A stretch of DNA of 64,000 bases from an uncultured Eubacteriales bacterium (GCA_964346815.1 CAYFWF010000003.1:181559-245558), one strand, 5' to 3'; numbered from the stretch's first letter, positions 1 through 64,000 are shown. The notes: generated by a model from the sequence alone, not told the origin. Translations and numbers: made by a program.

Positions 1-1086
1 CCAGCCGGGATAAGAGTTTTTACAGCATTAGCCCTTATACTTTCGCCGTGCATTCTTTTCGGCAATTCGGTTTTAAAAGCAGAAAAGTCCTGGAGCACGT
101 TCCCGATTCTCATGTATGACAATGACATTGGTTTAGGTTATGGTGCAAAGGCAAAATTCGTCGATTATCTTCACAAAAAAGAATCGCTTGACTTCATCGT
201 ATTCAATTCGACCAAGGGAGAGAAGTGGTATGTCTTCGCCTTTTCGATTCCAGATATAGAGGTCCGTCAGAGAAAAAAATATTCACTTTCGTTCGATATG
301 AGGGCAGAATACGACAAACTGCTGAAAGACAACTTCTTTGGAATCGGTCCCGACTCTAGAGAGGAGGATTTAACAAATTTTACATTCCATAAAAAAGAGC
401 TCCAACTCACTCTGGGCCGAGGAATCAGTTCCTCTTTTGTTCTCCAGGGAAGTTATGTTTTTCGGAATATCCGCTATTCCGGTATCCAGGAAGGGGCCTT
501 TAGGGAAAAACTCGCATCGGTCGGAGAGAGGTTTTCACCGTATATCTCATTTCTTTTCCGTTATGATACATCAGACAGCCAGATCCACCCCAAAAGAGGA
601 ATCCGCATCGAGTTTCGAAATGATTTCGCCGCAGATTTTCTAGGCAATAAAAATACTGCTTTTCATAGATTCATCTTGGATTTCCGTACATACAAGCTCT
701 TGTTCGGACCGAAAGATGTTTGGGCATTCCGTATCCTCGTCCAGAAAATATCAGGGGACGATATTCCGCTCTATGAGATGTCGGTAATCGGCGGCAGTTC
801 CACTCAAAATGCTCTGCGGGGTTACCGGATGAATCGCTTTCAAGACAAAGGAAAGATCTTAACGAACCTGGAATACAGATTTCCATTATGGGGACGGCTC
901 GGAGGGAATATCTTTGTTGATGCCGGGAGTGTTTGGCCATCCTTTAACCGGATAAATATGCAAAAATTTGCACTTGCAGCGGGATGGGGATTGAGATATT
1001 ATCTCAAAGACTTTTGTGCCAGGTTCGACATGGGTTTCAGTCGGGAGGGCATGAGGATCTATTTTCACTTCAATCATGTGTTTTAA
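1..1086 (+). CDS. Omp85/bacterial-surface-antigen (D15) family outer-membrane beta-barrel protein, 5' partial (continues upstream of window)
   Basis: Frame of ORF 112..1086 stays open back to position 1 and encodes a signal-peptide-like stretch (RVFTALALILSPCILFGNSVLKAEK). C-terminal region has the Omp85-type motif GGNIFVDAGSVW and a terminal aromatic (…HFNHVF), typical of outer-membrane beta-barrels. Confidence 0.55.
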   Translation, partial: PAGIRVFTALALILSPCILFGNSVLKAEKSWSTFPILMYDNDIGLGYGAKAKFVDYLHKKESLDFIVFNSTKGEKWYVFAFSIPDIEVRQRKKYSLSFDMRAEYDKLLKDNFFGIGPDSREEDLTNFTFHKKELQLTLGRGISSSFVLQGSYVFRNIRYSGIQEGAFREKLASVGERFSPYISFLFRYDTSDSQIHPKRGIRIEFRNDFAADFLGNKNTAFHRFILDFRTYKLLFGPKDVWAFRILVQKISGDDIPLYEMSVIGGSSTQNALRGYRMNRFQDKGKILTNLEYRFPLWGRLGGNIFVDAGSVWPSFNRINMQKFALAAGWGLRYYLKDFCARFDMGFSREGMRIYFHFNHVF

Positions 1087-1095
1087 CGGACTGAC

Positions 1096-1854
1096 ATGGG
1101 ACGCATAACGGGCGGAGATAAACCCGAACTGAGTGCTTGGCTTTTCCTTTTCGGATTGGTTTTCGCCTCATTCCATATTTTGCCTGCTCTTCTCCCTAAC
1201 TTTTTTGATAAGCCTCTTACATACGGAGACGTTCTCGATTTTTTGACCCCCTTTGCTGTAGTGCCTGTTGCCCTTTTGCTCTATTTTCGTATCTTTCAGA
1301 TCAATTCACCAAGATTTGTCCATTCGAAATTCCTGAAGGTCTCATCAGGAGTCTTCCTCGGACTGGGAATTCTTCTTTATGTAGACGGTCATGGCCTCCA
1401 TCTTGCGGCGAATTCGATTGCCCGACTTATCGAAAAAGCGAATGATCCAGAATTGTTCGATGCTGTTTACCTCTTCGATGAGAAGATCAGCCATATACTG
1501 TTGGACGGGGGGATCTTCCTGACTTCGCTTTCCCTGATTATCGCGTCTCATAAGATGCTCCATAAGTTGAAGTCCCTGAGGAACTTCGTTCTTCTCTTTT
1601 TGGGAGCATGTCTTTTTGGTTTTACTTTTGTCATAAACAGCATCGAAGGGCAGACAGTTGCGTTGGTCCTGCCCGCAGTCCTCCTCGGGCTCATCTTGTC
1701 GCTGGCGCTTTATTTGAAGGGATTAAAAACGGGGATGAAAAATACCTTTCATCTTTTTTTCCTTATCGCCTATTTTCTGAGCTTGGTGCTTCTTATCTAT
1801 TGGGGAGTGAGATATAAAGGTTATCCCCAATTCAGCGAGCTGGGCTGGATCTGA
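1096..1854 (+). CDS. hypothetical polytopic inner-membrane protein (about 7 hydrophobic segments)
   Basis: 252-aa ORF, strongly hydrophobic throughout, immediately downstream (9 nt) of the Omp85-like gene on the same strand. No recognisable catalytic motif. Confidence 0.45.
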   Translation: MGRITGGDKPELSAWLFLFGLVFASFHILPALLPNFFDKPLTYGDVLDFLTPFAVVPVALLLYFRIFQINSPRFVHSKFLKVSSGVFLGLGILLYVDGHGLHLAANSIARLIEKANDPELFDAVYLFDEKISHILLDGGIFLTSLSLIIASHKMLHKLKSLRNFVLLFLGACLFGFTFVINSIEGQTVALVLPAVLLGLILSLALYLKGLKTGMKNTFHLFFLIAYFLSLVLLIYWGVRYKGYPQFSELGWI

Positions 1855-1859
1855 TAAGT

Positions 1860-3314
1860 TCAGGAGAGTTCGTCGAGGACGGCTGTCAAAAAGTCCCAGA
1901 ATTTTTCAACAGAAGGAATGTGGGCTCTTTCCTCAGGAGAGTGAGGATGTTCGATGGTGGGGCCGAAGGATATCATGTCCATTCCTGGAAATTTTTCTCC
2001 GATGATTCCGCATTCCAGTCCAGCATGGACAGCAGCGACTTCTGGTTCTTTTTGAAATTTATTCTGGTAAACATCCTTACAGGTCTGAAGAAGCGCAGAT
2101 TGCAGATCGGGCTTCCAACCTGGGTAGCCTTCAGGGAGGTTGATGTCTGCTTGGACGATTTCGCATAAGGCAGACAAAACGTTCCGGATAGCTTCCAGTC
2201 CTGAAGCCACTGAGCTTCGACTGCTGCAGATAATCTGAGCATCATCTGGATGGGTATGAACAATAGCCAGATTGGTGGAGGTCTCTACAAGGTCTTCCAT
2301 CTCCGGATGCATGGATATGACTCCATGGGGAACGGCGAATAAGAAATTGATCAGGGATTCCTGGGAATCGGCTGTTAAAGGCTTTTCAGGCTCTTCGTTC
2401 TGACTTTCAAAGGAAAATTTTGCCTTGGCTTCGACTGCCTTATATTCTTCGTGAATTTTATCAAAGGCTGTTCGGAAAGCTTCCTCCATGTCATCTTTTT
2501 GGGATGAGTCAATGCAAATATCTGCCCAGGCTTCTCTAGGAATAGCATTTCTTTTGTTGCCGCCTTCTATCCCGATCAGTTCAAAATTATGGGATTTCGA
2601 GACCTGCCAAAGCATTCGAGCAAGCAATTTTATTGCGTTCCCGCGACCCTTGTTTATGTCGAGACCTGAATGTCCTCCTCTGAATCCAAAGAGCTTCAGC
2701 CTGAACACATATTCGTTTGATGGGTCTTTTCTCTTCGAAGGAAAGGTGATTTCCGAGTCAGCTCCGCCTGCACATCCGATGGTAAAAGCACCCTCTTCTT
2801 CACTATCCAGGTTGAGCAATATTTTCCCCCTCAGAAAATCGGATTTTATCTGGGTAGCTCCTGTAAGTCCTGTCTCTTCGTCGACGGTGAAGAGAAACTC
2901 GAGGGGTCCATGAACTAGGGAATCGTCCTCCATTATTGCTAAGGAGGCTGCAGCTCCTAATCCGTTATCCGCACCGAGGGTCGTTCCTTTGGCGATCACC
3001 CAATCATCCTGGATTTCAGCATGAATGGCATCCTTGGAAAAATCGTGATCCACATCGGAGTTTTTTTCACAGACCATATCGATGTGGCCTTGAAGGATGA
3101 CTCCCTTAGCCTTTTCTCGACCGGCCGTGGCTTTCTTCGCCACCACGACATTCCCCACTTGGTCTCTTTCCCATGATAAATTCAAGCGTTCTGCTTGAGC
3201 TACTATATAATCACCTAGAGCCTTTTCATTGCCTGAACAATGTGGTATCTTTAAAATCTCCTCGAAATGTTTCCAGAGATTGACTGGTTTGATTCCTTCG
3301 AAGATCGAAGCCAT
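1860..3314 (-). CDS. pepD: aminoacyl-histidine (Xaa-His) dipeptidase PepD, M20 family
   Basis: Colinear with E. coli PepD: DQVGNVVVAKKATAG, GTTLGADNGLG, IHAGLECGI, GPTIEHPHSPEE. Start trimmed to MASIFEGIKPVNLW (matches PepD N-terminus) with GGAGGAG SD 8 nt upstream; the ORF track's earlier Met is likely an extension. Confidence 0.85.
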   Translation of the reverse strand: MASIFEGIKPVNLWKHFEEILKIPHCSGNEKALGDYIVAQAERLNLSWERDQVGNVVVAKKATAGREKAKGVILQGHIDMVCEKNSDVDHDFSKDAIHAEIQDDWVIAKGTTLGADNGLGAAASLAIMEDDSLVHGPLEFLFTVDEETGLTGATQIKSDFLRGKILLNLDSEEEGAFTIGCAGGADSEITFPSKRKDPSNEYVFRLKLFGFRGGHSGLDINKGRGNAIKLLARMLWQVSKSHNFELIGIEGGNKRNAIPREAWADICIDSSQKDDMEEAFRTAFDKIHEEYKAVEAKAKFSFESQNEEPEKPLTADSQESLINFLFAVPHGVISMHPEMEDLVETSTNLAIVHTHPDDAQIICSSRSSVASGLEAIRNVLSALCEIVQADINLPEGYPGWKPDLQSALLQTCKDVYQNKFQKEPEVAAVHAGLECGIIGEKFPGMDMISFGPTIEHPHSPEERAHIPSVEKFWDFLTAVLDELS

Positions 3315-3449
3315 TTCTCTCCTCCAATTGTAAGCTGCTCTTTTATGAGAGACATAGGATGACATAAAATCCTATGAGATACAAGAAAATTCAAATAAAA
3401 ATGTTTTGACTTTTCTCCCCTGGTTTCCATAAAATTCACATGCTTTTAT

Positions 3450-4607
3450 ATGGAAGATTCTCTGATACGCGCCTTTAGAAAAATCTACCGATCGTTTCCC
3501 GAAGTCTATTCCTCAGCTCCGGGCAGAATAAATATCATCGGAGAACACACCGACTACAATTTGGGGTATGTTTTGCCCTCCGCCATCCATCTTCGTACAT
3601 CTTTTCTCGCCGCAAGACGAGGCGATAGAAAAGTCCGGGTCTGGGCGGACAATTTTAGCCGAGAGCAGAGTTTTTCAACGGATAGATTGAATCCCAGCGG
3701 GAAAAACGCTTGGATCGATTATGTGAAAGGAATCTACTGGGTTTTGAAAATAAATGGGGCTTCACTAGGAGGGGTAGATGCTCTCGTCCGTGGAAATATT
3801 CCTTTAGGATCTGGACTGAGCTCCTCTGCTGCATTCGAAGTGAGTGTAATAAATGCCCTCGACGAGCTGTACAAGCTTCGGACTGAACCTCTTGAAATGG
3901 CCCAATTGGCTCAAAAAGCGGAGAATGATTTTGTCGGTGTGCAGTGTGGACTGATGGATCAATTTGTATCTGTATTCGGGAGGAGAAACCAGGCTGTTTT
4001 TTTGGACTGCGAAAGTCTCGCATTCGGCTATGTCCCTCTGCGTTTGGATGAGGGGGGAGTGGGTATCCTCGTCTACGACACTGGGATTCGTCGAGAACTC
4101 GCTTCGTCGGAATTTAATAAACGAAGGCTGGAAGCTTCAGAGGCGCTGAAGCGTTTAAAAGAATCGGGAGTGAAGAACTACAAGAATCTTTCATTACAAT
4201 CGCTCAAAAAGAAGGAGGGTAATCTCAATAAAAGACTCTATAAGCGAGCGCGACATGTGGTTACAGAGAATGAAAGAGTTCAACAGGCAGTTTCTGCCCT
4301 CAACCAAGATGATTTCCAGAAGCTTGGGCATCTCTTGTTTCAGTCTCACGAGAGCCTTCGAGACGACTACGAAGTCTCCTGTCCGGAACTCGATCTTTTA
4401 TACGAATGTGGAAAAAGATTTCCCGCCTGTCTCGGAGCGAGATTGACAGGGGCAGGGTTCGGCGGTTCAGGAATCGCGCTAGTAAGGAAAGGGAAAATCG
4501 CGGCTTTTAGACAAATGCTCCTGGATGAGGCAAAACAGAGGGGATATCCCCGGCCTGCATTCCATGAAGTTGTCATCGGAGAGGGCAAGAAATTACATAT
4601 CCCCTGA
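3450..4607 (+). CDS. galK: galactokinase (GHMP kinase)
   Basis: Galactokinase signature PGRINIIGEHTDYNLGYVLP near N-terminus. GHMP ATP-binding loop PLGSGLSSSAA. Length 385 aa. Confidence 0.9.
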   Translation: MEDSLIRAFRKIYRSFPEVYSSAPGRINIIGEHTDYNLGYVLPSAIHLRTSFLAARRGDRKVRVWADNFSREQSFSTDRLNPSGKNAWIDYVKGIYWVLKINGASLGGVDALVRGNIPLGSGLSSSAAFEVSVINALDELYKLRTEPLEMAQLAQKAENDFVGVQCGLMDQFVSVFGRRNQAVFLDCESLAFGYVPLRLDEGGVGILVYDTGIRRELASSEFNKRRLEASEALKRLKESGVKNYKNLSLQSLKKKEGNLNKRLYKRARHVVTENERVQQAVSALNQDDFQKLGHLLFQSHESLRDDYEVSCPELDLLYECGKRFPACLGARLTGAGFGGSGIALVRKGKIAAFRQMLLDEAKQRGYPRPAFHEVVIGEGKKLHIP

Positions 4608-4705
4608 TTTCTGCGTCTTGTTTGGATGGTCCAGTAGTGTATGGATAGTCTGCAAATATTTTCTGATAATTGACATGTTTGCCTAAATGTAATAGAAAGA
4701 TATTA

Positions 4706-5299
4706 ATGATGGCGGTCAGGGTTCTTCTCTCTTACGCTCTATCCTATCTGTTGGGTTCCGTACCCTTTTCTTATATCGTGGCCAGAAAAGCTCAGGGCGT
4801 GGATATTCGAGTGGTAGGAGAGGGGAATGTCGGGGGAAGGAACGTATGGCATGTGGTAGGGAAAAAATATGGGATTCTGGCTGGATTCTTGGATTTTTCA
4901 AAAGGAATGGGAGCGTACGGTTTGGGCTATCTCTTTGGATTGGAGCATCTGACGATTTGGGCTTGTGGATTTTTTGCCGTATTAGGCCATTGTTTTCCAA
5001 TTTTTCTCAAGGGAAGGGGAGGAAAGGGAGCCGCGACTGCAATGGGCTTTTTGTCCACTATGATGCCGGTGGTTATCGTTCTTTCAGGAATTCTCATGGG
5101 CGTGACATACTGGGTCTTCAGGAACTTCCATATTTCGATTTCCTTGGGAATGGCAAGCATTCCGCTGCTGTCGAGGTTCGCTTTTGGCAAGAGCTGGACG
5201 GAGACGGCCATCCTCTTGGGTTTTCTGTTGTTTTTAGGAATAAAACGTCTTATCGACGAACCGTATATGCGGAAAATAAAAACAGAGTCTGGCTGGTAA
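4706..5299 (+). CDS. divergent PlsY-family (glycerol-3-phosphate acyltransferase-like) membrane protein, second paralog
   Basis: About 197 aa, multi-TM. N-terminus LLSYALSYLLGSVPFSYIVA and loop GEGNVGGRNVWHV align to the PlsY GSGNxGATNV region but are degenerate. Canonical plsY is present at 19044..19634. Start chosen at MMAVRV; the ORF-track start at 4670 is probably an extension. Confidence 0.55.
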   Translation: MMAVRVLLSYALSYLLGSVPFSYIVARKAQGVDIRVVGEGNVGGRNVWHVVGKKYGILAGFLDFSKGMGAYGLGYLFGLEHLTIWACGFFAVLGHCFPIFLKGRGGKGAATAMGFLSTMMPVVIVLSGILMGVTYWVFRNFHISISLGMASIPLLSRFAFGKSWTETAILLGFLLFLGIKRLIDEPYMRKIKTESGW

Positions 5300-5300
5300 A

Positions 5301-6425
5301 ATGAATTCTCTACATCTTGTTATTTTGACACTCCTCGTTCTCTTAGGATTGAATTTCGTCCAGAATGTCAAAAGAGCAGGTTTTCGAGAAAGCAAAAGAG
5401 TCGATAACGAAAATCCATTGATCTCTGTACTCATTCCCGCACGAAATGAAGAAGAGACCATCGGCACATGTGTGTCCTCGCTTCTGAATTCAGATTATCC
5501 CCGTCTTGAAATCATTGTCCTGGATGACAATTCGAGAGACAGGACCTATGAGATCGTGCAGCTTTTATCCCGGAATCACAAAAATTTGCGCGTTATCAAG
5601 GGTCAGAAGCTCCCTCCAGATTGGAACGGGAAGAACTGGGCCTGCCATCAACTCGCTTATGCTGCCAAGGGTGATTGGTTTCTTTTTACGGATGCCGATA
5701 CCTTTCATAACCCGAATTCGATTTCCATGGCAATCATGACAGCGAAAAAGAGTCAATCTCATTTCGTTACTGCCATCCCGGGATTGATCATGAAGAGTTG
5801 GGCAGAAAAACTCGTTCTTCCTGTTATACATTTTGCTTTTTTCGTTCTTCTGCCGTACAACCTCATAAATTTCTCGAAAAATTCTCGTGTGGCTATAGGA
5901 ATCGGGCCCTTTTTATTTATCCAGAGAAAGAAATATTTTTCCTGCGGAGGTTTCGAGGCCATAAAAACGGAAATCTTGGATGATATGGCTTTGGCAAGAA
6001 GAGTCAAACAAGACCACGGGAAATTAGCCGTTATGGATGGCACAGAAATCATGCAGGTGCGTTTCTATACCTGTTTCAAAGAAATCTGGACGGGACTTTC
6101 CAAAAATTCCTTTCAAGCTATAGGCAGTTCCCCTCATTTTCTTTTCGGTATTTCTGTTGCCTGCTATTTTCTTTTCGTTTACCCCTATCTGTATTTGGCG
6201 ACAGCTATCTATTTCGGCCAGAGCGTGACGCTTCCTTTTATTAAAGTGCTCCTGGTCTCTTTCATAAGAATAGGACTGTCTTCCCGTTTTAAAACCAACA
6301 TCGCCTACAGCTTGCTTCATCCGTTCATGATTTTGCTTACACTCCTTATTCTGTTCAATTCCTTTCGGCTCTCTCTCTTTGGCAAAAAGATCGAATGGAA
6401 AGAAAGACTCTATCCAGTCGAATGA
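5301..6425 (+). CDS. family 2 glycosyltransferase (GT2) with C-terminal transmembrane domain
   Basis: VLIPARNEE, LDDNSRD (DXD) and FTDADT motifs of GT-A/GT2 enzymes. C-terminal half has about 4 TM helices. ATG lies 1 nt after the upstream stop (tight coupling with the PlsY-like gene). Confidence 0.75.
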   Translation: MNSLHLVILTLLVLLGLNFVQNVKRAGFRESKRVDNENPLISVLIPARNEEETIGTCVSSLLNSDYPRLEIIVLDDNSRDRTYEIVQLLSRNHKNLRVIKGQKLPPDWNGKNWACHQLAYAAKGDWFLFTDADTFHNPNSISMAIMTAKKSQSHFVTAIPGLIMKSWAEKLVLPVIHFAFFVLLPYNLINFSKNSRVAIGIGPFLFIQRKKYFSCGGFEAIKTEILDDMALARRVKQDHGKLAVMDGTEIMQVRFYTCFKEIWTGLSKNSFQAIGSSPHFLFGISVACYFLFVYPYLYLATAIYFGQSVTLPFIKVLLVSFIRIGLSSRFKTNIAYSLLHPFMILLTLLILFNSFRLSLFGKKIEWKERLYPVE

Positions 6426-7345
6426 TGAAAAGATTTTCTCTTTTGCTAGCCGCGGGCGCAGTTTTTCTTATCGGAATGCGTGCCCCGTTCATTCTTGAAA
6501 ATCAAGGCGCAAAAAGGATCAAGATCATGACCAGCATCTTTCCTTTGATGGAATTTGCACAAGCCGTAGCAGGAGATAGGGGAGAAGTCGATCTCCTTCT
6601 CCCCCCAGGGGGAGAAGTCCATACCTGGATGCCGAGACCTAGTGATTTGATCAAGCTTTCCTCTGCTGATCTTTTTATCTATATAGGAGCCGATCTTGAA
6701 CCCTGGGCAGAGGATATCCTCCGGAGTGTAAAGAATCCAAAACTCAGAATAATGGATATATGTGAGGAATTGTCCCTCCTGACTCACAGCTCATCTCTCG
6801 ACCGAGAGCATGGAGCCGTCGATCCTCATGTCTGGCTGGATTTCGGAAACGATCAGAAAATTATCGAGGGGATTAAAACTGTCCTAGGGGAGATGGAACC
6901 TCGGGTGATGTCTATATACAAAAAAAATGCGCTGATCTACAACCAAAAGCTTCAAGAGCTCGATCGGAGATACACTGAAGCTCTTAGAGAATGCGAGCAG
7001 AGAACCATTGTCCTGGGGGGACACGCTGCTTTTGGATATCTGGCGAAAAGATACAATCTGCGACATGTTTCTCTCTACGGGCTGAGCCCTGATTCGGAAC
7101 CGACTCCGAGCCAGCTCATCGACATAGTTGGGCTGGTCAAAGAGCGAGGGATAGAAGCCATATATTTCGAGGTGAGTGTCAGTAAAGAACTGGCTGAAGT
7201 GATTGCTGAAGAAACCGGTGCAAGAACCTTGGTCTTGAATCCCGGAGCGAGTCTTTCAAGAAAACAGATGGAGTCCGGAGTCAGTTTTCTGGATATCATG
7301 GAAAAAAATCTGGAGAATTTAAAAGATGGACTCTCCTGCCGCTGA
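6422..7345 (+). CDS. metal (Zn/Mn) ABC transporter substrate-binding protein, TroA/ZnuA cluster
   Basis: Signal peptide MMKRFSLLLAAGAVFLIG. Conserved DPHVWLD motif of cluster A-I (TroA-like) binding proteins. No His-rich loop, so metal specificity (Zn vs Mn/Fe) is unresolved. Start ATGATG overlaps GT2 stop (ATGA). Confidence 0.8.
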   Translation: MMKRFSLLLAAGAVFLIGMRAPFILENQGAKRIKIMTSIFPLMEFAQAVAGDRGEVDLLLPPGGEVHTWMPRPSDLIKLSSADLFIYIGADLEPWAEDILRSVKNPKLRIMDICEELSLLTHSSSLDREHGAVDPHVWLDFGNDQKIIEGIKTVLGEMEPRVMSIYKKNALIYNQKLQELDRRYTEALRECEQRTIVLGGHAAFGYLAKRYNLRHVSLYGLSPDSEPTPSQLIDIVGLVKERGIEAIYFEVSVSKELAEVIAEETGARTLVLNPGASLSRKQMESGVSFLDIMEKNLENLKDGLSCR

Positions 7346-8090
7346 TCGAGAACCTTTAATCGAGATAGAAGGAGTTTGCTACGACTACGGTTATGGGGCT
7401 GTTTTAATAGATGTCAGTTTTCCCATAAATTCTGGGGATTTTCTTGCCATCATCGGACCTAACGGCTCCGGAAAAACAACCCTCCTCAAAATTATACTGG
7501 GCCTCTTGAAACCTGTAGAGGGAGAAGTCAGGATTATGGGAAAGCCGGTAGGAGAATTCACCGAATGGCAAAAGATTGGCTACGTACCTCAGAAGGCAAC
7601 ATATATCGATTCTTTTTTTCCCGCCTCAGTCAGAGAAGTCGTGGCCATGGGCATATTGTCATCTCAGAAGTTCCCACGGTTCAGAAAGAAAGAGGAGGAG
7701 TCCATATCCGAGGCCCTGAATCGAGTCGGGATGGGAAAGTACATGAACCGGAGAATCGGAAGTCTTTCAGCAGGCCAGCAGCAGCGCGTATTCATAGCGC
7801 GAGCCATAGCCAATCAACCAAAAATTCTGATTCTCGATGAACCGACGACCGGCGTGGATGCCAGCACACAGGAACGTTTCTATGATATGCTGCATCATCT
7901 TAACCGGGATGAACTGATCACTATTGTCCTGGTGACTCACGAAACCGGCATCATGAACAGGCATATCACTCAGGTAGCCTGTTTGAATCAAACGCTGACC
8001 TATCATGGCACTCATGAAGAATTTTGTCGATCCGAAGAATTCCGAAAAATGTTGGCAGAAGGACACCACCTTATCTCCCATCGTCACTGA
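7326..8090 (+). CDS. metal ABC transporter ATP-binding protein (ZnuC/MntB-like)
   Basis: Walker A GPNGSGKTT, ABC signature LSAGQQQRV, Walker B ILILDEPTTGVD. 20-nt overlap with upstream binding-protein gene. Confidence 0.85.
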   Translation: MDSPAADREPLIEIEGVCYDYGYGAVLIDVSFPINSGDFLAIIGPNGSGKTTLLKIILGLLKPVEGEVRIMGKPVGEFTEWQKIGYVPQKATYIDSFFPASVREVVAMGILSSQKFPRFRKKEEESISEALNRVGMGKYMNRRIGSLSAGQQQRVFIARAIANQPKILILDEPTTGVDASTQERFYDMLHHLNRDELITIVLVTHETGIMNRHITQVACLNQTLTYHGTHEEFCRSEEFRKMLAEGHHLISHRH

Positions 8091-8097
8091 TTTATCA

Positions 8098-8901
8098 ATG
8101 GAAGCTTTTTTCGCATATGGATTTCTGCAAAGGGCGCTCTTGGCGGGAGTCTTCATCGCTATTGCCTGCGCTATTCTGGGTGTTTTTCTGATTTTAAGAC
8201 GGGATGCCATGATTGGACATGGCTTGGCTCATGTTACCTTTGCGGGTGTTGCTCTTGGACTTTTCTTGAATTACATGCCTCTCGCCGTGGCGATGGTCAT
8301 CGCTGTGGGTGCCTCTCTGATCATAATGAGATTGAAAGTCATTGCGGGCCTTTACGGAGATACGGCTATCGCCATCTTCAGCAGCGTGGGCTTTGCATTC
8401 GGAGTGGTCTTGGTCACTCTTTCGCAGAGTTTCAATGTGGATCTCTTCTCTTATCTCTTCGGAGAGATTTTAGCCATAGAGACTTCAGAGGTTTGGTTCT
8501 CTGTCTTTTTGGCTGGAGCCGTGGTGAGTCTGGTTGTTGTGAATTATCATAGGTTCATGTATATGACATTTGACCGGGAATCGGCCAAGGCTTCGGGCAT
8601 AAAGGTTGACCGTCTTGACACCCTTTTGACTGTTCTGACTGCAGTCACAGTCGTATTAGGTATGAAAATAGCGGGCATTCTTCTCGTTTCAGCGCTTGTC
8701 GTCATTCCTGCTGCTGCGGGTCTTCAGGTTGCCTCCCATTTCAGGCAAGCCATACTGCTCTCTGCCGGAGTTTCCATAATCTCTGTTGTCTTCGGCCTGG
8801 TGTTCGCCTTTATTCTCGATTTGCCAGCCTCAGGAAGTATAGTCCTCCTCTCTTTTTTGTTTTTCGGATTGTGCTTTGGATTGAAAAGGATCAAGAAATA
8901 G
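8098..8901 (+). CDS. metal ABC transporter permease (ABC-3 / ZnuB-like)
   Basis: Hydrophobic, about 8 TM helices. Start placed at MEAFFAYGFLQRALLAG 8 nt after the ATPase stop; the ORF-track start at 8005 overlaps the ATPase and is probably an extension. Confidence 0.8.
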   Translation: MEAFFAYGFLQRALLAGVFIAIACAILGVFLILRRDAMIGHGLAHVTFAGVALGLFLNYMPLAVAMVIAVGASLIIMRLKVIAGLYGDTAIAIFSSVGFAFGVVLVTLSQSFNVDLFSYLFGEILAIETSEVWFSVFLAGAVVSLVVVNYHRFMYMTFDRESAKASGIKVDRLDTLLTVLTAVTVVLGMKIAGILLVSALVVIPAAAGLQVASHFRQAILLSAGVSIISVVFGLVFAFILDLPASGSIVLLSFLFFGLCFGLKRIKK

Positions 8902-8934
8902 GAAGGAATAGCATCAGAGAGACAAAAGCTCTCT

Positions 8935-9471
8935 TCAAGATTGGTCTGTCATTTTTTCAAAAGTGCTTCTAAAGATGGAATAAGCCTTTTCTCCGTACAG
9001 ACACAGAGTGATCTCCTTTGGATACTCATTTTCCTGGAGAAAATCCATGCAGACTTTAATCATGATTTCGCTGCACCTTTTTATGGGAAAATGAAAGATA
9101 CCTGTGCTGATAGCAGGGAAAGCGATGCTTTTCAATTTTTTTTTACTGGCGATCCTAAGGCTGTTGAGCGTTGCATCGGCCAGTTTTTTGTCCTCGTCTC
9201 CCTCTCCGTAAACCGGCCCCACAGCATGGATAACGTAGCTGGCCTTCAGGTTTCCAGCCCCGGTCATCACAGCTTCGCCTGCTTCGATAGGGCCGATTTC
9301 ATTGCATTCTTCCTGAATCGAGGGTCCGCCGAAATTTCGAATAGCACCTGCTACTCCTCCTCCTAAAATCAAAGATTTATTGGCGGCATTGACAATTACA
9401 TCCACATCCAACTGAACAATATTTCCCTCGACGAGTCTCAATTTTCGTCCCTTAACTGTCCATTCGTCCAT
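8935..9471 (-). CDS. macro-domain protein (O-acetyl-ADP-ribose deacetylase / YmdB-like)
   Basis: Macro-domain motifs IVNAANKSLILGGGVAGAI and HAVGPVY...AFPAISTGIF. Start set at MDEWTVKG with GAGGGGAA SD. Confidence 0.75.
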   Translation of the reverse strand: MDEWTVKGRKLRLVEGNIVQLDVDVIVNAANKSLILGGGVAGAIRNFGGPSIQEECNEIGPIEAGEAVMTGAGNLKASYVIHAVGPVYGEGDEDKKLADATLNSLRIASKKKLKSIAFPAISTGIFHFPIKRCSEIMIKVCMDFLQENEYPKEITLCLYGEKAYSIFRSTFEKMTDQS

Positions 9472-9626
9472 TGTTCCCCTCAAAGACATCAAGTGAATGA
9501 GGTAGCATTATAGACAAAATTTCGATTATTTGTCCAGGACTGCTTAAGGATCGTATTTCCAGAACCGTGATAGCATAAGAACATGTAGCAAAAGTGAGAG
9601 AGCACGGGAGAATGCTTCCTTGAGGA

Positions 9627-10151
9627 TCAAGGACGTTGAATCCATTCTTTGGATTTTTCGAAGACGCTCACGAAAGTTTTCCTGTTGAGAGAGAAGAGTT
9701 TTGCGTCGGTCCTCAGTTTGATGCTGTCTGTCAAAGGGTTAGGCCGTTCCATGATGGTGGCCAGGACTTTAAGCGGAGAATCCAGCGCTTTTAAGAGGAC
9801 AGCACGGAATCGGTTAGAGAGGAGTTCCATTTTCCCTATCTCATCGATGATCACGATTTTCTTCTCATTCAGGGCCTTTTCAATCGATTCGCATCCCAGA
9901 TCTTCCAGGGCTTTTATATTTATACCGTATCTGCCGACATGAAAACTGGATTGAAAACGCTTTCTGGCCAATAGATCGCTTCTTCCCTCCGGAATCGTAT
10001 TAATCAGGAAGCCGACACGCTCTCCTTGCTCCCTCAGCTCTTCCGTGAAAAAGCCCCCTGCATTATTCTTCAGAATTTCAAGTTCGAGCAGTCTCTGGAT
10101 CAGGGTGGTCTTTCCAGACCGAGGCAGGCCTGTTATGAGCAGATTGGTCAA
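9627..10151 (-). CDS. THEP1/MJ1559-family P-loop nucleoside-triphosphatase
   Basis: N-terminal Walker A LITGLPRSGKTTLIQR and Walker B VIIIDEIGKMEL. 174 aa size fits the NTPase THEP1 family. Confidence 0.7.
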   Translation of the reverse strand: MTNLLITGLPRSGKTTLIQRLLELEILKNNAGGFFTEELREQGERVGFLINTIPEGRSDLLARKRFQSSFHVGRYGINIKALEDLGCESIEKALNEKKIVIIDEIGKMELLSNRFRAVLLKALDSPLKVLATIMERPNPLTDSIKLRTDAKLFSLNRKTFVSVFEKSKEWIQRP

Positions 10152-10162
10152 AGTATGATGGC

Positions 10163-11833
10163 CTATTTGAGTTCCCTCATCACGATTTCTCTGATGTCGT
10201 CACCCATCCGTATTGCTTTATTTTTAAGAGCCGTCGCTCTTCTTCTGAGCTTGGTTTTGAATTGTCTATCCTGAATATCCGGCAGGTTAATGACGACGTT
10301 GTAATACGCGCCTTCTGCTGCAGTCTGGGCTGTGAGTCCTGCCACACCTGCATCGCTCACAGAATTTTTGTTTCCGTGAAGAGCCACAGATCTGGCTAAT
10401 TCTAAAGCCTTTAGGCTCATTTCTAGGACGTTGAAGGGCACAAGGGTGGCCTCCTTTGTGGCCTCCTGAACAGCCGTGTCCCGCTCTTTTTTCTGTTCTT
10501 CGGTCTTTTTTTTCATCCTCAAAGCATCCATGACTTTGTTAAAAGCGAGGGTATCTAAGTCCACGGTTCTCAGGAATTCATCCTTCAACTCTTGCGCAGC
10601 CACGGCCCACGTTTTCACCTTGTCTTGGACATCTTCATAGTCTTTTTTTCCTACCGTGAGGTTTGAAACCATAGACGATAAGGCTGCGGAAAGAGCTCCA
10701 CACAATGCCGCTGTGCTTCCTCCTCCAGGAGCAGGGGAGTCCATCGAGAGCGCATTTGAAAATTCCCTCAGATTTTTGTCGAGCAGAGAATCCTCGACTT
10801 CTTTGAACTGATACTCAATGATCTTTTTTCGGGGATCAAACGGAGACACATCCTCCAGCCCCAAAGATTTTACGGCGATATCGATGAGTTCTTCGTCAGG
10901 AACCCCTGGACTTTTTCCCTGTTTCTCAAGATAATATTTCCCGGCCATAAGCATGGCTTCTTTTGGGATCAGGCCGACCAGCTCGCTCCCCGTTACCCTG
11001 AGTCCCAAAGCTTCAGCTCCCTTGATCGTCTCATCAAAGACAAGATGAGGGGGAGACACTTTATAATTTGTGAAGTTTATTGATATTTGAGCTATCCCAT
11101 AATCATCGATATACCATCCCACCGCTTTCACCTCCTTGAATTTGCCAGGAACCTTTATGGCTTTCCCGTGTTCATCCCTGATGATCTTTCCGTTCTTATC
11201 CCTTTTTGCCCTTCCTCTTTCTCTCAAATTCAAGGCAATATGATGAGCGAGTCTTCGGTCTCTAGTGTTCAAGTTGATGTTGTAAGCGATCAGGAATTCT
11301 CTTGCTCCGATGACTGTGGCTCCTGCCCTGGAATTGAAAACCGGCTTTCCATAATCAGGAGCCCACTCAGGATCTTTGAATTTTTCAGGCAGGCCTTCAT
11401 ATTCTCCCACTCGAATGTTCGCCAGGTTTTTTCTCTCTGGCTTTTGAGCCGCTTCTTCGTAAAGATAGACAGGGATATCGAGCTCTGCAGCGACCCGCTT
11501 GCCTACTTCGTGCGCGATATGTACACAGTCTTCCATGGTCATTCCGCTGACTGGAACAAAGGGACAGACATCGGTTGCTCCAATTCGGCTGTGGGCGCCC
11601 TTGTGTTTGCTCATATCCAATACTTCGGCAGCTTTCTTGATGGCTCTAAAAGCGGCTTCCTTGACTCCTTCTGGTGTTCCTATGAAGGTAACTACTGTCC
11701 TGTTGGTGGATTCTCCAGGATCCACATCGAGAAGAGTAACTTGAGGGGTGGCTTCGATCTCTTTGGTGATTGCCTTGATCTTCTCAAGATCTCGTCCTTC
11801 GCTAAAATTGGGAACGCATTCCACAAGTTTCAT
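10163..11833 (-). CDS. ftcD: bifunctional glutamate formimidoyltransferase / formimidoyl-tetrahydrofolate cyclodeaminase (fused, mammalian FTCD-type)
   Basis: N-terminus MKLVECVPNFSEGRD…NRTVVTF…DVCPFVP matches the formiminotransferase domain (human FTCD: LVECVPNFSEGKN…NRTVYTF…DVCPFIP). C-terminal part has the cyclodeaminase motif APGGGSTAALCGALSAALSSMV. 556 aa, both domains in one frame. Confidence 0.85.
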   Translation of the reverse strand: MKLVECVPNFSEGRDLEKIKAITKEIEATPQVTLLDVDPGESTNRTVVTFIGTPEGVKEAAFRAIKKAAEVLDMSKHKGAHSRIGATDVCPFVPVSGMTMEDCVHIAHEVGKRVAAELDIPVYLYEEAAQKPERKNLANIRVGEYEGLPEKFKDPEWAPDYGKPVFNSRAGATVIGAREFLIAYNINLNTRDRRLAHHIALNLRERGRAKRDKNGKIIRDEHGKAIKVPGKFKEVKAVGWYIDDYGIAQISINFTNYKVSPPHLVFDETIKGAEALGLRVTGSELVGLIPKEAMLMAGKYYLEKQGKSPGVPDEELIDIAVKSLGLEDVSPFDPRKKIIEYQFKEVEDSLLDKNLREFSNALSMDSPAPGGGSTAALCGALSAALSSMVSNLTVGKKDYEDVQDKVKTWAVAAQELKDEFLRTVDLDTLAFNKVMDALRMKKKTEEQKKERDTAVQEATKEATLVPFNVLEMSLKALELARSVALHGNKNSVSDAGVAGLTAQTAAEGAYYNVVINLPDIQDRQFKTKLRRRATALKNKAIRMGDDIREIVMRELK

Positions 11834-13299
11834 TCCGTGTCTCCTTTGCTAATTGAATACTGCAGAACTCCCTCGGTGTTGTAAACGGCGATCTCTTCAA
11901 ATTCTTTTAAATGATCCAATATCTCACGGCCTCCCACGATCATCACCACAGGAGTGTCCAGAGAATATTTTTTTCCCATGCGGGATACCATTTCTGAAGT
12001 GATGCGCATGATGTTTTCTTGATATCTTTCCCAATGGGCGCTATCAAGATCAAAAGCCTGGATTTCAGAGATTTTCAGAGAGAGTTTATCGATTGTATCT
12101 ATATTTAGAGGGAAATTTCCAATAAGGTACGATTTGGCCTGTTCAATTTCTTGGCTCGGGATTTGAGCTTTGGTGACCGCTTCTATTTCGCTGAGTATTT
12201 CTGAGAGGGCCTTGCCTATCACTTCGGTCCGGACTTTGGCCCTGATTAAAAACACACCACAGCTTTCGAAAAGTTGCATCTCACTGAACACATAATAAGC
12301 GTATCCCTTCGATTCTCTGAGGTGCATAAACAGTCTGCTGTTCGAAGTTCCTCCAATGACCTGGTTGAAAACAACAAAGGGAAAATAATCCGGGCTGGTT
12401 ATGGGAAATATTGTGTTTCCCAAGTAAATCGTGGCATCTTTGGCATGAGGGAGGTTGATGAAGCCTATTTTGAATTCCTCTCTGGGTTCGAGAGATGGGA
12501 CTGCAGAGTATGGTAAATCCTTTTTTTCCCAGGAACTTAGATATTGGCTCACTTTCCTGGAGGCTGTTTCAAGATTGATGTTTCCGGTAAGAACCAGCTT
12601 TGCATTGTTGGGAACGTAAAAGTCGGAAAAAAAAGAAACGATGTTTTTTCGGTTCAAGTTTTTTATCACGCCCTGATTGAAGGCGAACTTTTTATAGGGA
12701 TGATTCTCGAAGAGGACACGAAAGAGAACTCTTCTGGCTAAAAACTCAGGCTCCATATTCTGGCTTGCTAACGCATAGAACATCGTCCTCTGGACATTGG
12801 ATATTTCATTGCGTGGAAAGGTTGGACGGAGAACCATCTCTGAGAGCACCATCAATGCCTTATCCAGATACTCCTCCAGAAAGGAGAGGGTGAAAATCGA
12901 ATAGTCAGGAAAAATTTGGACCGTTAGATCACCTCCTATAGATTCTATTCTTTCTTCGATATCTGAAGCAGATAGCATCACCGATCCTTTTGGCAGCATC
13001 CTGGCGGTCAGAGTGGCAAGCCCTGGAAGATCATCGGGGGAAGAGCTTTCTCCTGTCAGAATGATCAAGCGTATGCTGATGATGGGATGGTTTTCTCTGC
13101 GAACAACCGCGAGATCCAGTCCGTTGGTCAGTGAATGGGTTTCAATTACTGGAAGGGAAAATTCGGGATAAGGTTCGGGATAGGGGGGGGACCTGCGGAA
13201 TCTTTCTTGTGCCGACAGAGAGGATGCTTGCGATAGCAGCGTAAAGAAAAGCAGAGGAAGGGCCAATCGGGAGAGATAAGAGATCTTGTTCAGCCTCAT
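11830..13299 (-). CDS. M16-family (insulinase/pitrilysin-like) peptidase subunit, non-catalytic type (no HxxEH), secreted
   Basis: Signal peptide (LLFFTLLSQASSLSA). M16 two-domain architecture and length. 4-nt overlap with ftcD and with the upstream M16 gene. Confidence 0.65.
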   Translation of the reverse strand: MRLNKISYLSRLALPLLFFTLLSQASSLSAQERFRRSPPYPEPYPEFSLPVIETHSLTNGLDLAVVRRENHPIISIRLIILTGESSSPDDLPGLATLTARMLPKGSVMLSASDIEERIESIGGDLTVQIFPDYSIFTLSFLEEYLDKALMVLSEMVLRPTFPRNEISNVQRTMFYALASQNMEPEFLARRVLFRVLFENHPYKKFAFNQGVIKNLNRKNIVSFFSDFYVPNNAKLVLTGNINLETASRKVSQYLSSWEKKDLPYSAVPSLEPREEFKIGFINLPHAKDATIYLGNTIFPITSPDYFPFVVFNQVIGGTSNSRLFMHLRESKGYAYYVFSEMQLFESCGVFLIRAKVRTEVIGKALSEILSEIEAVTKAQIPSQEIEQAKSYLIGNFPLNIDTIDKLSLKISEIQAFDLDSAHWERYQENIMRITSEMVSRMGKKYSLDTPVVMIVGGREILDHLKEFEEIAVYNTEGVLQYSISKGDTE

Positions 13300-14651
13300 T
13301 TTATTTTGATGTCCAGAATGATTCTGTCGTCATTAAAATATTTATTGACTGTTCGAAGAACATCCATGTCTGTTACCGAAAGATATCGGGCAAGTTCGGA
13401 TGGCCAAACCTTCACGTTCTCCATTTCGAGCGACTTTTCGGCCAGGAAAATCGCTTTATCCAAAATGGTTGTGTACTGACGAAAATAGGACATTTTAAAA
13501 ATGTTTTTTGATTTATCCAGTTCTTGTTCAGGGACAGGGGTTGTTTTGAGCTTGTTGATCTCCGAGAAAACGGCTTTTTGACTGCGCTCTCTCATGATCT
13601 CATTGTTGATCCGCACATGGATTTTGAATGCGGAATAGCCTGCCTTGTTTTCTATGCCTCCACTCAGAAATATGGCAGTTCTGTCTTTTTCAATAAGCTT
13701 TTTCCGGAGGCGGGATGTTTCTCCCTTCAAGAGAATATATTCCGTTATAACCAGCGGGTAATAGTCTTCCGAATAAGGCGGGGCAGTCCGATATCCCACA
13801 TAATAGCCAGGATATGTAGCCAAAGGATTGATCACGGACTGGACCGTATTTCCAATATTCTCGAGATCCCCCGAGTCGAGAGGAGAGAGGTCATTTCCTC
13901 TCGGAATAGTCGAGAAATATTTTTCTACGAGCTGCTGGACCTTATTTTTGTCGATATTGCCTGCAATAGAAAGCACAGCGTTGTTGGGCGTGTAGAAAGT
14001 TGAATAGAAATCAATGACATCCTCGACCGTGATTTCTCTAATATCTGAGATCGTTCCTAGAACAGGATGACTGTATTTGAAGTCTGGGAACAAAAGCCGG
14101 TCAAAAGACCAGGAACTTTCAAGATAGGGATTCGCATCTTTCCTGATTTGCAGATCTTCAATAAGGGAATTTTTGATTCTCTCAACGTTTGAGGCGTTGA
14201 TGTTGAGGGAATTCATCCTGTCAGATTCGAGCCACAGGACCAGCGCCAGTTGATTGGATGGGACAGTTTGGTAAAAAATGGTTTTGTTTTCCGTGGTGAC
14301 CGCGTTCAATATTCCGCCGATTTTCTGGAGGAAACTGATGTGCTGCATTTGCCCGACATTCCTCGAACCTTGAAACATCAGATTTTCCAGCAAATGAGCC
14401 AAGCCTGATTTTCCAGGCTGTTCATGGATAGAACCCACTTGGTAGGCCATAACTACAGATACAATCGGCAAAGAATAATCTTCGGAAAGAATCACACGGA
14501 GGCCATTCTTTAAGGTAGACTCTGTAACGGGGAAGGGAGGTTTTTCGGCTGTCTGGAAACCGGAGGCATTGAGCCAAAGAATCCCTATACAGAAAATCAG
14601 TTTAAGGAAAGGGATTTTTCTTCTGGCTGCTCGTGAATAGGGTAAATACAT
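13296..14651 (-). CDS. M16-family peptidase subunit with degenerate zinc motif (HLLEN instead of HxxEH), secreted
   Basis: N-terminal signal/TM segment. GLAHLLENLMFQGSRNVG aligns to the M16 zinc-binding GLAHFLEHMLFKGT region but the second His is Asn. Confidence 0.65.
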   Translation of the reverse strand: MYLPYSRAARRKIPFLKLIFCIGILWLNASGFQTAEKPPFPVTESTLKNGLRVILSEDYSLPIVSVVMAYQVGSIHEQPGKSGLAHLLENLMFQGSRNVGQMQHISFLQKIGGILNAVTTENKTIFYQTVPSNQLALVLWLESDRMNSLNINASNVERIKNSLIEDLQIRKDANPYLESSWSFDRLLFPDFKYSHPVLGTISDIREITVEDVIDFYSTFYTPNNAVLSIAGNIDKNKVQQLVEKYFSTIPRGNDLSPLDSGDLENIGNTVQSVINPLATYPGYYVGYRTAPPYSEDYYPLVITEYILLKGETSRLRKKLIEKDRTAIFLSGGIENKAGYSAFKIHVRINNEIMRERSQKAVFSEINKLKTTPVPEQELDKSKNIFKMSYFRQYTTILDKAIFLAEKSLEMENVKVWPSELARYLSVTDMDVLRTVNKYFNDDRIILDIKIK

Positions 14652-14766
14652 GTGAGTTCTAAAAATAACATAAAAAAGATTTCAAATTCAAATGTTGAAA
14701 GGGCCCTCGATTTGTGTTAATTAATATGCCTTTCGCGATTTAAGACTCTCAGTGAGGAGGCTGATC

Positions 14767-15933
14767 ATGAGTAAAGAAGGAAAGCATTTTTTTACATCAG
14801 AATCTGTGACTGAGGGGCATCCAGATAAGATATGTGACCAGATATCGGATGCGATACTCGATGATCTTATCAGTCAGGACCCCAACAGCCGGGTGGCCTG
14901 CGAAGCCTTGGTAACCACAGGGCTGGTTTTCATAGCTGGAGAAATAACCAGCGAAGGATACTGTGAATTCCAGAAGGTCGTCAGGGAAACGGTGAAGGAG
15001 CTCGGCTATAACGATGCGAAATATGGATTCGATTATGAGACCTGTGCTGTCGTTTCATCCATACACGAACAATCGGCTGATATTGCATTGGGTGTTGATG
15101 AGACCATCGATCATGCGCAGGGCGCTGGCGACCAAGGCCTTATGTTCGGTTATGCCTGCAGCGAAACCGATGAGATGATGCCTCTGCCTATCATGATAGC
15201 CCATAAATTGGTAAAGCGGCTGTCCCAGGTTCGCAAGGAGACGATCTTGGATTATTTGAGACCGGATGGAAAGTCACAGGTCACTATAGAATATGAAGGG
15301 CATATCCCTCGGAGAATTGATGCCATTGTCATTGCGGCCCAACATCACTCGGGGGTAAATATGAATACCCTGCGGGAAGAAATCAACAGACATGTTATCC
15401 GGGAAGTCGTTCCTCCGGATTTATTGGACAAAGATACCAAAATTTATATAAATGAGACTGGCCGGTTCGAACAGGGCGGTCCTCTCGCTGATACCGGATT
15501 GACAGGACGAAAAATCATCGTGGATACCTATGGAGGAGTAGGGAGCCATGGAGGCGGATGTTTCTCAGGAAAGGATCCCTCGAAGGTAGACCGTTCAGGC
15601 TCCTATATGGCGCGTTACATCGCTAAGAATATGGTTGCAGCAGGGATTGCATCCAAACTCGAGGTTCAGATAGCCTATGCCATTGGCGTGGCCCATCCTG
15701 TATCCATCCTGGTCGATTCATTCGGGACGGCAAAAATTTCTGAAGATAGAATAAAAGAATTGATCGATGAGCATTTTCAGCTCTCTCCTAAGGCGATGAT
15801 CCAGAGTCTGGATCTGCTGCGTCCTATTTACAAAAAAACAGCCTGTTATGGACATTTTGGACGATCCGAAGAAGATTTCACCTGGGAGAAAACAGATAAG
15901 GCAGAAATATTGAGAAGAGCGGCTGGCCTTTAA
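14767..15933 (+). CDS. metK: S-adenosylmethionine synthetase
   Basis: N-terminus [24 protein letters not shown]. Glycine-rich [19 protein letters not shown] motif. GAGGAGG SD 12 nt before ATG at 14767. Confidence 0.95.
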
Positions 15934-16001
15934 GCATTCTTGAAGACAGTGAAGTCTCAAATCGGAAAAGGTTCAAGAATAGTGATATCCAGGAGAGAAA
16001 A

Positions 16002-17270
16002 ATGGAGAGAATCATGGAGCATGACGTAAAAGACCTCCAACTGGCAAAAAAAGGTAAACTGAGGATGGAATGGGCCGGGAGATTCATGCCCGTACTTTCG
16101 TCTATTAAGAAAAATTTTGCCAAGGATAAACCCTTGAAAGGCGCTAAAATTTCGGCCTGTTTACATGTCACCAGTGAAACAGGAAACCTGATGGAAGCGC
16201 TGAAGCTCGGAGGCGCCGATGTCCGACTCGCCGCATCCAATCCTTTGAGCACCCAGGATGATGTGGCAGCGGCGCTGGTTAAGAATTACGGTATCCCTGT
16301 ATTTGCCATAAAAGGAGAAGACAATAAAACCTATTACCGTCATATCCATCAGGCCTTGGACCACTCCCCTCACATCACGATGGATGACGGGGCCGATTTG
16401 GTATGCAGCATTCATTCAGAAAGGAAAGAGCTGTTTTCTACGGTGCTCGGAGGAACAGAAGAGACGACCACAGGTGTCATCCGTTTAGAAAGTATGGCTG
16501 ATGCTCAAGTTCTACAATATCCCATCATCGCTGTGAATGATGCGAACACGAAACATCTTTTCGATAATCGTTATGGCACTGGACAGAGCACTATAGACGG
16601 CATTCTCAGGGCAACGAACATTCTGTTGGCCGGTTTAAATTTTGTCGTCGTGGGTTATGGATGGTGCGGACGCGGCGTCTCCATAAGAGCGAGGGGAGCC
16701 GGAGCAAAAGTGATCATCTGTGAGGTCGATCCTTTGCGTGCATTGGAAGCTGTAATGGATGGCTTTCAGGTTATGGGATTGAAGGAGGCCTCTAAAATCG
16801 GGGATGTGTTCGTTACGGTAACCGGCGATAAAAATGTTATCACTCAGGATCATTTTTTGAAGATGAAGGATGGTGCGGTCGTGGCAAACTCAGGACACTT
16901 CAACGTGGAAATCGATATTCCTTCTCTGGAAAAGCTGAGTGCCAAGAAAAGAAAGATCAGAGATTATGTTGAAGAATATACCTTGAAGAATGGAAAGAAG
17001 ATTTATCTGCTGGGCGAGGGCCGTTTGATAAACCTGGCTGCCGCTGAAGGCCATCCTGCAGTGGTAATGGACATGAGTTTTGCAAATCAAGCGTTATGCA
17101 TGCCGTATCTCTATCAGCAGGCTCAAACGTTGAAGAAAAAAGTCTATTCGGTCCCTAAGGAAATCGATGAAGAAATTGCCTCCATGAAACTCAAATCCAT
17201 GGGAATCAAAATAGACAAGCTGACCCCCGAACAGAAAAAGTATCTCGCTGCATGGGATGAGGGAACCTAG
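16002..17270 (+). CDS. ahcY: adenosylhomocysteinase (S-adenosyl-L-homocysteine hydrolase)
   Basis: [38 protein letters not shown] and NAD-binding GYGWCGRG motifs. 422 aa. Immediately follows metK. Confidence 0.95.
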
Positions 17271-18029
17271 CTATTTCAGGACTTTGAGATATTCGTTAAT
17301 TTTATCCCTGATTTCTTGATCTTTCACCTGAGGATAGATTTTTTCGAAGATCATTTTAGCGTCTTCCCGTCGGTCGTCTTTAAAATAAGCCACAGCGAGG
17401 TTGTAATTGAGATTGATGTCTTGAGGGTTAATCCGCAAAGCTTTCCTGTAACTCTCGATAGCCTCTTTGATACGTCCGAGTCTTTCGAGCAAAATACCTC
17501 TCAGGTTGAGAGACATAACCATGCGGCTGTTTATTTCGATGGATTTTTCGACCAGTTGAAGAGCCTCTTCATTTTTGTCCTGAGCGAGATAGAGTCTGGC
17601 TAGATTGTAATAGGGAAGTTCGCGTGATTTATATGTTTCGTCGGCTATAGCCTTTCTGAATTCATCCTCGGCTTTGTCCAACAAACCCAATTCTTGGTAG
17701 ACAGAACCCAAATAATTTCTTGCCTCTGTAAAGTTGGGATTCACCTGTAGACACTTCTCGAAATAGGCCACAGCACTCTGAAACTCTCCTTGCATGAAAT
17801 TGGTGAGTCCGAGCGCATTCAAAGCGAGATAGAAGTTAGGCCTGAGAGTTAAAGCTCTGTTGAAGTGCTTGATCGCTTCATCATAGTTTCCGTTTTGCAG
17901 ATAGACCAGTCCGATGTTGTATTGATATTGCGGGTCGTTGGCTCTTTGTTTTTGCAGTTTCTGTTGACTTGAAGCGCAGAGCGTCAGCATCATCGAGATA
18001 AGCAAGATCGAAGGAATTTTATATTTCAT
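17271..18029 (-). CDS. TPR-repeat protein with N-terminal signal peptide (putative lipoprotein)
   Basis: Repeated TPR consensus (…AIKHFNRALTLRPNFYLALNALG…). Start at MKYKIPSILLISMMLTLCASS with GAGGAG SD. Last gene of the gpsA operon. Confidence 0.7.
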   Translation of the reverse strand: MKYKIPSILLISMMLTLCASSQQKLQKQRANDPQYQYNIGLVYLQNGNYDEAIKHFNRALTLRPNFYLALNALGLTNFMQGEFQSAVAYFEKCLQVNPNFTEARNYLGSVYQELGLLDKAEDEFRKAIADETYKSRELPYYNLARLYLAQDKNEEALQLVEKSIEINSRMVMSLNLRGILLERLGRIKEAIESYRKALRINPQDINLNYNLAVAYFKDDRREDAKMIFEKIYPQVKDQEIRDKINEYLKVLK

Positions 18030-19047
18030 CTTGGTCTCCTCTGATGGTTTTGAATTCATTCTTGAGTTCTCTAGACATCAGTTCCTGGAAGGCTTTTCTG
18101 GGATTTTTTCTTTCATACAAAATACGATAGACCTGTTCGCTTATCGGCATTTCGATTTCTTCCCTTCTGGATAGTTGATGGACTGAAAGGGTGGTTGGAA
18201 TTCCTTCGGCAATCATTTTCATGCCTGAAACAATCTCTTCCAATTTTTTTCCCTTTCCCAGTTCGCAACCCACGAAGCGGTTTCGGCTCAATTTCCCTGT
18301 GCAGGTGAGTACAAGATCGCCGATACCTGCGAGGCCGGCATAGGTTTCCAATCTTGCTCCGAGCTTTATCCCTAAACGAGTCATTTCTGCCAGGCCTCGA
18401 GTGACAAGGCCTGCCATAGAGTTGCTGCCAAAACCGAAACTATCCGAAATTCCGGTTGCGATCGCAATGACATTTTTGCAGGCCCCCGCGAGTTCCACTC
18501 CGATTATATCGGTAGAGCTGTAGGCACGGAAATAAAGGCCTGAAACAAAGGTCTGGACTTCTTTTGCCAGTTGGATGTCTTTAGAGGCCACCACGACCAC
18601 AGTGGGATGAGACTCTGATACTTCTCGTGCAAAACTTGGCCCTGAAAGAACAGCAAGGCGCGGCGTAAAAAAGGGAGTGAAGACATCTTCCATAACCTCG
18701 CTCATCCTCTTCAGAGTGTTCTCTTCGATTCCTTTGGTCAAACTCACGATGATTTGCTTGGCGGATAGTGAGGGGGCAAGCTTTTCATATATGTTCCGGC
18801 AAAATCGAGAGGGAACAGCGATGAAAACGATGTCTGCATCTTCGACAGCTCGATCCAGCCTCCCAAAAAAGGACACAGAAGGAGGAAAAGCAATTCCAGG
18901 AAGGAACAGCCTGTTCTCTCCGGTGTTCTTAATTTCTTGGTAAATCTCTTCCTCTTTTATCCAGAGTTTTGTGTCAATGTGCAGGCGCCCTAGATGGACT
19001 GCGAAAGCGCTTCCCCAGGAGCCGCCTCCGATTATAGCGGCCTTCAT
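18019..19047 (-). CDS. gpsA: NAD(P)H-dependent glycerol-3-phosphate dehydrogenase
   Basis: True start MKAAIIGGGSWGSAFA (Rossmann GxGxxG). The ORF-track entry 18019..19362 carries a 105-aa spurious N-terminal extension that overlaps plsY in another frame. ATGA overlap with plsY stop. Confidence 0.9.
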   Translation of the reverse strand: MKAAIIGGGSWGSAFAVHLGRLHIDTKLWIKEEEIYQEIKNTGENRLFLPGIAFPPSVSFFGRLDRAVEDADIVFIAVPSRFCRNIYEKLAPSLSAKQIIVSLTKGIEENTLKRMSEVMEDVFTPFFTPRLAVLSGPSFAREVSESHPTVVVVASKDIQLAKEVQTFVSGLYFRAYSSTDIIGVELAGACKNVIAIATGISDSFGFGSNSMAGLVTRGLAEMTRLGIKLGARLETYAGLAGIGDLVLTCTGKLSRNRFVGCELGKGKKLEEIVSGMKMIAEGIPTTLSVHQLSRREEIEMPISEQVYRILYERKNPRKAFQELMSRELKNEFKTIRGDQDEI

Positions 19048-19634
19048 CGAACTCTCTCTCCCAGTTTTCTTTCGTTTCCTTTGATCAGACGTTGGATATT
19101 TCCTGCATGTCGGAAAGCAATCAAAAGAAATACTGCGAATCCTAAAAGAGTTTTTTCGGTATCGCCCTGGATAATAAAGATGGCGAAGGGCAGGCTCAGC
19201 ATGGCCAGGATAGATCCGAGAGAGACATAACGAGTCAACAGGATTACCAGAAAAAAAATGGCGATGGCAATCAATAAGGACTTTACGGCTAATGCTGAAA
19301 AAACCCCCACCGCCGTTGCCACTCCCTTTCCTCCTTTGAACTTGATATAAACCGGATAACAATGACCGAATACAGCTAAAAATCCGCAGAGAAGAGCAAA
19401 ATTTTTATCTGGAAAGAGCTGCATGGCAAGAAATACAGGCAAAAATCCTTTCAGAATGTCCCCGAGAATCACGGGGAGAGCAAAAATCCATCCTTTAAGT
19501 CGGAGAACATTCGTGGCCCCAGTACTGTGGCTTCCGAAGTTCCGGATGTCTTTTTTTTCGGAAACTGAAAACAAAATATATCCAGTAGGAAATGAACCAA
19601 AGAGATAAGAAAAGAGGGCAAAGAGTATCTTCAT
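19044..19634 (-). CDS. plsY: glycerol-3-phosphate acyltransferase PlsY (canonical copy)
   Basis: FGSFPTGYIL…GSHSTGATNVLR (PlsY GSGNxGATNV-type motif). 196 aa, multi-TM. Classic plsY-gpsA adjacency. Confidence 0.9.
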   Translation of the reverse strand: MKILFALFSYLFGSFPTGYILFSVSEKKDIRNFGSHSTGATNVLRLKGWIFALPVILGDILKGFLPVFLAMQLFPDKNFALLCGFLAVFGHCYPVYIKFKGGKGVATAVGVFSALAVKSLLIAIAIFFLVILLTRYVSLGSILAMLSLPFAIFIIQGDTEKTLLGFAVFLLIAFRHAGNIQRLIKGNERKLGERVR

Positions 19635-20188
19635 TCGAGTTCAAACTCCGAAAGCTTGGTGTATTCAGCCCCGGTTGGCTTTAGAGTGCTTAGAAAGAGA
19701 GTGATTCGATTCACTGTCATGTCACCGAAATCTCTCTCTTTGTTCTTCTCTAACAGAGAGAGGACGGATTCAATATGATAAGGGATCTTGACCCTTCCCA
19801 GGGTCAAATGGGGATGGTACTTCCTCTGCTCTCTGGAATATTGAAGTCTTTCTAATTCATTTTCGAGCCTGGACTGAATCTCCAGCAGCGGTTTGTTTTC
19901 CTTGATGCCTATCCACAGGACCCGCGGATATTTTTTTCCTGGAGGGAAAGTCCCTGTTCCCTTAAAACCGAGCGGAAAAGGACGATGTCGGTCGGCAATT
20001 TTCTTCAAGACAGACTCCACTTCTGCCTTCTTTTCTTCATTGATATCACCCATAAATTTTAATGTGAGGTGCATACCCGGCGGCTTGATCCATTTTATGT
20101 GTCTATCACTTCTGTCCAATTCTCGGATGAATTCGGAGATAGTTTTTTTGATCCCTTCATCAAGGTCTATGGCGATAAATGTTCTCAT
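19631..20188 (-). CDS. thpR: RNA 2',3'-cyclic phosphodiesterase (2H phosphoesterase, ThpR/LigT family)
   Basis: Two H-x-T-x motifs (HLTLKF and HLTLGR) spaced as in LigT. 185 aa. Confidence 0.8.
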   Translation of the reverse strand: MRTFIAIDLDEGIKKTISEFIRELDRSDRHIKWIKPPGMHLTLKFMGDINEEKKAEVESVLKKIADRHRPFPLGFKGTGTFPPGKKYPRVLWIGIKENKPLLEIQSRLENELERLQYSREQRKYHPHLTLGRVKIPYHIESVLSLLEKNKERDFGDMTVNRITLFLSTLKPTGAEYTKLSEFELE

Positions 20189-21444
20189 ATCCTCCCCAAG
20201 AGATGGCGGCGAAGCATATCCAAAGCTTTTTGGCTAGATTGAAATTTTACCGCATTTCTGTCCCCTATAAAAAGATTTTTTTTGACTTTTATCCCTCCAT
20301 CCCATGAAAGTGCGACGTACACAAGGCCCACTGGCTTTTCGATCGTGCCGCCAGACGGTCCGGCGATACCGGTGATGGAAAGACCATAGGTAGCCTGAGA
20401 TATCTCCCTCACATTCTCGGCCATGGTGTGCGCTGTCTGAGAACTGACAGCGCCGAATCTATGGAGCTGTTTTCGCGAAACTTCGAGCATACGGGTTTTT
20501 GCTTCATTGCTGTAAGCCACCAAACCAAGGAGGAAATAGCTCGAGCTCCCTGGAACATCGGTGATGCGGTTCCCCAATAAACCCCCCGTACATGATTCTG
20601 CAACCGCGAGGGTTTCATGTCTTTCTCTCAACATCTCGCCAATCACTTCCTCGAGTTCCTCTCCATCTGTGGTAAAAATATTCTCTTTCAAAACGTTGGA
20701 TATCATTTCCTGCGCCCGGGCAATCATTTCTTGGGCTTGAGAGAGTGTTCTTTGAGGATCAGTGGTGAGATGGATTTCGATCTGCCCGGGATGAGCGAGC
20801 GTTGTGAGGTGAACGCCGGAAATTTTCGGATAGATTCGCTTGAGCTTGCTCTCGATTGCAGATTCGGTGAGTCCTGCAGTTTTCATCACCTTTCTGACCA
20901 TGAATCTCTCTTGGAATTTTTTTAGCCGGGGCCATACAAAATCTTCGAACATGGGTTCGATTTCTGCAGGAGGTCCAGGTAACAGGATGATGATTTTTGA
21001 GTCGATCTCGACCCAAAGCCCAGGAGCTGTTCCTCTTTTGTTAGCTAAAACTCTAGCTCCTTCTATGATGTATGCCTGCTTTTTATTGACGGCCGGCATT
21101 TTCATCTTCCTCCGGGTAAATCTCTTTCGTATGGTCTGGAGCAGTTCGTCTTTAAAGACAAGCTTTCTTTCCATAACCGATGCCCATGCTTCACGCGTTC
21201 TGTCATCTTTAGTCGGGCCGAGACCCCCGATGGCAAAGATGAGATCGGCCCTGGTAAAGGCCTGTCTGAAGGCAGTCAGAAGATTTTCCCATTGATCTCC
21301 CACATTGGTTTTGAAGTCCACTTTCAGGCCTAGATCATTCAGACGTCGAGTCAAGTAGAGAGAGTTGGTGTCCTGGAAATAAGGTGTGAGAAATTCAGAT
21401 CCCACTGCCAGAATTTCGATTGCAAAGTCTTTTTTCGCACTCAT
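20185..21444 (-). CDS. cinA: CinA-family competence/damage-inducible protein (MoCF-binding domain + NMN deamidase domain)
   Basis: N-terminal IEILAVGSEFLTPYFQDTNSLYLTRRLNDLG (MoCF-biosynthesis-like) and C-terminal CinA domain (TLAVAESCTGGLLG). 419 aa. Confidence 0.85.
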   Translation of the reverse strand: MSAKKDFAIEILAVGSEFLTPYFQDTNSLYLTRRLNDLGLKVDFKTNVGDQWENLLTAFRQAFTRADLIFAIGGLGPTKDDRTREAWASVMERKLVFKDELLQTIRKRFTRRKMKMPAVNKKQAYIIEGARVLANKRGTAPGLWVEIDSKIIILLPGPPAEIEPMFEDFVWPRLKKFQERFMVRKVMKTAGLTESAIESKLKRIYPKISGVHLTTLAHPGQIEIHLTTDPQRTLSQAQEMIARAQEMISNVLKENIFTTDGEELEEVIGEMLRERHETLAVAESCTGGLLGNRITDVPGSSSYFLLGLVAYSNEAKTRMLEVSRKQLHRFGAVSSQTAHTMAENVREISQATYGLSITGIAGPSGGTIEKPVGLVYVALSWDGGIKVKKNLFIGDRNAVKFQSSQKALDMLRRHLLGRI

Positions 21445-21890
21445 TTAATAAGCAGATAGAGATTGAGCAGAATTCCTGCATACAAGGCTGCCACTACGTC
21501 ATCCAACATGATACCGAATCCCTTAGGAAAATCTTCGACTTGTTTGATGGGGAAAGGCTTAGCGATATCAAAAAACCGGAACAGCACGAAACTTGCAGCG
21601 CAGAGAATCCAGCTCGGGTCGATCAGAAATAGCGCCAGGAACTGGCCTCCAGCCTCGTCAATGACGACAGAACGCGGATCTTCTTTTCTGAGAGACTGCG
21701 CGTAAACATGAGAGGCATAGGTCCCTGATAGGAAAATGATGACAAAAACGAGGAGATAGAAGGGCCAGCTCAGTCTGTAAAGGAGAAATTTGTACAAAAG
21801 AACAACCACCGCACTGGTTAATGTCCCAGGAGCAACCGGAAAATAACCGATTCCAAAACATGTGGCTGCCATTTTTACAGGACGGTTCAT
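21441..21890 (-). CDS. pgpA: phosphatidylglycerophosphatase A
   Basis: FGIGYFPVAPGTLTS…DIAKPFPIKQVE motifs of PgpA. 149 aa, membrane. Confidence 0.8.
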   Translation of the reverse strand: MNRPVKMAATCFGIGYFPVAPGTLTSAVVVLLYKFLLYRLSWPFYLLVFVIIFLSGTYASHVYAQSLRKEDPRSVVIDEAGGQFLALFLIDPSWILCAASFVLFRFFDIAKPFPIKQVEDFPKGFGIMLDDVVAALYAGILLNLYLLIK

Positions 21891-23212
21891 GGGATAAGAT
21901 CTCCGTGTAAATCATATACATCCGTGTCTGTGATTTCAACTTTTTGAATGGAGTTGAAGACTTCTGGTTTTTTCTTGCTTGGGGCTATCAAAACGACGCC
22001 GTCCACCTCAGGTGCCTGGAATTTTCCCCGGCCCACCATCACATGAGGGTCTTGCGTGAGCGTGCCTTCGACCAAAGCATCTATTACTTGACTTTTGTAT
22101 TTCTTATTGTTTTGGAAAGAGATTTCGGCCTGGAGTTCCATGATTTTTTCCTTTCTCCTTTTCTTCGCCCGGTCTTTCACTGGATCTCCGAGTTTGCGGC
22201 AGTCTGTTCCCTCTTCCAATGAATAAGTGAACACACCGAGATGGTCGAAACATGCAGTCGAGACAAACGCTTTTAAATCGTCAAACTCTCTCTTTCCCTC
22301 TCCCGGAAAACCCACCACAAGAGAGGTCCGGACCGCTACATCTGGAATTTTTTTTCGAATCTTCTCCAACAATTGCAGTGATTTTTTTCCATCCAATCCT
22401 CTTTTCATCCTCTTTATGATAGAAGGATGAGAGTGTTGGAAGGGAATGTCCAGGTAGGGACAGATTTTCTCTTCTTTGATGATCTCTAGAAGAGCATCCG
22501 ATACTTCCTCTGGATAACTGTAGAGGATGCGGATCCATTCCAAATTCTCGATAAGAAGAAGTCTTTCCAGCAGACGAACCAGCCCTTCTTTCATTTTCAG
22601 GTCGGTCCCGAAAGCAGTAGAATCCTGAGAGACAAGATTGATTTCTTTGACGCCTGAGGAAGCCACCAGCTCCTCGACTTCCTGAACGATAGAGGAGATG
22701 CTCCGCGATCTGTAGGGTCCTTTGATCAACGGGATAGAACAGAAGGAACATTTGTGGGAACATCCTTCTGATATTTTGACGTAGGTCCATGCAGGCGGAG
22801 TGGAAATTTTTCGAGGGAAGGAGTGATCATACAGAAAACAGCTGGATGAATGCTCGAAGGGAAACCCCTCTGCTGCAGAAGCGATTTTGTCGAGATCGTT
22901 CACTCCCATCCAGACATCGACATCGGGAAAGGATTCCTGAAGCGCTGTTCTGTTTCTCTGGACATAACAGCCTGTTACGATAACTTTTTTCCCCTCCGAT
23001 CTTTTCTTTACTTGGAGAGCCCGCTCGATAATGTCACAGGATTCCCGGCGTGCTGGATCGATGAATCCACAGGTGTTGATGACGATGAGATCCGCATCTA
23101 TGAGATCTGCCACGGGTTCATAGTTCTTCTCCTCTAAAAGTCCGAGCATGACTTCGCTGTCAACGAGATTTTTTGCACAGCCTAGACTGACCAACGCAAC
23201 CTTTTTCATCAT
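21887..23212 (-). CDS. rimO: ribosomal protein S12 methylthiotransferase RimO (radical SAM MTTase)
   Basis: N-terminal MTTase domain VALVSLGCAKNLVDSE (RimO-type rather than MiaB-type). Radical SAM CSHKCSFCSIP. C-terminal TRAM-like region. 441 aa. Confidence 0.85.
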   Translation of the reverse strand: MMKKVALVSLGCAKNLVDSEVMLGLLEEKNYEPVADLIDADLIVINTCGFIDPARRESCDIIERALQVKKRSEGKKVIVTGCYVQRNRTALQESFPDVDVWMGVNDLDKIASAAEGFPFEHSSSCFLYDHSFPRKISTPPAWTYVKISEGCSHKCSFCSIPLIKGPYRSRSISSIVQEVEELVASSGVKEINLVSQDSTAFGTDLKMKEGLVRLLERLLLIENLEWIRILYSYPEEVSDALLEIIKEEKICPYLDIPFQHSHPSIIKRMKRGLDGKKSLQLLEKIRKKIPDVAVRTSLVVGFPGEGKREFDDLKAFVSTACFDHLGVFTYSLEEGTDCRKLGDPVKDRAKKRRKEKIMELQAEISFQNNKKYKSQVIDALVEGTLTQDPHVMVGRGKFQAPEVDGVVLIAPSKKKPEVFNSIQKVEITDTDVYDLHGDLIP

Positions 23213-23362
23213 CTTCCCATTGTAGTAGGGAAGAATCGAAGAGTAAAGAACCCCCTTTTTTGGGTAGAAGCATTTTGAAGACTGTGACCGAAGAAGTTAG
23301 CATTGGAGGATCCTCCCTGTTTATGGGGGCAATCAGCGTATGCCAACAGGGATTTGGAAAAT

Positions 23363-24655
23363 TCAAGGATAGATTTTGTAGAGAAGACGGGGGAAGGGAA
23401 TGGATTCACGGATGTGTTTGATACTGCAGATCCAAGAGAGGGTTCTTTCCAATCCAAGCCCGAACCCGGAATGAGGTACTGATCCATATTTCCGCAAATC
23501 CACATACCATTCATAAGCCTTTCTCGGGAGTTTGTGCTCCTCAATTTTTCTTTCGAGGAGAGTGAGGTCGTGGATACGCTGGCCTCCTCCCACCAGCTCG
23601 CCAAATCCTTCGGATGCAAACACATCCACTCCCAGGACGACATCCGGTCGCGCATCATCAGGCTGCATATAAAAAGCCTTGATCGAGGCTGGGAAGTGTG
23701 AGACACAGACCGGCATATCATAGATCTCAGAAAGGAGAGTTTCCTCGGGAGCCCCGAGATCATCTCCCCACTTGATTTTCGAACCTTTTTCTTGAAGTTG
23801 AGGAAGAATCTCTTCGTACGTTACACGAGGAAAAGGTTTTTTGACTCGTTCAAGAGGACCTGTGTCTCTTTCCAGAATCTCCAGTTCTTTATTTTTTGTC
23901 TCCAGAATACGCTCGACGACAGAGATGATGAGATCTTCAGCCAATTCAGTGATTTCCTCCAGACGGGCAAAGGCCACTTCAGGTTCTACCATCCAAAACT
24001 CTATAAGGTGTTTCCTGGTTTTCGATTTTTCAGCTCTGAAAGTAGGCCCAAAGCAGTAGACTTTACCGAAAGCCATGGCTGTCGCTTCATTATACAGCTG
24101 CCCGCTTTGACTCAAAAAGGCCTTCTGGTCAAAGTATTCCGTTTCGAAGAGAGTGGTGGTTCCTTCGCAGGCGCTGGGTGTCAGGATGGGTGTATCCAAA
24201 TTCATAAATCCACGGCTGTCGAAAAAGTCGCGAATCGCTTTGATGAGTTCGACTCTAATCCGCAGTATAGCATGCTGTCTCCGCGACCGAAGCCAGAGGT
24301 GACGGTGTTCCATCAAGAAGGGAATACCATGTTCTTTTGGAGATATTGGGTATTCGGGTGAGATCTGGACAATTTCCAATCCCGTTATATCGAGCTCGAA
24401 GCCTCCGGGGGCTCTCTTGTCTTCTTTCACAATTCCACGAAGGACGAGGGAAGATTCTTGGGTAAGTTGGTCAAATTTCTGGAAGAGAGGATGATCTTTT
24501 TCGGAACTGTACAGAGTCCCCTGAACGATACCCGTTCCGTCTCTTATAAGGATGAATCGGATTTTTCCACCCGAACGCTTGTTATAAACCCATCCCCTCA
24601 GTTCGACCTCTTTTCCTACGAAGTCAGCGATGTCTTGGATGTAAATCCACTTCAT
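23363..24655 (-). CDS. asnS: asparaginyl-tRNA synthetase (class IIb)
   Basis: Class II motifs with [21 protein letters not shown] (AsnRS-type FRAE…HLxEFWM, not the AspRS FRDED pattern). 430 aa. Confidence 0.8.
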
Positions 24656-24723
24656 GACGCCCAGATTATAATGAATTCCCTATTGAGGGTCAATGATTCC
24701 GGTTTCCGGCTCCGGGAGGGAAT

Positions 24724-25782
24724 CTACGTCCAGCCGTACATGTATCCGGTCTCGTACATGGCAAGAATATTTTCCACAGGTGTTATGGACTGAAAATTGT
24801 GACAGGGGGCAAGGATGTACCCTCCGTCCTTACCGAGCACCTCCAAATTCTCTATGACTTCAGACCTGACTTGGGAAACGGATCCAAAAGGCAAAGTACA
24901 TTGATTATCCATCGCCCCATGGAAAATTATTTGGCTTCCGAAGTCTTTCTTCAGCTCTTTACGGTCCATATTATTACACCGCCACTGTATGGGATTCAAG
25001 ATGTCGATCCCGATATCTATCATATCCGGAATAATTCTTCGGATACTCCCATCGTTGTGGTGAAAAGCATAAGCTCCATTCTGATGGACGAGTTCAATGA
25101 CGTGTTTCATGCGGGGCAGTAGAAATTTTCGGACATGGGAGGGGGATATCATAAGGTCTTCTTGAGCTCCCATATCTTCTGCCACATAGGTCAGCATCAC
25201 CTGACCGGGGATTTGTTCGTAGATGCGCTCGATATCCTTGAGGCCGAGGTGCAAGAGTCTGTCCAGGCAGAAATGGACGAGCTCGGGATTCTCGATCAAA
25301 TCCAACAAGGCTCGTTCCTGCCCTCGGAGGTTTTTGTATATCAAGAAGGGCTCGTAATGTCCTCCTAAAATGGGATACATCTCATTACTTCTCATCTGGG
25401 CTTTGATCGTACTGTAATCCCACCAATCAGGATCGGGCCAGCGATAAAACCGCTCCACATCTGAAAGGGAATCATATTCTGCAAGAGGATGAAAGATGCA
25501 TTCTTCGTAAGCCCCAGTCCCATAATCCATCTGTGTATATCGGCAGCCGAAAACGTCCCTTCCGGGTGGAAAAGAAGGGCCTGCATATTTTGGCTTCACT
25601 TTGACAACCCGATCCACATGAAGCTTTTTCATTGTTTCTTCTTCGCTCGAACAACCCAAATGCCTTGTGAGGAGTGAGGTGGTCTCTGGAGTTGCCCAAT
25701 AATCCATCGGCGTTCGATCGGGTTTTTTCCGAGTCAAGACAGCCAACCATCTTTCCTTCGGAGACATTGATTCTCTGGGCAT
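24724..25782 (-). CDS. uroporphyrinogen decarboxylase (URO-D) / MtaA-CmuA family protein
   Basis: 352 aa. URO-D-family architecture (conserved N-terminal RTPMDYWATPE-type region and C-terminal GGYILAPCHN). No adjacent heme genes, so likely a methyltransferase-type URO-D homolog. Confidence 0.65.
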   Translation of the reverse strand: MPRESMSPKERWLAVLTRKKPDRTPMDYWATPETTSLLTRHLGCSSEEETMKKLHVDRVVKVKPKYAGPSFPPGRDVFGCRYTQMDYGTGAYEECIFHPLAEYDSLSDVERFYRWPDPDWWDYSTIKAQMRSNEMYPILGGHYEPFLIYKNLRGQERALLDLIENPELVHFCLDRLLHLGLKDIERIYEQIPGQVMLTYVAEDMGAQEDLMISPSHVRKFLLPRMKHVIELVHQNGAYAFHHNDGSIRRIIPDMIDIGIDILNPIQWRCNNMDRKELKKDFGSQIIFHGAMDNQCTLPFGSVSQVRSEVIENLEVLGKDGGYILAPCHNFQSITPVENILAMYETGYMYGWT

Positions 25783-25977
25783 GCTGAATCTTTTTTAAGC
25801 GCTGTATAGCTTATAGCATATCTTGTTCCTTGCCTCAACTGAATGGAATTCCCAGCAATCAAAGAGCCAAAGTTATTTAACATCCCCAGGAAGTATTTTA
25901 AAATCCGTGCTCTCTTTTTCTTGACCTAATGCTTTTATGCCATCACGGTTTTGAAATGCTTACATCCCCATAAAAGA

Positions 25978-26006
25978 TTGTAGATATCGATATCATGATG
26001 TATAGT
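25978..26006 (+). promoter_or_regulatory. candidate sigma70-type promoter TTGTAG-17-TATAGT (extended TG) for the downstream permease gene
   Basis: Read directly: ttgtag atatcgatatcatgatg tatagt. Spacer contains a perfect 10-bp palindrome ATATCGATAT. About 60 nt upstream of the ATG at 26069. Confidence 0.3.
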
Positions 26007-26068
26007 ACAGCCAAGCTGACAGAGGGCAAGGACAGATTCGCGACAGGCTTCTTAAGAAGAAAAAAATT

Positions 26069-27430
26069 ATGGATGGATTGCTCTCCCGGCTGACAAAGCG
26101 GATGGATCATCTTTATGAATTCGACAGGGAGCCTGTTTCGCTGGAAAAGCTGCAAACCGGGGCCAGATTCGCGGGCCTTTTTGCAGGAGAGCATGTGGCT
26201 GCCACTGAATTTGTCATAGGCGCATTTTTTGTCCTTCATGGCGTCAGCCTGCATGACCTGATCCTCGGGCTTTTTATCGGGAATTTTCTGGCAGTCTTGT
26301 CTTGGACCTTTATATGTGCGCCTATCGCCACTCGGACGCGTTTGACTCTGTACTGGTATCTGAGAAGGATTGCCGGCCCCGGGCTCAACTTTGTCTACAA
26401 TATCGCCAATGCCCTCCTTTACTGCGTTCTGGCAGGGGCTATGATTGCCGTATCAGCCACTGCCCTCGGTTTAGCCTTCGGGATCAGCATTCCTTCCCTG
26501 GATGACGTATATCCCCGCAGCTTCGGCTGGATTGCCTTGACCCTGGCCATCGGTACGGTGTTTACGATCCTGGCAGTTCTGGGATTCGAAAAGCTGAGCC
26601 GTTTTGCCCAGGTTTGTTCTCCCTGGATTTTTATCCTGTTCATAGCCGGGGCTGTCGCGCTTCTTCCGCGCCTGGGTGTTCATCCAAATTTCGATAATCT
26701 CTTGGAGATTGCCGCGACAAAAATATGGAACGGAGTCGCTGCTGAAGGCCAAGAAAAATATCATCTTGGACATATTTTGTTCTTCGCCTGGTTTTGTAAT
26801 CTGGCCATGCACGTTGGACTTTCTGATATGGCTTTGTTCCGGTATGCGAGAAACTGGATCTACGGATTGTATTCCGCCTTTGGCATGTACCTCGGACATT
26901 TCCTTGCCTGGATTTGTTCAGGAATTATGGTGGCAGCCGTGGGAAGGGAGATGCATCCGGGATTGATGGCTTTTGAAGCCGCAGGACTGGCTGGAGCAGC
27001 AGGGGTGTTCATCGCAGGATGGACTACAGCCAATCCCACCCTATACAGGGCTGGGCTTGCCCTGCAGGTGATCACTCCTGGCTGGCCTCGCTGGAAGGTC
27101 ACGCTCTCTGCTGGCATTCTGACAACTCTGCTCTCTTGCTTTCCAGTTTTTTTTATGAAACTTTTGGATTATGTAGCCATTTATGGACTGGTTTTGATGC
27201 CCATCGGTGCCATCGTTTTCGCCGAACACTGGATTTTTCCCCTGCTTAAAATCGACCGATACCAGGCAGAGAAAAAGAGGTGGGTGTTCAACTGGACGGC
27301 TGCTGGAGCTTGGGGGGGAACCCTGGTGCTGTGTTTCTTCATGCCCATCCATCTTTTTTTCCGCTGGCTGCCCGGGTATCTCTTTGCGCTGATACTGTAC
27401 GTCCTGCTCAATTTAGCGAGAAGGAAATGA
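26069..27430 (+). CDS. NCS1 / purine-cytosine permease-like 12-TM transporter
   Basis: 453 aa, about 12 hydrophobic segments. General resemblance to the cytosine/hydroxymethylpyrimidine permease (CodB/CytX) family; substrate not assignable from sequence. Confidence 0.45.
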   Translation: MDGLLSRLTKRMDHLYEFDREPVSLEKLQTGARFAGLFAGEHVAATEFVIGAFFVLHGVSLHDLILGLFIGNFLAVLSWTFICAPIATRTRLTLYWYLRRIAGPGLNFVYNIANALLYCVLAGAMIAVSATALGLAFGISIPSLDDVYPRSFGWIALTLAIGTVFTILAVLGFEKLSRFAQVCSPWIFILFIAGAVALLPRLGVHPNFDNLLEIAATKIWNGVAAEGQEKYHLGHILFFAWFCNLAMHVGLSDMALFRYARNWIYGLYSAFGMYLGHFLAWICSGIMVAAVGREMHPGLMAFEAAGLAGAAGVFIAGWTTANPTLYRAGLALQVITPGWPRWKVTLSAGILTTLLSCFPVFFMKLLDYVAIYGLVLMPIGAIVFAEHWIFPLLKIDRYQAEKKRWVFNWTAAGAWGGTLVLCFFMPIHLFFRWLPGYLFALILYVLLNLARRK

Positions 27431-27600
27431 AAAAAATCCTCTTTTTATCGCTCTCGCTCCTGAGTCTTCTAGTTTGTTTGATCTCTCCATTTCTCTATTT
27501 TTTTGGAAGAATAGAGGAAAACAGCTACAAAGGGATTTTTCTCTTGGCCTCGGCAGGCTGGTTTGTGTTTGCGACTCTCTGGAGTTTAAAAAAAGAATAA
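27427..27600 (+). CDS. small (57 aa) two-helix membrane protein
   Basis: MKKILFLSLSLLSLLVCLI… internal Met of ORF 27280..27600, preceded by AGAAGGAAATG (SD). ATGA overlap with the permease stop. Confidence 0.35.
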   Translation: MKKILFLSLSLLSLLVCLISPFLYFFGRIEENSYKGIFLLASAGWFVFATLWSLKKE

Positions 27601-27629
27601 AATCTTTCGATTCTGATACAAGCCGGAGG

Positions 27630-30290
27630 CTATCTCTGTTTCAGTTCGAAGTCGTAATGGCCGGAACCAACCTTAATGATCACAGCGCTTCGGGTCTCTT
27701 CCACCATTTGAATGCCGGACACACCTGTCAGGAATTTCTGGCCGTCGTAGATTTGCTGCCCGCTTTCTTTGAGGACAATGGCTCTCAGTTTCAGCTTAGG
27801 TACATGGATCTCCGCCTCTGTGTTTACAGGAAGAAATACTTCCAGGGTGATGAGGTCGGTTGATTTTGACCAAGCGGTCGTTAGAGGTCCCCTGGGTGTA
27901 TGAATCGTTCCAGATACGTATTCCAGGTCCCGCACCATACAGGGTTGAATCAGAACGTTCTGGAATCCTATCGAATCTTCCTCCTGGTCGATGCCGGCCA
28001 AAACCCGATACAGCCAGGACCCGACGCTCCCGAACATCGGATGATTGTGGGAATTCATCGAGGGACCTGTCTTATACTGCCACAGTTCCCAAAGGGTCGT
28101 GGCACCGTTTCGGATCATAAAACCCCAACTGGGATAACTGGTTTGAGTGGCGAGTTCGTAGGCTAAGGAGGATGCACCGAAGTCAGCCAAGACTTCCATG
28201 ATGTATTTCGTCCCGAGAATACCGGTAGTCAAATGGGTATTGTTTTTATAGAGGATGTCGCTTTTTAAGTTTTGGAAGACTGAACCTCTCACTGACTCCG
28301 GCGCTAAATCCAGAAACAAAGCCAGTGTGTTGGCGGTTTGTGTCCCATTCGCATAACTCCTGGTTTCGGGATCGAAGTATTTGTTGTGGATGGCCTTCTT
28401 GATCTTCTCGGCCAGCTCCTGGTAGATTGTTACCTCATCCCTGTAGCCCAACGTCTGAGCCATTTTTTCGAGAAGGCGGACACTGTAGTAATAATAAAAA
28501 GAGGAAACGAAGCTGCCCGGCGTCCTATCGATAGCCACCCAATCCCCATAGTAACTGTATTGAAGGAGGTTGGCTGCGGATTTTGAGCGAAGAAACTCCA
28601 CGTATTTTTTCACACCTTCGTAGTGCTCCTCGAGAATTCGCATATCGCCATAATACCGATACATGTACCAGCAGAGCAGGGGATAGGCAGCACCCCACGC
28701 AGGATCGGCCGGACGCTGGCCCCATATGTGAGGGACGGTATCTGTTATGGTCCCTTCGTGGTCCTGGACATCTCGGATATCCTGGATAAATTTGGTGTAT
28801 AACGCGCCCATATCAAAATTCATCAAAGCCTCTTCTGCTGTGAGATGAGCATCTCCGAGCCATCCCATTCGTTCATCCCGCTGATTGCAGTCTGTGGGAA
28901 TGCTGTGGAGGTTGGTTTTTTGTCCCCATACGATCAGCCGCTGAAGTCGGTTCAAGAGGAGATGAGAGCAGGAAAAACCGCCGATTTGTTCGACAGCGGA
29001 ATGGACGACTTTCCCCCTTATCGTATCAGCGGTTGGAACACCAGGATATCCTGTCAGTTCCACATAGCGAAAACCGTGGTAGGTGAACCGGGGTTCATAG
29101 GCTTCTTTCCCCTGTCCTTTCAAAATATAAAGATCTTGGGCTCTGGCAGATCGCAGGTTTTCTTGGTTGATCATACCATTAGCGTAGAGCAGTTCTGAAT
29201 ACCGGAGGCGCACTTCAGTACCGCGGGGACCGGATAGTTCAATCTCAGCCCATCCGCTGAAGTTCTGTCCCATGTCAAAGACATAAACTCCCTCTCGGGG
29301 TTGGGTGATATGCAGGGGAACAAGCGTATCCATCACCCGGATCGGCTGAACCATCTGCGCGGAGAGGGAGCCTTTAGGAGCGATCCCCGTTTCAACAGGA
29401 CTCCAACCGGTGTCATCGAAGCCCGGTCTATCCCATCCCGGTGTTTCCAGTCGGGCGTCGTACACCTCACCGTTGTAGATGCTATCAGATACGATCGGTC
29501 CGTCTTTTCCTTTCCAGGATTTGTCGCTGAAAAATGTGAGTTTTTTTCCGTCTTCACATTCTATATTGACTTGAAGAATCAGAAGGAAAGGGCCGCTCCA
29601 GCCCTTTCCGAGCATTACGCCCAGGGCGTTTTCCCCCTCTAGAAGTCTATCCGTAATATCGTATGTTGAATAGAGAACTCTTTTTTCGTAAGTTGTGTAT
29701 CCCGGGTCGAGAACGTTGTTCCCCACCTTCTGTCCATTCAAGCGCATCTCATAGTACCCCAGCCCGCAGATAAAGGCTCTCCCGCGTTTGACTTTTCCGT
29801 TTACGGAAAACTCTTTGCGGACCTGGTTCATCCCGCCTATCCATTCTCCGTCCCAATCTTCGGGATGGAAAAGGCCTGTGTCAAACCGAGCAGCCTTGCT
29901 GTAAGGACTGGGAATATCATCTTTATCCCAATAACGAACCTTCCAAGTGTAGGTCCGATCGCTCTCTAAAGGCGTCCCCTCGTAAACCACATGTATAGAC
30001 CGATCAGAGAGAACTTTGCCTGTATCCCATAAAATATCGGATTTCTCAGAAGCGCTGGTGGATACGATCAATTGATACGCAGACTGTTTTTGGCCCCTTT
30101 CTGAGTGCCGCAGCATCCAGGAAAACCGGGGCTTTCGCACATCTATTCCCAAAGGATTCTTAAGGTATTCACATCTGAGATTATGGGGAGGCTGAGGACC
30201 GGCATTGTGGGTAGATGCTGCGGTCCGAGCCGAAGCTGTACAAAGCAGTGAACACGCTAGGACGATCTTCAAACATTGCTCAGCGATCAT
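27630..30290 (-). CDS. alpha-L-rhamnosidase, glycoside hydrolase family 78, secreted
   Basis: Signal peptide. GH78 N-terminal hallmark LRCEYLKNPLGIDVRKPRFSW. 886 aa, typical multi-domain GH78 length. Confidence 0.85.
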   Translation of the reverse strand: MIAEQCLKIVLACSLLCTASARTAASTHNAGPQPPHNLRCEYLKNPLGIDVRKPRFSWMLRHSERGQKQSAYQLIVSTSASEKSDILWDTGKVLSDRSIHVVYEGTPLESDRTYTWKVRYWDKDDIPSPYSKAARFDTGLFHPEDWDGEWIGGMNQVRKEFSVNGKVKRGRAFICGLGYYEMRLNGQKVGNNVLDPGYTTYEKRVLYSTYDITDRLLEGENALGVMLGKGWSGPFLLILQVNIECEDGKKLTFFSDKSWKGKDGPIVSDSIYNGEVYDARLETPGWDRPGFDDTGWSPVETGIAPKGSLSAQMVQPIRVMDTLVPLHITQPREGVYVFDMGQNFSGWAEIELSGPRGTEVRLRYSELLYANGMINQENLRSARAQDLYILKGQGKEAYEPRFTYHGFRYVELTGYPGVPTADTIRGKVVHSAVEQIGGFSCSHLLLNRLQRLIVWGQKTNLHSIPTDCNQRDERMGWLGDAHLTAEEALMNFDMGALYTKFIQDIRDVQDHEGTITDTVPHIWGQRPADPAWGAAYPLLCWYMYRYYGDMRILEEHYEGVKKYVEFLRSKSAANLLQYSYYGDWVAIDRTPGSFVSSFYYYYSVRLLEKMAQTLGYRDEVTIYQELAEKIKKAIHNKYFDPETRSYANGTQTANTLALFLDLAPESVRGSVFQNLKSDILYKNNTHLTTGILGTKYIMEVLADFGASSLAYELATQTSYPSWGFMIRNGATTLWELWQYKTGPSMNSHNHPMFGSVGSWLYRVLAGIDQEEDSIGFQNVLIQPCMVRDLEYVSGTIHTPRGPLTTAWSKSTDLITLEVFLPVNTEAEIHVPKLKLRAIVLKESGQQIYDGQKFLTGVSGIQMVEETRSAVIIKVGSGHYDFELKQR

Positions 30291-30329
30291 TTTCTCCTCC
30301 TCTCGATGAACTCATTCACATGGATAAGC

Positions 30330-30348
30330 TTGACAAGGTTCTTGTCAA
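30330..30348. promoter_or_regulatory. perfect palindrome TTGACAAG-GTT-CTTGTCAA in the rhamnosidase/rhaB divergent intergenic region (candidate operator; also contains a TTGACA -35-like hexamer)
   Basis: Read directly; 8-bp arms, 3-nt centre. Confidence 0.35.
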
Positions 30349-30429
30349 AATCCGGAGATTCCCGGACCAATATTGTAAAAGGCACTTTCCTGTATAGCGG
30401 CATTATATAAAATCATCCAATGAAATGAC

Positions 30430-30458
30430 AGATCCAACCTGGATATTCGAGGTTGGAT
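30430..30458. promoter_or_regulatory. inverted repeat GATCCAACC-N11-GGTTGGATC upstream of rhaB (candidate operator or 5'-UTR hairpin)
   Basis: Read directly; 9-bp arms; about 90 nt upstream of rhaB start. Confidence 0.3.
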
Positions 30459-30547
30459 CAAGAATTCAAGAGCGGAAGTTCCAATTTTAATTGACACAAA
30501 CAGGACAGTGTGATAAGTGGAGTCTGACGAGCAAGAGGTGTGCAGAT

Positions 30548-32020
30548 ATGGCTGTTTCCCGATATTTAGCTTTGGACTTGGGCGCCGAGAGCGGGAGGGC
30601 GATTCTCGGCTACCTTGACAGAGAGAGGCTGCAGGTCAAAGAAATCTCGCGCTTTCCCAATCGGATGCTTTCTATTCGTGGACATCTGTATTGGAATGTC
30701 TTCCGTCTCTTCGAGGAAATCAAGAAAGGAATGGAAATCTGTTTTACAGAGGCGCAAATTAAAAGCCTGGCTTTGGATACCTGGGGTGTCGATTTCGGTT
30801 TTTTGGCTGAGGATGGAACGATCATTGGCCTGCCATTTGCCTACAGGGACCCTCATACCAAGGGAAAAATGGAGGAATTCTTCGAAAGGATTCCGAAAAA
30901 TAAAGTCTATCGGCTGACCGGAATACAGTTCCTCCAGTTCAATTCCCTGTTTCAGTTGTTTGCCATGAAGAGGGACAAATCATCCCTTTTGGAAGCGGCC
31001 AAAGATCTTCTTTTTATTCCGGACCTCTTCAACTACCTTCTGACAGGACAAAAGAAAACAGAATTCACTTTTGCGACAACATCCCAGCTCTATAATCCGA
31101 GGAAGGGAGGTTGGGAAGAGGAACTTTTCGAAGCCCTGGAAGTCCCGAGTTCGCTCATGCAGGAGATTGTCCAGCCGGGTACGATTATTGGAGAATTGGA
31201 TGATGGAACGAGCCGAACTCATGGAGAGGATCCGGTGCCGGTGATAGCCGTGGCCTCACATGATACAGGCTCGGCAGTTGCAGCAGTGCCTGCCACCGGC
31301 CAGGACTGGACATACATAAGTTCAGGAACATGGTCGCTGATGGGGATCGAAACGCACGAACCGATAATCAATGATCAAGCGATGGAACTCAACTTCACCA
31401 ACGAAGGCGGCGTGGAGGGGACTTTTCGATTCTTAAGGAATATCACTGGACTCTGGCTCTTACAGGAATGTCGAAAGTCCTGGGCGAAAGAAAAGGCTTA
31501 CAGCTACGAAACACTGATGATCTTGGCGCAGGAGGCCCCAGCCTTCCAGTTCTTCGTCGATCCTGACTGGCAAGGCTTCCTCAGCCCTCAGGATATGCCC
31601 GAGGCTATTCATAAATATTGCAAAGCGACCAAGCAGAAAACGCCTGGTTCGCCTGGTGAATTTGTGCGGTGTATTCTCGAGAGTCTGGCACTGAAATACC
31701 GCATCGTGCTGGATCGATTGAGAGAGATTCATTCCCAGCCTATTCGGAAGGTTCATATCATCGGCGGGGGAGTTAAGAATGCTCTGCTCTGTCAGTTTAC
31801 TGCCAATGCCACTGGCCTTCCTGTATATGCTGGCCCCATAGAGGCTACATCGATCGGAAACATCATGATGCAGGCCTTCACCTTGGGAGATGTGCCTTCA
31901 GTAAGAGAGATGCGGGAGGTGGTTCGCCGCTCATTTGAACTTTCAGTCTATGAGCCTGAACATGTGAACGAGTGGGATAGGATTAAAGAGCAATATCTCG
32001 AGATTATTGGTATGGAGTGA
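30548..32020 (+). CDS. rhaB: rhamnulokinase (FGGY carbohydrate kinase)
   Basis: N-terminal FGGY motif YLALDLGAESGRAILG. Length about 490 aa, immediately followed by rhaA. Start set at MAVSRYL with AAGAGGTG SD; the ORF-track start at 30491 is an extension. Confidence 0.8.
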   Translation: MAVSRYLALDLGAESGRAILGYLDRERLQVKEISRFPNRMLSIRGHLYWNVFRLFEEIKKGMEICFTEAQIKSLALDTWGVDFGFLAEDGTIIGLPFAYRDPHTKGKMEEFFERIPKNKVYRLTGIQFLQFNSLFQLFAMKRDKSSLLEAAKDLLFIPDLFNYLLTGQKKTEFTFATTSQLYNPRKGGWEEELFEALEVPSSLMQEIVQPGTIIGELDDGTSRTHGEDPVPVIAVASHDTGSAVAAVPATGQDWTYISSGTWSLMGIETHEPIINDQAMELNFTNEGGVEGTFRFLRNITGLWLLQECRKSWAKEKAYSYETLMILAQEAPAFQFFVDPDWQGFLSPQDMPEAIHKYCKATKQKTPGSPGEFVRCILESLALKYRIVLDRLREIHSQPIRKVHIIGGGVKNALLCQFTANATGLPVYAGPIEATSIGNIMMQAFTLGDVPSVREMREVVRRSFELSVYEPEHVNEWDRIKEQYLEIIGME

Positions 32021-32024
32021 AGAT

Positions 32025-33305
32025 ATGGGAGATAGCAGAAAAATTGTAGAAGCCTTCAAAACAGCCAAGGAAATTTTCCGTGAAATAGGGGTGAATGTAG
32101 ACGATGCTCTAGAACGACTAAGCCAGATATCTATCTCTATACCTTGCTGGCAGGCGGATGATATCACAGGCTTTGAAAAGTCGAATGCACAACTGGAGGG
32201 GGGAGGCATTCAAGTCACGGGTCATTTTTTTGGAAAGCCTCGAACGATCGAAGAGCTGAGGATGGACCTCGAGAAGGCTTTTTCCTTGCTGCCCGGGCAT
32301 CACCGCTTGAACCTTCACTCGATTTATGGAGAATTCGGGACGAGTGAAGTCGGCCGCGATCAAATGGATGCGCGTCATTTCAAAGGTTGGGTAGAATGGG
32401 CCAGTCAAAAGAACATCAAGCTGGACTTCAATGCGACCTGCTTTTCTCACCCCCGAGCGGATTCAGGATTTACTCTGAGCAGCAAAGATAAGGGAATCCG
32501 CAGCTTCTGGATAGAACATGTCAAGCGCTGTCGCGAGATAAGTGCGTATATGGGACGAGCACTCGGCAGCTCCTGCATCCACAATCTTTGGATTCCGGAT
32601 GGGATGAAGGACATAACTATCGACCGAAAGGCCAGGAGATCCTTGCTGAAAGAGTCTCTTGAAGAAATATATTCTGACGATTACGACCCCAAGGAAATGA
32701 AGGATTCTCTGGAAAGCAAGCTGTTTGGAATCGGAAGCGAATCCTTTGTGGTTGGTTCCCATGAGTTCTATTTTGGATATGCTCTTTCCAAAGGAAAGAT
32801 GCTCTGTCTGGATGCGGGACATTTTCATCCTACAGAGTCTTTATCGGATAAAATCTCGTCTGTTCTCCTTTTCTTCGAAGAACTCCTTCTTCATCTCAGC
32901 CGGGGCATCAGATGGGACAGCGATCATGTGGTCATCCTGAATGAGGATATGAGGAGCATTGCCGAGGAGGTCATAAGGAGTGACGCTCTGGACAGGACCC
33001 ACATGGCCTTGGATTTTTTCGATGCCAGTATGAATCGGGTGGGGGCTTGGGTTATCGGAGCCAGAGCTGTCCTGAAGAGTTTTCTTTGTGCTTTGCTTCA
33101 GCCCGTGGAAAAGCTCCGCAGATTCGAGGAGGAGCGGGATTTTTTTTCCAGGCTCGCTCTTCTTGAAGAAATAAAAACTCTCCCTGTCGGTGTGATCTGG
33201 GATTACTATTGTCTGAAGAGGGATGTCCCGGTATCGAACCTGTGGATGAGAGAGGTCAAGCGGTACGAATCAGAGGTTCTCTACAAACGTCAAGGATCAA
33301 AATAG
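32025..33305 (+). CDS. rhaA: L-rhamnose isomerase
   Basis: SISIPCWQADDITGFE matches the E. coli RhaA PVSMHCWQGDDV region. About 426 aa. Start at MGDSRKIVEAF 5 nt after the rhaB stop. Confidence 0.85.
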   Translation: MGDSRKIVEAFKTAKEIFREIGVNVDDALERLSQISISIPCWQADDITGFEKSNAQLEGGGIQVTGHFFGKPRTIEELRMDLEKAFSLLPGHHRLNLHSIYGEFGTSEVGRDQMDARHFKGWVEWASQKNIKLDFNATCFSHPRADSGFTLSSKDKGIRSFWIEHVKRCREISAYMGRALGSSCIHNLWIPDGMKDITIDRKARRSLLKESLEEIYSDDYDPKEMKDSLESKLFGIGSESFVVGSHEFYFGYALSKGKMLCLDAGHFHPTESLSDKISSVLLFFEELLLHLSRGIRWDSDHVVILNEDMRSIAEEVIRSDALDRTHMALDFFDASMNRVGAWVIGARAVLKSFLCALLQPVEKLRRFEEERDFFSRLALLEEIKTLPVGVIWDYYCLKRDVPVSNLWMREVKRYESEVLYKRQGSK

Positions 33306-33770
33306 GCTCTTCACTAAATCAGCCAGATTTTGTGCATACTGTTTGCAGCATTCTTGCGCCCTCTCATCCGGAAAATCGATGGATACCGGTCCATAATGAT
33401 CGCCTCTATGGTCTCCCTGGATGATCATTCCGTGGATCAACAGCCCGTTGAGCAGATTAAGGACAGTTGTTTCATTTCCCCCTCCTACATTTGCAGCAGA
33501 AGAAAACGCTCCGCCAACCTTTCCCTTAAGCCTTCCATGGAATTTGATACTCTCATCCAAAAGCTTCTTGACCGGCCACGCCATCGATCCATAATAGGTC
33601 GGCGAACCCAGAACGATACAATCATAGTCGATCAGGTCGTCGGCCTTGGTTTCTTCCACTCTTTTCAGATCGACCGATAGATCTTCTTTTTTCATCACGT
33701 CGGTGATGATTTGGGCCATCTTCTCCGTGTTCCCTGTCTGAGAATAATAACATATCAGGACTTTTGCCAT
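33297..33770 (-). CDS. flavodoxin-family protein (WrbA/multimeric flavodoxin-like)
   Basis: KVLICYYSQTGNTEKMA (flavodoxin FMN-phosphate loop T-G-N-T) and LGSPTYYG motif. 157 aa. Confidence 0.75.
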   Translation of the reverse strand: MAKVLICYYSQTGNTEKMAQIITDVMKKEDLSVDLKRVEETKADDLIDYDCIVLGSPTYYGSMAWPVKKLLDESIKFHGRLKGKVGGAFSSAANVGGGNETTVLNLLNGLLIHGMIIQGDHRGDHYGPVSIDFPDERAQECCKQYAQNLADLVKSLF

Positions 33771-33785
33771 AATCTTACCTCCTGT

Positions 33786-35108
33786 TTACCATTTCTGGGC
33801 CTTTATAGGTTCCATTTTTCGCAGATTCAATCCTCTTTCATACGCTCCGCTTCGATAAAGACAAATTTCTCTTACCGACGATGGATGATGCAGGACTTCA
33901 GAGAGAGACTGAGATCCCACTCCCCAAACACCTCCCCCTCTCACAATCACTACCTTGTAATCATGAAGCTGCTCGAGAAAAGTCTCTATGTTGAATTTTG
34001 GTGGGAGAACAGGTATGGCGAGGTAAAGGTAGCTTCCCTCTGCATCGATAGGAATGACCCGGTCGAGCGGACGTCTTTCTCCCGGATAGATGAAGTGGGA
34101 ATGAGCCTCGGCTTCGGGAACCCAGCAGTGGATCACGGTTTGAAAATTTGTCTCTGCATAGATGGTTTTATGAATATCGAGTTCCCTGGTATCTCCTCTT
34201 TCTCGGCTCAGTGGGATTTCCAGGAGTGGGCCACCGATTTCTCTCGGCATGGAAGCCTTGGGAGAATAAAACATGGTTCTGACTCCGCGGATGGAGAAAG
34301 AGCCTGTATGGAAGGGAGACAGCCTCGATTCGAAGATCCTGGCTCCAGTCTTATGGAATTCCTTGATCAGTTCTTCTTCACGGGGGAAGTCACAGGCTTC
34401 ATCTCCTTGGATCGAGTATTCATCTGGAGGATATGTGAAATGGGCATCCGGGCCGGAATAAATTTTTTCCTTCAAGGAATCGACATCAACCTGAATTTTT
34501 TTCATGAGGCGTGAGATATAGCCTGCGTTGTTGGCCACACACTGGAGGAAAAATGCCTCTTTCAGTGTCCGCCCCTTGGAAAAAGCTCCATGCGCCTGCA
34601 CGAGTGTCACAGGATGACGGGAAAGCCTTTCCGGTATGACTCTGACCATTTTTGTTGAACCACTGGGGAGGGCGAACCAATCTACAGGGATGATACCGTC
34701 AAGATGGTAATACCCCAGAGGATCCACAGGATAAAAGGGCTTGGGCTGACCGGGCTTCGCTTCGTCATCGAGGGTGTCGATGATAAGATCCTTGGTATGA
34801 CAGTGCATCGAAGCGCCGACGTCTTTAAGAGATAAAATTTTTACGTGGATATCCGTCTCAGAGGAAGCTTTATAATATCCAAAATCCGTTTCTTTGAAAG
34901 ACGGAAAGCAGATATGTTCCCGCTCGAGATCTCCTTTCTGGGATCCCGTAGCTGTGATCGCCATCCTTTCCCTTCCCTTCTCATCCCTCCACCGCATCAC
35001 CATATTGCCGCAGTGGCTGTCCTGAATATCATACAAGAGCGAAGCCCGCCCGACAGTTTGAAACAACCGTACAAGTTCTTCGCTCGCTTTCCAGTAGTCC
35101 TTCCTCAT
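33786..35108 (-). CDS. tandem class II aldolase/adducin-fold protein (candidate rhamnulose-1-phosphate aldolase analog); second domain degenerate
   Basis: N-terminal domain has ITATGSQKGDL, MHCHTKD (H-x-H metal site) and VQAHGAFSKGRTLKEAF. Residues about 215-440 repeat the pattern as FYSPKASMPREIG, IHCWVPEAEAHSHF and VIVRGGGVWGVGSQSLSEVL, with the HG His replaced by Gly. Confidence 0.55.
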   Translation of the reverse strand: MRKDYWKASEELVRLFQTVGRASLLYDIQDSHCGNMVMRWRDEKGRERMAITATGSQKGDLEREHICFPSFKETDFGYYKASSETDIHVKILSLKDVGASMHCHTKDLIIDTLDDEAKPGQPKPFYPVDPLGYYHLDGIIPVDWFALPSGSTKMVRVIPERLSRHPVTLVQAHGAFSKGRTLKEAFFLQCVANNAGYISRLMKKIQVDVDSLKEKIYSGPDAHFTYPPDEYSIQGDEACDFPREEELIKEFHKTGARIFESRLSPFHTGSFSIRGVRTMFYSPKASMPREIGGPLLEIPLSRERGDTRELDIHKTIYAETNFQTVIHCWVPEAEAHSHFIYPGERRPLDRVIPIDAEGSYLYLAIPVLPPKFNIETFLEQLHDYKVVIVRGGGVWGVGSQSLSEVLHHPSSVREICLYRSGAYERGLNLRKMEPIKAQKW

Positions 35109-36949
35109 TTTATCTCATCGATCTTCAGAGATTTCACCAATCTTTCGGTGGGCCTCCCTTTTGCATCCCATTCTCTGGCCAGATAATAGTCGGCTCGCAG
35201 TCTTTCTATCAGGTCAGACGAAATCATTCTCTCTTTACTCCCGACCAGTATAGGCTCTTGCTGGAACCGTTCGGGAAGAGTATCCTCGTCCGACTCCAAT
35301 CCAGTTTCGAGGTTGAATATCCTCTCGAGAGTAGCTACGCGGTTAGCGATCTCTTCTAGCCTTGCGATAGAAAAATTCATCCCAGTGATGCCGCTCGCAA
35401 TACGGGCCCATGGGTCTGAAGAGAAGGCAAATCCTGTAAACCGGCATATCCCCAGACTATCTTGGATGATCCCCAGATTTTGCATGTTGCGAATAGCGAT
35501 GGGTGACTGAAGAATGCTGTACCGAGGAATCTCCTTTGTGCCTCCAAAGAAGGCAAGCGAGACCGCATATCCTCCCCTGAGATGGCAGGCTCCTGTCGGA
35601 GAGGTCATATAGCCCAAAGCCTGGGTAAACGAAGCCCTCGGATCATAAGCAGGGATCTCCATTTTTTTCACAGTCATGGCATATTCGGGATGCTTATAAT
35701 GTTCCGCCAAGCGGTGAGATCCCTCTGCTAATAAATCACCCATCCCTTCCCTAAGTGCGATGAGGTCCGCCATTTTCACCAGGATCTCTGCATCTCCGAA
35801 ACAGAGACGGATATCTTCCTTTATCTCTTGGGTTATAATCCCTTTTTCTGCAAGTTCCAGAGCACAAGCCAGCGTTCCCCCAAAGCTGATGGTGTCCAAT
35901 CCCAGCTCGTTGCAGCGGTAGTTCGCCAAGGTGATACTTCCCAGATCATAGATTCCACAATTCGGACCGGTCATCACGATTGTCTCGTATTCAGGCCCTT
36001 CTCCTTTTTTGTCACCCAGGCGGGTGTGACGCTGGCAGGCTAATGCGCAGCCGTAACAGGCTCCGGCTCGTTCGAGAATGGAGCGGTGCAAAGTCTCTCC
36101 CGATATTTGATCCAAATCTTCTTCTTCGTGAATATTGTTCTGAAAGTTCCGATAGGGAAGCATCTCGATGATATCGATGAGCTTTAGGAGTCCAGAGGTT
36201 CCCAGTTGCCGCAGGAGGCGCTTGGTAATGGGCGCTGATCTCAACAGATAGAGGGCTTGGTCGAGTCCGGAGTTAAAGCGTTCCTCGTCACATATCTGTG
36301 CTTTTAGCCTTCCTGACACTTGAATCGCCTTGAGGTTTTTACTGCCGAAGACGGCTCCCGGGCCTCCGCGCCCGTAGGCTCTGTTTTTATCGTTCATTAC
36401 AGAGGCAAAGCGGACTAGGCTTTCTCCTGCTGGACCGATGCAGAGTATGCGGGGGCGGTCGTTCGGGGCAGCATCCTGGGTCATTTGATCCGTTGTCTCG
36501 TGCACCTCCAATCCCCAAAGATGATTTTGAGGCACGATGTCCACATGATCTGGATGCACATCTATGGTTACAGGCTCTGAGGCCTTGCCTTTGATCACCA
36601 GAATATCATAACCGCTGGACTTGAACGCGTGAGCCCAGCTGCCTCCACAGTTCGAGCTTCCGATTAATCCTGTCAGAGGAGACTTGAAAACCATATGTCC
36701 CCTGCAAGCTGTCGGAGCGCGTGTCCCGATAAGAGGAGATGTGGCGATGACTATGACATTTTCACCACCGAGTGGGTCACACAGGGGATTGATCTCATCA
36801 AAGAAGATACGGGTAGCAAGTCCTCTCCCGCCCAGATAATGCTCAGCGAGGGACTGTCTCAAGGGTATTTCCCGAATCTCTCCTTTCGAGAGGTCGATTT
36901 CAAGGATTTTCCCGTGGTAACCGAACAGTATATGATCATTCATGAGCAT
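35105..36949 (-). CDS. aor: aldehyde:ferredoxin oxidoreductase family protein (tungsten/pterin AOR)
   Basis: N-terminus FGYHGKILEIDLSKGEI…YLGGRGL and overall 614-aa AOR architecture. True start may be the third Met (36943). Confidence 0.85.
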   Translation of the reverse strand: MLMNDHILFGYHGKILEIDLSKGEIREIPLRQSLAEHYLGGRGLATRIFFDEINPLCDPLGGENVIVIATSPLIGTRAPTACRGHMVFKSPLTGLIGSSNCGGSWAHAFKSSGYDILVIKGKASEPVTIDVHPDHVDIVPQNHLWGLEVHETTDQMTQDAAPNDRPRILCIGPAGESLVRFASVMNDKNRAYGRGGPGAVFGSKNLKAIQVSGRLKAQICDEERFNSGLDQALYLLRSAPITKRLLRQLGTSGLLKLIDIIEMLPYRNFQNNIHEEEDLDQISGETLHRSILERAGACYGCALACQRHTRLGDKKGEGPEYETIVMTGPNCGIYDLGSITLANYRCNELGLDTISFGGTLACALELAEKGIITQEIKEDIRLCFGDAEILVKMADLIALREGMGDLLAEGSHRLAEHYKHPEYAMTVKKMEIPAYDPRASFTQALGYMTSPTGACHLRGGYAVSLAFFGGTKEIPRYSILQSPIAIRNMQNLGIIQDSLGICRFTGFAFSSDPWARIASGITGMNFSIARLEEIANRVATLERIFNLETGLESDEDTLPERFQQEPILVGSKERMISSDLIERLRADYYLAREWDAKGRPTERLVKSLKIDEIK

Positions 36950-37155
36950 GCACGCGCTGGGATTTCTAGCATACTAAATGCCGGCCATCAAAACAAGAAG
37001 CAAGAACGCATGGTTTTCCAAGAAATCTTACATTGATGGAAGTCTTTCTTTCGCTTTCTGCATGATTTATTATACGATGACGTGACCGCGAGAATGATCT
37101 GCATCCAATATTTTGTCATTTCCTCACGAAAAATTGTAAAAATTTCCACTCGATA

Positions 37156-37172
37156 GAAACACGTGAAGTTTC
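37156..37172. promoter_or_regulatory. inverted repeat GAAAC-ACGTGAA-GTTTC (contains CACGTG core) in the AOR / small-ORF divergent intergenic region
   Basis: Read directly; 5-bp arms, 7-nt spacer. Confidence 0.25.
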
Positions 37173-37242
37173 TAATCTCAAGAAATTAAACGAATTACGA
37201 GTTGGCATGTTATTTGCTAACACATGATGTGAGGAGGCGGGC

Positions 37243-37431
37243 ATGACAAAGATGATCAACAAATCAAAGGAGAACCTCAAAAAGCATTTTCGTACGATCG
37301 GAATTTCAGGAGTTCTGTGTTCTTGGATAACCATGGCTTTGGTATGGTTCGGTGTGGCCACTGCATCTTATGTCAGTTATTGTCTGACCGCAGGGCTTTT
37401 CGGATTGGCTATTATGGCGGGTAAAAACTAA
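37243..37431 (+). CDS. small (62 aa) membrane protein, hypothetical
   Basis: Strong SD GAGGAGG 7 nt upstream of ATG. Two predicted TM helices (ISGVLCSWITMALVWFGVATASYVSYCLTAGLFGLAIMAG). Confidence 0.4.
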   Translation: MTKMINKSKENLKKHFRTIGISGVLCSWITMALVWFGVATASYVSYCLTAGLFGLAIMAGKN

Positions 37432-37478
37432 CAATCTGTTTTTTCATATTTTAAGAGGGTTGTGGTAGTATGGGGTAA

Positions 37479-38024
37479 ATGGCAGAGCCCCATCCTTTTT
37501 CGTTGGTTAAACTGGTTTGCGGAATCATAGCAAACGAGGAAAGAGCTTTTCAGCGTTCTAGAGAGAAGCTGGCCCGATATTATGGTGCGATCGATCTTGA
37601 GAGTGCGCAATTTTCTTTCGATTTGACGGATTACTATGAGAGACAGATGGGAAAAGGTTTGAAGAGGCAATTTATCAGTTTCGAGAAGCTCATCTCTCCT
37701 ACATCGTTAAGCGAGATAAAGCTGCAGACAATTGGGTTGGAAGTCGAGATGAAAGAAGAGCTCAAAGCGAGTCACAGGATTGTCAACCTGGATCCTGGAT
37801 ATCTCACTTCCTCCGCGCTGGTCATGGCTACGGCTAAGGACTTTGCCCACCGTATCCCTCTTCAGCATGGGATATATGCACACCTTGAACTCTTGTTCGG
37901 CAAGAATGAAGTGAGAACTCTGGATTGGACATATCCTGATTATAGAAAGGGTGGATACCAGGATTTTTTTTTAAGAGTTCGGCGGATCTATCTAGCCCAA
38001 CTGAAAAAAAAGCCTGGGAATTAA
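37479..38024 (+). CDS. conserved hypothetical protein (possibly DUF4416 family)
   Basis: 181 aa, soluble, no catalytic motif recognised. DUF4416 assignment is from memory of the family and is weak. Confidence 0.35.
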   Translation: MAEPHPFSLVKLVCGIIANEERAFQRSREKLARYYGAIDLESAQFSFDLTDYYERQMGKGLKRQFISFEKLISPTSLSEIKLQTIGLEVEMKEELKASHRIVNLDPGYLTSSALVMATAKDFAHRIPLQHGIYAHLELLFGKNEVRTLDWTYPDYRKGGYQDFFLRVRRIYLAQLKKKPGN

Positions 38025-38061
38025 CAGGAGCATCGGCATTTTTGTGAGTTCTTCAGGCCAA

Positions 38062-39219
38062 TCACTCTTCGTCTATATCCAGGGCAGAGATTTCTCTAAG
38101 CTTTTTGACAATTTCAGGAAGCTCGCGCAGCACTACGGCCACGTCTTCCTCTGTATTGAATCGGCCTAAAGACATGCGGACCGAAGATCTGGCGATCTCG
38201 GGTTTGAGTCCGATGGCACTCAGGACATGTGAGACTTCCTCCGAGTCTTCACTACAGGCTGAGCCTGTGGAGACATAGATATCTTTAGTGGCTAAGGATA
38301 AGAGGATGGCTTCGGCCTCCAATCCGTAGAAAGCAAAATTCAATGTCCCTTTGATCCTCTCTGTTTCGTGTCCGTTGAATTTCACTTTTGGAATATTATC
38401 TTCGATCCCTTTCTTCAACCGATCGGACAGCTTTTCGATGTGCTTCTTTTCTTTATCTTTCTTTTCCATAAGAATTCTGACAGCTTCTCCAAAACCAACG
38501 ATGCCAATGGTGTTCTCCGTTCCAGCTCGCATGAGCCTTTCTTGGTGACCGCCGTAAATCAAAGGCATGATATTCGTGCCTTTTCGGATATAAAGCGCGC
38601 CGATTCCCTTGGGACCATAGATTTTATGGGCAGAAATCGATAGGAGGTCCACTCCCAATTTGTCCACATTGACATCGATTTTCCCGAAGCTCTGGACAGC
38701 ATCGGTGTGTACAAGAACTCCTCTGTCTTTCGCTATTTTTACCACTTCTTCGATGGGTTGGATGGTGCCCAACTCATTGTTGGCATGCATGATGGAGATG
38801 AGAGCTGTTTGGGAGGTGATGGACTTTTCCAGTGACTCGAGATCGATCATACCATGTGAGTCAACGGGCACGAACGTCACTTTTTTGCCTTTTCTCTCAA
38901 GATAGTAAGCTGTTTCCATGACGGCAGGGTGTTCTATCGCCGATGTTATGAATTCGTTTTTCTCAGGAGAAGCGTCAAATATTCCCCTTATGGCAAAGTT
39001 GTCCGCTTCTGTACCTGAGCCGTTGAAGAAAATTTCGGTCCTCTTGGCTGCCAATGCTTTCGCGATCGTCTCCCGGGATTCAGTGATGATCTCTTTTACC
39101 ACCCGTCCAATGGGATAGAGTGAAGAAGGATTCCCGAAATGTTCCTTCAGAAATCCCGACATTTTTTCACAGACTCGAGGGTCGAGTGGAGTCGTTGCAT
39201 TATTGTCTAAGTAAACCAT
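38062..39219 (-). CDS. cysteine desulfurase (NifS/IscS-type class V aminotransferase)
   Basis: YLDNNATTPLDP N-terminus, PLP-lysine region SAHKIYGPKGIGALYIRKG, and GGHQERLMRAGTENTIGIVGFGEA (matches IscS GGGQERGLRSGTEN). Confidence 0.85.
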   Translation of the reverse strand: MVYLDNNATTPLDPRVCEKMSGFLKEHFGNPSSLYPIGRVVKEIITESRETIAKALAAKRTEIFFNGSGTEADNFAIRGIFDASPEKNEFITSAIEHPAVMETAYYLERKGKKVTFVPVDSHGMIDLESLEKSITSQTALISIMHANNELGTIQPIEEVVKIAKDRGVLVHTDAVQSFGKIDVNVDKLGVDLLSISAHKIYGPKGIGALYIRKGTNIMPLIYGGHQERLMRAGTENTIGIVGFGEAVRILMEKKDKEKKHIEKLSDRLKKGIEDNIPKVKFNGHETERIKGTLNFAFYGLEAEAILLSLATKDIYVSTGSACSEDSEEVSHVLSAIGLKPEIARSSVRMSLGRFNTEEDVAVVLRELPEIVKKLREISALDIDEE

Positions 39220-39246
39220 GACCGATTTTAGAAACTGTTTCGATAC

Positions 39247-40161
39247 TTACGCTTTCAGCCGCTCCTTGATGATTTTAACCACCTCAAAACCCGCTCTTTT
39301 TTGACCTTCTTTGGCAGCCGCTCCAATATGAGGGGTGGCCAATACATTCGGATGATCTATGAGAGCAAAATCATCCGGAGGTTCTTTCTCAAAAACATCG
39401 ATGGCCGCTGCCCTGACTTTGCCCGACTCGAGCGCGGTCAAGAGGGCTTTCTCGTCCACTGTTCCTCCCCGGGAAGCATTGATCAGGATCACTCCATCTT
39501 TCATCTTGGAAAATTCTTGGTCGCTGATAAGATGCCTCGTCTCCTTTGTCAAAGGAAGGTGAAGAGTAATCAGATCGGATTGTGACAGGAGTTCGTCAAG
39601 GTTGACCTGTTTGATGTCCACATCTGTCTGGCAGACGATGATATCAAAGACTAAGACTTTCATCCCGAAGGCAAGTGCACGTCTGGCTACTTCACATCCA
39701 ATCCGTCCGCCTCCTATGATCCCCAATGTTTTTCCATACAGCTCCGTACCTGAAAAAGCCTTTTTCTCCCATTTGTGCTCCTTCATCGAGATGTTCGCCC
39801 TGCCGTGATTGCGTACGGCTGCCAGCATCAAGCCAAAGGTGTGTTCAGCTACAGAAATTGTGGTGGCGGCTGGGGTGTTCGCGACTTGGATGGACTTTTC
39901 TTTTGCGGCTGCCACATCGATGTTGTCCAGACCGATGCCCGCTCGGATTATGAGTTCCAGGTTCGAAGCAGCATCGATAACGTTTTTTGTAACTTTCGTG
40001 GCTCCGCGGACTACGGCCGCATGGAACGCAGGAATGGTTTTGATGAGTTCTTCCTCGTCCATTCCTGTCTTTACAGTGACTTCCAGATTCGGCAGGGATT
40101 TCAGGTCCTCAAGAGCTTCAGGGTTCATCGGATCGGCGATGAGTACTTTCTTCATTCCCAA
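39247..40161 (-). CDS. D-isomer-specific 2-hydroxyacid dehydrogenase, D-3-phosphoglycerate dehydrogenase-like (short form, no ACT domain)
   Basis: NAD-binding GIIGGGRIGCEVARRA. 304 aa. Sits between two class V aminotransferase-fold genes (serine-pathway-like arrangement). Confidence 0.75.
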   Translation of the reverse strand: MGMKKVLIADPMNPEALEDLKSLPNLEVTVKTGMDEEELIKTIPAFHAAVVRGATKVTKNVIDAASNLELIIRAGIGLDNIDVAAAKEKSIQVANTPAATTISVAEHTFGLMLAAVRNHGRANISMKEHKWEKKAFSGTELYGKTLGIIGGGRIGCEVARRALAFGMKVLVFDIIVCQTDVDIKQVNLDELLSQSDLITLHLPLTKETRHLISDQEFSKMKDGVILINASRGGTVDEKALLTALESGKVRAAAIDVFEKEPPDDFALIDHPNVLATPHIGAAAKEGQKRAGFEVVKIIKERLKA

Positions 40162-41297
40162 TTCTCCTTTAAAACCTCTTCCGCGGCTTCGATAGCCTTT
40201 CCGGTCTCGAAATCATAACCAAGCTCTGATAGAGTCATTTCCATAGCGCTTATAGCTGTGATGATATCGAATCCTCCCATGTATCCCAAATGGGCAATCC
40301 GGAAGAATTCCCCTTTATGGGGATCTTGAGCGCCTGCAATATAGGCGCCGTACTTTCCCTGCATAAGCTTAACGAACTGGACTCCATCGATTCCTGATGG
40401 AATTTTAACCGCTGTCAGGATGTTCCCCGGATTCTTGGAGAGGAGCTGGAGACCTATAGCCTGAACAGCGGAACGTGCCGCATCTCCGAGGATACGATGA
40501 TGTTCAAAGAGCTTCTCCAAACCCAAAGATTTGATGATTTCTAACGCCTTCTTCTGTTGTACGATGAGACTGACGGCTGGAGTCCAGGGAGTGGTTCGTT
40601 TTCCGATGCTCTTTTTAGCTGCTTTTGCGTCAAAATAGAATTTTGGCATGGTGGATTTTTCGACCAAATCCCAGGCCTTAGGACTGAAGGCGATATAGGC
40701 TAGGCCGGGGGGGATCATGAACGATTTTTGGGAACCTGCGACCAATATGTCGACTTTCCATTCATCCATGGGGCAGGGAGTAGCGCCGAGTCCTGAAATC
40801 CCGTCTACAGCGAGGATGGCATCCGTATCAGCAATGACTTCTCCATAGCCTTGGATGTCATATATGGTTCCAGAGGATGTTTCCGAAAGAGTAGAGAAGA
40901 CAGCTTTCGTGTCAGGCTGAGCCTGAAGTTCTTCAGCAAGCTGTTCTTTGGTGAAGGGTTCACCCCAATCGAGCTCGATCTCCTTGACTTCTGCTCCATA
41001 GGCGCGGCAGATTTTTCCCCATCTCTCGCCGAATTTCCCTCCGTTCAAAGTGATCACTTTGTCTCCCGGACAAAGGGCGTTCACTACGGCAGTCTCCATA
41101 GCTCCGGATCCAGATGATGTCAGGATGAAGACATCCTGTTCTGTCTGGTACACATACTTGAGACCCTCTGTTGTCTCTATGAAAATTTCTGAAAATTCTG
41201 GAGTGCGGTGATGGATGATCGGCTCGGCAGCGGCCGAAAGCACCTTCTCCGGAACAGGAGTAGGGCCAGGAGAAAGCAAATAATATTTTTTTATCAT
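40152..41297 (-). CDS. class V aminotransferase (serine-pyruvate/alanine-glyoxylate or archaeal-type phosphoserine aminotransferase family)
   Basis: LLSPGPTPVPEKVL N-terminus typical of the AGXT/SerC-like family. 381 aa. Overlaps the dehydrogenase gene by 10 nt. Confidence 0.75.
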   Translation of the reverse strand: MIKKYYLLSPGPTPVPEKVLSAAAEPIIHHRTPEFSEIFIETTEGLKYVYQTEQDVFILTSSGSGAMETAVVNALCPGDKVITLNGGKFGERWGKICRAYGAEVKEIELDWGEPFTKEQLAEELQAQPDTKAVFSTLSETSSGTIYDIQGYGEVIADTDAILAVDGISGLGATPCPMDEWKVDILVAGSQKSFMIPPGLAYIAFSPKAWDLVEKSTMPKFYFDAKAAKKSIGKRTTPWTPAVSLIVQQKKALEIIKSLGLEKLFEHHRILGDAARSAVQAIGLQLLSKNPGNILTAVKIPSGIDGVQFVKLMQGKYGAYIAGAQDPHKGEFFRIAHLGYMGGFDIITAISAMEMTLSELGYDFETGKAIEAAEEVLKENWE

Positions 41298-41392
41298 ATA
41301 TGTCCTCCTTTCTTGAACACGAGAAAAAATTGAGCAAGAAAAAAATCGTTATTATGACTCATAAAAGTAGCAAAAATCCTTAAGTCCGTCAA

Positions 41393-42529
41393 TTAAAGTT
41401 GACGCAGGAGTTCGGTGAGCAGTGCAGTCCTCTGGATAAGGGAGGAAAGAACGAGATGTTCATTCTCAGCATGTATTCCCTCTCCATCCGGCCCCAATCC
41501 ATCGACTGTAGCGATGCCCAAGCTGGAAGCGATGGAGGCATCTGAGCCCCCTCCTGTTTTTCCTGTCTCAAGGGACATCTTGAATGTAGCATCTGCGATT
41601 TCCCTGATCCGAGAGAGAAGCTTCATAGATGCATCGGTTTTTTCCATCGGAGGAGTCGAGCTTTCGACAGTGGAGCGGATTTTCGCTCCAGGACGAACGG
41701 GTTTCAACTGCTTGAGTGTATCTAAGATCTTTTGTTTGTGCATATTTGTCCAGAATCTCAAATCCAATGTAGCTGTGGCCTTCTCTGGGATGATGTTCGC
41801 TTTCTCTCCGCCACTGATCAATCCAGTGTTCAATGTCGTCCCCTTTGTCCTTCGCAATTTTTTTAAAGATTTAAGCTGATCCATGAGTTCCTCTATGGCA
41901 TTTATCCCTTTTTCAGGAGTCCCGGCATGGGCTGCTTTACCCGTTACATCGAAACGTATGACCAACCGTCCCTTTCTCTGTGTTTTCAGCTTGCCGCCCG
42001 GCAGAGAGGGCTCGAGACAGAGGACACACTGGGATTTTCTAGCTAGTTTTTGGATTATTTCATAAGCAGCCTCATTCCCGATTTCCTCTGCCGAATTGAT
42101 GAATAGGATGATATTTTTTTGAGTTTCAATGTTTAAATCGCGCAAAGTTTTCAAGGCGTATACAGCCATGATCAATCCTGCTTTCATATCCAGTACACCA
42201 GGACCGTATACATTTTGGCCGCTCAAATAAAAAGGCATATTTTGTATTTTCCCCAAGGGCCAAACAGTATCGATGTGGGTCAGCACAAGAATGTTTTCCT
42301 TTTTCTGTTCGGATTTCAACGCCGGATAATGGACAGCATACAGATCTCCGATTTTCTTTTGGGGGTATCGAGTGATTTTCGTGCCGATATTTCTAAATTC
42401 TCTAAGGATAAACTGGGAGCATTTATCCACTGCTTTCTTATCTGATGAAGGTGACTCGAGATGAACGATCTCTTTCAGCAGATTGACCATTTCCCCTTGA
42501 CGAGATCTGAAATAATGCATGAATTCCAT
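41393..42529 (-). CDS. M20-family metallopeptidase (ArgE/DapE/carboxypeptidase G2-like)
   Basis: LVLTHIDTVWP (metal-binding His/Asp region) and GVLDMKAG motif. 378 aa. Confidence 0.75.
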   Translation of the reverse strand: MEFMHYFRSRQGEMVNLLKEIVHLESPSSDKKAVDKCSQFILREFRNIGTKITRYPQKKIGDLYAVHYPALKSEQKKENILVLTHIDTVWPLGKIQNMPFYLSGQNVYGPGVLDMKAGLIMAVYALKTLRDLNIETQKNIILFINSAEEIGNEAAYEIIQKLARKSQCVLCLEPSLPGGKLKTQRKGRLVIRFDVTGKAAHAGTPEKGINAIEELMDQLKSLKKLRRTKGTTLNTGLISGGEKANIIPEKATATLDLRFWTNMHKQKILDTLKQLKPVRPGAKIRSTVESSTPPMEKTDASMKLLSRIREIADATFKMSLETGKTGGGSDASIASSLGIATVDGLGPDGEGIHAENEHLVLSSLIQRTALLTELLRQL

Positions 42530-42690
42530 AACCTCTCCTCATGAATCGCAAGATAGTGTGAGGGTCATCAGATCCTCATTTTTAAAATAATGTATCACAG
42601 CTTCACGCAAACTTAAAACGATATTTTTACGGGATAGATTTTTCAGGTGAAAGGTTTGACTTAACTTCGTTATTTAGGCATCATCAAACT

Positions 42691-43314
42691 ATGGGAAAAA
42701 ACGCGAAGCTCTTTTCGATGATCCTGGTCCTGTTTTTTTTCTTCGTCCCCGCGAATGCAGATTTCCCGACCTTCAGCTTGCACGCCAAGATAGGTCGTGG
42801 CTCTCCTGTCGAAGGACACATTCATTCAGGTTTTTCTGGAGCATTCGGATTAGCCTTGCACTTCGACAGGCAAATTTCTGTTTCTATCGATATCGGTTCA
42901 TGGAGAAGCCCTGTCGATGAAAAATCCGATGAGATGTTCGAGGGAAAGTTAACCTTGATCCCCATTCTTGTTTCTCTCAAGTATTTCTTTTCACTGGAAA
43001 ACAGGGTCCATCCCTATGTGAGCGTTGGCGGGGGTTATGTTTTTACCCGCTTCAGGATGGATAATATCATCACAATTCCTGAGATAACCATCAGCCAGGA
43101 GATCAGGAGTGGAGTAGGGATCCATGCCGGATTAGGCGCTGTAGTGAAAATTTCGAAATCTTTTGGATTGGAGGCTGAAGGGCTCTATATCTTTCGGAAT
43201 TCCAAGGGAGTCACCACAATTTCAGATATGAATTTCGGATCGAGCTCCGAGGAATTTTCCGTAAGGCTCCATACGGTCCTGTTTCAGGTGGGGATAATCT
43301 ATTTCTTCGATTGA
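42691..43314 (+). CDS. small outer-membrane beta-barrel protein (OmpW/OmpA-beta-barrel-like)
   Basis: Signal peptide MGKNAKLFSMILVLFFFFVPANA. Alternating hydrophobic pattern and C-terminal GIIYFFD ending in aromatic residues. Confidence 0.55.
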   Translation: MGKNAKLFSMILVLFFFFVPANADFPTFSLHAKIGRGSPVEGHIHSGFSGAFGLALHFDRQISVSIDIGSWRSPVDEKSDEMFEGKLTLIPILVSLKYFFSLENRVHPYVSVGGGYVFTRFRMDNIITIPEITISQEIRSGVGIHAGLGAVVKISKSFGLEAEGLYIFRNSKGVTTISDMNFGSSSEEFSVRLHTVLFQVGIIYFFD

Positions 43315-43323
43315 GGCACGCTG

Positions 43324-43599
43324 ATGAATATTTTTTCGCTTTTGCTCCTGCTTTTCATCGCATCTCTTGCTGGAGCGGTCGGGGCAAGGATTGCCGGAAG
43401 AAAGGGAATGGGATGTTTGGCTTCGATTGCCTTAGGCTTTATCGGAGCACTAATAGGCACCTTTATCGCCCGTCAGTTCGATCTTCCTCTTTTTCCTTGG
43501 ATAAAATTCGGATCTCAACCGTTTCCGATAGTCTGGGCAGTAATCGGAGCAGCTCTTTTCGTGGCATTCTTGAATCTTTTCAGCAGAACGCCAAAATAG
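43324..43599 (+). CDS. GlsB/YeaQ/YmgE-family small membrane protein
   Basis: 91 aa with the family's Gly-rich helices LLFIASLAGAVGARIAG…LGFIGALIGTFIA. Confidence 0.8.
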   Translation: MNIFSLLLLLFIASLAGAVGARIAGRKGMGCLASIALGFIGALIGTFIARQFDLPLFPWIKFGSQPFPIVWAVIGAALFVAFLNLFSRTPK

Positions 43600-43604
43600 C
43601 CGCA

Positions 43605-44783
43605 TTAAGAAAAAAGTGCCAGAACTTTTTTGTAGGTATTGGTCACTCCCCTGACTGCCCTTCCAAAGCATTTCTGTTTGAGCTTTACAGCATGAAACCG
43701 ACAGACTTCATGACAGCACATACAGTGTATGCAGCATGATCGGTCTATCGAGGCCGCCTTATCTTGTTTCCGAGCAGCTCCTGCAGGACAGATATCGACA
43801 CATTCCCAACAACCCGTGCATCTCTTTTTGATTATTTCAGGCATCAGTATCAGTTGATCTTGAACAAAGGCATGAAGGAAGGCTGGGATTCTTCTTCGGA
43901 TCAGCCCTACGGCGATAGAAGATTGTCTGAAATCTTTAACTCTGACATCCTGTATTTTCTCTCCGAGGATGTCGATCTTTTCTAACTGTCCGGTGCCGAG
44001 CCCCCTTTCGGACGCAAATTGGGTGGTCAGGACATCGAACGGATCCAGACCAATGATTTTGGATGCCACCGCATCCAAGGCTGGAGCGTCAAGGCTGGCG
44101 AGGATGAGATTCACTCTCTTGGGATTGCCCGCAGATGGTCCCTCTCCCTCCATCGCGACAATGGCGTCCATGATATTCAGATTGGGGGGTGCACAGGAAA
44201 AAATATCAACGAGCATCTGGCTGAAAAGCTCGTTTTTAAAAAATTGGCGGTGGTAGCTGCTCCGTAGACCATGTGGGATAATACCATACATATTTTTTAC
44301 AGCTCCAGTGAAAACTGTGAAAGAGTGTGTCTTTAATTTGGGGAGGTTGATGAGGTAATCTGATTCGAGCACGAGAGGGGAGACAAAGGCTTCTTTCAAG
44401 ACTTTCCCCTCTAATCTGATTCTTCTAAAGCCTGTTTCCTTGAGATTCACGAGACGAATACCGAGTTCGTTACAGAGCTCACGATAGCCTGAAATCTGGA
44501 ATCCGTTTTTTTGTTTTGCCTGGATGTCGTCTCCAACAGTGATTGTACACCCCATGTCCTTCAGGAGAAGAAGGACTTCCCTGGTGAATGCGGGATGCGT
44601 GACAATGGCTTCTTCAGGCGGCGAAGGAGGGGACAGGTGATTGATTTTGACGAAAACATGGGATCCTGGCCTTACGATATTTTCTAATCCCCCCAACAGG
44701 GAGAGCGCCTGAACCAGCGCTTGATGCAGGATGCCGCTCCGATACTTATGAATTCCTCGAAGAGAAACTTTTGCATGTTTCAC
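43605..44783 (-). CDS. DUF362-domain protein fused to a C-terminal 2x[4Fe-4S] ferredoxin domain
   Basis: DUF362 core NLPKLKTHSFTVFTGAVKNMYGIIP. C-terminal CTGCWECVDICP and CIHCMCCHEVC cysteine clusters. Confidence 0.65.
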   Translation of the reverse strand: MKHAKVSLRGIHKYRSGILHQALVQALSLLGGLENIVRPGSHVFVKINHLSPPSPPEEAIVTHPAFTREVLLLLKDMGCTITVGDDIQAKQKNGFQISGYRELCNELGIRLVNLKETGFRRIRLEGKVLKEAFVSPLVLESDYLINLPKLKTHSFTVFTGAVKNMYGIIPHGLRSSYHRQFFKNELFSQMLVDIFSCAPPNLNIMDAIVAMEGEGPSAGNPKRVNLILASLDAPALDAVASKIIGLDPFDVLTTQFASERGLGTGQLEKIDILGEKIQDVRVKDFRQSSIAVGLIRRRIPAFLHAFVQDQLILMPEIIKKRCTGCWECVDICPAGAARKQDKAASIDRSCCIHCMCCHEVCRFHAVKLKQKCFGRAVRGVTNTYKKVLALFS

Positions 44784-44946
44784 GATTCGCCGGGTATTAT
44801 ATCAAAGTCCCTTCCCTGATTTATAGTCGTCACTGGCAGACATCTGCTTCCCTCCGGATACACCTTGTCTGGCACCGAAAGCAATCCTCGCTGAGAGGGG
44901 AATGCTGATCCTCTGAGTTGACTTCCCGGCAAGAGTCTATTAGTGT

Positions 44947-46302
44947 TTGCCTATGAGCATCGGGATCATCGCTGGTGAAATCGCTTTTCTTCTTCTCGTT
45001 TTATTCTTTACCTGGTTTGCCGTCACCAGTCTTGCGGAAAAAGAGAGGAGAGCTTTTGCTCGGAGTCTTTTCTTTCTGTCAGGTGTTACCGCTGGAGCCG
45101 TCTTTCTGGTTCTGTTTCCCCTCCCGCTGAAGCCCTGGATAATGGGATTCATTGCGGTACTTGTGGGATTTTTTTCGCTCTGGCTTCTGTTGTCTCCAAT
45201 TCCGAAAAAATACCTGGAAGCCATTGGCGCACAAAAAAAAATCGATGAGAGAGATGTGATTTTTTCCCGATTCGATTATGAAGAAGGAAGTCCGATCCTG
45301 CAAGATTACTACAAAAGGCGTCCGGAGTACGAATCCATGGATAGAGAAATCAGAGAGCTGCCCGATCTTCTCACTCCTGCACACCAAAAAAAAGATCCCA
45401 TTCTTTTCTCGTTAGCAGATTCTGAGTTTGATTTTCTCGAGCATCAGCTCAATTTGGTTCAAGGGGAAAAAAATCCGAGAAGACTGGAACTCTCTTCTCC
45501 ACAGAACACCCGGATCGTCAAAAGCATCGTCAGATATTTGGGATCAGACCAGTGCGGCATTTGTCCGCTTGACCAGGCTTATGTCTACTCCCATGTAGGA
45601 AGGGGCCCCGAGCCTTACGGCAGAGAGATCAGATTAGATCATAAGTATGCCATCGTGTTTGCAGTGGAGATGGACCTGGCCATGGTCTCTTCTGCTCCCC
45701 GGTCTCCTGTGATCGCAGAGACGGCCAAGAAGTATGTCGAAGCTGCCAGGATATCTATCGTTACGGCCGATTTCATCAGACGTCTGGGTTATCCGGCAAG
45801 AGCTCATATCGCGGGCAGCAATTATCAATGCATGCTTCCTCCCTTGGGATGGATAGCTGGGTTGGGCGAACTGGGGAGACTTGGGATTTTAATAACGACC
45901 AAATATGGCCCTCGTGCGAGGTTGGGACTTGTCACAACTGATCTGCCGCTGATCGCCGATGAAAAAAAGGTATCGGGAATCCAGGAATTTTGTGAAAAAT
46001 GCCAAAAATGCGCCAGTAACTGTCCATCTCAAGCTATACCCTATGGACACAAAAAAGAGGAGAACGGGTCGCTTCGTTGGATACTGAATCGTGAGGAGTG
46101 TTACAGGTACTGGCGAAAAGCAGGGACGGATTGCGCCATGTGTATTTATGTGTGTCCCTACAGCAAGCCGGATAACTCCTTCCATAATTTCATCAGGAGA
46201 CTCAATTCCGCATCCTCCAGTGCTCAGACTTTGTCTGTTTGGGGAGATGATTTTTTCTATGGACGCGTCCCCTCGAGAAGAAAATCTCCGTTGTCGTTCT
46301 GA
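44947..46302 (+). CDS. reductive-dehalogenase/epoxyqueuosine-reductase (RdhA/QueG) superfamily Fe-S protein with N-terminal 3-helix membrane anchor
   Basis: Three N-terminal TM helices. VKSIVRYLGSDQCGICPLD resembles the RdhA/QueG ARFLGADLVGIA motif. C-terminal CEKCQKCASNCP (Cx2Cx2Cx3CP) and CYRYWRKAGTDCAMCIYVCP (Cx10Cx2Cx3CP), the spacing characteristic of RdhA/QueG. Confidence 0.6.
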   Translation: MPMSIGIIAGEIAFLLLVLFFTWFAVTSLAEKERRAFARSLFFLSGVTAGAVFLVLFPLPLKPWIMGFIAVLVGFFSLWLLLSPIPKKYLEAIGAQKKIDERDVIFSRFDYEEGSPILQDYYKRRPEYESMDREIRELPDLLTPAHQKKDPILFSLADSEFDFLEHQLNLVQGEKNPRRLELSSPQNTRIVKSIVRYLGSDQCGICPLDQAYVYSHVGRGPEPYGREIRLDHKYAIVFAVEMDLAMVSSAPRSPVIAETAKKYVEAARISIVTADFIRRLGYPARAHIAGSNYQCMLPPLGWIAGLGELGRLGILITTKYGPRARLGLVTTDLPLIADEKKVSGIQEFCEKCQKCASNCPSQAIPYGHKKEENGSLRWILNREECYRYWRKAGTDCAMCIYVCPYSKPDNSFHNFIRRLNSASSSAQTLSVWGDDFFYGRVPSRRKSPLSF

Positions 46303-46418
46303 CTCGATGGCTCCAGCCCTCTGATTTGACACTCCCTTTTTAATGATATATATGGAGAAAAAGAAGGATTTATATGAAAAGGGCGATCTGCATAAAACTG
46401 TCTCAATAGGGGAAAGAA

Positions 46419-47648
46419 ATGCCGCAAATTTCTTGGAATCTCGATAAGGATATCGGACAGATCAGAAGAATTTTTCCAATCTTGGACCGGTGTGTCTATT
46501 TGATCAGCAATTCCCTGGGGGCTGTCCCGGCGGCTGTCCAAGACGATCTCAAGCGATTCTATGCACTCTGGGCTGAAGAAGGAGTGACTGCCTGGCAGAA
46601 AGAATGGTGGGAACTGCCCCAGAAAGTTGGAAATGAAGTGGCTTCTCTGATCGGTGCAGAAGAAGACAGCATAACAATGATGACCAATGCGACCATTGGC
46701 CATTGGATCGTCCTGTCCACGCAATTTTCGAGAAGCCAAAATAGAAAAAAGATTGTCATAACAGACCACGATTTCCCCTCTATTGTCTACTGCATATCAC
46801 AAATCTGTGCCTTCATGGGATGGGAACTCGATGTGATTGAGAGTGAGGAAAAAGCAGGTGTAAGCGCGGATAGAATCATCGAACGGATCGATGAGCAGAC
46901 ACTTTTTGTGGCAACCTCGCACGTTTACTTCAAATCGGCTTATGTTCAGGATATTTCAAGGATTGCCCATCATGCTCGACGGGCTGGTGCCTTATCCCTC
47001 ATCGATGGTTATCATGCTCCTGGGACCCTACCTGTGGATGTTCAAACATTAGGAGCGGATTTTTATATCGGCGGGTGCTTGAAATGGCTGTGTGGGGGGC
47101 CTGGCAACGCTTTCCTGTATGTGCGGCCAGACAGGCAGAGCACCCTTCGCCCCCGGCTGACAGGTTGGTTCGCACACAAGAATCCTTTTTCCTTTTCAAC
47201 CGACATGGAATACACAGACGGATCTTTCAGGTTCATGTCGGGAACACCTCCTATCGCCGCTCTTTATACTGCTCGAGCGGGTTTAGATGTGATCCGGAAA
47301 ATCGGGGTGGATCAAATCCGTCGAAAATCTCTCGATCAGACACGATTGATCATCGAAAAGGCCAGGCAAAGAGGATTCGCTCTCTATACACCCGAGGAGG
47401 ATGCTGCAAGAGGCGGAGCGGTCTCTCTGGGCTTGCCCCATGCTTATCAAGTGAAACTGGCCCTGAATGCAAGACATGTGAAAGTCGATTTCAGAAAGGG
47501 CAACGAGACAGATGCAGATGTCATCCGGATAGGCCCTCATTTTTACACAGAAGACAGTGAGATCCATGATTTGTTCGATGCTATCGATGAAATTCTATCG
47601 TCAAAGGAATACCAAAAATATTTTGGGAAAGCCGAGCTGATCACTTAG
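46419..47648 (+). CDS. kynU: kynureninase-family PLP-dependent hydrolase
   Basis: VYLISNSLGAVP (cf. IYLDGNSLGARP), LGADFYIGGCLKWLCGGPGNAFLYV (cf. [26 protein letters not shown]), LTGWFAHKNPFSF (cf. LSGWFGHSRQF). 409 aa. Confidence 0.75.
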   Translation: MPQISWNLDKDIGQIRRIFPILDRCVYLISNSLGAVPAAVQDDLKRFYALWAEEGVTAWQKEWWELPQKVGNEVASLIGAEEDSITMMTNATIGHWIVLSTQFSRSQNRKKIVITDHDFPSIVYCISQICAFMGWELDVIESEEKAGVSADRIIERIDEQTLFVATSHVYFKSAYVQDISRIAHHARRAGALSLIDGYHAPGTLPVDVQTLGADFYIGGCLKWLCGGPGNAFLYVRPDRQSTLRPRLTGWFAHKNPFSFSTDMEYTDGSFRFMSGTPPIAALYTARAGLDVIRKIGVDQIRRKSLDQTRLIIEKARQRGFALYTPEEDAARGGAVSLGLPHAYQVKLALNARHVKVDFRKGNETDADVIRIGPHFYTEDSEIHDLFDAIDEILSSKEYQKYFGKAELIT

Positions 47649-47769
47649 ACATTCAATCATCGTTTCCACAAGAGCCAGATTTCCGCAAAACCAGGAATTT
47701 ACAGAGTGAAAGTGTTTAAAAAAAAGCAGGAATGGGTTATATTAAAAACAATGAGGAGCAAAACCTGAG

Positions 47770-48786
47770 ATGGAGAAGGTGAATAAGATATCCCGGCGAA
47801 AATTTTTGAACGATTCACTCTCCTTGATGTGCTCCGCTGTCGCTTTCCCGGCTGATTTTTTTGGCCATGGAGGTTTTCCTTCTGGTGATCCTTCTTATCT
47901 AAAGCTTCATAGATATGGGACTCTTGCTGAACGTATGAGGCAGCTGCAATCTGTTTATGAAAGCTGTCATCTGTGCCCAAGGGACTGCCGGGTGAACAGG
48001 ACAAAAGGCCAAACCGGAAAATGTCAAGCCTCCGCGCAGGTCAAGGTATCCAGTGCTGTCGCTCATTTCGGGGAAGAATCGCCTCTGGTGGGAAAAAATG
48101 GGTCGGGCACTATCTTTTTTTCCAACTGTGGATTGCGGTGTATCTACTGCCAGAACTATTCCATAAGTCTCGAAGGCGAAGGAATTGAAATATCGGATAG
48201 ACGGTTGGCTGAAACCATGATGAAGCTTCAGAAGCTGGGATGTCATAACATCAATCTGGTCACACCGACTCACTATGTGCCCAGCATCGTCAGTGCCCTG
48301 CAGATCGCGATCCCTATGGGCCTTCGGATCCCTCTTGTGTACAACACCGGGGGATACGAAAAATTGGAGATTCTCCAACTTCTGGAAGATATCATCGACA
48401 TTTATATGCCTGACTGCAAGTATATGGAACCTGCGCATGCTGCAAAATATTCGGATGGAGCTTACAGCTATCCCTACTACGTTAAGATTGCCCTCAAGGA
48501 AATGTACAGGCAGGTGGGCGACCTCCAGGTGGAGAGAGGAATCGCTTCCAGGGGCTTGATCATCAGACATTTGGTGCTTCCGAACAAAATAGCTGGAACC
48601 GAGGAATTCTTGAAATTTGTATCCGAAAACCTTTCCAAAACCACTTACATCAATATCATGAGGCAATACAGACCCGAATACAAAGCATTTGAATACCCTG
48701 AGATCGCCAGAAGAATCACTCGAAAGGAATACAAAGAGTCATTGAATTGGGCAAAAAAATACGGGTTGAATCGTTTGGATGAGTGA
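47770..48786 (+). CDS. radical SAM protein, PflX/COG1313-like (pyruvate formate-lyase activase homolog), with Tat-like N-terminal motif
   Basis: CHLCPRDCRVNR N-terminal cysteine motif and radical SAM CGLRCIYCQNY. N-terminus SRRKFLNDSLSLMCSAVAF resembles a twin-arginine signal. GAGGAG SD upstream of ATG at 47770. Confidence 0.7.
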   Translation: MEKVNKISRRKFLNDSLSLMCSAVAFPADFFGHGGFPSGDPSYLKLHRYGTLAERMRQLQSVYESCHLCPRDCRVNRTKGQTGKCQASAQVKVSSAVAHFGEESPLVGKNGSGTIFFSNCGLRCIYCQNYSISLEGEGIEISDRRLAETMMKLQKLGCHNINLVTPTHYVPSIVSALQIAIPMGLRIPLVYNTGGYEKLEILQLLEDIIDIYMPDCKYMEPAHAAKYSDGAYSYPYYVKIALKEMYRQVGDLQVERGIASRGLIIRHLVLPNKIAGTEEFLKFVSENLSKTTYINIMRQYRPEYKAFEYPEIARRITRKEYKESLNWAKKYGLNRLDE

Positions 48787-48789
48787 CAA

Positions 48790-51150
48790 GTGAAGCATTT
48801 GAAGTTTTTTCCTGTGTTTGTATCTCTGGTTGCTTTCCCCTTTATCCTGTCTTCGGGCTTGGATGCCGAAGTTCCGTATCAATGGAAGAATGTATACATC
48901 GGAGCCTTAGAGGCGAGAGCATGGGCGGGCTTGATGATGATTCCCTATCCAGACAGCGCCTTCGCCTTTCGATTGAGAACCATCAAGCAAGAAGCGATGG
49001 CCGAAGGAATAGACCACCTCTTTCTTGTGTCTGAAGTAGGTCCCCATTCTCCTGACGGACAGTATGCACGCATGAAATTCGATCTAGGTTTGCCATTTGG
49101 AAAAGAGGAAGACACCCCAATTTTGAAAAAGCCATCTAAAAAGTCCTCGACTCTGGTCATGGAGTGGTCTCGGCAGAGTGAGAGAATCGTCACAGGGAGA
49201 ATTTTTGTTCCTGAAGATATTGAGCTGCAGTTGATTCATTATTTTCCATGGAACTTTGGGGGAAAGTATCAGTTCCTTTCAGATGGACAAATCAGAGGAG
49301 AAAGTACATCCTCTCAACAGCAACATTATCTGTTCTGGACAAACACAGAAGGAAAAGAAGTCGAAAACTCTGAGGGGGACAATCTCGCTTTGACATTCTC
49401 GTCAAAAAAGATTTATTTCGTAGCCGGCGTGGGAAGGGATTTAAGGATTCTTCAGAATCAGATCTACAGATATAAGAACGAAGGGATTATTGATAAATTT
49501 TTATCAGAAGAGGAGAAAAGGTACCAGCGGAAAAGGGTCAGGATCCGTGGACTGTACGAGGGCGTCGAGGAGGCTATCACAAACAACCTTTTTTGGACCA
49601 TCCTCTACCAGGCAGGAAATCACCGTGTGTATACACCTGCCGGTCGGCGTTGGATTTTCCCTCGAGGAGATGGATCATATGACCATTGGACAATTTTCGA
49701 ATGGGATTCTTTTTTCAATGCCCTTTTGCTGTCAGTAGAGAGCACAAAACATGCAAAAGAAGTCATGAAGTCTGTGCTTGAGACTCAATATCCGAATGGA
49801 AACATTCCAAATTGGCGGGGAAGATATACAGGGACTCCGGACAGGTCTCAACCGCCCATTGGCTCCTACTGTGTTCTCAAGTGTTTTCAGAAGGACGGAG
49901 ATTTGGAATTTCTTCGGTATGCGTATCCCTTTCTGAAGAGATGGCACTCCTTCTGGAAGGCCAGGAAGTCGAATAGTCAGGCCCGCCGAGATGGTAATGG
50001 AGATGGCCTTTTAGAATGGGGATCGGATACAGAGCTCATAGCTTCCGACCCTCCACCGTGGGAGGAGGATGCCAGCGGAGAGACCCGGGCCAGTTGGGAG
50101 TCCGGCCAGGATGATCTCCCCAACTGGGATAAAGCGACCTTCGACGAGGATACCAATACACTGACCATGAATTCACTGGACCTGAATTCTTTATATGCTC
50201 TTGATGCTTGGTGCTTGGCAGAAATCGCCAAGATTCTCAAGAACGAGCGGGAATATACGGCTTACATCGAAGAATATCTGCACATGAAGGACCTTATCAA
50301 TACTTATCTCTGGAATGAAACAGAAGGATTTTATTTCGATAGATACTGGGATGGCCGCTTTTCTGAAAAAAAGGCTGCTTCGAATTTTTATCCACTCATC
50401 GCCAAAATCCCAGACAGGCAAAGAGCTCTGTTGATGATAAAGCGACTTCTCAACGAGCAAGAATTCTGGGGTGAATATGTGATCCCCACCATATCAAGAG
50501 ATGATCCGGCATTCAAGGACCAGGATTATTGGAGGGGGAATATTTGGCCCCCACCCAATTATTTGATTTATCAAGGACTCAAGGCTTATGGCTTTGATGC
50601 GGTCGCCTCAGAGTTTGCCGAAAAGAGTGCGAATCTTTTCCTCCGAAGTTGGGAGAATTTCCAGATCTGTCCAGAAAATTTTGATGCTCGTACCGGGGAA
50701 GCAGGAGGAAGGAGGTTTCAGAGTTGGGGCCCTCTGTTTGCCTTGATTGCCCTGGAAGAATACTTGGATTTCACGCCTTGGGACGGATTCAGGTTCGGAA
50801 TGATAAAGCCTGAAAAAAAAGGAAAGCTTTCCAGGATCTTTATCCAGGGCAGACATTACGATGTTGTGCTTTCACCTTCCAAGGTCAAATTGAAAGAAGA
50901 AGGAAGGGATATTCTGGAGGCAGATGAAGCTGCCGTTTTTCGGCACTTTCTCTACTCGGAGAGTGAAGTCTCTTTTGAAGTCAAAACTCTTGAGGAGACA
51001 GAAATAAAAATTCATTTCCTTTCAAAAGGGAAGTATCAGCTTGAGGTGAACAATCAACCTTCAGAGGTCTTCGAGGGCAAATCGATCAAGGTGACTGTGC
51101 CTGAGGGGGAACACACTGTCCTCGTTCTTCTTCTGGAGAAAGAAAATTAA
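48790..51150 (+). CDS. secreted (alpha/alpha)6 six-hairpin glycoside hydrolase, clan GH-G (GH37 trehalase / GH63-like)
   Basis: Signal peptide. PRGDGSYDHWTIFEWDSFF resembles trehalase signature 1 (PGGRF.E.YYWDSY) and YWRGNIWPPPNY resembles signature 2 (QWD.P.GWAPP). 786 aa. Starts 4 nt after the radical SAM gene. Confidence 0.55.
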   Translation: MKHLKFFPVFVSLVAFPFILSSGLDAEVPYQWKNVYIGALEARAWAGLMMIPYPDSAFAFRLRTIKQEAMAEGIDHLFLVSEVGPHSPDGQYARMKFDLGLPFGKEEDTPILKKPSKKSSTLVMEWSRQSERIVTGRIFVPEDIELQLIHYFPWNFGGKYQFLSDGQIRGESTSSQQQHYLFWTNTEGKEVENSEGDNLALTFSSKKIYFVAGVGRDLRILQNQIYRYKNEGIIDKFLSEEEKRYQRKRVRIRGLYEGVEEAITNNLFWTILYQAGNHRVYTPAGRRWIFPRGDGSYDHWTIFEWDSFFNALLLSVESTKHAKEVMKSVLETQYPNGNIPNWRGRYTGTPDRSQPPIGSYCVLKCFQKDGDLEFLRYAYPFLKRWHSFWKARKSNSQARRDGNGDGLLEWGSDTELIASDPPPWEEDASGETRASWESGQDDLPNWDKATFDEDTNTLTMNSLDLNSLYALDAWCLAEIAKILKNEREYTAYIEEYLHMKDLINTYLWNETEGFYFDRYWDGRFSEKKAASNFYPLIAKIPDRQRALLMIKRLLNEQEFWGEYVIPTISRDDPAFKDQDYWRGNIWPPPNYLIYQGLKAYGFDAVASEFAEKSANLFLRSWENFQICPENFDARTGEAGGRRFQSWGPLFALIALEEYLDFTPWDGFRFGMIKPEKKGKLSRIFIQGRHYDVVLSPSKVKLKEEGRDILEADEAAVFRHFLYSESEVSFEVKTLEETEIKIHFLSKGKYQLEVNNQPSEVFEGKSIKVTVPEGEHTVLVLLLEKEN

Positions 51151-51177
51151 ATCGACTCCGCCTCTATCTACGAGGGG

Positions 51178-51972
51178 ATGAACATGAAAAATTATACAGG
51201 GACAATAAGGTCCACTTCATTTGTCAACAAGACCTGCCTGATTTCAGGAGCAGCATCGGGAATTGGTTTGGCAGTCACTCGATGCATGGCTCACGCTGGA
51301 GCCGATGTCGCGTTGATAGACATCGATGAAAAAGGCGGAAGACAGGCGGAAGAAGATCTCCAGGCGCTCCGGGTCAAATCGAAATTCTACCCCTGCGATG
51401 TCGGCCAAAGTTCTGACTGCCGGAAGACAGTCTCAGCCGTGCTGAAGGATTTTGAAAAAATAGATATTCTGGTGAACAATGCTGGGATTATCCTTAGAAA
51501 AGACATCGTCGAGTTGAGAGAGGACGAGTGGGATAGAGTGATGAATACAAACTTGAAGTCCGTCTATCTGCTCTCACATTATACCGTTCCTCATATGATC
51601 GAGCAGGGTGGGGGAAGCATCATCAATATCGGATCCGGCTGGGGCCTCAAAGGAGGACCGAAGTCTGCGGTTTACTGTGCGGCAAAAGGAGGCGTCGTCA
51701 ATCTGACACGTGCCATGGCTATAGACCATGGAAGGCATAACATACGGGTCAACTGCGTGTGCCCCGGAGACGTCGAAACCAAACTCCTCCGGGAAGAGGC
51801 AGGGCAGCTCCATATTGATTTTAAGGCGCTGATCAAAGAAGCAGCCAGAAGACCTCTTCCAAGGATCGGCAGTCCAGACGATGTGGCCGATGCCGTACTC
51901 TTTCTTGCCAGCGAGATGTCCAGTTGGGTCACGGGCAGCGTTTTGGTGGTAGATGGAGGGGGATTAGCATAA
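51178..51972 (+). CDS. short-chain dehydrogenase/reductase (SDR)
   Basis: Cofactor loop ISGAASGIGLA, NNAG motif, catalytic YCAAKGG (YxxxK). 264 aa. Confidence 0.85.
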   Translation: MNMKNYTGTIRSTSFVNKTCLISGAASGIGLAVTRCMAHAGADVALIDIDEKGGRQAEEDLQALRVKSKFYPCDVGQSSDCRKTVSAVLKDFEKIDILVNNAGIILRKDIVELREDEWDRVMNTNLKSVYLLSHYTVPHMIEQGGGSIINIGSGWGLKGGPKSAVYCAAKGGVVNLTRAMAIDHGRHNIRVNCVCPGDVETKLLREEAGQLHIDFKALIKEAARRPLPRIGSPDDVADAVLFLASEMSSWVTGSVLVVDGGGLA

Positions 51973-52033
51973 ACATAATCTCGGATTGTAACGGGCAAAT
52001 CCTCATGACGGATGCGCCAGAAAGGAGGATTTC

Positions 52034-55000
52034 ATGAAAATTTTTGTTTCCAGGATGGCTTTTTGTCTTCTCTTTATTTTTTTCCTGTTTCAAGGTCATG
52101 GTCTTGGAGCAGGGGAGAGAAAAGATGCAGATCAGGATAAATATTCGATCGAAAACCTTCCATTAGGTGCCATGAAATTCAGATCCATCGGACCCGCTCT
52201 GACTTCAGGAAGGATATCTGATTTTGCCGTAAATCCCCAGAAGAGAAGTGAGTATTATGTTGCCACCTCTTCCGGAGGTGTTTGGAAGACCACAAATGCA
52301 GGAACGACCTTCGAGCCGCTTTTTGACAGTCAAGAATCCTACTCCATCGGATGTATCACGCTCGATTCCCATAATCCCAATGTCATCTGGGTAGGGACTG
52401 GAGAAAACAACAATCAGCGCAGCGTTGGCTATGGGGAAGGAGTGTATAAATCTATAGATGGCGGAAAAACCTGGGAAAACGTGGGGCTCGAATCCTCAGA
52501 GCATATCGGTATGATCGTCATCGATCCCAGAGATTCAGATGTGGTCTATGTAGCAGCTTATGGGCCTCTGTGGAGTCCAGGAGGAGAAAGAGGTCTTTAC
52601 AAATCGATAAACGGAGGCAAGTCGTGGGATGCTGTGCTGACCATTAGTGAACATACGGGCATCAGCGAGGTCCATCTTGACCCCAGAAATCCTGATGTCA
52701 TCTATGCGGTCGCTCATCAAAGGCGGAGACATGTGTTTACCTTGATCGACGGCGGGCCCGAATCAGGTATTTACAAATCCTCAGATGCAGGAAAGACTTG
52801 GGAGGAAATAAACAAAGGTTTACCTGGCGGAGATCTTGGTAGGATTGGGTTAGCCATATCTCCGGCTGATCCGGAATTCATGTATGCAATTGTCGAAGCT
52901 CAAAGAGGCAAGGGAGGTTTTTACAGAAGCACGAATAGAGGAGCCTCTTGGGAACGGAGAAGCAGCTACACCTCCAGGGGAAACTATTATCAAGAACTGT
53001 TTTGCGACCCGGAAGATCCGCAGCGCGTCTATTCTATGAATGTCTATCTCCAGGTTACAGATGACGGAGGAATATCCTGGCGGAATCTGGGCGAGCGGAG
53101 CAAGCACGTGGACAATCACGCCATGTGGATCGATCCCCATGATACGGATTACTATCTTGTGGGATGCGATGGAGGGATCTATGAATCCTTTGACAGGGGA
53201 AAAACATGGAATTATATGCCGAATCTGCCGGTCACACAGTTTTATAAAGTCGCGGTGGACACTGCCGAGCCCTTCTATAATGTCTACGGCGGGACCCAGG
53301 ATAACTCCAGCATAGGAGGGCCCTCACGCACGACCAGTTCACATGGTATTGTCAATTCTGATTGGTATATCACTCATGGCGGGGATGGTTTCGAGTCTCA
53401 GATCGATCCCGAGGACCCGAATATCGTGTATTCTCAATCTCAGTATGGAAATCTGGTGCGTTTTGACAAAAAAAGCGGAGAGAGGCTCGGAATACAGCCC
53501 AAGGAAAGAAAGGGTGAAAAATCGTACCGTTGGAATTGGGACGCTCCGCTGCTGATCAGCCCTCACTCCCACACCAGACTCTATTTTGCCGCTAACAAGC
53601 TCTTCCGCAGCGATGACAGAGGAGGAAGCTGGGAGGTGATAAGTGAAGATCTGACGCGGCAGATTGACCGCAACAAGCTTAAGGTCATGGGCCGAATATG
53701 GCCGATGGATGCAGTGGCTAAAAATGCATCCACATCTCCCTATGGAACAATCGTTGCCCTGGATGAGTCTCCAGTCCAAGAGGACCTTCTGGTAGTGGGG
53801 TCTGATGACGGGTTGATCCAGGTCACAGAGGACGGAGGAAAAACCTGGCGGAAGATAGAAAAATTTCCTGGTGTGCCTGAGGGGACATATGTCAATGAAG
53901 TGCTGGCGTCTCAGCATGATAAAAATACAATGTATGCGGCTTTTAACGACCACAAAAACGGCGACTTCAAGCCCTATTTGCTCAAGAGCACAGATGCCGG
54001 AAAAACTTGGGTATCGATTTCTTCCAATCTGCCCGAGAGAGGATCGGTTTACGCTTTGGCTGAAGATCATATCGAAAGGAACCTGCTCTTTTGTGGAACA
54101 GAGTTTGGCGTGTTTGTTACTCTGGATGGGGGGAAAGGCTGGAAACAACTCAAAGCCGGTCTTCCCACTATCGCTGTTCGGGATATAGCGGTCCAGAAGA
54201 GGGAAAACGATCTCGTGCTGGCGACTTTTGGACGTGGATTTTACATCCTCGATGATTACACTCCTCTCCGGTTTCTCAATTCAGGTACTTTGGATCAGGA
54301 TACTTTTATATTCCCAATAAAAAAAGCTTGGATGTTTGAGGAGTATGGCCGCTTGGGTGGCGGAAATAAGGGATCTCAGGGAGAGATGTATTTTACAGCC
54401 GAAAATCCTCCTTTCGGGGCAACCATCACCTATTATTTGAAAGAAGATATTCAAACACTCAAGGAGAAACGGGAGCAGGAAGAAAAAAAAGCGATCAAAA
54501 ATAACCAACCGGTTTATTATCCTTCCTATGAGCAAATGAAGGCAGAACAGGAAGAAGAGATTCCCTTCTTAGTTTTTACTATTTTAGACGAAGAGGGATA
54601 TGTGGTGCGGCGGCTGAGGGAGAAACCAAAAGCCGGCATGCATAGAATGACCTGGGATCTCAGATATCCTGGCGCGGGTCCAACTTCCACAAGAGATGTC
54701 ATCCCAGCCTCGAGCGGTCCCTCAAGCACTTTCGTTCTTCCAGGAAAGTATACAATTTATTTGTCCAAAAATGTCAATGGAAAGGAAACAAAACTGACAG
54801 AGCCGGTGGGTTTCGATGTAGAGACTCTCGGCCTGGCGACTCTCCCTGCTGAAGATCGGGCCGAATTGGTGGCCTTCCAGAAAGAAGTGAGGGAGTTAAA
54901 CAGAGCGGTCCTTGCAGCTTCAGACATTGTTAGGGAACTCAATGATAAAATCCAGCATTTCAAGGTAGCTCTGAAGAGTATCACTACACAAGAAGCAGGG

Positions 55001-55330
55001 CTTCGTGCAGATATCCAAACCGTGGAACAAAAGGTGGCTGACATCCAAAGAAAGCTGTTCGGAGACAGCATCATGAGGCGAATAGACAGGGACGCTGAAC
55101 CAGGTCTGTATTCACGGATCAGAAGGATCATTTATGATCAGAGGCGCTCCACATCTGCCCCCACCCAGTCTCAAAGAGATGCCTACCAGATTGTGGCAGA
55201 AGAATTCCCTCCTGTTCTTGCGTCCTTGAAGAAAATCGTTGAGGAAGATATCAAGAAGATCGAGGATAAGCTCGAAGAAATAGGAGCTCCCTATACACCC
55301 GGGCGTCTTCCTGAGTGGAAGCGAAAATGA
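52034..55330 (+). CDS. secreted BNR/Asp-box repeat protein (sortilin/VPS10- or GH74-like double beta-propeller) with C-terminal coiled-coil region
   Basis: Signal peptide. Ten S/T-x-D-G-G-K-T-W Asp-box repeats read directly (SIDGGKTW, SINGGKSW, SSDAGKTW, STNRGASW, TDDGGISW, FDRGKTW, SDDRGGSW, TEDGGKTW, STDAGKTW, LDGGKGW). 1098 aa. Confidence 0.75.
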   Translation: MKIFVSRMAFCLLFIFFLFQGHGLGAGERKDADQDKYSIENLPLGAMKFRSIGPALTSGRISDFAVNPQKRSEYYVATSSGGVWKTTNAGTTFEPLFDSQESYSIGCITLDSHNPNVIWVGTGENNNQRSVGYGEGVYKSIDGGKTWENVGLESSEHIGMIVIDPRDSDVVYVAAYGPLWSPGGERGLYKSINGGKSWDAVLTISEHTGISEVHLDPRNPDVIYAVAHQRRRHVFTLIDGGPESGIYKSSDAGKTWEEINKGLPGGDLGRIGLAISPADPEFMYAIVEAQRGKGGFYRSTNRGASWERRSSYTSRGNYYQELFCDPEDPQRVYSMNVYLQVTDDGGISWRNLGERSKHVDNHAMWIDPHDTDYYLVGCDGGIYESFDRGKTWNYMPNLPVTQFYKVAVDTAEPFYNVYGGTQDNSSIGGPSRTTSSHGIVNSDWYITHGGDGFESQIDPEDPNIVYSQSQYGNLVRFDKKSGERLGIQPKERKGEKSYRWNWDAPLLISPHSHTRLYFAANKLFRSDDRGGSWEVISEDLTRQIDRNKLKVMGRIWPMDAVAKNASTSPYGTIVALDESPVQEDLLVVGSDDGLIQVTEDGGKTWRKIEKFPGVPEGTYVNEVLASQHDKNTMYAAFNDHKNGDFKPYLLKSTDAGKTWVSISSNLPERGSVYALAEDHIERNLLFCGTEFGVFVTLDGGKGWKQLKAGLPTIAVRDIAVQKRENDLVLATFGRGFYILDDYTPLRFLNSGTLDQDTFIFPIKKAWMFEEYGRLGGGNKGSQGEMYFTAENPPFGATITYYLKEDIQTLKEKREQEEKKAIKNNQPVYYPSYEQMKAEQEEEIPFLVFTILDEEGYVVRRLREKPKAGMHRMTWDLRYPGAGPTSTRDVIPASSGPSSTFVLPGKYTIYLSKNVNGKETKLTEPVGFDVETLGLATLPAEDRAELVAFQKEVRELNRAVLAASDIVRELNDKIQHFKVALKSITTQEAGLRADIQTVEQKVADIQRKLFGDSIMRRIDRDAEPGLYSRIRRIIYDQRRSTSAPTQSQRDAYQIVAEEFPPVLASLKKIVEEDIKKIEDKLEEIGAPYTPGRLPEWKRK

Positions 55331-55443
55331 AAAGACTTGACTTTCTCGCGGATATGATGGAAAAAATAACCTGTCTAAAGGATGGAGGATCATCCGAAAG
55401 CTGAGGGATTTACGCTACAGGCTTATAAAATGGACATAAAGGA

Positions 55444-56946
55444 GTGAATATGAATATCTACATCGTCATCATCCTTTGTTATCTGGCGGCTTTGACCATC
55501 ATGAACTTTTGGAGATCGAGCCGGGTCAAGACTAAAGATGATATGATGGTTGCGGGACGCCAAATCTCCGTGACAAAGATGGTGTTCACGTTGATCTGCA
55601 CATGGATCGGGAGCGGCACCTTCATTGCCGGAGCCGAATTTGCGGCAAAGGCTGGATGGAGTTCGCTCTGGTTTCCTGCAGGCGCCTGGGTGGGTATCAT
55701 CATAATCTATTTTCTTGCAGCAAAAATTAGGACATTCGGCCAGTATACTGTAGGAGATATCCTGGAAGTCAGGTATGGCCCGATCGCACGGGTGGTTGGA
55801 GCTATTGCCATCCTTATCAGCTTTACCGTTATCGTGAGCTACCAGTTCAAAGCGGGAGGGTATATCCTAAACGCAATATCAGAAGGAGCCATTTCTGAAG
55901 ATCAGGGGATGTTCATGTCCTTTGTTTTTGTGACGCTGTTTTTAGCAGTCGGAGGAATGGTTGCCGTGGCCAATACCGACCTTCCCAATGGAATCATCAT
56001 CCTGACATCCACAATTCTTGCCACCCCGCTTACCATGATCGCAGCAGGAGGATGGGAAAAGATCAAAACTATCCTTCCCGAATCTCACTTCCAGGTCATC
56101 AGTCAGGAATTCGGAGCAAATCCATACCTGAAAATTCCAGCCATTGGTCTCTCCACACTGATGCTCCTTCTCGGTGTCCAGAGCATGTATCAGAAATTCT
56201 ACAGTGCTCGCAATCCCCACGAAGCCAAAAAAGCGGCGGGCATCTGGGTTGTGGGAACCATCATCGTCGAAGGTGTAGCCATTGTTATCGCCATTTATGC
56301 TGCAGCCTATTTTTGGCCGGAGCTTCAAGCCGGCACCATGGATCATGCGGCAGTGATCATTCAGGCAGCAAAGAGAATGATCTGGCTTCCTGTAGGGGTC
56401 TTATTGTTAGGTGCCGCTACTGCAGTCGTGATTTCTACGGGCATGAATTATCTCTTATCTCCTACCACTACCATGCTGCACGATATTTACCTGAGGTTCA
56501 GTAAAAAGGACAAATCTCAAGTGAATCTGGTGTGGCCGCAGAGAATTCTGATTATCCTTTTGGGAGTTGTGGCTTTCTATTTAAGCTGGAGAATGGTCTC
56601 TGTTCTCGAGCAGGCCTATTTCGCCTACACTCTGTATGGAGTGGTTATCACTCCGGCTTTGCTTGCAGCCTTGATCTGGAAAAGAGCCACAAAGACCGCA
56701 GGGATCGTGTCGATTGTCCTTGGCACAATCGTTACGCTGTCATTAAAACTTGCAGGAACTTTCTGGCCCTCTATTATGAAACCCGTGGGGGATCCCAATG
56801 CAGATCCTTTCGGGATTCCCATCATCTATTGGGGGCTCGGCGTGTCTATCCTCAGCCTGGTATTGATTTCCTTATTCACCAAGCCTCCTTCTAAGGAAGT
56901 ACTGGACATATTTTTCCGCAGAAAAGAGAAAAAAGAACGGTTCTAG
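55444..56946 (+). CDS. sodium:solute symporter (SSS family) transporter
   Basis: 500 aa, about 13 TM segments. SSS-type N-terminal region (MVAGRQISVTKMVFTLICTWIGSGTFIAGAEFAAKAGW). Confidence 0.8.
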   Translation: MNMNIYIVIILCYLAALTIMNFWRSSRVKTKDDMMVAGRQISVTKMVFTLICTWIGSGTFIAGAEFAAKAGWSSLWFPAGAWVGIIIIYFLAAKIRTFGQYTVGDILEVRYGPIARVVGAIAILISFTVIVSYQFKAGGYILNAISEGAISEDQGMFMSFVFVTLFLAVGGMVAVANTDLPNGIIILTSTILATPLTMIAAGGWEKIKTILPESHFQVISQEFGANPYLKIPAIGLSTLMLLLGVQSMYQKFYSARNPHEAKKAAGIWVVGTIIVEGVAIVIAIYAAAYFWPELQAGTMDHAAVIIQAAKRMIWLPVGVLLLGAATAVVISTGMNYLLSPTTTMLHDIYLRFSKKDKSQVNLVWPQRILIILLGVVAFYLSWRMVSVLEQAYFAYTLYGVVITPALLAALIWKRATKTAGIVSIVLGTIVTLSLKLAGTFWPSIMKPVGDPNADPFGIPIIYWGLGVSILSLVLISLFTKPPSKEVLDIFFRRKEKKERF

Positions 56947-57006
56947 ATAAGGCGAACACGATTCGCTGGGGTGGCTCAAAAAAATAGAAGATCTAAGAGG
57001 ATTTCG

Positions 57007-57477
57007 ATGCGCATCCAATTTTTTAAGCTCATTGTCAGTCTTGTTATCTGTCAACTGGCGGGTTTGGCCGGCTCTCTTTTTACTGCGCCTGCAATTCCCA
57101 GCTGGTACGCTTCTCTCCAAAAACCTACCTTTACTCCCCCGAGTTGGCTGTTCTCGCCCGTCTGGATCTTTCTTTATATCCTCATGGGCGTTGCTCTCTA
57201 TTTGATCTGGCAAGCTGGTTCTCAAAGAGAAGCGAAAACGGCCCTTGTTCTTTTTGCTCTACAGCTCATCCTGAACATATCGTGGTCGGTGATCTTTTTC
57301 GGTTTGAGATCTCCGATGTGGGCCTTCTTAGAAATCATTGTTCTGCTGTTGGCCATATTCCTGACCATTCTCAAATCTTTAAGAGTCTCGAAAACAGCCG
57401 GCTATCTGCTCCTGCCGTACTTGATTTGGGTCGGCTTTGCATCTGTCCTCAACTACTTCTTTTGGAGGCTCAATTGA
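57007..57477 (+). CDS. tspO: TspO/MBR (tryptophan-rich sensory protein) family membrane protein
   Basis: Five-TM, Trp-rich; PSWYASLQKPTFTPPSWLFSPVWIFLYILMGVALYLIW is a close match to the TspO N-terminal consensus. AGAGGA SD before ATG at 57007. Confidence 0.8.
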   Translation: MRIQFFKLIVSLVICQLAGLAGSLFTAPAIPSWYASLQKPTFTPPSWLFSPVWIFLYILMGVALYLIWQAGSQREAKTALVLFALQLILNISWSVIFFGLRSPMWAFLEIIVLLLAIFLTILKSLRVSKTAGYLLLPYLIWVGFASVLNYFFWRLN

Positions 57478-57594
57478 CCTGGCAGTAAAAAAGAGATCAA
57501 TGGTCGTGATTGGGGATTCATCCTGGAAGGAGCCGAGGGGACTTTTTCATTTAGACTGAGCCGATGTGCATAAAACGATGCAAACAGCAAAATG

Positions 57595-58416
57595 TCATTT
57601 CCGACTCTTATCAGCCAGATAGGCTCTTTTGAGTGTGTCGCCTCTGACTCCTTGTCTCAAAGCCTCCAGGGCCAAAACTTCATCCGGCGGGATATTCCCC
57701 AGACAGACTTCGGGTCCAAAACGGATGATGAGCTCTTGCTGTTGGTTTTTAATCGGCGCTTCCCAGAGCAGTTGATTGGCATCGTCCACACCTGCAACGA
57801 TGTTTTCCATCTCATCTTTTTTGATCCTCCCATCTGAATCGAATATCCCCACTCCCCGGCCTGCTTCACGAGCTTCAATGATCACCTTAAAAGCTCCATT
57901 TTGAAGATCCTCTTTGATCAGCTTGTGAACAAGTGCAATCGGAAGAGCCTCTTTGGGATCTTTCTTGCCGACTTCAGTGATCACCTTAAATCCTTTCTCC
58001 AATGCTTTATTTATGATTTTTATTCTCATAACAGGATCCAATTCTATCGTTCCATCGGAAATCTCAACGGCAGAAAAACCCAATTCTTTAGCTCTTTCCA
58101 AATATTTCTCCTCATCTCCTTTCCAGAGCGCGATCTCAAGAAAGGTGCCTCCAGGCATAACATCGATCTGTGCTGAAACTAGAGCGTCAATTTTTTCTCT
58201 TAAGACCTCCTTTTCATAGAAAGCCGATGTCCCGAATGTCAGCTTGAGGACATCGATGTATTCTCCCGAAGTCTGGATGAGGTCTGTTATTTGATTCAAT
58301 CCCATCCCTTTATCGATCACCATCGTCAAGCCGGTCGTCCGGGGTTTCGAGGATCGGCCTTTGACTGGAATCTCGGTAACGCCTTCCCAAGCTTTGGTCA
58401 TTTGCCTTACCTCCAC
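57595..58416 (-). CDS. (2R)-phospho-3-sulfolactate synthase (ComA) family protein
   Basis: 273 aa. ComA-family core GLTMVIDKGMGL…DVLKLTFGTSA…GFSAVEISDGTIEL. TIM-barrel PEP-binding family. Confidence 0.7.
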   Translation of the reverse strand: MEVRQMTKAWEGVTEIPVKGRSSKPRTTGLTMVIDKGMGLNQITDLIQTSGEYIDVLKLTFGTSAFYEKEVLREKIDALVSAQIDVMPGGTFLEIALWKGDEEKYLERAKELGFSAVEISDGTIELDPVMRIKIINKALEKGFKVITEVGKKDPKEALPIALVHKLIKEDLQNGAFKVIIEAREAGRGVGIFDSDGRIKKDEMENIVAGVDDANQLLWEAPIKNQQQELIIRFGPEVCLGNIPPDEVLALEALRQGVRGDTLKRAYLADKSRK

Positions 58417-58419
58417 CGC

Positions 58420-59439
58420 TTATTTAAGGATATTTTCCCAGCAGTCTCTAGGGTTGGACAACACAGTAGAGATCTCTAAATTTGAGCTTCGCTGTACAAG
58501 CGCATTGACTGCTGCCAGACGGTCCTTTGCCATCTCTATTTCATCCAGCCCTAATATGACGAGTTTATCGTACAGAATAACGGATTCTGCCAATTTTTGA
58601 GTGATGTTGTCAAAAAGTTTTTTTTGTGCTCTTTGCTTTTCCTGGATGGGATTGATGATGGATTTCTCGAACCCTCTCTCCATCCGGGGAAAGAAGATAC
58701 GGACTGAAGAGGGATTTTCGATGATTTTCCGCTGAGCTTTATGTTCAGATAGATCGAGGGCAATCTTTTTCTGCCAGAGTTCCTGAGGCGCCGGCTTCTC
58801 CCCATCCAAAAGAAACCTCGGAAAATCATAGAGCAGGGTTCCATACCGGATGTTGTCAACTAAAGATCCCATCTGCCAAACGACATTGTCTTTATTGATC
58901 TGGAAGTGAACGGTTTCCGTCGAAAAGAGTTTTAATCCCTTCTCTATTCCTCTGAGAAGAAAAACGGTCTTGCCGCTTCCAGCTCCCCCGATGAACACGA
59001 AGAGACTGTCTGACTCCTCTTCATATAAGGCACAGGCATGAAAATTATACATCCTGTGTTTTTTTTCGAGCAAATAGAGCGCGTATCTATACAGAAATCC
59101 CTGATTGCCCCAGAGGGTATACCTCGGATCAGAAGCTCTTGCTTGCAATTTAAGAAAAGGCCCTCTAAAGAGGATGCGATGATTCTTCTTTTCATAAAAG
59201 GGTTCAGAAGGTTCGTCGGTAATTGAAATGTAACCGTCCAAGTCCGAGCTGAAAGGTATGCTTTCTACTGTTCTGAAATCAGTCAGGAGCGATTCGATCT
59301 TTGTCTCTAATGTCAGGTGTGGCAGAAGCTTTTCCCGGTTGGACTGAATTCCAATGGAAGCCTGGAGTATCTTAACTGCGGTTGTGAACATACAAACCCT
59401 GGAATGTCGATAGTCAAAATGATTTAAGAGAATTATCAT
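58420..59439 (-). CDS. HPr-kinase C-terminal-domain-like P-loop protein (uncharacterised kinase/phosphotransferase)
   Basis: FVFIGGAGSGKTVFLLRGIEKGLKLFSTETVHF aligns to the HprK-C P-loop plus following helix ([27 protein letters not shown]). No HprK N-domain. 4 nt downstream of the ComA-like gene on the same strand. Confidence 0.45.
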   Translation of the reverse strand: MIILLNHFDYRHSRVCMFTTAVKILQASIGIQSNREKLLPHLTLETKIESLLTDFRTVESIPFSSDLDGYISITDEPSEPFYEKKNHRILFRGPFLKLQARASDPRYTLWGNQGFLYRYALYLLEKKHRMYNFHACALYEEESDSLFVFIGGAGSGKTVFLLRGIEKGLKLFSTETVHFQINKDNVVWQMGSLVDNIRYGTLLYDFPRFLLDGEKPAPQELWQKKIALDLSEHKAQRKIIENPSSVRIFFPRMERGFEKSIINPIQEKQRAQKKLFDNITQKLAESVILYDKLVILGLDEIEMAKDRLAAVNALVQRSSNLEISTVLSNPRDCWENILK

Positions 59440-59520
59440 ACATGATAATCGATCAAAAAGCGACTGTCAAAAGGGACAGCAGGCAGGCAAGCATATCCAA
59501 GCAGGTCCCCGATTCATCCA

Positions 59521-60231
59521 TTATTTAGTAGACGTGTGAAGAGCGCAGACGCCCAGAAAAAATTTTCGACAGACAACACGAGAAAACCCTGTATCTCTGA
59601 GAATCGAAGAAAATTCTTCAGGACCGTAAAAACGAGGGATGGTGAAAGAGAGATATCTGTAACCCGCTTTGGAACCCGAGAAAAGATAACCGACCGGTCG
59701 CACGGCCAATTTAACATAAGAATGAAAAATCTGTCTCAATGGTTTGAATGAGGGCTGGCTGGTTTCCAGGTTTAAAAAATGCCCGCCTGGTTTCAGTACC
59801 CTGAAAAATTCTTTGAGATAGAATTCCAGAACATTCATGCGTATGTTCAGATTCCGGGTGGCGAAAGATATGGTCACCAGATCGAAACATCCATCGGGAA
59901 AAGGGAGCGATCCAGCCTCGGCGATACCAAAAAAGATATTGGAACGGCGTCTTTTTTTCTTTGCTCTTTTCTTTGCTCTTGCCAGCATCGAGGCAGAAAA
60001 GTCGACAGCGAATATTTGGACCTCTTCGGCAGCACATCCTGAAAGACTATGGGCCATTTCTCCTGTGCCGCTGCAGACATCCAACCATAAGGTCCCACCA
60101 AGTCGAGAAGCCGTTTTGGCCGTTTTATGCCTCCAGAAAATATCCAGCCCGAAGGTCAATATATGGTTGATGACTTCATACCTGTGTGCAACATCTGCAT
60201 AGATTTTCTGAACGCCCTTCCTGACTCTCAT
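59521..60231 (-). CDS. class I SAM-dependent methyltransferase (UbiE/COQ5-like) with internal Lys/Arg-rich insertion
   Basis: SAM-binding motif I LDVCSGTGEMA and post-I acidic residue. Insertion RAKKRAKKKRRRS, partly generated by the 12-nt tandem duplication at 59956..59979. Confidence 0.8.
   Translation of the reverse strand: MRVRKGVQKIYADVAHRYEVINHILTFGLDIFWRHKTAKTASRLGGTLWLDVCSGTGEMAHSLSGCAAEEVQIFAVDFSASMLARAKKRAKKKRRRSNIFFGIAEAGSLPFPDGCFDLVTISFATRNLNIRMNVLEFYLKEFFRVLKPGGHFLNLETSQPSFKPLRQIFHSYVKLAVRPVGYLFSGSKAGYRYLSFTIPRFYGPEEFSSILRDTGFSRVVCRKFFLGVCALHTSTK
59956..59979. repeat. perfect 12-nt tandem duplication (TTTCTTTGCTCT x2) inside the methyltransferase CDS, encoding RAKK-RAKK
   Basis: Read directly from sequence; in frame on the minus strand. 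Confidence 0.8.
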
Positions 60232-60428
60232 TTTTGTGCTTTCGGACGTGGGATTATATAAGATGTTCGCAGATCAGACAATAAAAAATATGTTCGAGAT
60301 CACCGGAATAAGGATGCGCCCTTCGCTGATATTTTTTCTTAAGGGAATGAAATTTTTCTGATAGAATAATGAATTGATGTGGACGGGAGAAACGCAAAAA
60401 AAAGTATCACTTAAAGAAAGGAGATGAG

Positions 60429-62252
60429 ATGAGAAACAGAGCTCTTATCGTTGGGATTTTACTGGCCATCGGGGTGTTCTTCTCGGCCGACCTTCATGAG
60501 GCACGGTATCAGGAAAAGGGGTATGATTTTGACATCCTCATAAAAAACGCCAAGGTCTTCGACGGCTCTTCGAATCCCGCAGTTAAGGCGGAAGTGGCAA
60601 TAAAAGATGATACCATTCTGAAGGTGGGCAGATCCATAAAGGGAAGAGCAAGAAAGGTCATCGATGCCCGCTCGCTTTATCTGGCTCCAGGTTTTATCGA
60701 CATGCACACGCATGTTGATCAGGGCATGTACTTCCCCGAGAACAGAGCCTGTCTGAATTATCTCAAACAAGGAGTTACCACTGTCATTGTCGGACAGTGT
60801 GGAAGAAGCGCCTGGCCAATTTTCGAAAAGGCCGAAGACCTTATCGAGAGATGGAAAAAAGACGGGATCGGCCCGAATGCAGCTCTTCTCGTGGGTCATG
60901 GTCAGGTACGAGAGGCAGTCATGGGGATGGAAAACAGAGAACCCACACCCGAAGAACTGGATGCGATGAGGGTTCTGGTAAAAGAGGCCATGGAGCAGGG
61001 AGCTCATGGCCTTTCTACTGGCTTGGAATATTTGCCAGGCCGGTATGGGGAAACCGAAGAGGTCATCGAGCTGGTGAAAGTCATCGCTCCTTATGAGGGT
61101 ATTTACCATACTCATATGCGGAACGAAGGAGAGCGACTTCTCGAGGCCGTCGAGGAAGCGGTAAAGATATCCAGAGAATCGGGAGCTCGGGTGCATATTT
61201 CCCATTTCAAAGCGGTCGAAAAAAACAACTGGGGGCTTGTCAAGGAAGCCTGTGCCCTGATTGAAAAGGCCCGCGCAGACGGATTGAAAATCACTGCCGA
61301 TCAGTATCCCTATAAATTTTCCAGCGGATATCCATACAGAAGTCTCATTCCCAGATCGGCGTGGCTCGGAGAGAACGAAGCGGGACGACTGGAAGCGGAG
61401 GACCTGGATGAAATTTTCGATCATCTTCGGGATGGCCATTTACTTAACCTCTACGCAAAAACCACTCCCTACATTCCCATCTCGGAACGTCACCAGCAGT
61501 TTTTGGATGAACTTCCCAGGAAAAGACTCGTGGAATTGGTGAGGGGACAGCTCATCAGCACAGGAGATTTTCAGGGTCCAGCGAACACGAGAGAAAGAGT
61601 TCTTTTTGTGGAGAGGATGGAGAATCCAGAAGAAGCGGCAAAGATTCGCAGTGGAGTGGAGCAGTATATCGAGTCCATGGCAGGAGCAGAGAATATCATT
61701 ATAGGCATTTGTGTCGACAAGAAATTAGAGGGGATGTCCCTAAAACAAATTGCCGATTTGAAGGGGCAGTCGGTTGCAGACACAGCCATCCAGCTCGAAT
61801 TGATGGGGGCGAGATCCGTTCCTCTCAGGATGTCCGAGGAGGATGTGGAGTTCATCATGAAAAAAGACTATGTAGCCACGGGAAGCGACGGAACGGCTCC
61901 CTTCTATGGCATCGGACTGACTCATATTCGTTCCTACTCCACTTTTCTCCATAAGATCAAAAAATATGGACAGGAGAGAAAATCTGTGCCCGTTCCTCAT
62001 ATCATCCGTTCTCAAACCTCTCTTTCAGCAGATATCATGAATTGGAAGGATAGAGGCTGGATCAAGGAAGGATATAAGGCTGACGTTGTTGTTTTCGACC
62101 TGGACAAGATAAAGATAAAAACTTCCATTTCCAATCCCCATCAATACAGCGAAGGAGTCAAGTACCTTCTTATAAACGGTAAAATTGTGCTCGGCAACGG
62201 AAGATACACGGGCATGCTTCCAGGAAAAGTCCTTAAACTAAAAGGAAGGTAA
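60429..62252 (+). CDS. N-acyl-D-amino-acid deacylase (D-aminoacylase) family amidohydrolase, secreted
   Basis: Signal peptide. DILIKNAKVFDGSSNPAVKAEVAIKDDTILKVG N-terminal beta-sandwich typical of D-aminoacylases. Metal site GFIDMHTHVD. 607 aa. Confidence 0.7.
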   Translation: MRNRALIVGILLAIGVFFSADLHEARYQEKGYDFDILIKNAKVFDGSSNPAVKAEVAIKDDTILKVGRSIKGRARKVIDARSLYLAPGFIDMHTHVDQGMYFPENRACLNYLKQGVTTVIVGQCGRSAWPIFEKAEDLIERWKKDGIGPNAALLVGHGQVREAVMGMENREPTPEELDAMRVLVKEAMEQGAHGLSTGLEYLPGRYGETEEVIELVKVIAPYEGIYHTHMRNEGERLLEAVEEAVKISRESGARVHISHFKAVEKNNWGLVKEACALIEKARADGLKITADQYPYKFSSGYPYRSLIPRSAWLGENEAGRLEAEDLDEIFDHLRDGHLLNLYAKTTPYIPISERHQQFLDELPRKRLVELVRGQLISTGDFQGPANTRERVLFVERMENPEEAAKIRSGVEQYIESMAGAENIIIGICVDKKLEGMSLKQIADLKGQSVADTAIQLELMGARSVPLRMSEEDVEFIMKKDYVATGSDGTAPFYGIGLTHIRSYSTFLHKIKKYGQERKSVPVPHIIRSQTSLSADIMNWKDRGWIKEGYKADVVVFDLDKIKIKTSISNPHQYSEGVKYLLINGKIVLGNGRYTGMLPGKVLKLKGR

Positions 62253-62323
62253 TTCGGCCTTTTTATGAGGCACTTTGAGGTTATAAGACCGAAGAATATC
62301 GTTTCGCTGGCAATATTGGACGT

Positions 62324-63529
62324 TCATTTCAAGCGTTTGTCAGAATGCACCGGGCGGTTTTTCGTTCTGAGCGGGGAACTTTTAGATAAAGAGTAAATCA
62401 TTAAAGTGAGGATTCCGAGTACAGCCAGAAAAATGAAGGGGGAACTTATGCCGAATTTATCGGAAAGAAATCCTGATAACAGCACAATGAGAGCACCTGT
62501 GAGCATCTGAATATTTGCCACGAGGCTGAATGCGACGACATGATCCCTCTCCGGAATTTTATTGGCCACGAAGGATTGGAAGGCAGGGAAAACGAGGAAG
62601 AGGAAGGCTCCGTAAAGGAAAAGGCCTATAACGGCAATCCCCGGAACGGAAGACGAACCCAAGAGAATGAGGAATAAAGTTGAGCAGGTTAAACTCATGA
62701 CAGATGCGTTCTTGCGGCCGATGCGTCTGAACAGATAGCCGTACATATAGGTCATCACTGTCCCGATCCCTATCCAGGAAGCCAGGAAAATTCCCGTATT
62801 TCCTAGAGGCACTTTGAATTTATGGTTAAACAGGGAAGGCGCATAATAGACGGTCGTTCCCCAACAGGCCCCTCCGAAAACAAAGCCAAGGACATAAATT
62901 TTGATATCCTTGAGAGTCCTTATCCAGGAGGCGAAATCCGGACTGATGGGATTTTTCGTTTTTAGAGAGATATTACGGACGGCAAGAAAGCTGAACAGCC
63001 CGAGAATCAAGCTGGCCGCTGCACAGGCGTATAAGGGGATTTTCCAGCCAAAGTTTTGGGCGAGAAAGCCAGACAAAATAAAGGCGGTAAATACCCCAAG
63101 GTTTCCTGAGCCGCTTTGAATACCCATGGCAAAGTCGAGACCTTGGTCGGGATGGGCTCTTGATACTGTAGCTATGCCGACGGGGTGGTAAAGGCTTATG
63201 GACATTCGCATCAAAAGGTAGAAGAAAAGCATGGATACGAAGCTTTCTGTTAGGGTGATCATAAAAAGTGTTAAGGATATTCCCGCTACGCTGATCAGAA
63301 GCATATGCCTGTATTCGAACTTGTGGGCATGATGAGCAATAACGATTTGGAACAAGAGTGTAACGAGGAGGCCGAGGTTGGACATGATGCCGATATCAGA
63401 ATAATTTTTGATGATGAATTGCTGGCTGAAGAGAAGCGGAAAAATCATCGGAACAGTTACGGCAGTGGCATCATTCAAGGCGTGGAAGAGGGAGGCGGAA
63501 ACCAGGATCTTTTTTTTCATTTTTGGCAA
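62324..63529 (-). CDS. MFS transporter
   Basis: 401 aa, 12 predicted TM helices with two six-helix halves. Confidence 0.8.
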   Translation of the reverse strand: MPKMKKKILVSASLFHALNDATAVTVPMIFPLLFSQQFIIKNYSDIGIMSNLGLLVTLLFQIVIAHHAHKFEYRHMLLISVAGISLTLFMITLTESFVSMLFFYLLMRMSISLYHPVGIATVSRAHPDQGLDFAMGIQSGSGNLGVFTAFILSGFLAQNFGWKIPLYACAAASLILGLFSFLAVRNISLKTKNPISPDFASWIRTLKDIKIYVLGFVFGGACWGTTVYYAPSLFNHKFKVPLGNTGIFLASWIGIGTVMTYMYGYLFRRIGRKNASVMSLTCSTLFLILLGSSSVPGIAVIGLFLYGAFLFLVFPAFQSFVANKIPERDHVVAFSLVANIQMLTGALIVLLSGFLSDKFGISSPFIFLAVLGILTLMIYSLSKSSPLRTKNRPVHSDKRLK

Positions 63530-63719
63530 GGAGAGGGATTTATACTAAAGAGTCTCTCCATTGTCAATTTGACGGTCAGCTCTGCTTCTGTAGACTTTTT
63601 AACCTGCGAGCTTGATCTCAGAAGAAGTCATAACAGGAATGAGGATTTTCAATTTTGAGTTGCGTGCAGGGACAAATTCGGTTAATGTAGGGAGAAGTCG
63701 GGAACGAACAGGAGGAAGC

Positions 63720-64000
63720 ATGAAACAAAGAATATCGAGAAGAGATTTGTTCAAGGCAGGCTTCGGTGCAGGAGCTCTGGCCATGCTGGGTGGTGGAACC
63801 AGACTGCTCGGAAGAAACCAGACCTCTGGAAAGATGATTGCCATAGCCAGCGGAAATGGGCAGAGAGCGGTGGACAAAGCTGTGGAGTTGATGCAGCAGG
63901 GAAAAGATCCACTGGATGCAGCGATTGCTGGAGTCAATGTAGTGGAAAGCGATCCAAACGATATGTCTGTGGGTTATGGAGGCATTCCTAACGAAGAAGG
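63720..64000 (+). CDS. Tat-signal Ntn-hydrolase, glycosylasparaginase / isoaspartyl-peptidase (L-asparaginase 2) family, 3' partial (runs off window)
   Basis: AGGAGG SD then ATG. SRRDLFKAGFGAGALAMLGG twin-arginine signal. DPLDAAIAGVNVVESDPNDMSVGYGGIPNEEG matches the glycosylasparaginase N-terminal region (…VEDDP…SVGYGG.P…G). Not in the ORF track because no stop is reached. Confidence 0.6.
   Translation, partial: MKQRISRRDLFKAGFGAGALAMLGGGTRLLGRNQTSGKMIAIASGNGQRAVDKAVELMQQGKDPLDAAIAGVNVVESDPNDMSVGYGGIPNEE

What the first reader, a model, noticed from the sequence alone, without database searches (positions are those of the whole stretch)
57595..60231. Triad of ComA-like phosphosulfolactate synthase homolog, HprK-C-like P-loop protein and SAM methyltransferase
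Three same-strand genes with 4-nt and 82-nt gaps. They encode a PEP-utilising ComA-family TIM barrel (sulfite addition to PEP in coenzyme M biosynthesis is the known function), a P-loop protein whose Walker A and following helix match the HPr kinase C-terminal domain but which lacks the HprK N-domain, and a UbiE-type methyltransferase carrying an unusual K/R-rich insertion. No ComB/ComC partners are present. The combination (C3 phospho/sulfo-acid synthase, kinase or phosphotransferase, methyltransferase) suggests synthesis or modification of a small phosphorylated or sulfonated metabolite, or of a peptide. I cannot name the pathway.
Basis: inference. Interest (0 to 1): 0.5.

Follow-up and report, generated by a model that had tools for sequence, protein, structure and literature searches.

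The report
PEPCK-like kinase paired with ComA
Two of the three genes form a tightly conserved pair (an uncharacterised mini PEP-carboxykinase-like phosphotransferase plus a phosphosulfolactate synthase homolog) whose gene neighbourhoods in sulfite-reducing bacteria suggest a new ATP-dependent route that breaks down the common organosulfonate sulfolactate into PEP and sulfite; the methyltransferase is only a neighbour.

Summary
The three minus-strand genes are real, in a Candidatus Aminicenantes genome. The ComA homolog passes NCBIfam's equivalog cut-off. The methyltransferase is an ordinary UbiE/MenG-type enzyme.

Only P-loop→ComA is a conserved module. ComA follows the P-loop gene in 77/77 Aminicenantes loci and 72/72 metagenome loci that have room, including P-loop homologs only 31–35% identical. 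The methyltransferase is adjacent in about 60% of Aminicenantes loci and absent elsewhere.

In Thermodesulfobacteriota-type relatives the pair sits in operons with:
- TTT or Ssu-type importers;
- a LarA-family racemase and a D-2-hydroxyacid dehydrogenase;
- pyruvate,phosphate dikinase;
- TauE/YeiH exporters and genuine dsrAB.

Best reading (about 0.5): the P-loop protein phosphorylates (R)-sulfolactate, and ComA runs in reverse to release PEP and sulfite. This would be an undescribed alternative to SuyAB.

Main rival: sulfolactate biosynthesis, with the P-loop protein as a mini-PEPCK or a ComB analog.

No biochemistry exists. The Aminicenantes neighbourhood itself says little about function.

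The parts
58420..59391 (-). Gene for a 323-aa P-loop protein. It is a new small family in the PEPCK/HprK phosphotransferase superfamily and the proposed sulfolactate 2-kinase. The longest ORF extends to 59439.
57595..58416 (-). ComA homolog (phosphosulfolactate synthase family), proposed to run as a phosphosulfolactate sulfo-lyase giving PEP and sulfite. The likely start is the ATG at 58401.
   Evidence: PF02679 scores 299 bits and TIGR03849 scores 341 bits against a cut-off of 280. It scores 193 bits against 1QWG. It lies immediately downstream of the P-loop gene in 77/77 and 72/72 loci with room. A GGAGG motif precedes the ATG at 58401.
59442..59470 (-). Promoter-like site (TTGACA, 17 nt, TATCAT) upstream of the P-loop gene, between it and the methyltransferase.
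   Evidence: It matches 11 of 12 positions. The region's total count of such sites is no higher than in shuffles, so this is suggestive only. The sequence is shown.
62324..63529 (-). MFS transporter on the same strand. It is a candidate carrier for the substrate or product in Aminicenantes.
   Evidence: PF07690 scores 133 bits. Its orthologs lie directly upstream of the P-loop gene in 9 Aminicenantes loci and nearby in about 22. It is absent from the non-Aminicenantes loci.
59521..60231 (-). UbiE/MenG-type SAM methyltransferase. It is a syntenic neighbour in Aminicenantes and not part of the conserved module.
   Evidence: TIGR01934 scores 188 bits against a cut-off of 158. It is directly upstream of the P-loop gene in 43 of 71 Aminicenantes loci with upstream sequence, and displaced or missing in the rest. 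It is absent from 80 metagenome loci. The K/R run is a 4-aa insertion unique to this genome.

Best explanation
The functional unit is the gene pair P-loop protein then ComA.

The P-loop protein is a miniature PEPCK-like phosphotransferase. I propose that it uses ATP (the donor is untested and could be PPi) to phosphorylate the 2-hydroxyl of (R)-3-sulfolactate. Sulfolactate is the sulfonate look-alike of malate and oxaloacetate. The product is (2R)-phospho-3-sulfolactate.

ComA then runs opposite to its biosynthetic direction and eliminates sulfite to give PEP.

Net reaction: sulfolactate + ATP -> PEP + sulfite + ADP. PEP is then turned into pyruvate with recovery of ATP (PPDK or pyruvate kinase), or used directly for gluconeogenesis. 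Sulfite is exported, or reduced by DsrAB.

In this Aminicenantes window the nearby MFS protein is the candidate sulfolactate carrier. The methyltransferase is unrelated.

Shown: the gene pair is real, its linkage is conserved, the fold and catalytic-motif assignments hold, and the neighbourhood content is as described.

Inferred: the substrate, the phosphoryl donor and the direction of flux.
For: Pair linkage:
- ComA follows the P-loop gene in every locus with room: 77/77 Aminicenantes genome loci and 72/72 metagenome loci. Median spacing is about +10 and -10 nt.
- This includes P-loop homologs only 31-35% identical to the window protein (L084, L085).
- Relatives at 22-34% identity over partial alignments have other neighbours. 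The coupling therefore defines a subfamily.

Phosphotransferase assignment:
- hhalign preserves the Mn-binding His, the P-loop Lys/Thr and the kinase-2 acidic residue.
- Distant family members give sub-threshold PEPCK_ATP and Hpr_kinase_C hits.
- PEPCK is known to bind C3 sulfonates. A PDB entry with beta-sulfopyruvate (4gmz) appears among the Foldseek hits.

Catabolic context in Deltaproteobacteria/Thermodesulfobacteriota-labelled relatives, with the number of loci for each neighbour:
- TctCBA importer: 31 loci. The known sulfolactate importer SlcHFG is of this type (PMC5812351).
- Ssu/Tau-type NMT1 binding-protein ABC systems: counted in 6 loci from shared ATPase/permease clusters. NMT1-type binding proteins were confirmed in L097 and L166. 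L085's ATPase is MalK-like.
- LarA-family racemase: 15 loci.
- D-2-hydroxyacid dehydrogenase: 22 loci.
- GntR/FCD regulator: 15 loci.
- True PPDK directly upstream: 22 loci.
- TauE/SafE: 5 loci.
- YeiH 'sulfate export' protein directly after ComA: 1 locus.
- Genuine dsrA and dsrB in the same-strand cluster: 6 loci, scoring 567 and 520 bits, both above the equivalog cut-offs.
- Also present near the pair: a CobB/CobQ-type amidotransferase after dsrAB and DsrMK-like genes (by Pfam domains only), POR, and an ADP-forming acyl-CoA synthetase.
- Sources for this list.
- 32 of 38 loci of at least 6 kb hold an importer or a sulfite-handling gene.

Third lineage: an aldehyde dehydrogenase lies upstream, and an NMT1 binding protein or a Psr/Soe-like molybdoenzyme lies downstream.

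ComA in these operons still passes the ComA equivalog cut-off (330 against 280).

Literature:
- In the held library (which lacks most subscription journals), the phrase 'sulfolactate kinase' returned no papers, and none of the titles or passages I examined describes a catabolic role for ComA.
- In the passages retrieved from a 2026 review, SuyAB is the sulfolactate-cleaving enzyme named (PMC12890257).
Against: - No enzyme assay exists for any member of the family.
- ComA has only been shown to work in the synthetic direction. Sulfite addition to PEP is probably favourable, so reversal needs low sulfite. This is my own thermodynamic estimate, not a computed value.
- One lineage (L117, L120, L144; P-loop proteins 99-100% identical to each other) has a ComB-family phosphatase in the same operon. 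With a kinase present that would form a futile cycle.
- PPDK, pyruvate carboxylase subunits and a class I fumarase/tartrate-dehydratase-like pair upstream can also be read as suppliers of PEP or oxaloacetate for synthesis.
- The LarA homolog hits the 'malate racemase LarAH5' equivalog, so the acid handled could be something other than sulfolactate.
- The window and the 80 Aminicenantes loci contain none of the telling neighbours: no TTT, TauE, Dsr, LarA or PPDK. Transfer to this genome rests on orthology at 33% (P-loop) and 46-48% (ComA) identity.
- Most informative metagenome loci come from one clade that is 74-89% identical, so they are not independent samples.
Confidence: 0.5

Rival explanations
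1. Biosynthesis. ComA makes phosphosulfolactate from PEP and sulfite, as in methanogens. The P-loop protein serves that route in one of two ways. It could be a true mini-PEPCK making PEP from oxaloacetate. Or it could be a non-homologous ComB substitute that removes the phosphate, for example by HprK/P-like phosphorolysis to PPi. The product would be sulfolactate, used as an osmolyte, a sulfite sink or a cofactor precursor.
For: ComA passes the equivalog model built on biosynthetic enzymes. The best fold match is PEPCK itself. Enzymes that form PEP or oxaloacetate sit directly upstream: PPDK in 22 loci, biotin carboxylase plus a biotin carrier in 7, and a fumarase/tartrate-dehydratase-like pair in 3-6. 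One lineage has P-loop, ComA, LarA, ComB in a row. HprK/P is known to run a PPi-forming phosphorolysis (my own knowledge).
Against: A dedicated PEP source strictly tied to ComA is hard to justify, because PEP is a central metabolite. The protein is 323 aa against more than 500 aa for PEPCK, and it does not reach the PEPCK_ATP gathering score (11.5 against 26.5). Substrate-binding-protein importers, a GntR regulator, a racemase, sulfite exporters and dsrAB in the same clusters are features of catabolic operons. ComB occurs in only one lineage.
Confidence: 0.25
2. Same two-step logic (kinase plus a ComA-type lyase), but acting on a different 3-substituted 2-hydroxy acid imported by the TTT system, or on sulfopyruvate or cysteate-derived intermediates rather than free sulfolactate.
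For: The LarA homolog scores as a LarAH5 'malate racemase' (564 against 462). Fumarase/tartrate-dehydratase-like genes, CoA transferases, MaoC and glutamate mutase genes lie nearby in some loci. TTT systems carry many different carboxylates (PMC5812351).
Against: ComA in these clusters is 46-48% identical to the window ComA and passes the ComA equivalog cut-off. Sulfite-specific neighbours (dsrAB, TauE, YeiH, Ssu-type binding proteins) argue for a sulfonate. No redox-neutral elimination from phosphomalate would give PEP (chemical reasoning).
Confidence: 0.12
3. One reading: the methyltransferase, the P-loop protein and ComA together build or modify one methylated, phosphorylated or sulfonated metabolite or peptide.
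For: The three genes are on the same strand and close together. The methyltransferase is directly upstream of the P-loop gene in 43 Aminicenantes loci.
Against: The methyltransferase is missing or displaced in the other Aminicenantes loci and absent from all 80 non-Aminicenantes loci that keep the pair. It matches the ubiquinone/menaquinone methyltransferase subfamily above cut-off. Its K/R run is not conserved. A strong promoter-like site separates it from the pair. The whole region is syntenic across Aminicenantes and includes housekeeping genes, so adjacency alone carries little weight.
Confidence: 0.05
4. The P-loop protein is an HprK-like protein kinase/phosphorylase that regulates ComA or another protein, and is not a metabolic enzyme.
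Against: PEPCK matches better and over twice as many residues, including the N-terminal domain. The protein has no HprK N-domain. The gene is translationally coupled to ComA inside metabolic operons.
Confidence: 0.05

Closest known systems
SuyAB (R)-sulfolactate sulfo-lyase systems (suyAB with slcHFG, slcC/comC and suyZ/cuyZ)
   Same: The proposed overall job is the same: release sulfite from imported sulfolactate. The accessory set is also the same: a TTT importer, a way to racemise the substrate, a sulfite/sulfate exporter, and coupling to dsr in anaerobes (PMC5812351; PMC6018796).
   Different: No SuyAB-type genes were noted among the recurrent or annotated neighbours; no explicit search with a SuyAB sequence was made. 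Two unrelated enzymes (a PEPCK-like kinase and a ComA TIM barrel) would do the job by phosphorylation followed by beta-elimination. The product would be PEP rather than pyruvate, at the cost of one ATP.
ComA/ComB/ComC/ComDE coenzyme M pathway of methanogens, and XcbB of Xanthobacter
   Same: ComA here is a clear family member (TIGR03849 above cut-off, 193 bits against 1QWG). The intermediate, (2R)-phosphosulfolactate, is the same.
   Different: No ComB was found in the window or the Aminicenantes loci, and ComC was not searched for. There is an obligate P-loop partner that is not described in the papers on methanogen and Xanthobacter CoM biosynthesis that I read. The neighbourhoods look catabolic. 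The proposed direction is reversed.
ATP-dependent PEP carboxykinase (PckA)
   Different: The protein is 323 aa against about 540 aa. It falls below the Pfam gathering score. The large oxaloacetate-binding N-terminal domain is reduced to about 95 residues. The proposed substrate is a 2-hydroxy sulfonate, with no decarboxylation.
HPr kinase/phosphorylase C-terminal domain
   Different: There is no HprK N-domain and no above-threshold Hpr_kinase_C hit. The protein has extra domains that align with PEPCK. The gene context is metabolic.
Enolase step of glycolysis (2-phosphoglycerate to PEP plus water)
   Same: The proposed ComA-reverse step is formally analogous: beta-elimination of the C3 substituent from a 2-phospho acid to give PEP.
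   Different: The leaving group is sulfite rather than hydroxide. The fold and family are different (the ComA TIM barrel).

Membership tests
ComA / phosphosulfolactate synthase (PF02679, TIGR03849) | Profile match above the curated cut-off over the full length | tested here: met
   PF02679 scores 299.5 bits against 25.2. TIGR03849 scores 341 bits against 280, covering residues 24-263 of the protein and 2-241 of 241 profile positions.
ComA / phosphosulfolactate synthase (PF02679, TIGR03849) | Close similarity to a ComA with a solved structure | tested here: met
   It scores 193 bits (E 5e-56) against M. jannaschii ComA (1QWG) over residues 28-263, and 122 bits against 1U83.
ComA / phosphosulfolactate synthase (PF02679, TIGR03849) | Catalyses PEP + sulfite <-> (2R)-phosphosulfolactate; physiological direction | not testable with these tools
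   This needs an enzyme assay. The direction is inferred only from the neighbourhoods of relatives.
Coenzyme M biosynthesis pathway (ComA-B-C-DE) | Partner genes comB, comC and comDE present | tested here: not met
   No ComB homolog was found in the window or in 80 Aminicenantes loci (tblastn). ComC and ComDE were not searched for explicitly, and the rest of the genome was not available.
HPr kinase/phosphorylase (PF07475 Hpr_kinase_C) | Profile match above the gathering score | tested here: not met
   The window protein gives no hit even at E<=10. Distant relatives reach only 13-23 bits against a cut-off of 33.3.
HPr kinase/phosphorylase (PF07475 Hpr_kinase_C) | Fold of the C-terminal kinase domain | tested here: met
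   [not shown]
HPr kinase/phosphorylase (PF07475 Hpr_kinase_C) | N-terminal HprK domain and an HPr protein substrate | tested here: not met
   The residues outside the P-loop domain align with PEPCK instead (244 residues aligned). No HPr gene was noted next to the pair in any locus examined. The substrate itself cannot be tested here.
ATP-dependent PEP carboxykinase (PF01293) | Profile match above the gathering score and a full-length (>500 aa) architecture | tested here: not met
   The score is 11.5 bits against 26.5, over profile positions 184-227 only. The protein is 323 aa.
ATP-dependent PEP carboxykinase (PF01293) | PEPCK fold including part of the N-terminal domain | tested here: met
   [not shown]
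ATP-dependent PEP carboxykinase (PF01293) | Catalytic core: Mn-binding His232, P-loop Lys254/Thr255, Asp269 | tested here: met
   hhalign of family alignment A2 against E. coli PckA 203-313 (sequence verified against 1AQ2) gives probability 92% and E 6.5e-7. It pairs H118 with H232, K141/T142 with K254/T255, and E159 with D269. H118 and K141 are invariant across the superfamily alignment.
ATP-dependent PEP carboxykinase (PF01293) | Oxaloacetate/CO2-binding residues (Arg65, Tyr207, Lys212/213, Arg333) | tested here: inconclusive
   The hhalign alignment starts after Lys213 and ends before Arg333. No residue-level structural superposition was available.
UbiE/MenG methyltransferase (TIGR01934, PF01209) | Profile match above the subfamily cut-off | tested here: met
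   TIGR01934 scores 188.5 against 158.35 and PF01209 scores 180.5 bits. The equivalog-level models are not reached (183 against 216).
Organosulfonate (sulfolactate) desulfonation gene cluster (functional class) | Substrate importer, sulfite exporter or reductase, and regulator clustered with the C-S cleaving enzymes | tested here: inconclusive
   This is met in Thermodesulfobacteriota-type relatives: TTT in 31 loci, dsrAB in 6, TauE in 5, YeiH in 1, Ssu-type ABC in 6, GntR in 15. It is not met in this window or the Aminicenantes loci, where only an MFS transporter is nearby.

The most novel reading that the evidence does not exclude
A previously unrecognised route of organosulfonate breakdown. 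A new family of miniature PEPCK-like kinases phosphorylates sulfolactate. ComA, so far known only as a biosynthetic enzyme of coenzyme M, works in reverse as a phosphosulfolactate sulfo-lyase. The products are PEP and sulfite, and the sulfite feeds dissimilatory sulfite reduction in uncultured Thermodesulfobacteriota. The same module would be used by Aminicenantes.
Probability: 0.45. Interest if true: 0.8.

Novelty: new variant of a known kind. Interest (0 to 1): 0.7.

Why it matters
Sulfolactate is a major end product of sulfoquinovose and DHPS breakdown, so it is a large pool of environmental organic sulfur. In the passages retrieved from a 2026 review, SuyAB is the enzyme named for cleaving it directly (PMC12890257).

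A kinase plus reverse-ComA route would be a second, mechanistically different solution. It would yield PEP instead of pyruvate.

If true, it would:
- reassign the many bacterial 'phosphosulfolactate synthase' annotations in anoxic sediments that have no coenzyme M context;
- link uncultured sulfite reducers and Aminicenantes to sulfonate cycling and sulfide production;
- give a function to a protein family that is annotated everywhere as hypothetical.

It is directly testable with two recombinant enzymes and commercially accessible substrates.

Tried and rejected
- Sequence searches of the P-loop protein, and of its family profile, against PDB sequences gave only chance P-loop hits. Only structure prediction exposed the PEPCK relationship.
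- The afdb50 fold library was unavailable.
An 8-sequence alignment worked.
- I looked for P-loop/ComA fusion proteins among the longer family members. P0169 is a frameshift artefact, and P0218 and P0230 are just longer relatives.
- I considered sulfopyruvate 'desulfo-phosphorylation' by analogy with PEPCK decarboxylation. I rejected it on chemical grounds, because SO3 is not a plausible leaving group.
- I considered that the secreted GH63/MGH1-like protein and a GT2 seen near the pair in Aminicenantes point to a glycosyl-sulfolactate solute. I rejected this as unsupported. The GH gene is convergent and its product carries a signal peptide. The whole region is a conserved syntenic block that includes housekeeping genes.
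- I checked whether AFOR and D-2-hydroxyacid dehydrogenase homologs in the window (35105-36949, 39247-40161) belong to the module. They are 17-22 kb away, among genes that look like serine and amino-acid metabolism.
- Literature searches for a sulfolactate kinase, for Aminicenantes together with sulfolactate, and for recent phosphosulfolactate papers found nothing relevant.
Full report
**What is in the window**

The interval 57595-60231 holds three minus-strand ORFs. Homologs of the middle protein carry names such as 'Candidatus Aminicenantes bacterium', which identifies the source lineage.

- The distal gene (57595-58416) is an unambiguous ComA-family protein. Pfam ComA scores 299 bits and NCBIfam TIGR03849 'phosphosulfolactate synthase' scores 341 bits against an equivalog cut-off of 280. 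It scores 193 bits against the solved M. jannaschii enzyme. Its likely start is the ATG at 58401, behind a GGAGG motif.
- The proximal gene (59521-60231) is a UbiE/MenG-type SAM methyltransferase, with TIGR01934 at 188 bits against 158.
- The middle gene encodes a protein with a GGAGSGKT Walker A motif that matches no Pfam or NCBIfam family. All 120 listed homologs are about 323 aa and start at the second Met of the ORF (59391).

**The P-loop protein**

This is a small, uncharacterised family. A profile search of 1.84 billion cluster representatives found only 159 clusters. Every source name is 'hypothetical protein'.

Sequence comparison with PDB chains gave only chance hits. An AlphaFold2 model built on 26 homologs is confident, with mean pLDDT 89 and pTM 0.87.

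- In Foldseek the top 43 hits are all PEPCKs (E from 1e-7), followed by HprK/P.
- A profile of the wider family aligns with E. coli PckA residues 203-313 at 92% probability.
- That alignment pairs invariant H118 with the Mn ligand H232, the P-loop K141/T142 with K254/T255, and the conserved acidic residue E159 with D269.
- Distant family members also give sub-threshold PEPCK_ATP and Hpr_kinase_C hits.

The protein is better described as a miniature PEPCK-like phosphotransferase.

**What is conserved**

In 80 genome loci (GTDB species representatives, almost all labelled Aminicenantes), ComA lies immediately downstream of the P-loop gene in all 77 loci that have room. The median gap is about 10 nt.

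The methyltransferase is directly upstream in 43 of the 71 loci with upstream sequence. Elsewhere it is displaced by 1-3 kb or missing. In nine loci an MFS transporter orthologous to window gene 62324-63529 takes its place.

The whole region is a syntenic block that includes housekeeping-type genes. Adjacency within Aminicenantes alone therefore says little.

The decisive result is that P-loop homologs only 31-35% identical to the window protein, from other lineages, are still followed by ComA (L084, L085). Relatives at 22-34% identity over partial alignments have unrelated neighbours.

A metagenome scan seeded with non-Aminicenantes members returned 80 more loci. ComA follows the P-loop gene in all 72 with room, often with overlapping stop and start. 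None of these loci has the methyltransferase, the MFS or the amidohydrolase.

The methyltransferase's 'K/R-rich insertion' is four residues long and found only in this genome. An 11/12 promoter-like site lies between the methyltransferase and the P-loop gene, although such sites are not enriched in the region.

The triad is therefore really a pair plus a lineage-specific neighbour.

**What the neighbourhoods of the pair say**

Most metagenome loci belong to a clade whose members are labelled Deltaproteobacteria or Thermodesulfobacteriota MAGs. Around an invariant pair, the operons vary. The recurrent same-strand neighbours, with the number of loci for each, are:

| Neighbour | Loci | Note |
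|---|---|---|
| TctC/TctB/TctA tripartite importer | 31 | |
| Pyruvate,phosphate dikinase | 22 directly upstream | 1363 bits, a true PPDK |
| D-2-hydroxyacid dehydrogenase | 22 | |
| LarA-family Ni-dependent 2-hydroxyacid racemase | 15 | often directly after ComA |
| GntR/FCD regulator | 15 | |
| Aldehyde:ferredoxin oxidoreductase | 8 | |
| Biotin carboxylase with a biotin carrier | 7 | |
| Ssu/Tau-type ABC systems | 6 | counted from shared ATPase/permease clusters; NMT1-type binding proteins confirmed in L097 and L166 |
| TauE/SafE 'sulfite exporter' | 5 | |
| Genuine dsrA and dsrB | 6 | 567 and 520 bits, above equivalog cut-offs |
| YeiH 'putative sulfate export' protein | 1 | directly after ComA |

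Near the dsrAB genes there are also a CobB/CobQ-type amidotransferase and DsrM/DsrK-like genes (identified by Pfam domains only), pyruvate:ferredoxin oxidoreductase subunits, and an ADP-forming acyl-CoA synthetase.

Locus L114 reads as a complete operon: POR, acyl-CoA synthetase, 2-hydroxyacid dehydrogenase, P-loop, ComA, LarA, TctCBA, dsrAB.

Of 38 loci of at least 6 kb, 32 contain an importer of these types or a sulfite-handling gene.

In a third lineage (L097, L130), an aldehyde dehydrogenase and a class I fumarase-like pair precede the P-loop gene. An NMT1 binding protein, or a Fer4_11-NrfD protein plus a Psr/Soe-like molybdoenzyme, follows ComA.

ComA in these operons still passes the ComA equivalog cut-off.

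**Proposed mechanism**

These are the hallmarks of known sulfolactate-degrading clusters:
- a TTT importer, as in SlcHFG (PMC5812351);
- a means of racemising sulfolactate;
- a sulfite or sulfate exporter;
- coupling to dsr in anaerobes (PMC6018796).

However, no SuyAB-type lyase genes were noted among the annotated neighbours. I did not search for them explicitly.

I therefore propose that the pair replaces SuyAB. The PEPCK-like enzyme binds sulfolactate, which is the sulfonate isostere of malate and oxaloacetate. PEPCK crystal structures with beta-sulfopyruvate exist, for example 4gmz. The enzyme would phosphorylate O2, the same oxygen that PEPCK phosphorylates. ComA would then eliminate sulfite from (2R)-phosphosulfolactate to give PEP.

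PPDK or pyruvate kinase would recover the ATP. DsrAB, TauE or YeiH would dispose of the sulfite.

The strict coupling of the two genes is then explained, because phosphosulfolactate has no other known producer.

Three things are inferred and not shown: the substrate, the phosphoryl donor (ATP or PPi) and the direction of flux. My own rough thermodynamic estimate is that the overall conversion is near equilibrium and needs low sulfite. This was not computed.

**Why I am not more confident**

- There is no biochemistry for any family member.
- One lineage (three loci, P-loop proteins 99-100% identical) carries a ComB-family phosphatase in the operon. This fits synthesis better than breakdown.
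- PPDK, pyruvate carboxylase subunits and the fumarase/tartrate-dehydratase-like genes can equally be read as suppliers of PEP or oxaloacetate. In that case the P-loop protein might be a true mini-PEPCK.
- The LarA homolog matches a 'malate racemase' equivalog.
- Most informative loci come from one clade that is 74-89% identical.
- The window and all Aminicenantes loci lack these informative neighbours. The inference for this genome rests on orthology at 33% (P-loop) and 46-48% (ComA) identity, plus a nearby MFS transporter.

I put the catabolic kinase/lyase reading at about 0.5 and the biosynthetic reading at about 0.25. A different substrate, a methyltransferase-inclusive pathway and a regulatory kinase share the remainder.

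**Novelty**

- In the held library (which lacks most subscription journals), the phrase 'sulfolactate kinase' returned no papers.
- None of the titles or passages I examined describes a catabolic role for ComA or a PEPCK-like partner of ComA.
- In the passages retrieved from a January 2026 review of sulfoquinovose catabolism, SuyAB is the enzyme named for sulfolactate cleavage.

The components belong to known superfamilies, and the process (desulfonation of a C3 sulfonate) is known. The enzyme family, the pairing and the proposed route appear to be new. I class this as a new variant of a known kind, with high interest because two recombinant enzymes would settle it.

Noticed in passing
window 48790-51150 (+): A secreted 786-aa protein with an MGH1-like/GH63/trehalase-type glycoside hydrolase domain. 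Its orthologs lie convergent, right after ComA, in 52 of 78 Aminicenantes loci. In this window four genes are inserted between it and ComA: an SDR (51178-51972), a 1098-aa ORF (52034-55330), a 500-aa membrane protein (55444-56946) and TspO (56971-57477).
   Followed up: partly
window 59391-59439 and 58401-58416 (-): The longest ORFs over-extend both genes. Homologs of the P-loop protein start at the Met encoded at 59391. ComA most likely starts at the ATG at 58401, after a GGAGG motif.
   Followed up: yes
L082 544-2946, L083: A distant relative of the P-loop family (about 22% identity) overlaps an upstream RNA 3'-terminal phosphate cyclase (RTC) gene and is followed by a metallophosphoesterase. 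This suggests another, unrelated role for this kinase superfamily branch.
   Followed up: no
L086 7742-9494: Another distant relative (about 30% identity) lies convergent to an Ldh_2 family gene. That family includes ComC sulfolactate dehydrogenase. This is a single observation.
   Followed up: no
L094, L095, L097, L130 (directly upstream of the P-loop gene); L104, L126 (divergent): A two-subunit class I fumarase/L-tartrate-dehydratase-like Fe-S hydro-lyase recurs next to the pair in a separate lineage. Its role relative to sulfolactate is unexplained.
   Followed up: partly
L113, L115, L116, L149, L155, L159, L165, L169 (downstream of TctCBA): Glutamate mutase-like genes (a B12-binding MutS-like gene, MutL and MutE), together with CoA transferase subunits and a MaoC dehydratase, flank the pair in one operon type. 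It is unclear whether they belong to the same pathway.
   Followed up: no
L117, L120, L144 (about 4436-5155 in L120): A ComB-family phosphatase follows P-loop, ComA and LarA in one lineage, with biotin carboxylase upstream. This is the main observation that fits a biosynthetic rather than a catabolic reading.
   Followed up: partly
L130 9776-14198: A fused Fer4_11-NrfD protein and a 941-aa molybdopterin oxidoreductase follow ComA. The oxidoreductase's best PDB match is polysulfide/thiosulfate reductase PsrA (2vpw). This could be a Soe/Psr-type enzyme acting on a sulfur oxyanion.
   Followed up: partly
window 43605-44783 (-) and L120 5746-6888: A DUF362 protein with 4Fe-4S motifs occurs both 14 kb from the pair in this window and three genes after ComA in L120. 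This may be coincidence.
   Followed up: no
window 33786-36949 (-): An aldehyde:ferredoxin oxidoreductase is followed by a 440-aa protein with a class II aldolase/adducin domain. AFOR homologs also sit in the pair's operons in the Thermodesulfobacteriota-type loci, but here the gene is 21 kb away.
   Followed up: partly
[not shown]
   Followed up: no
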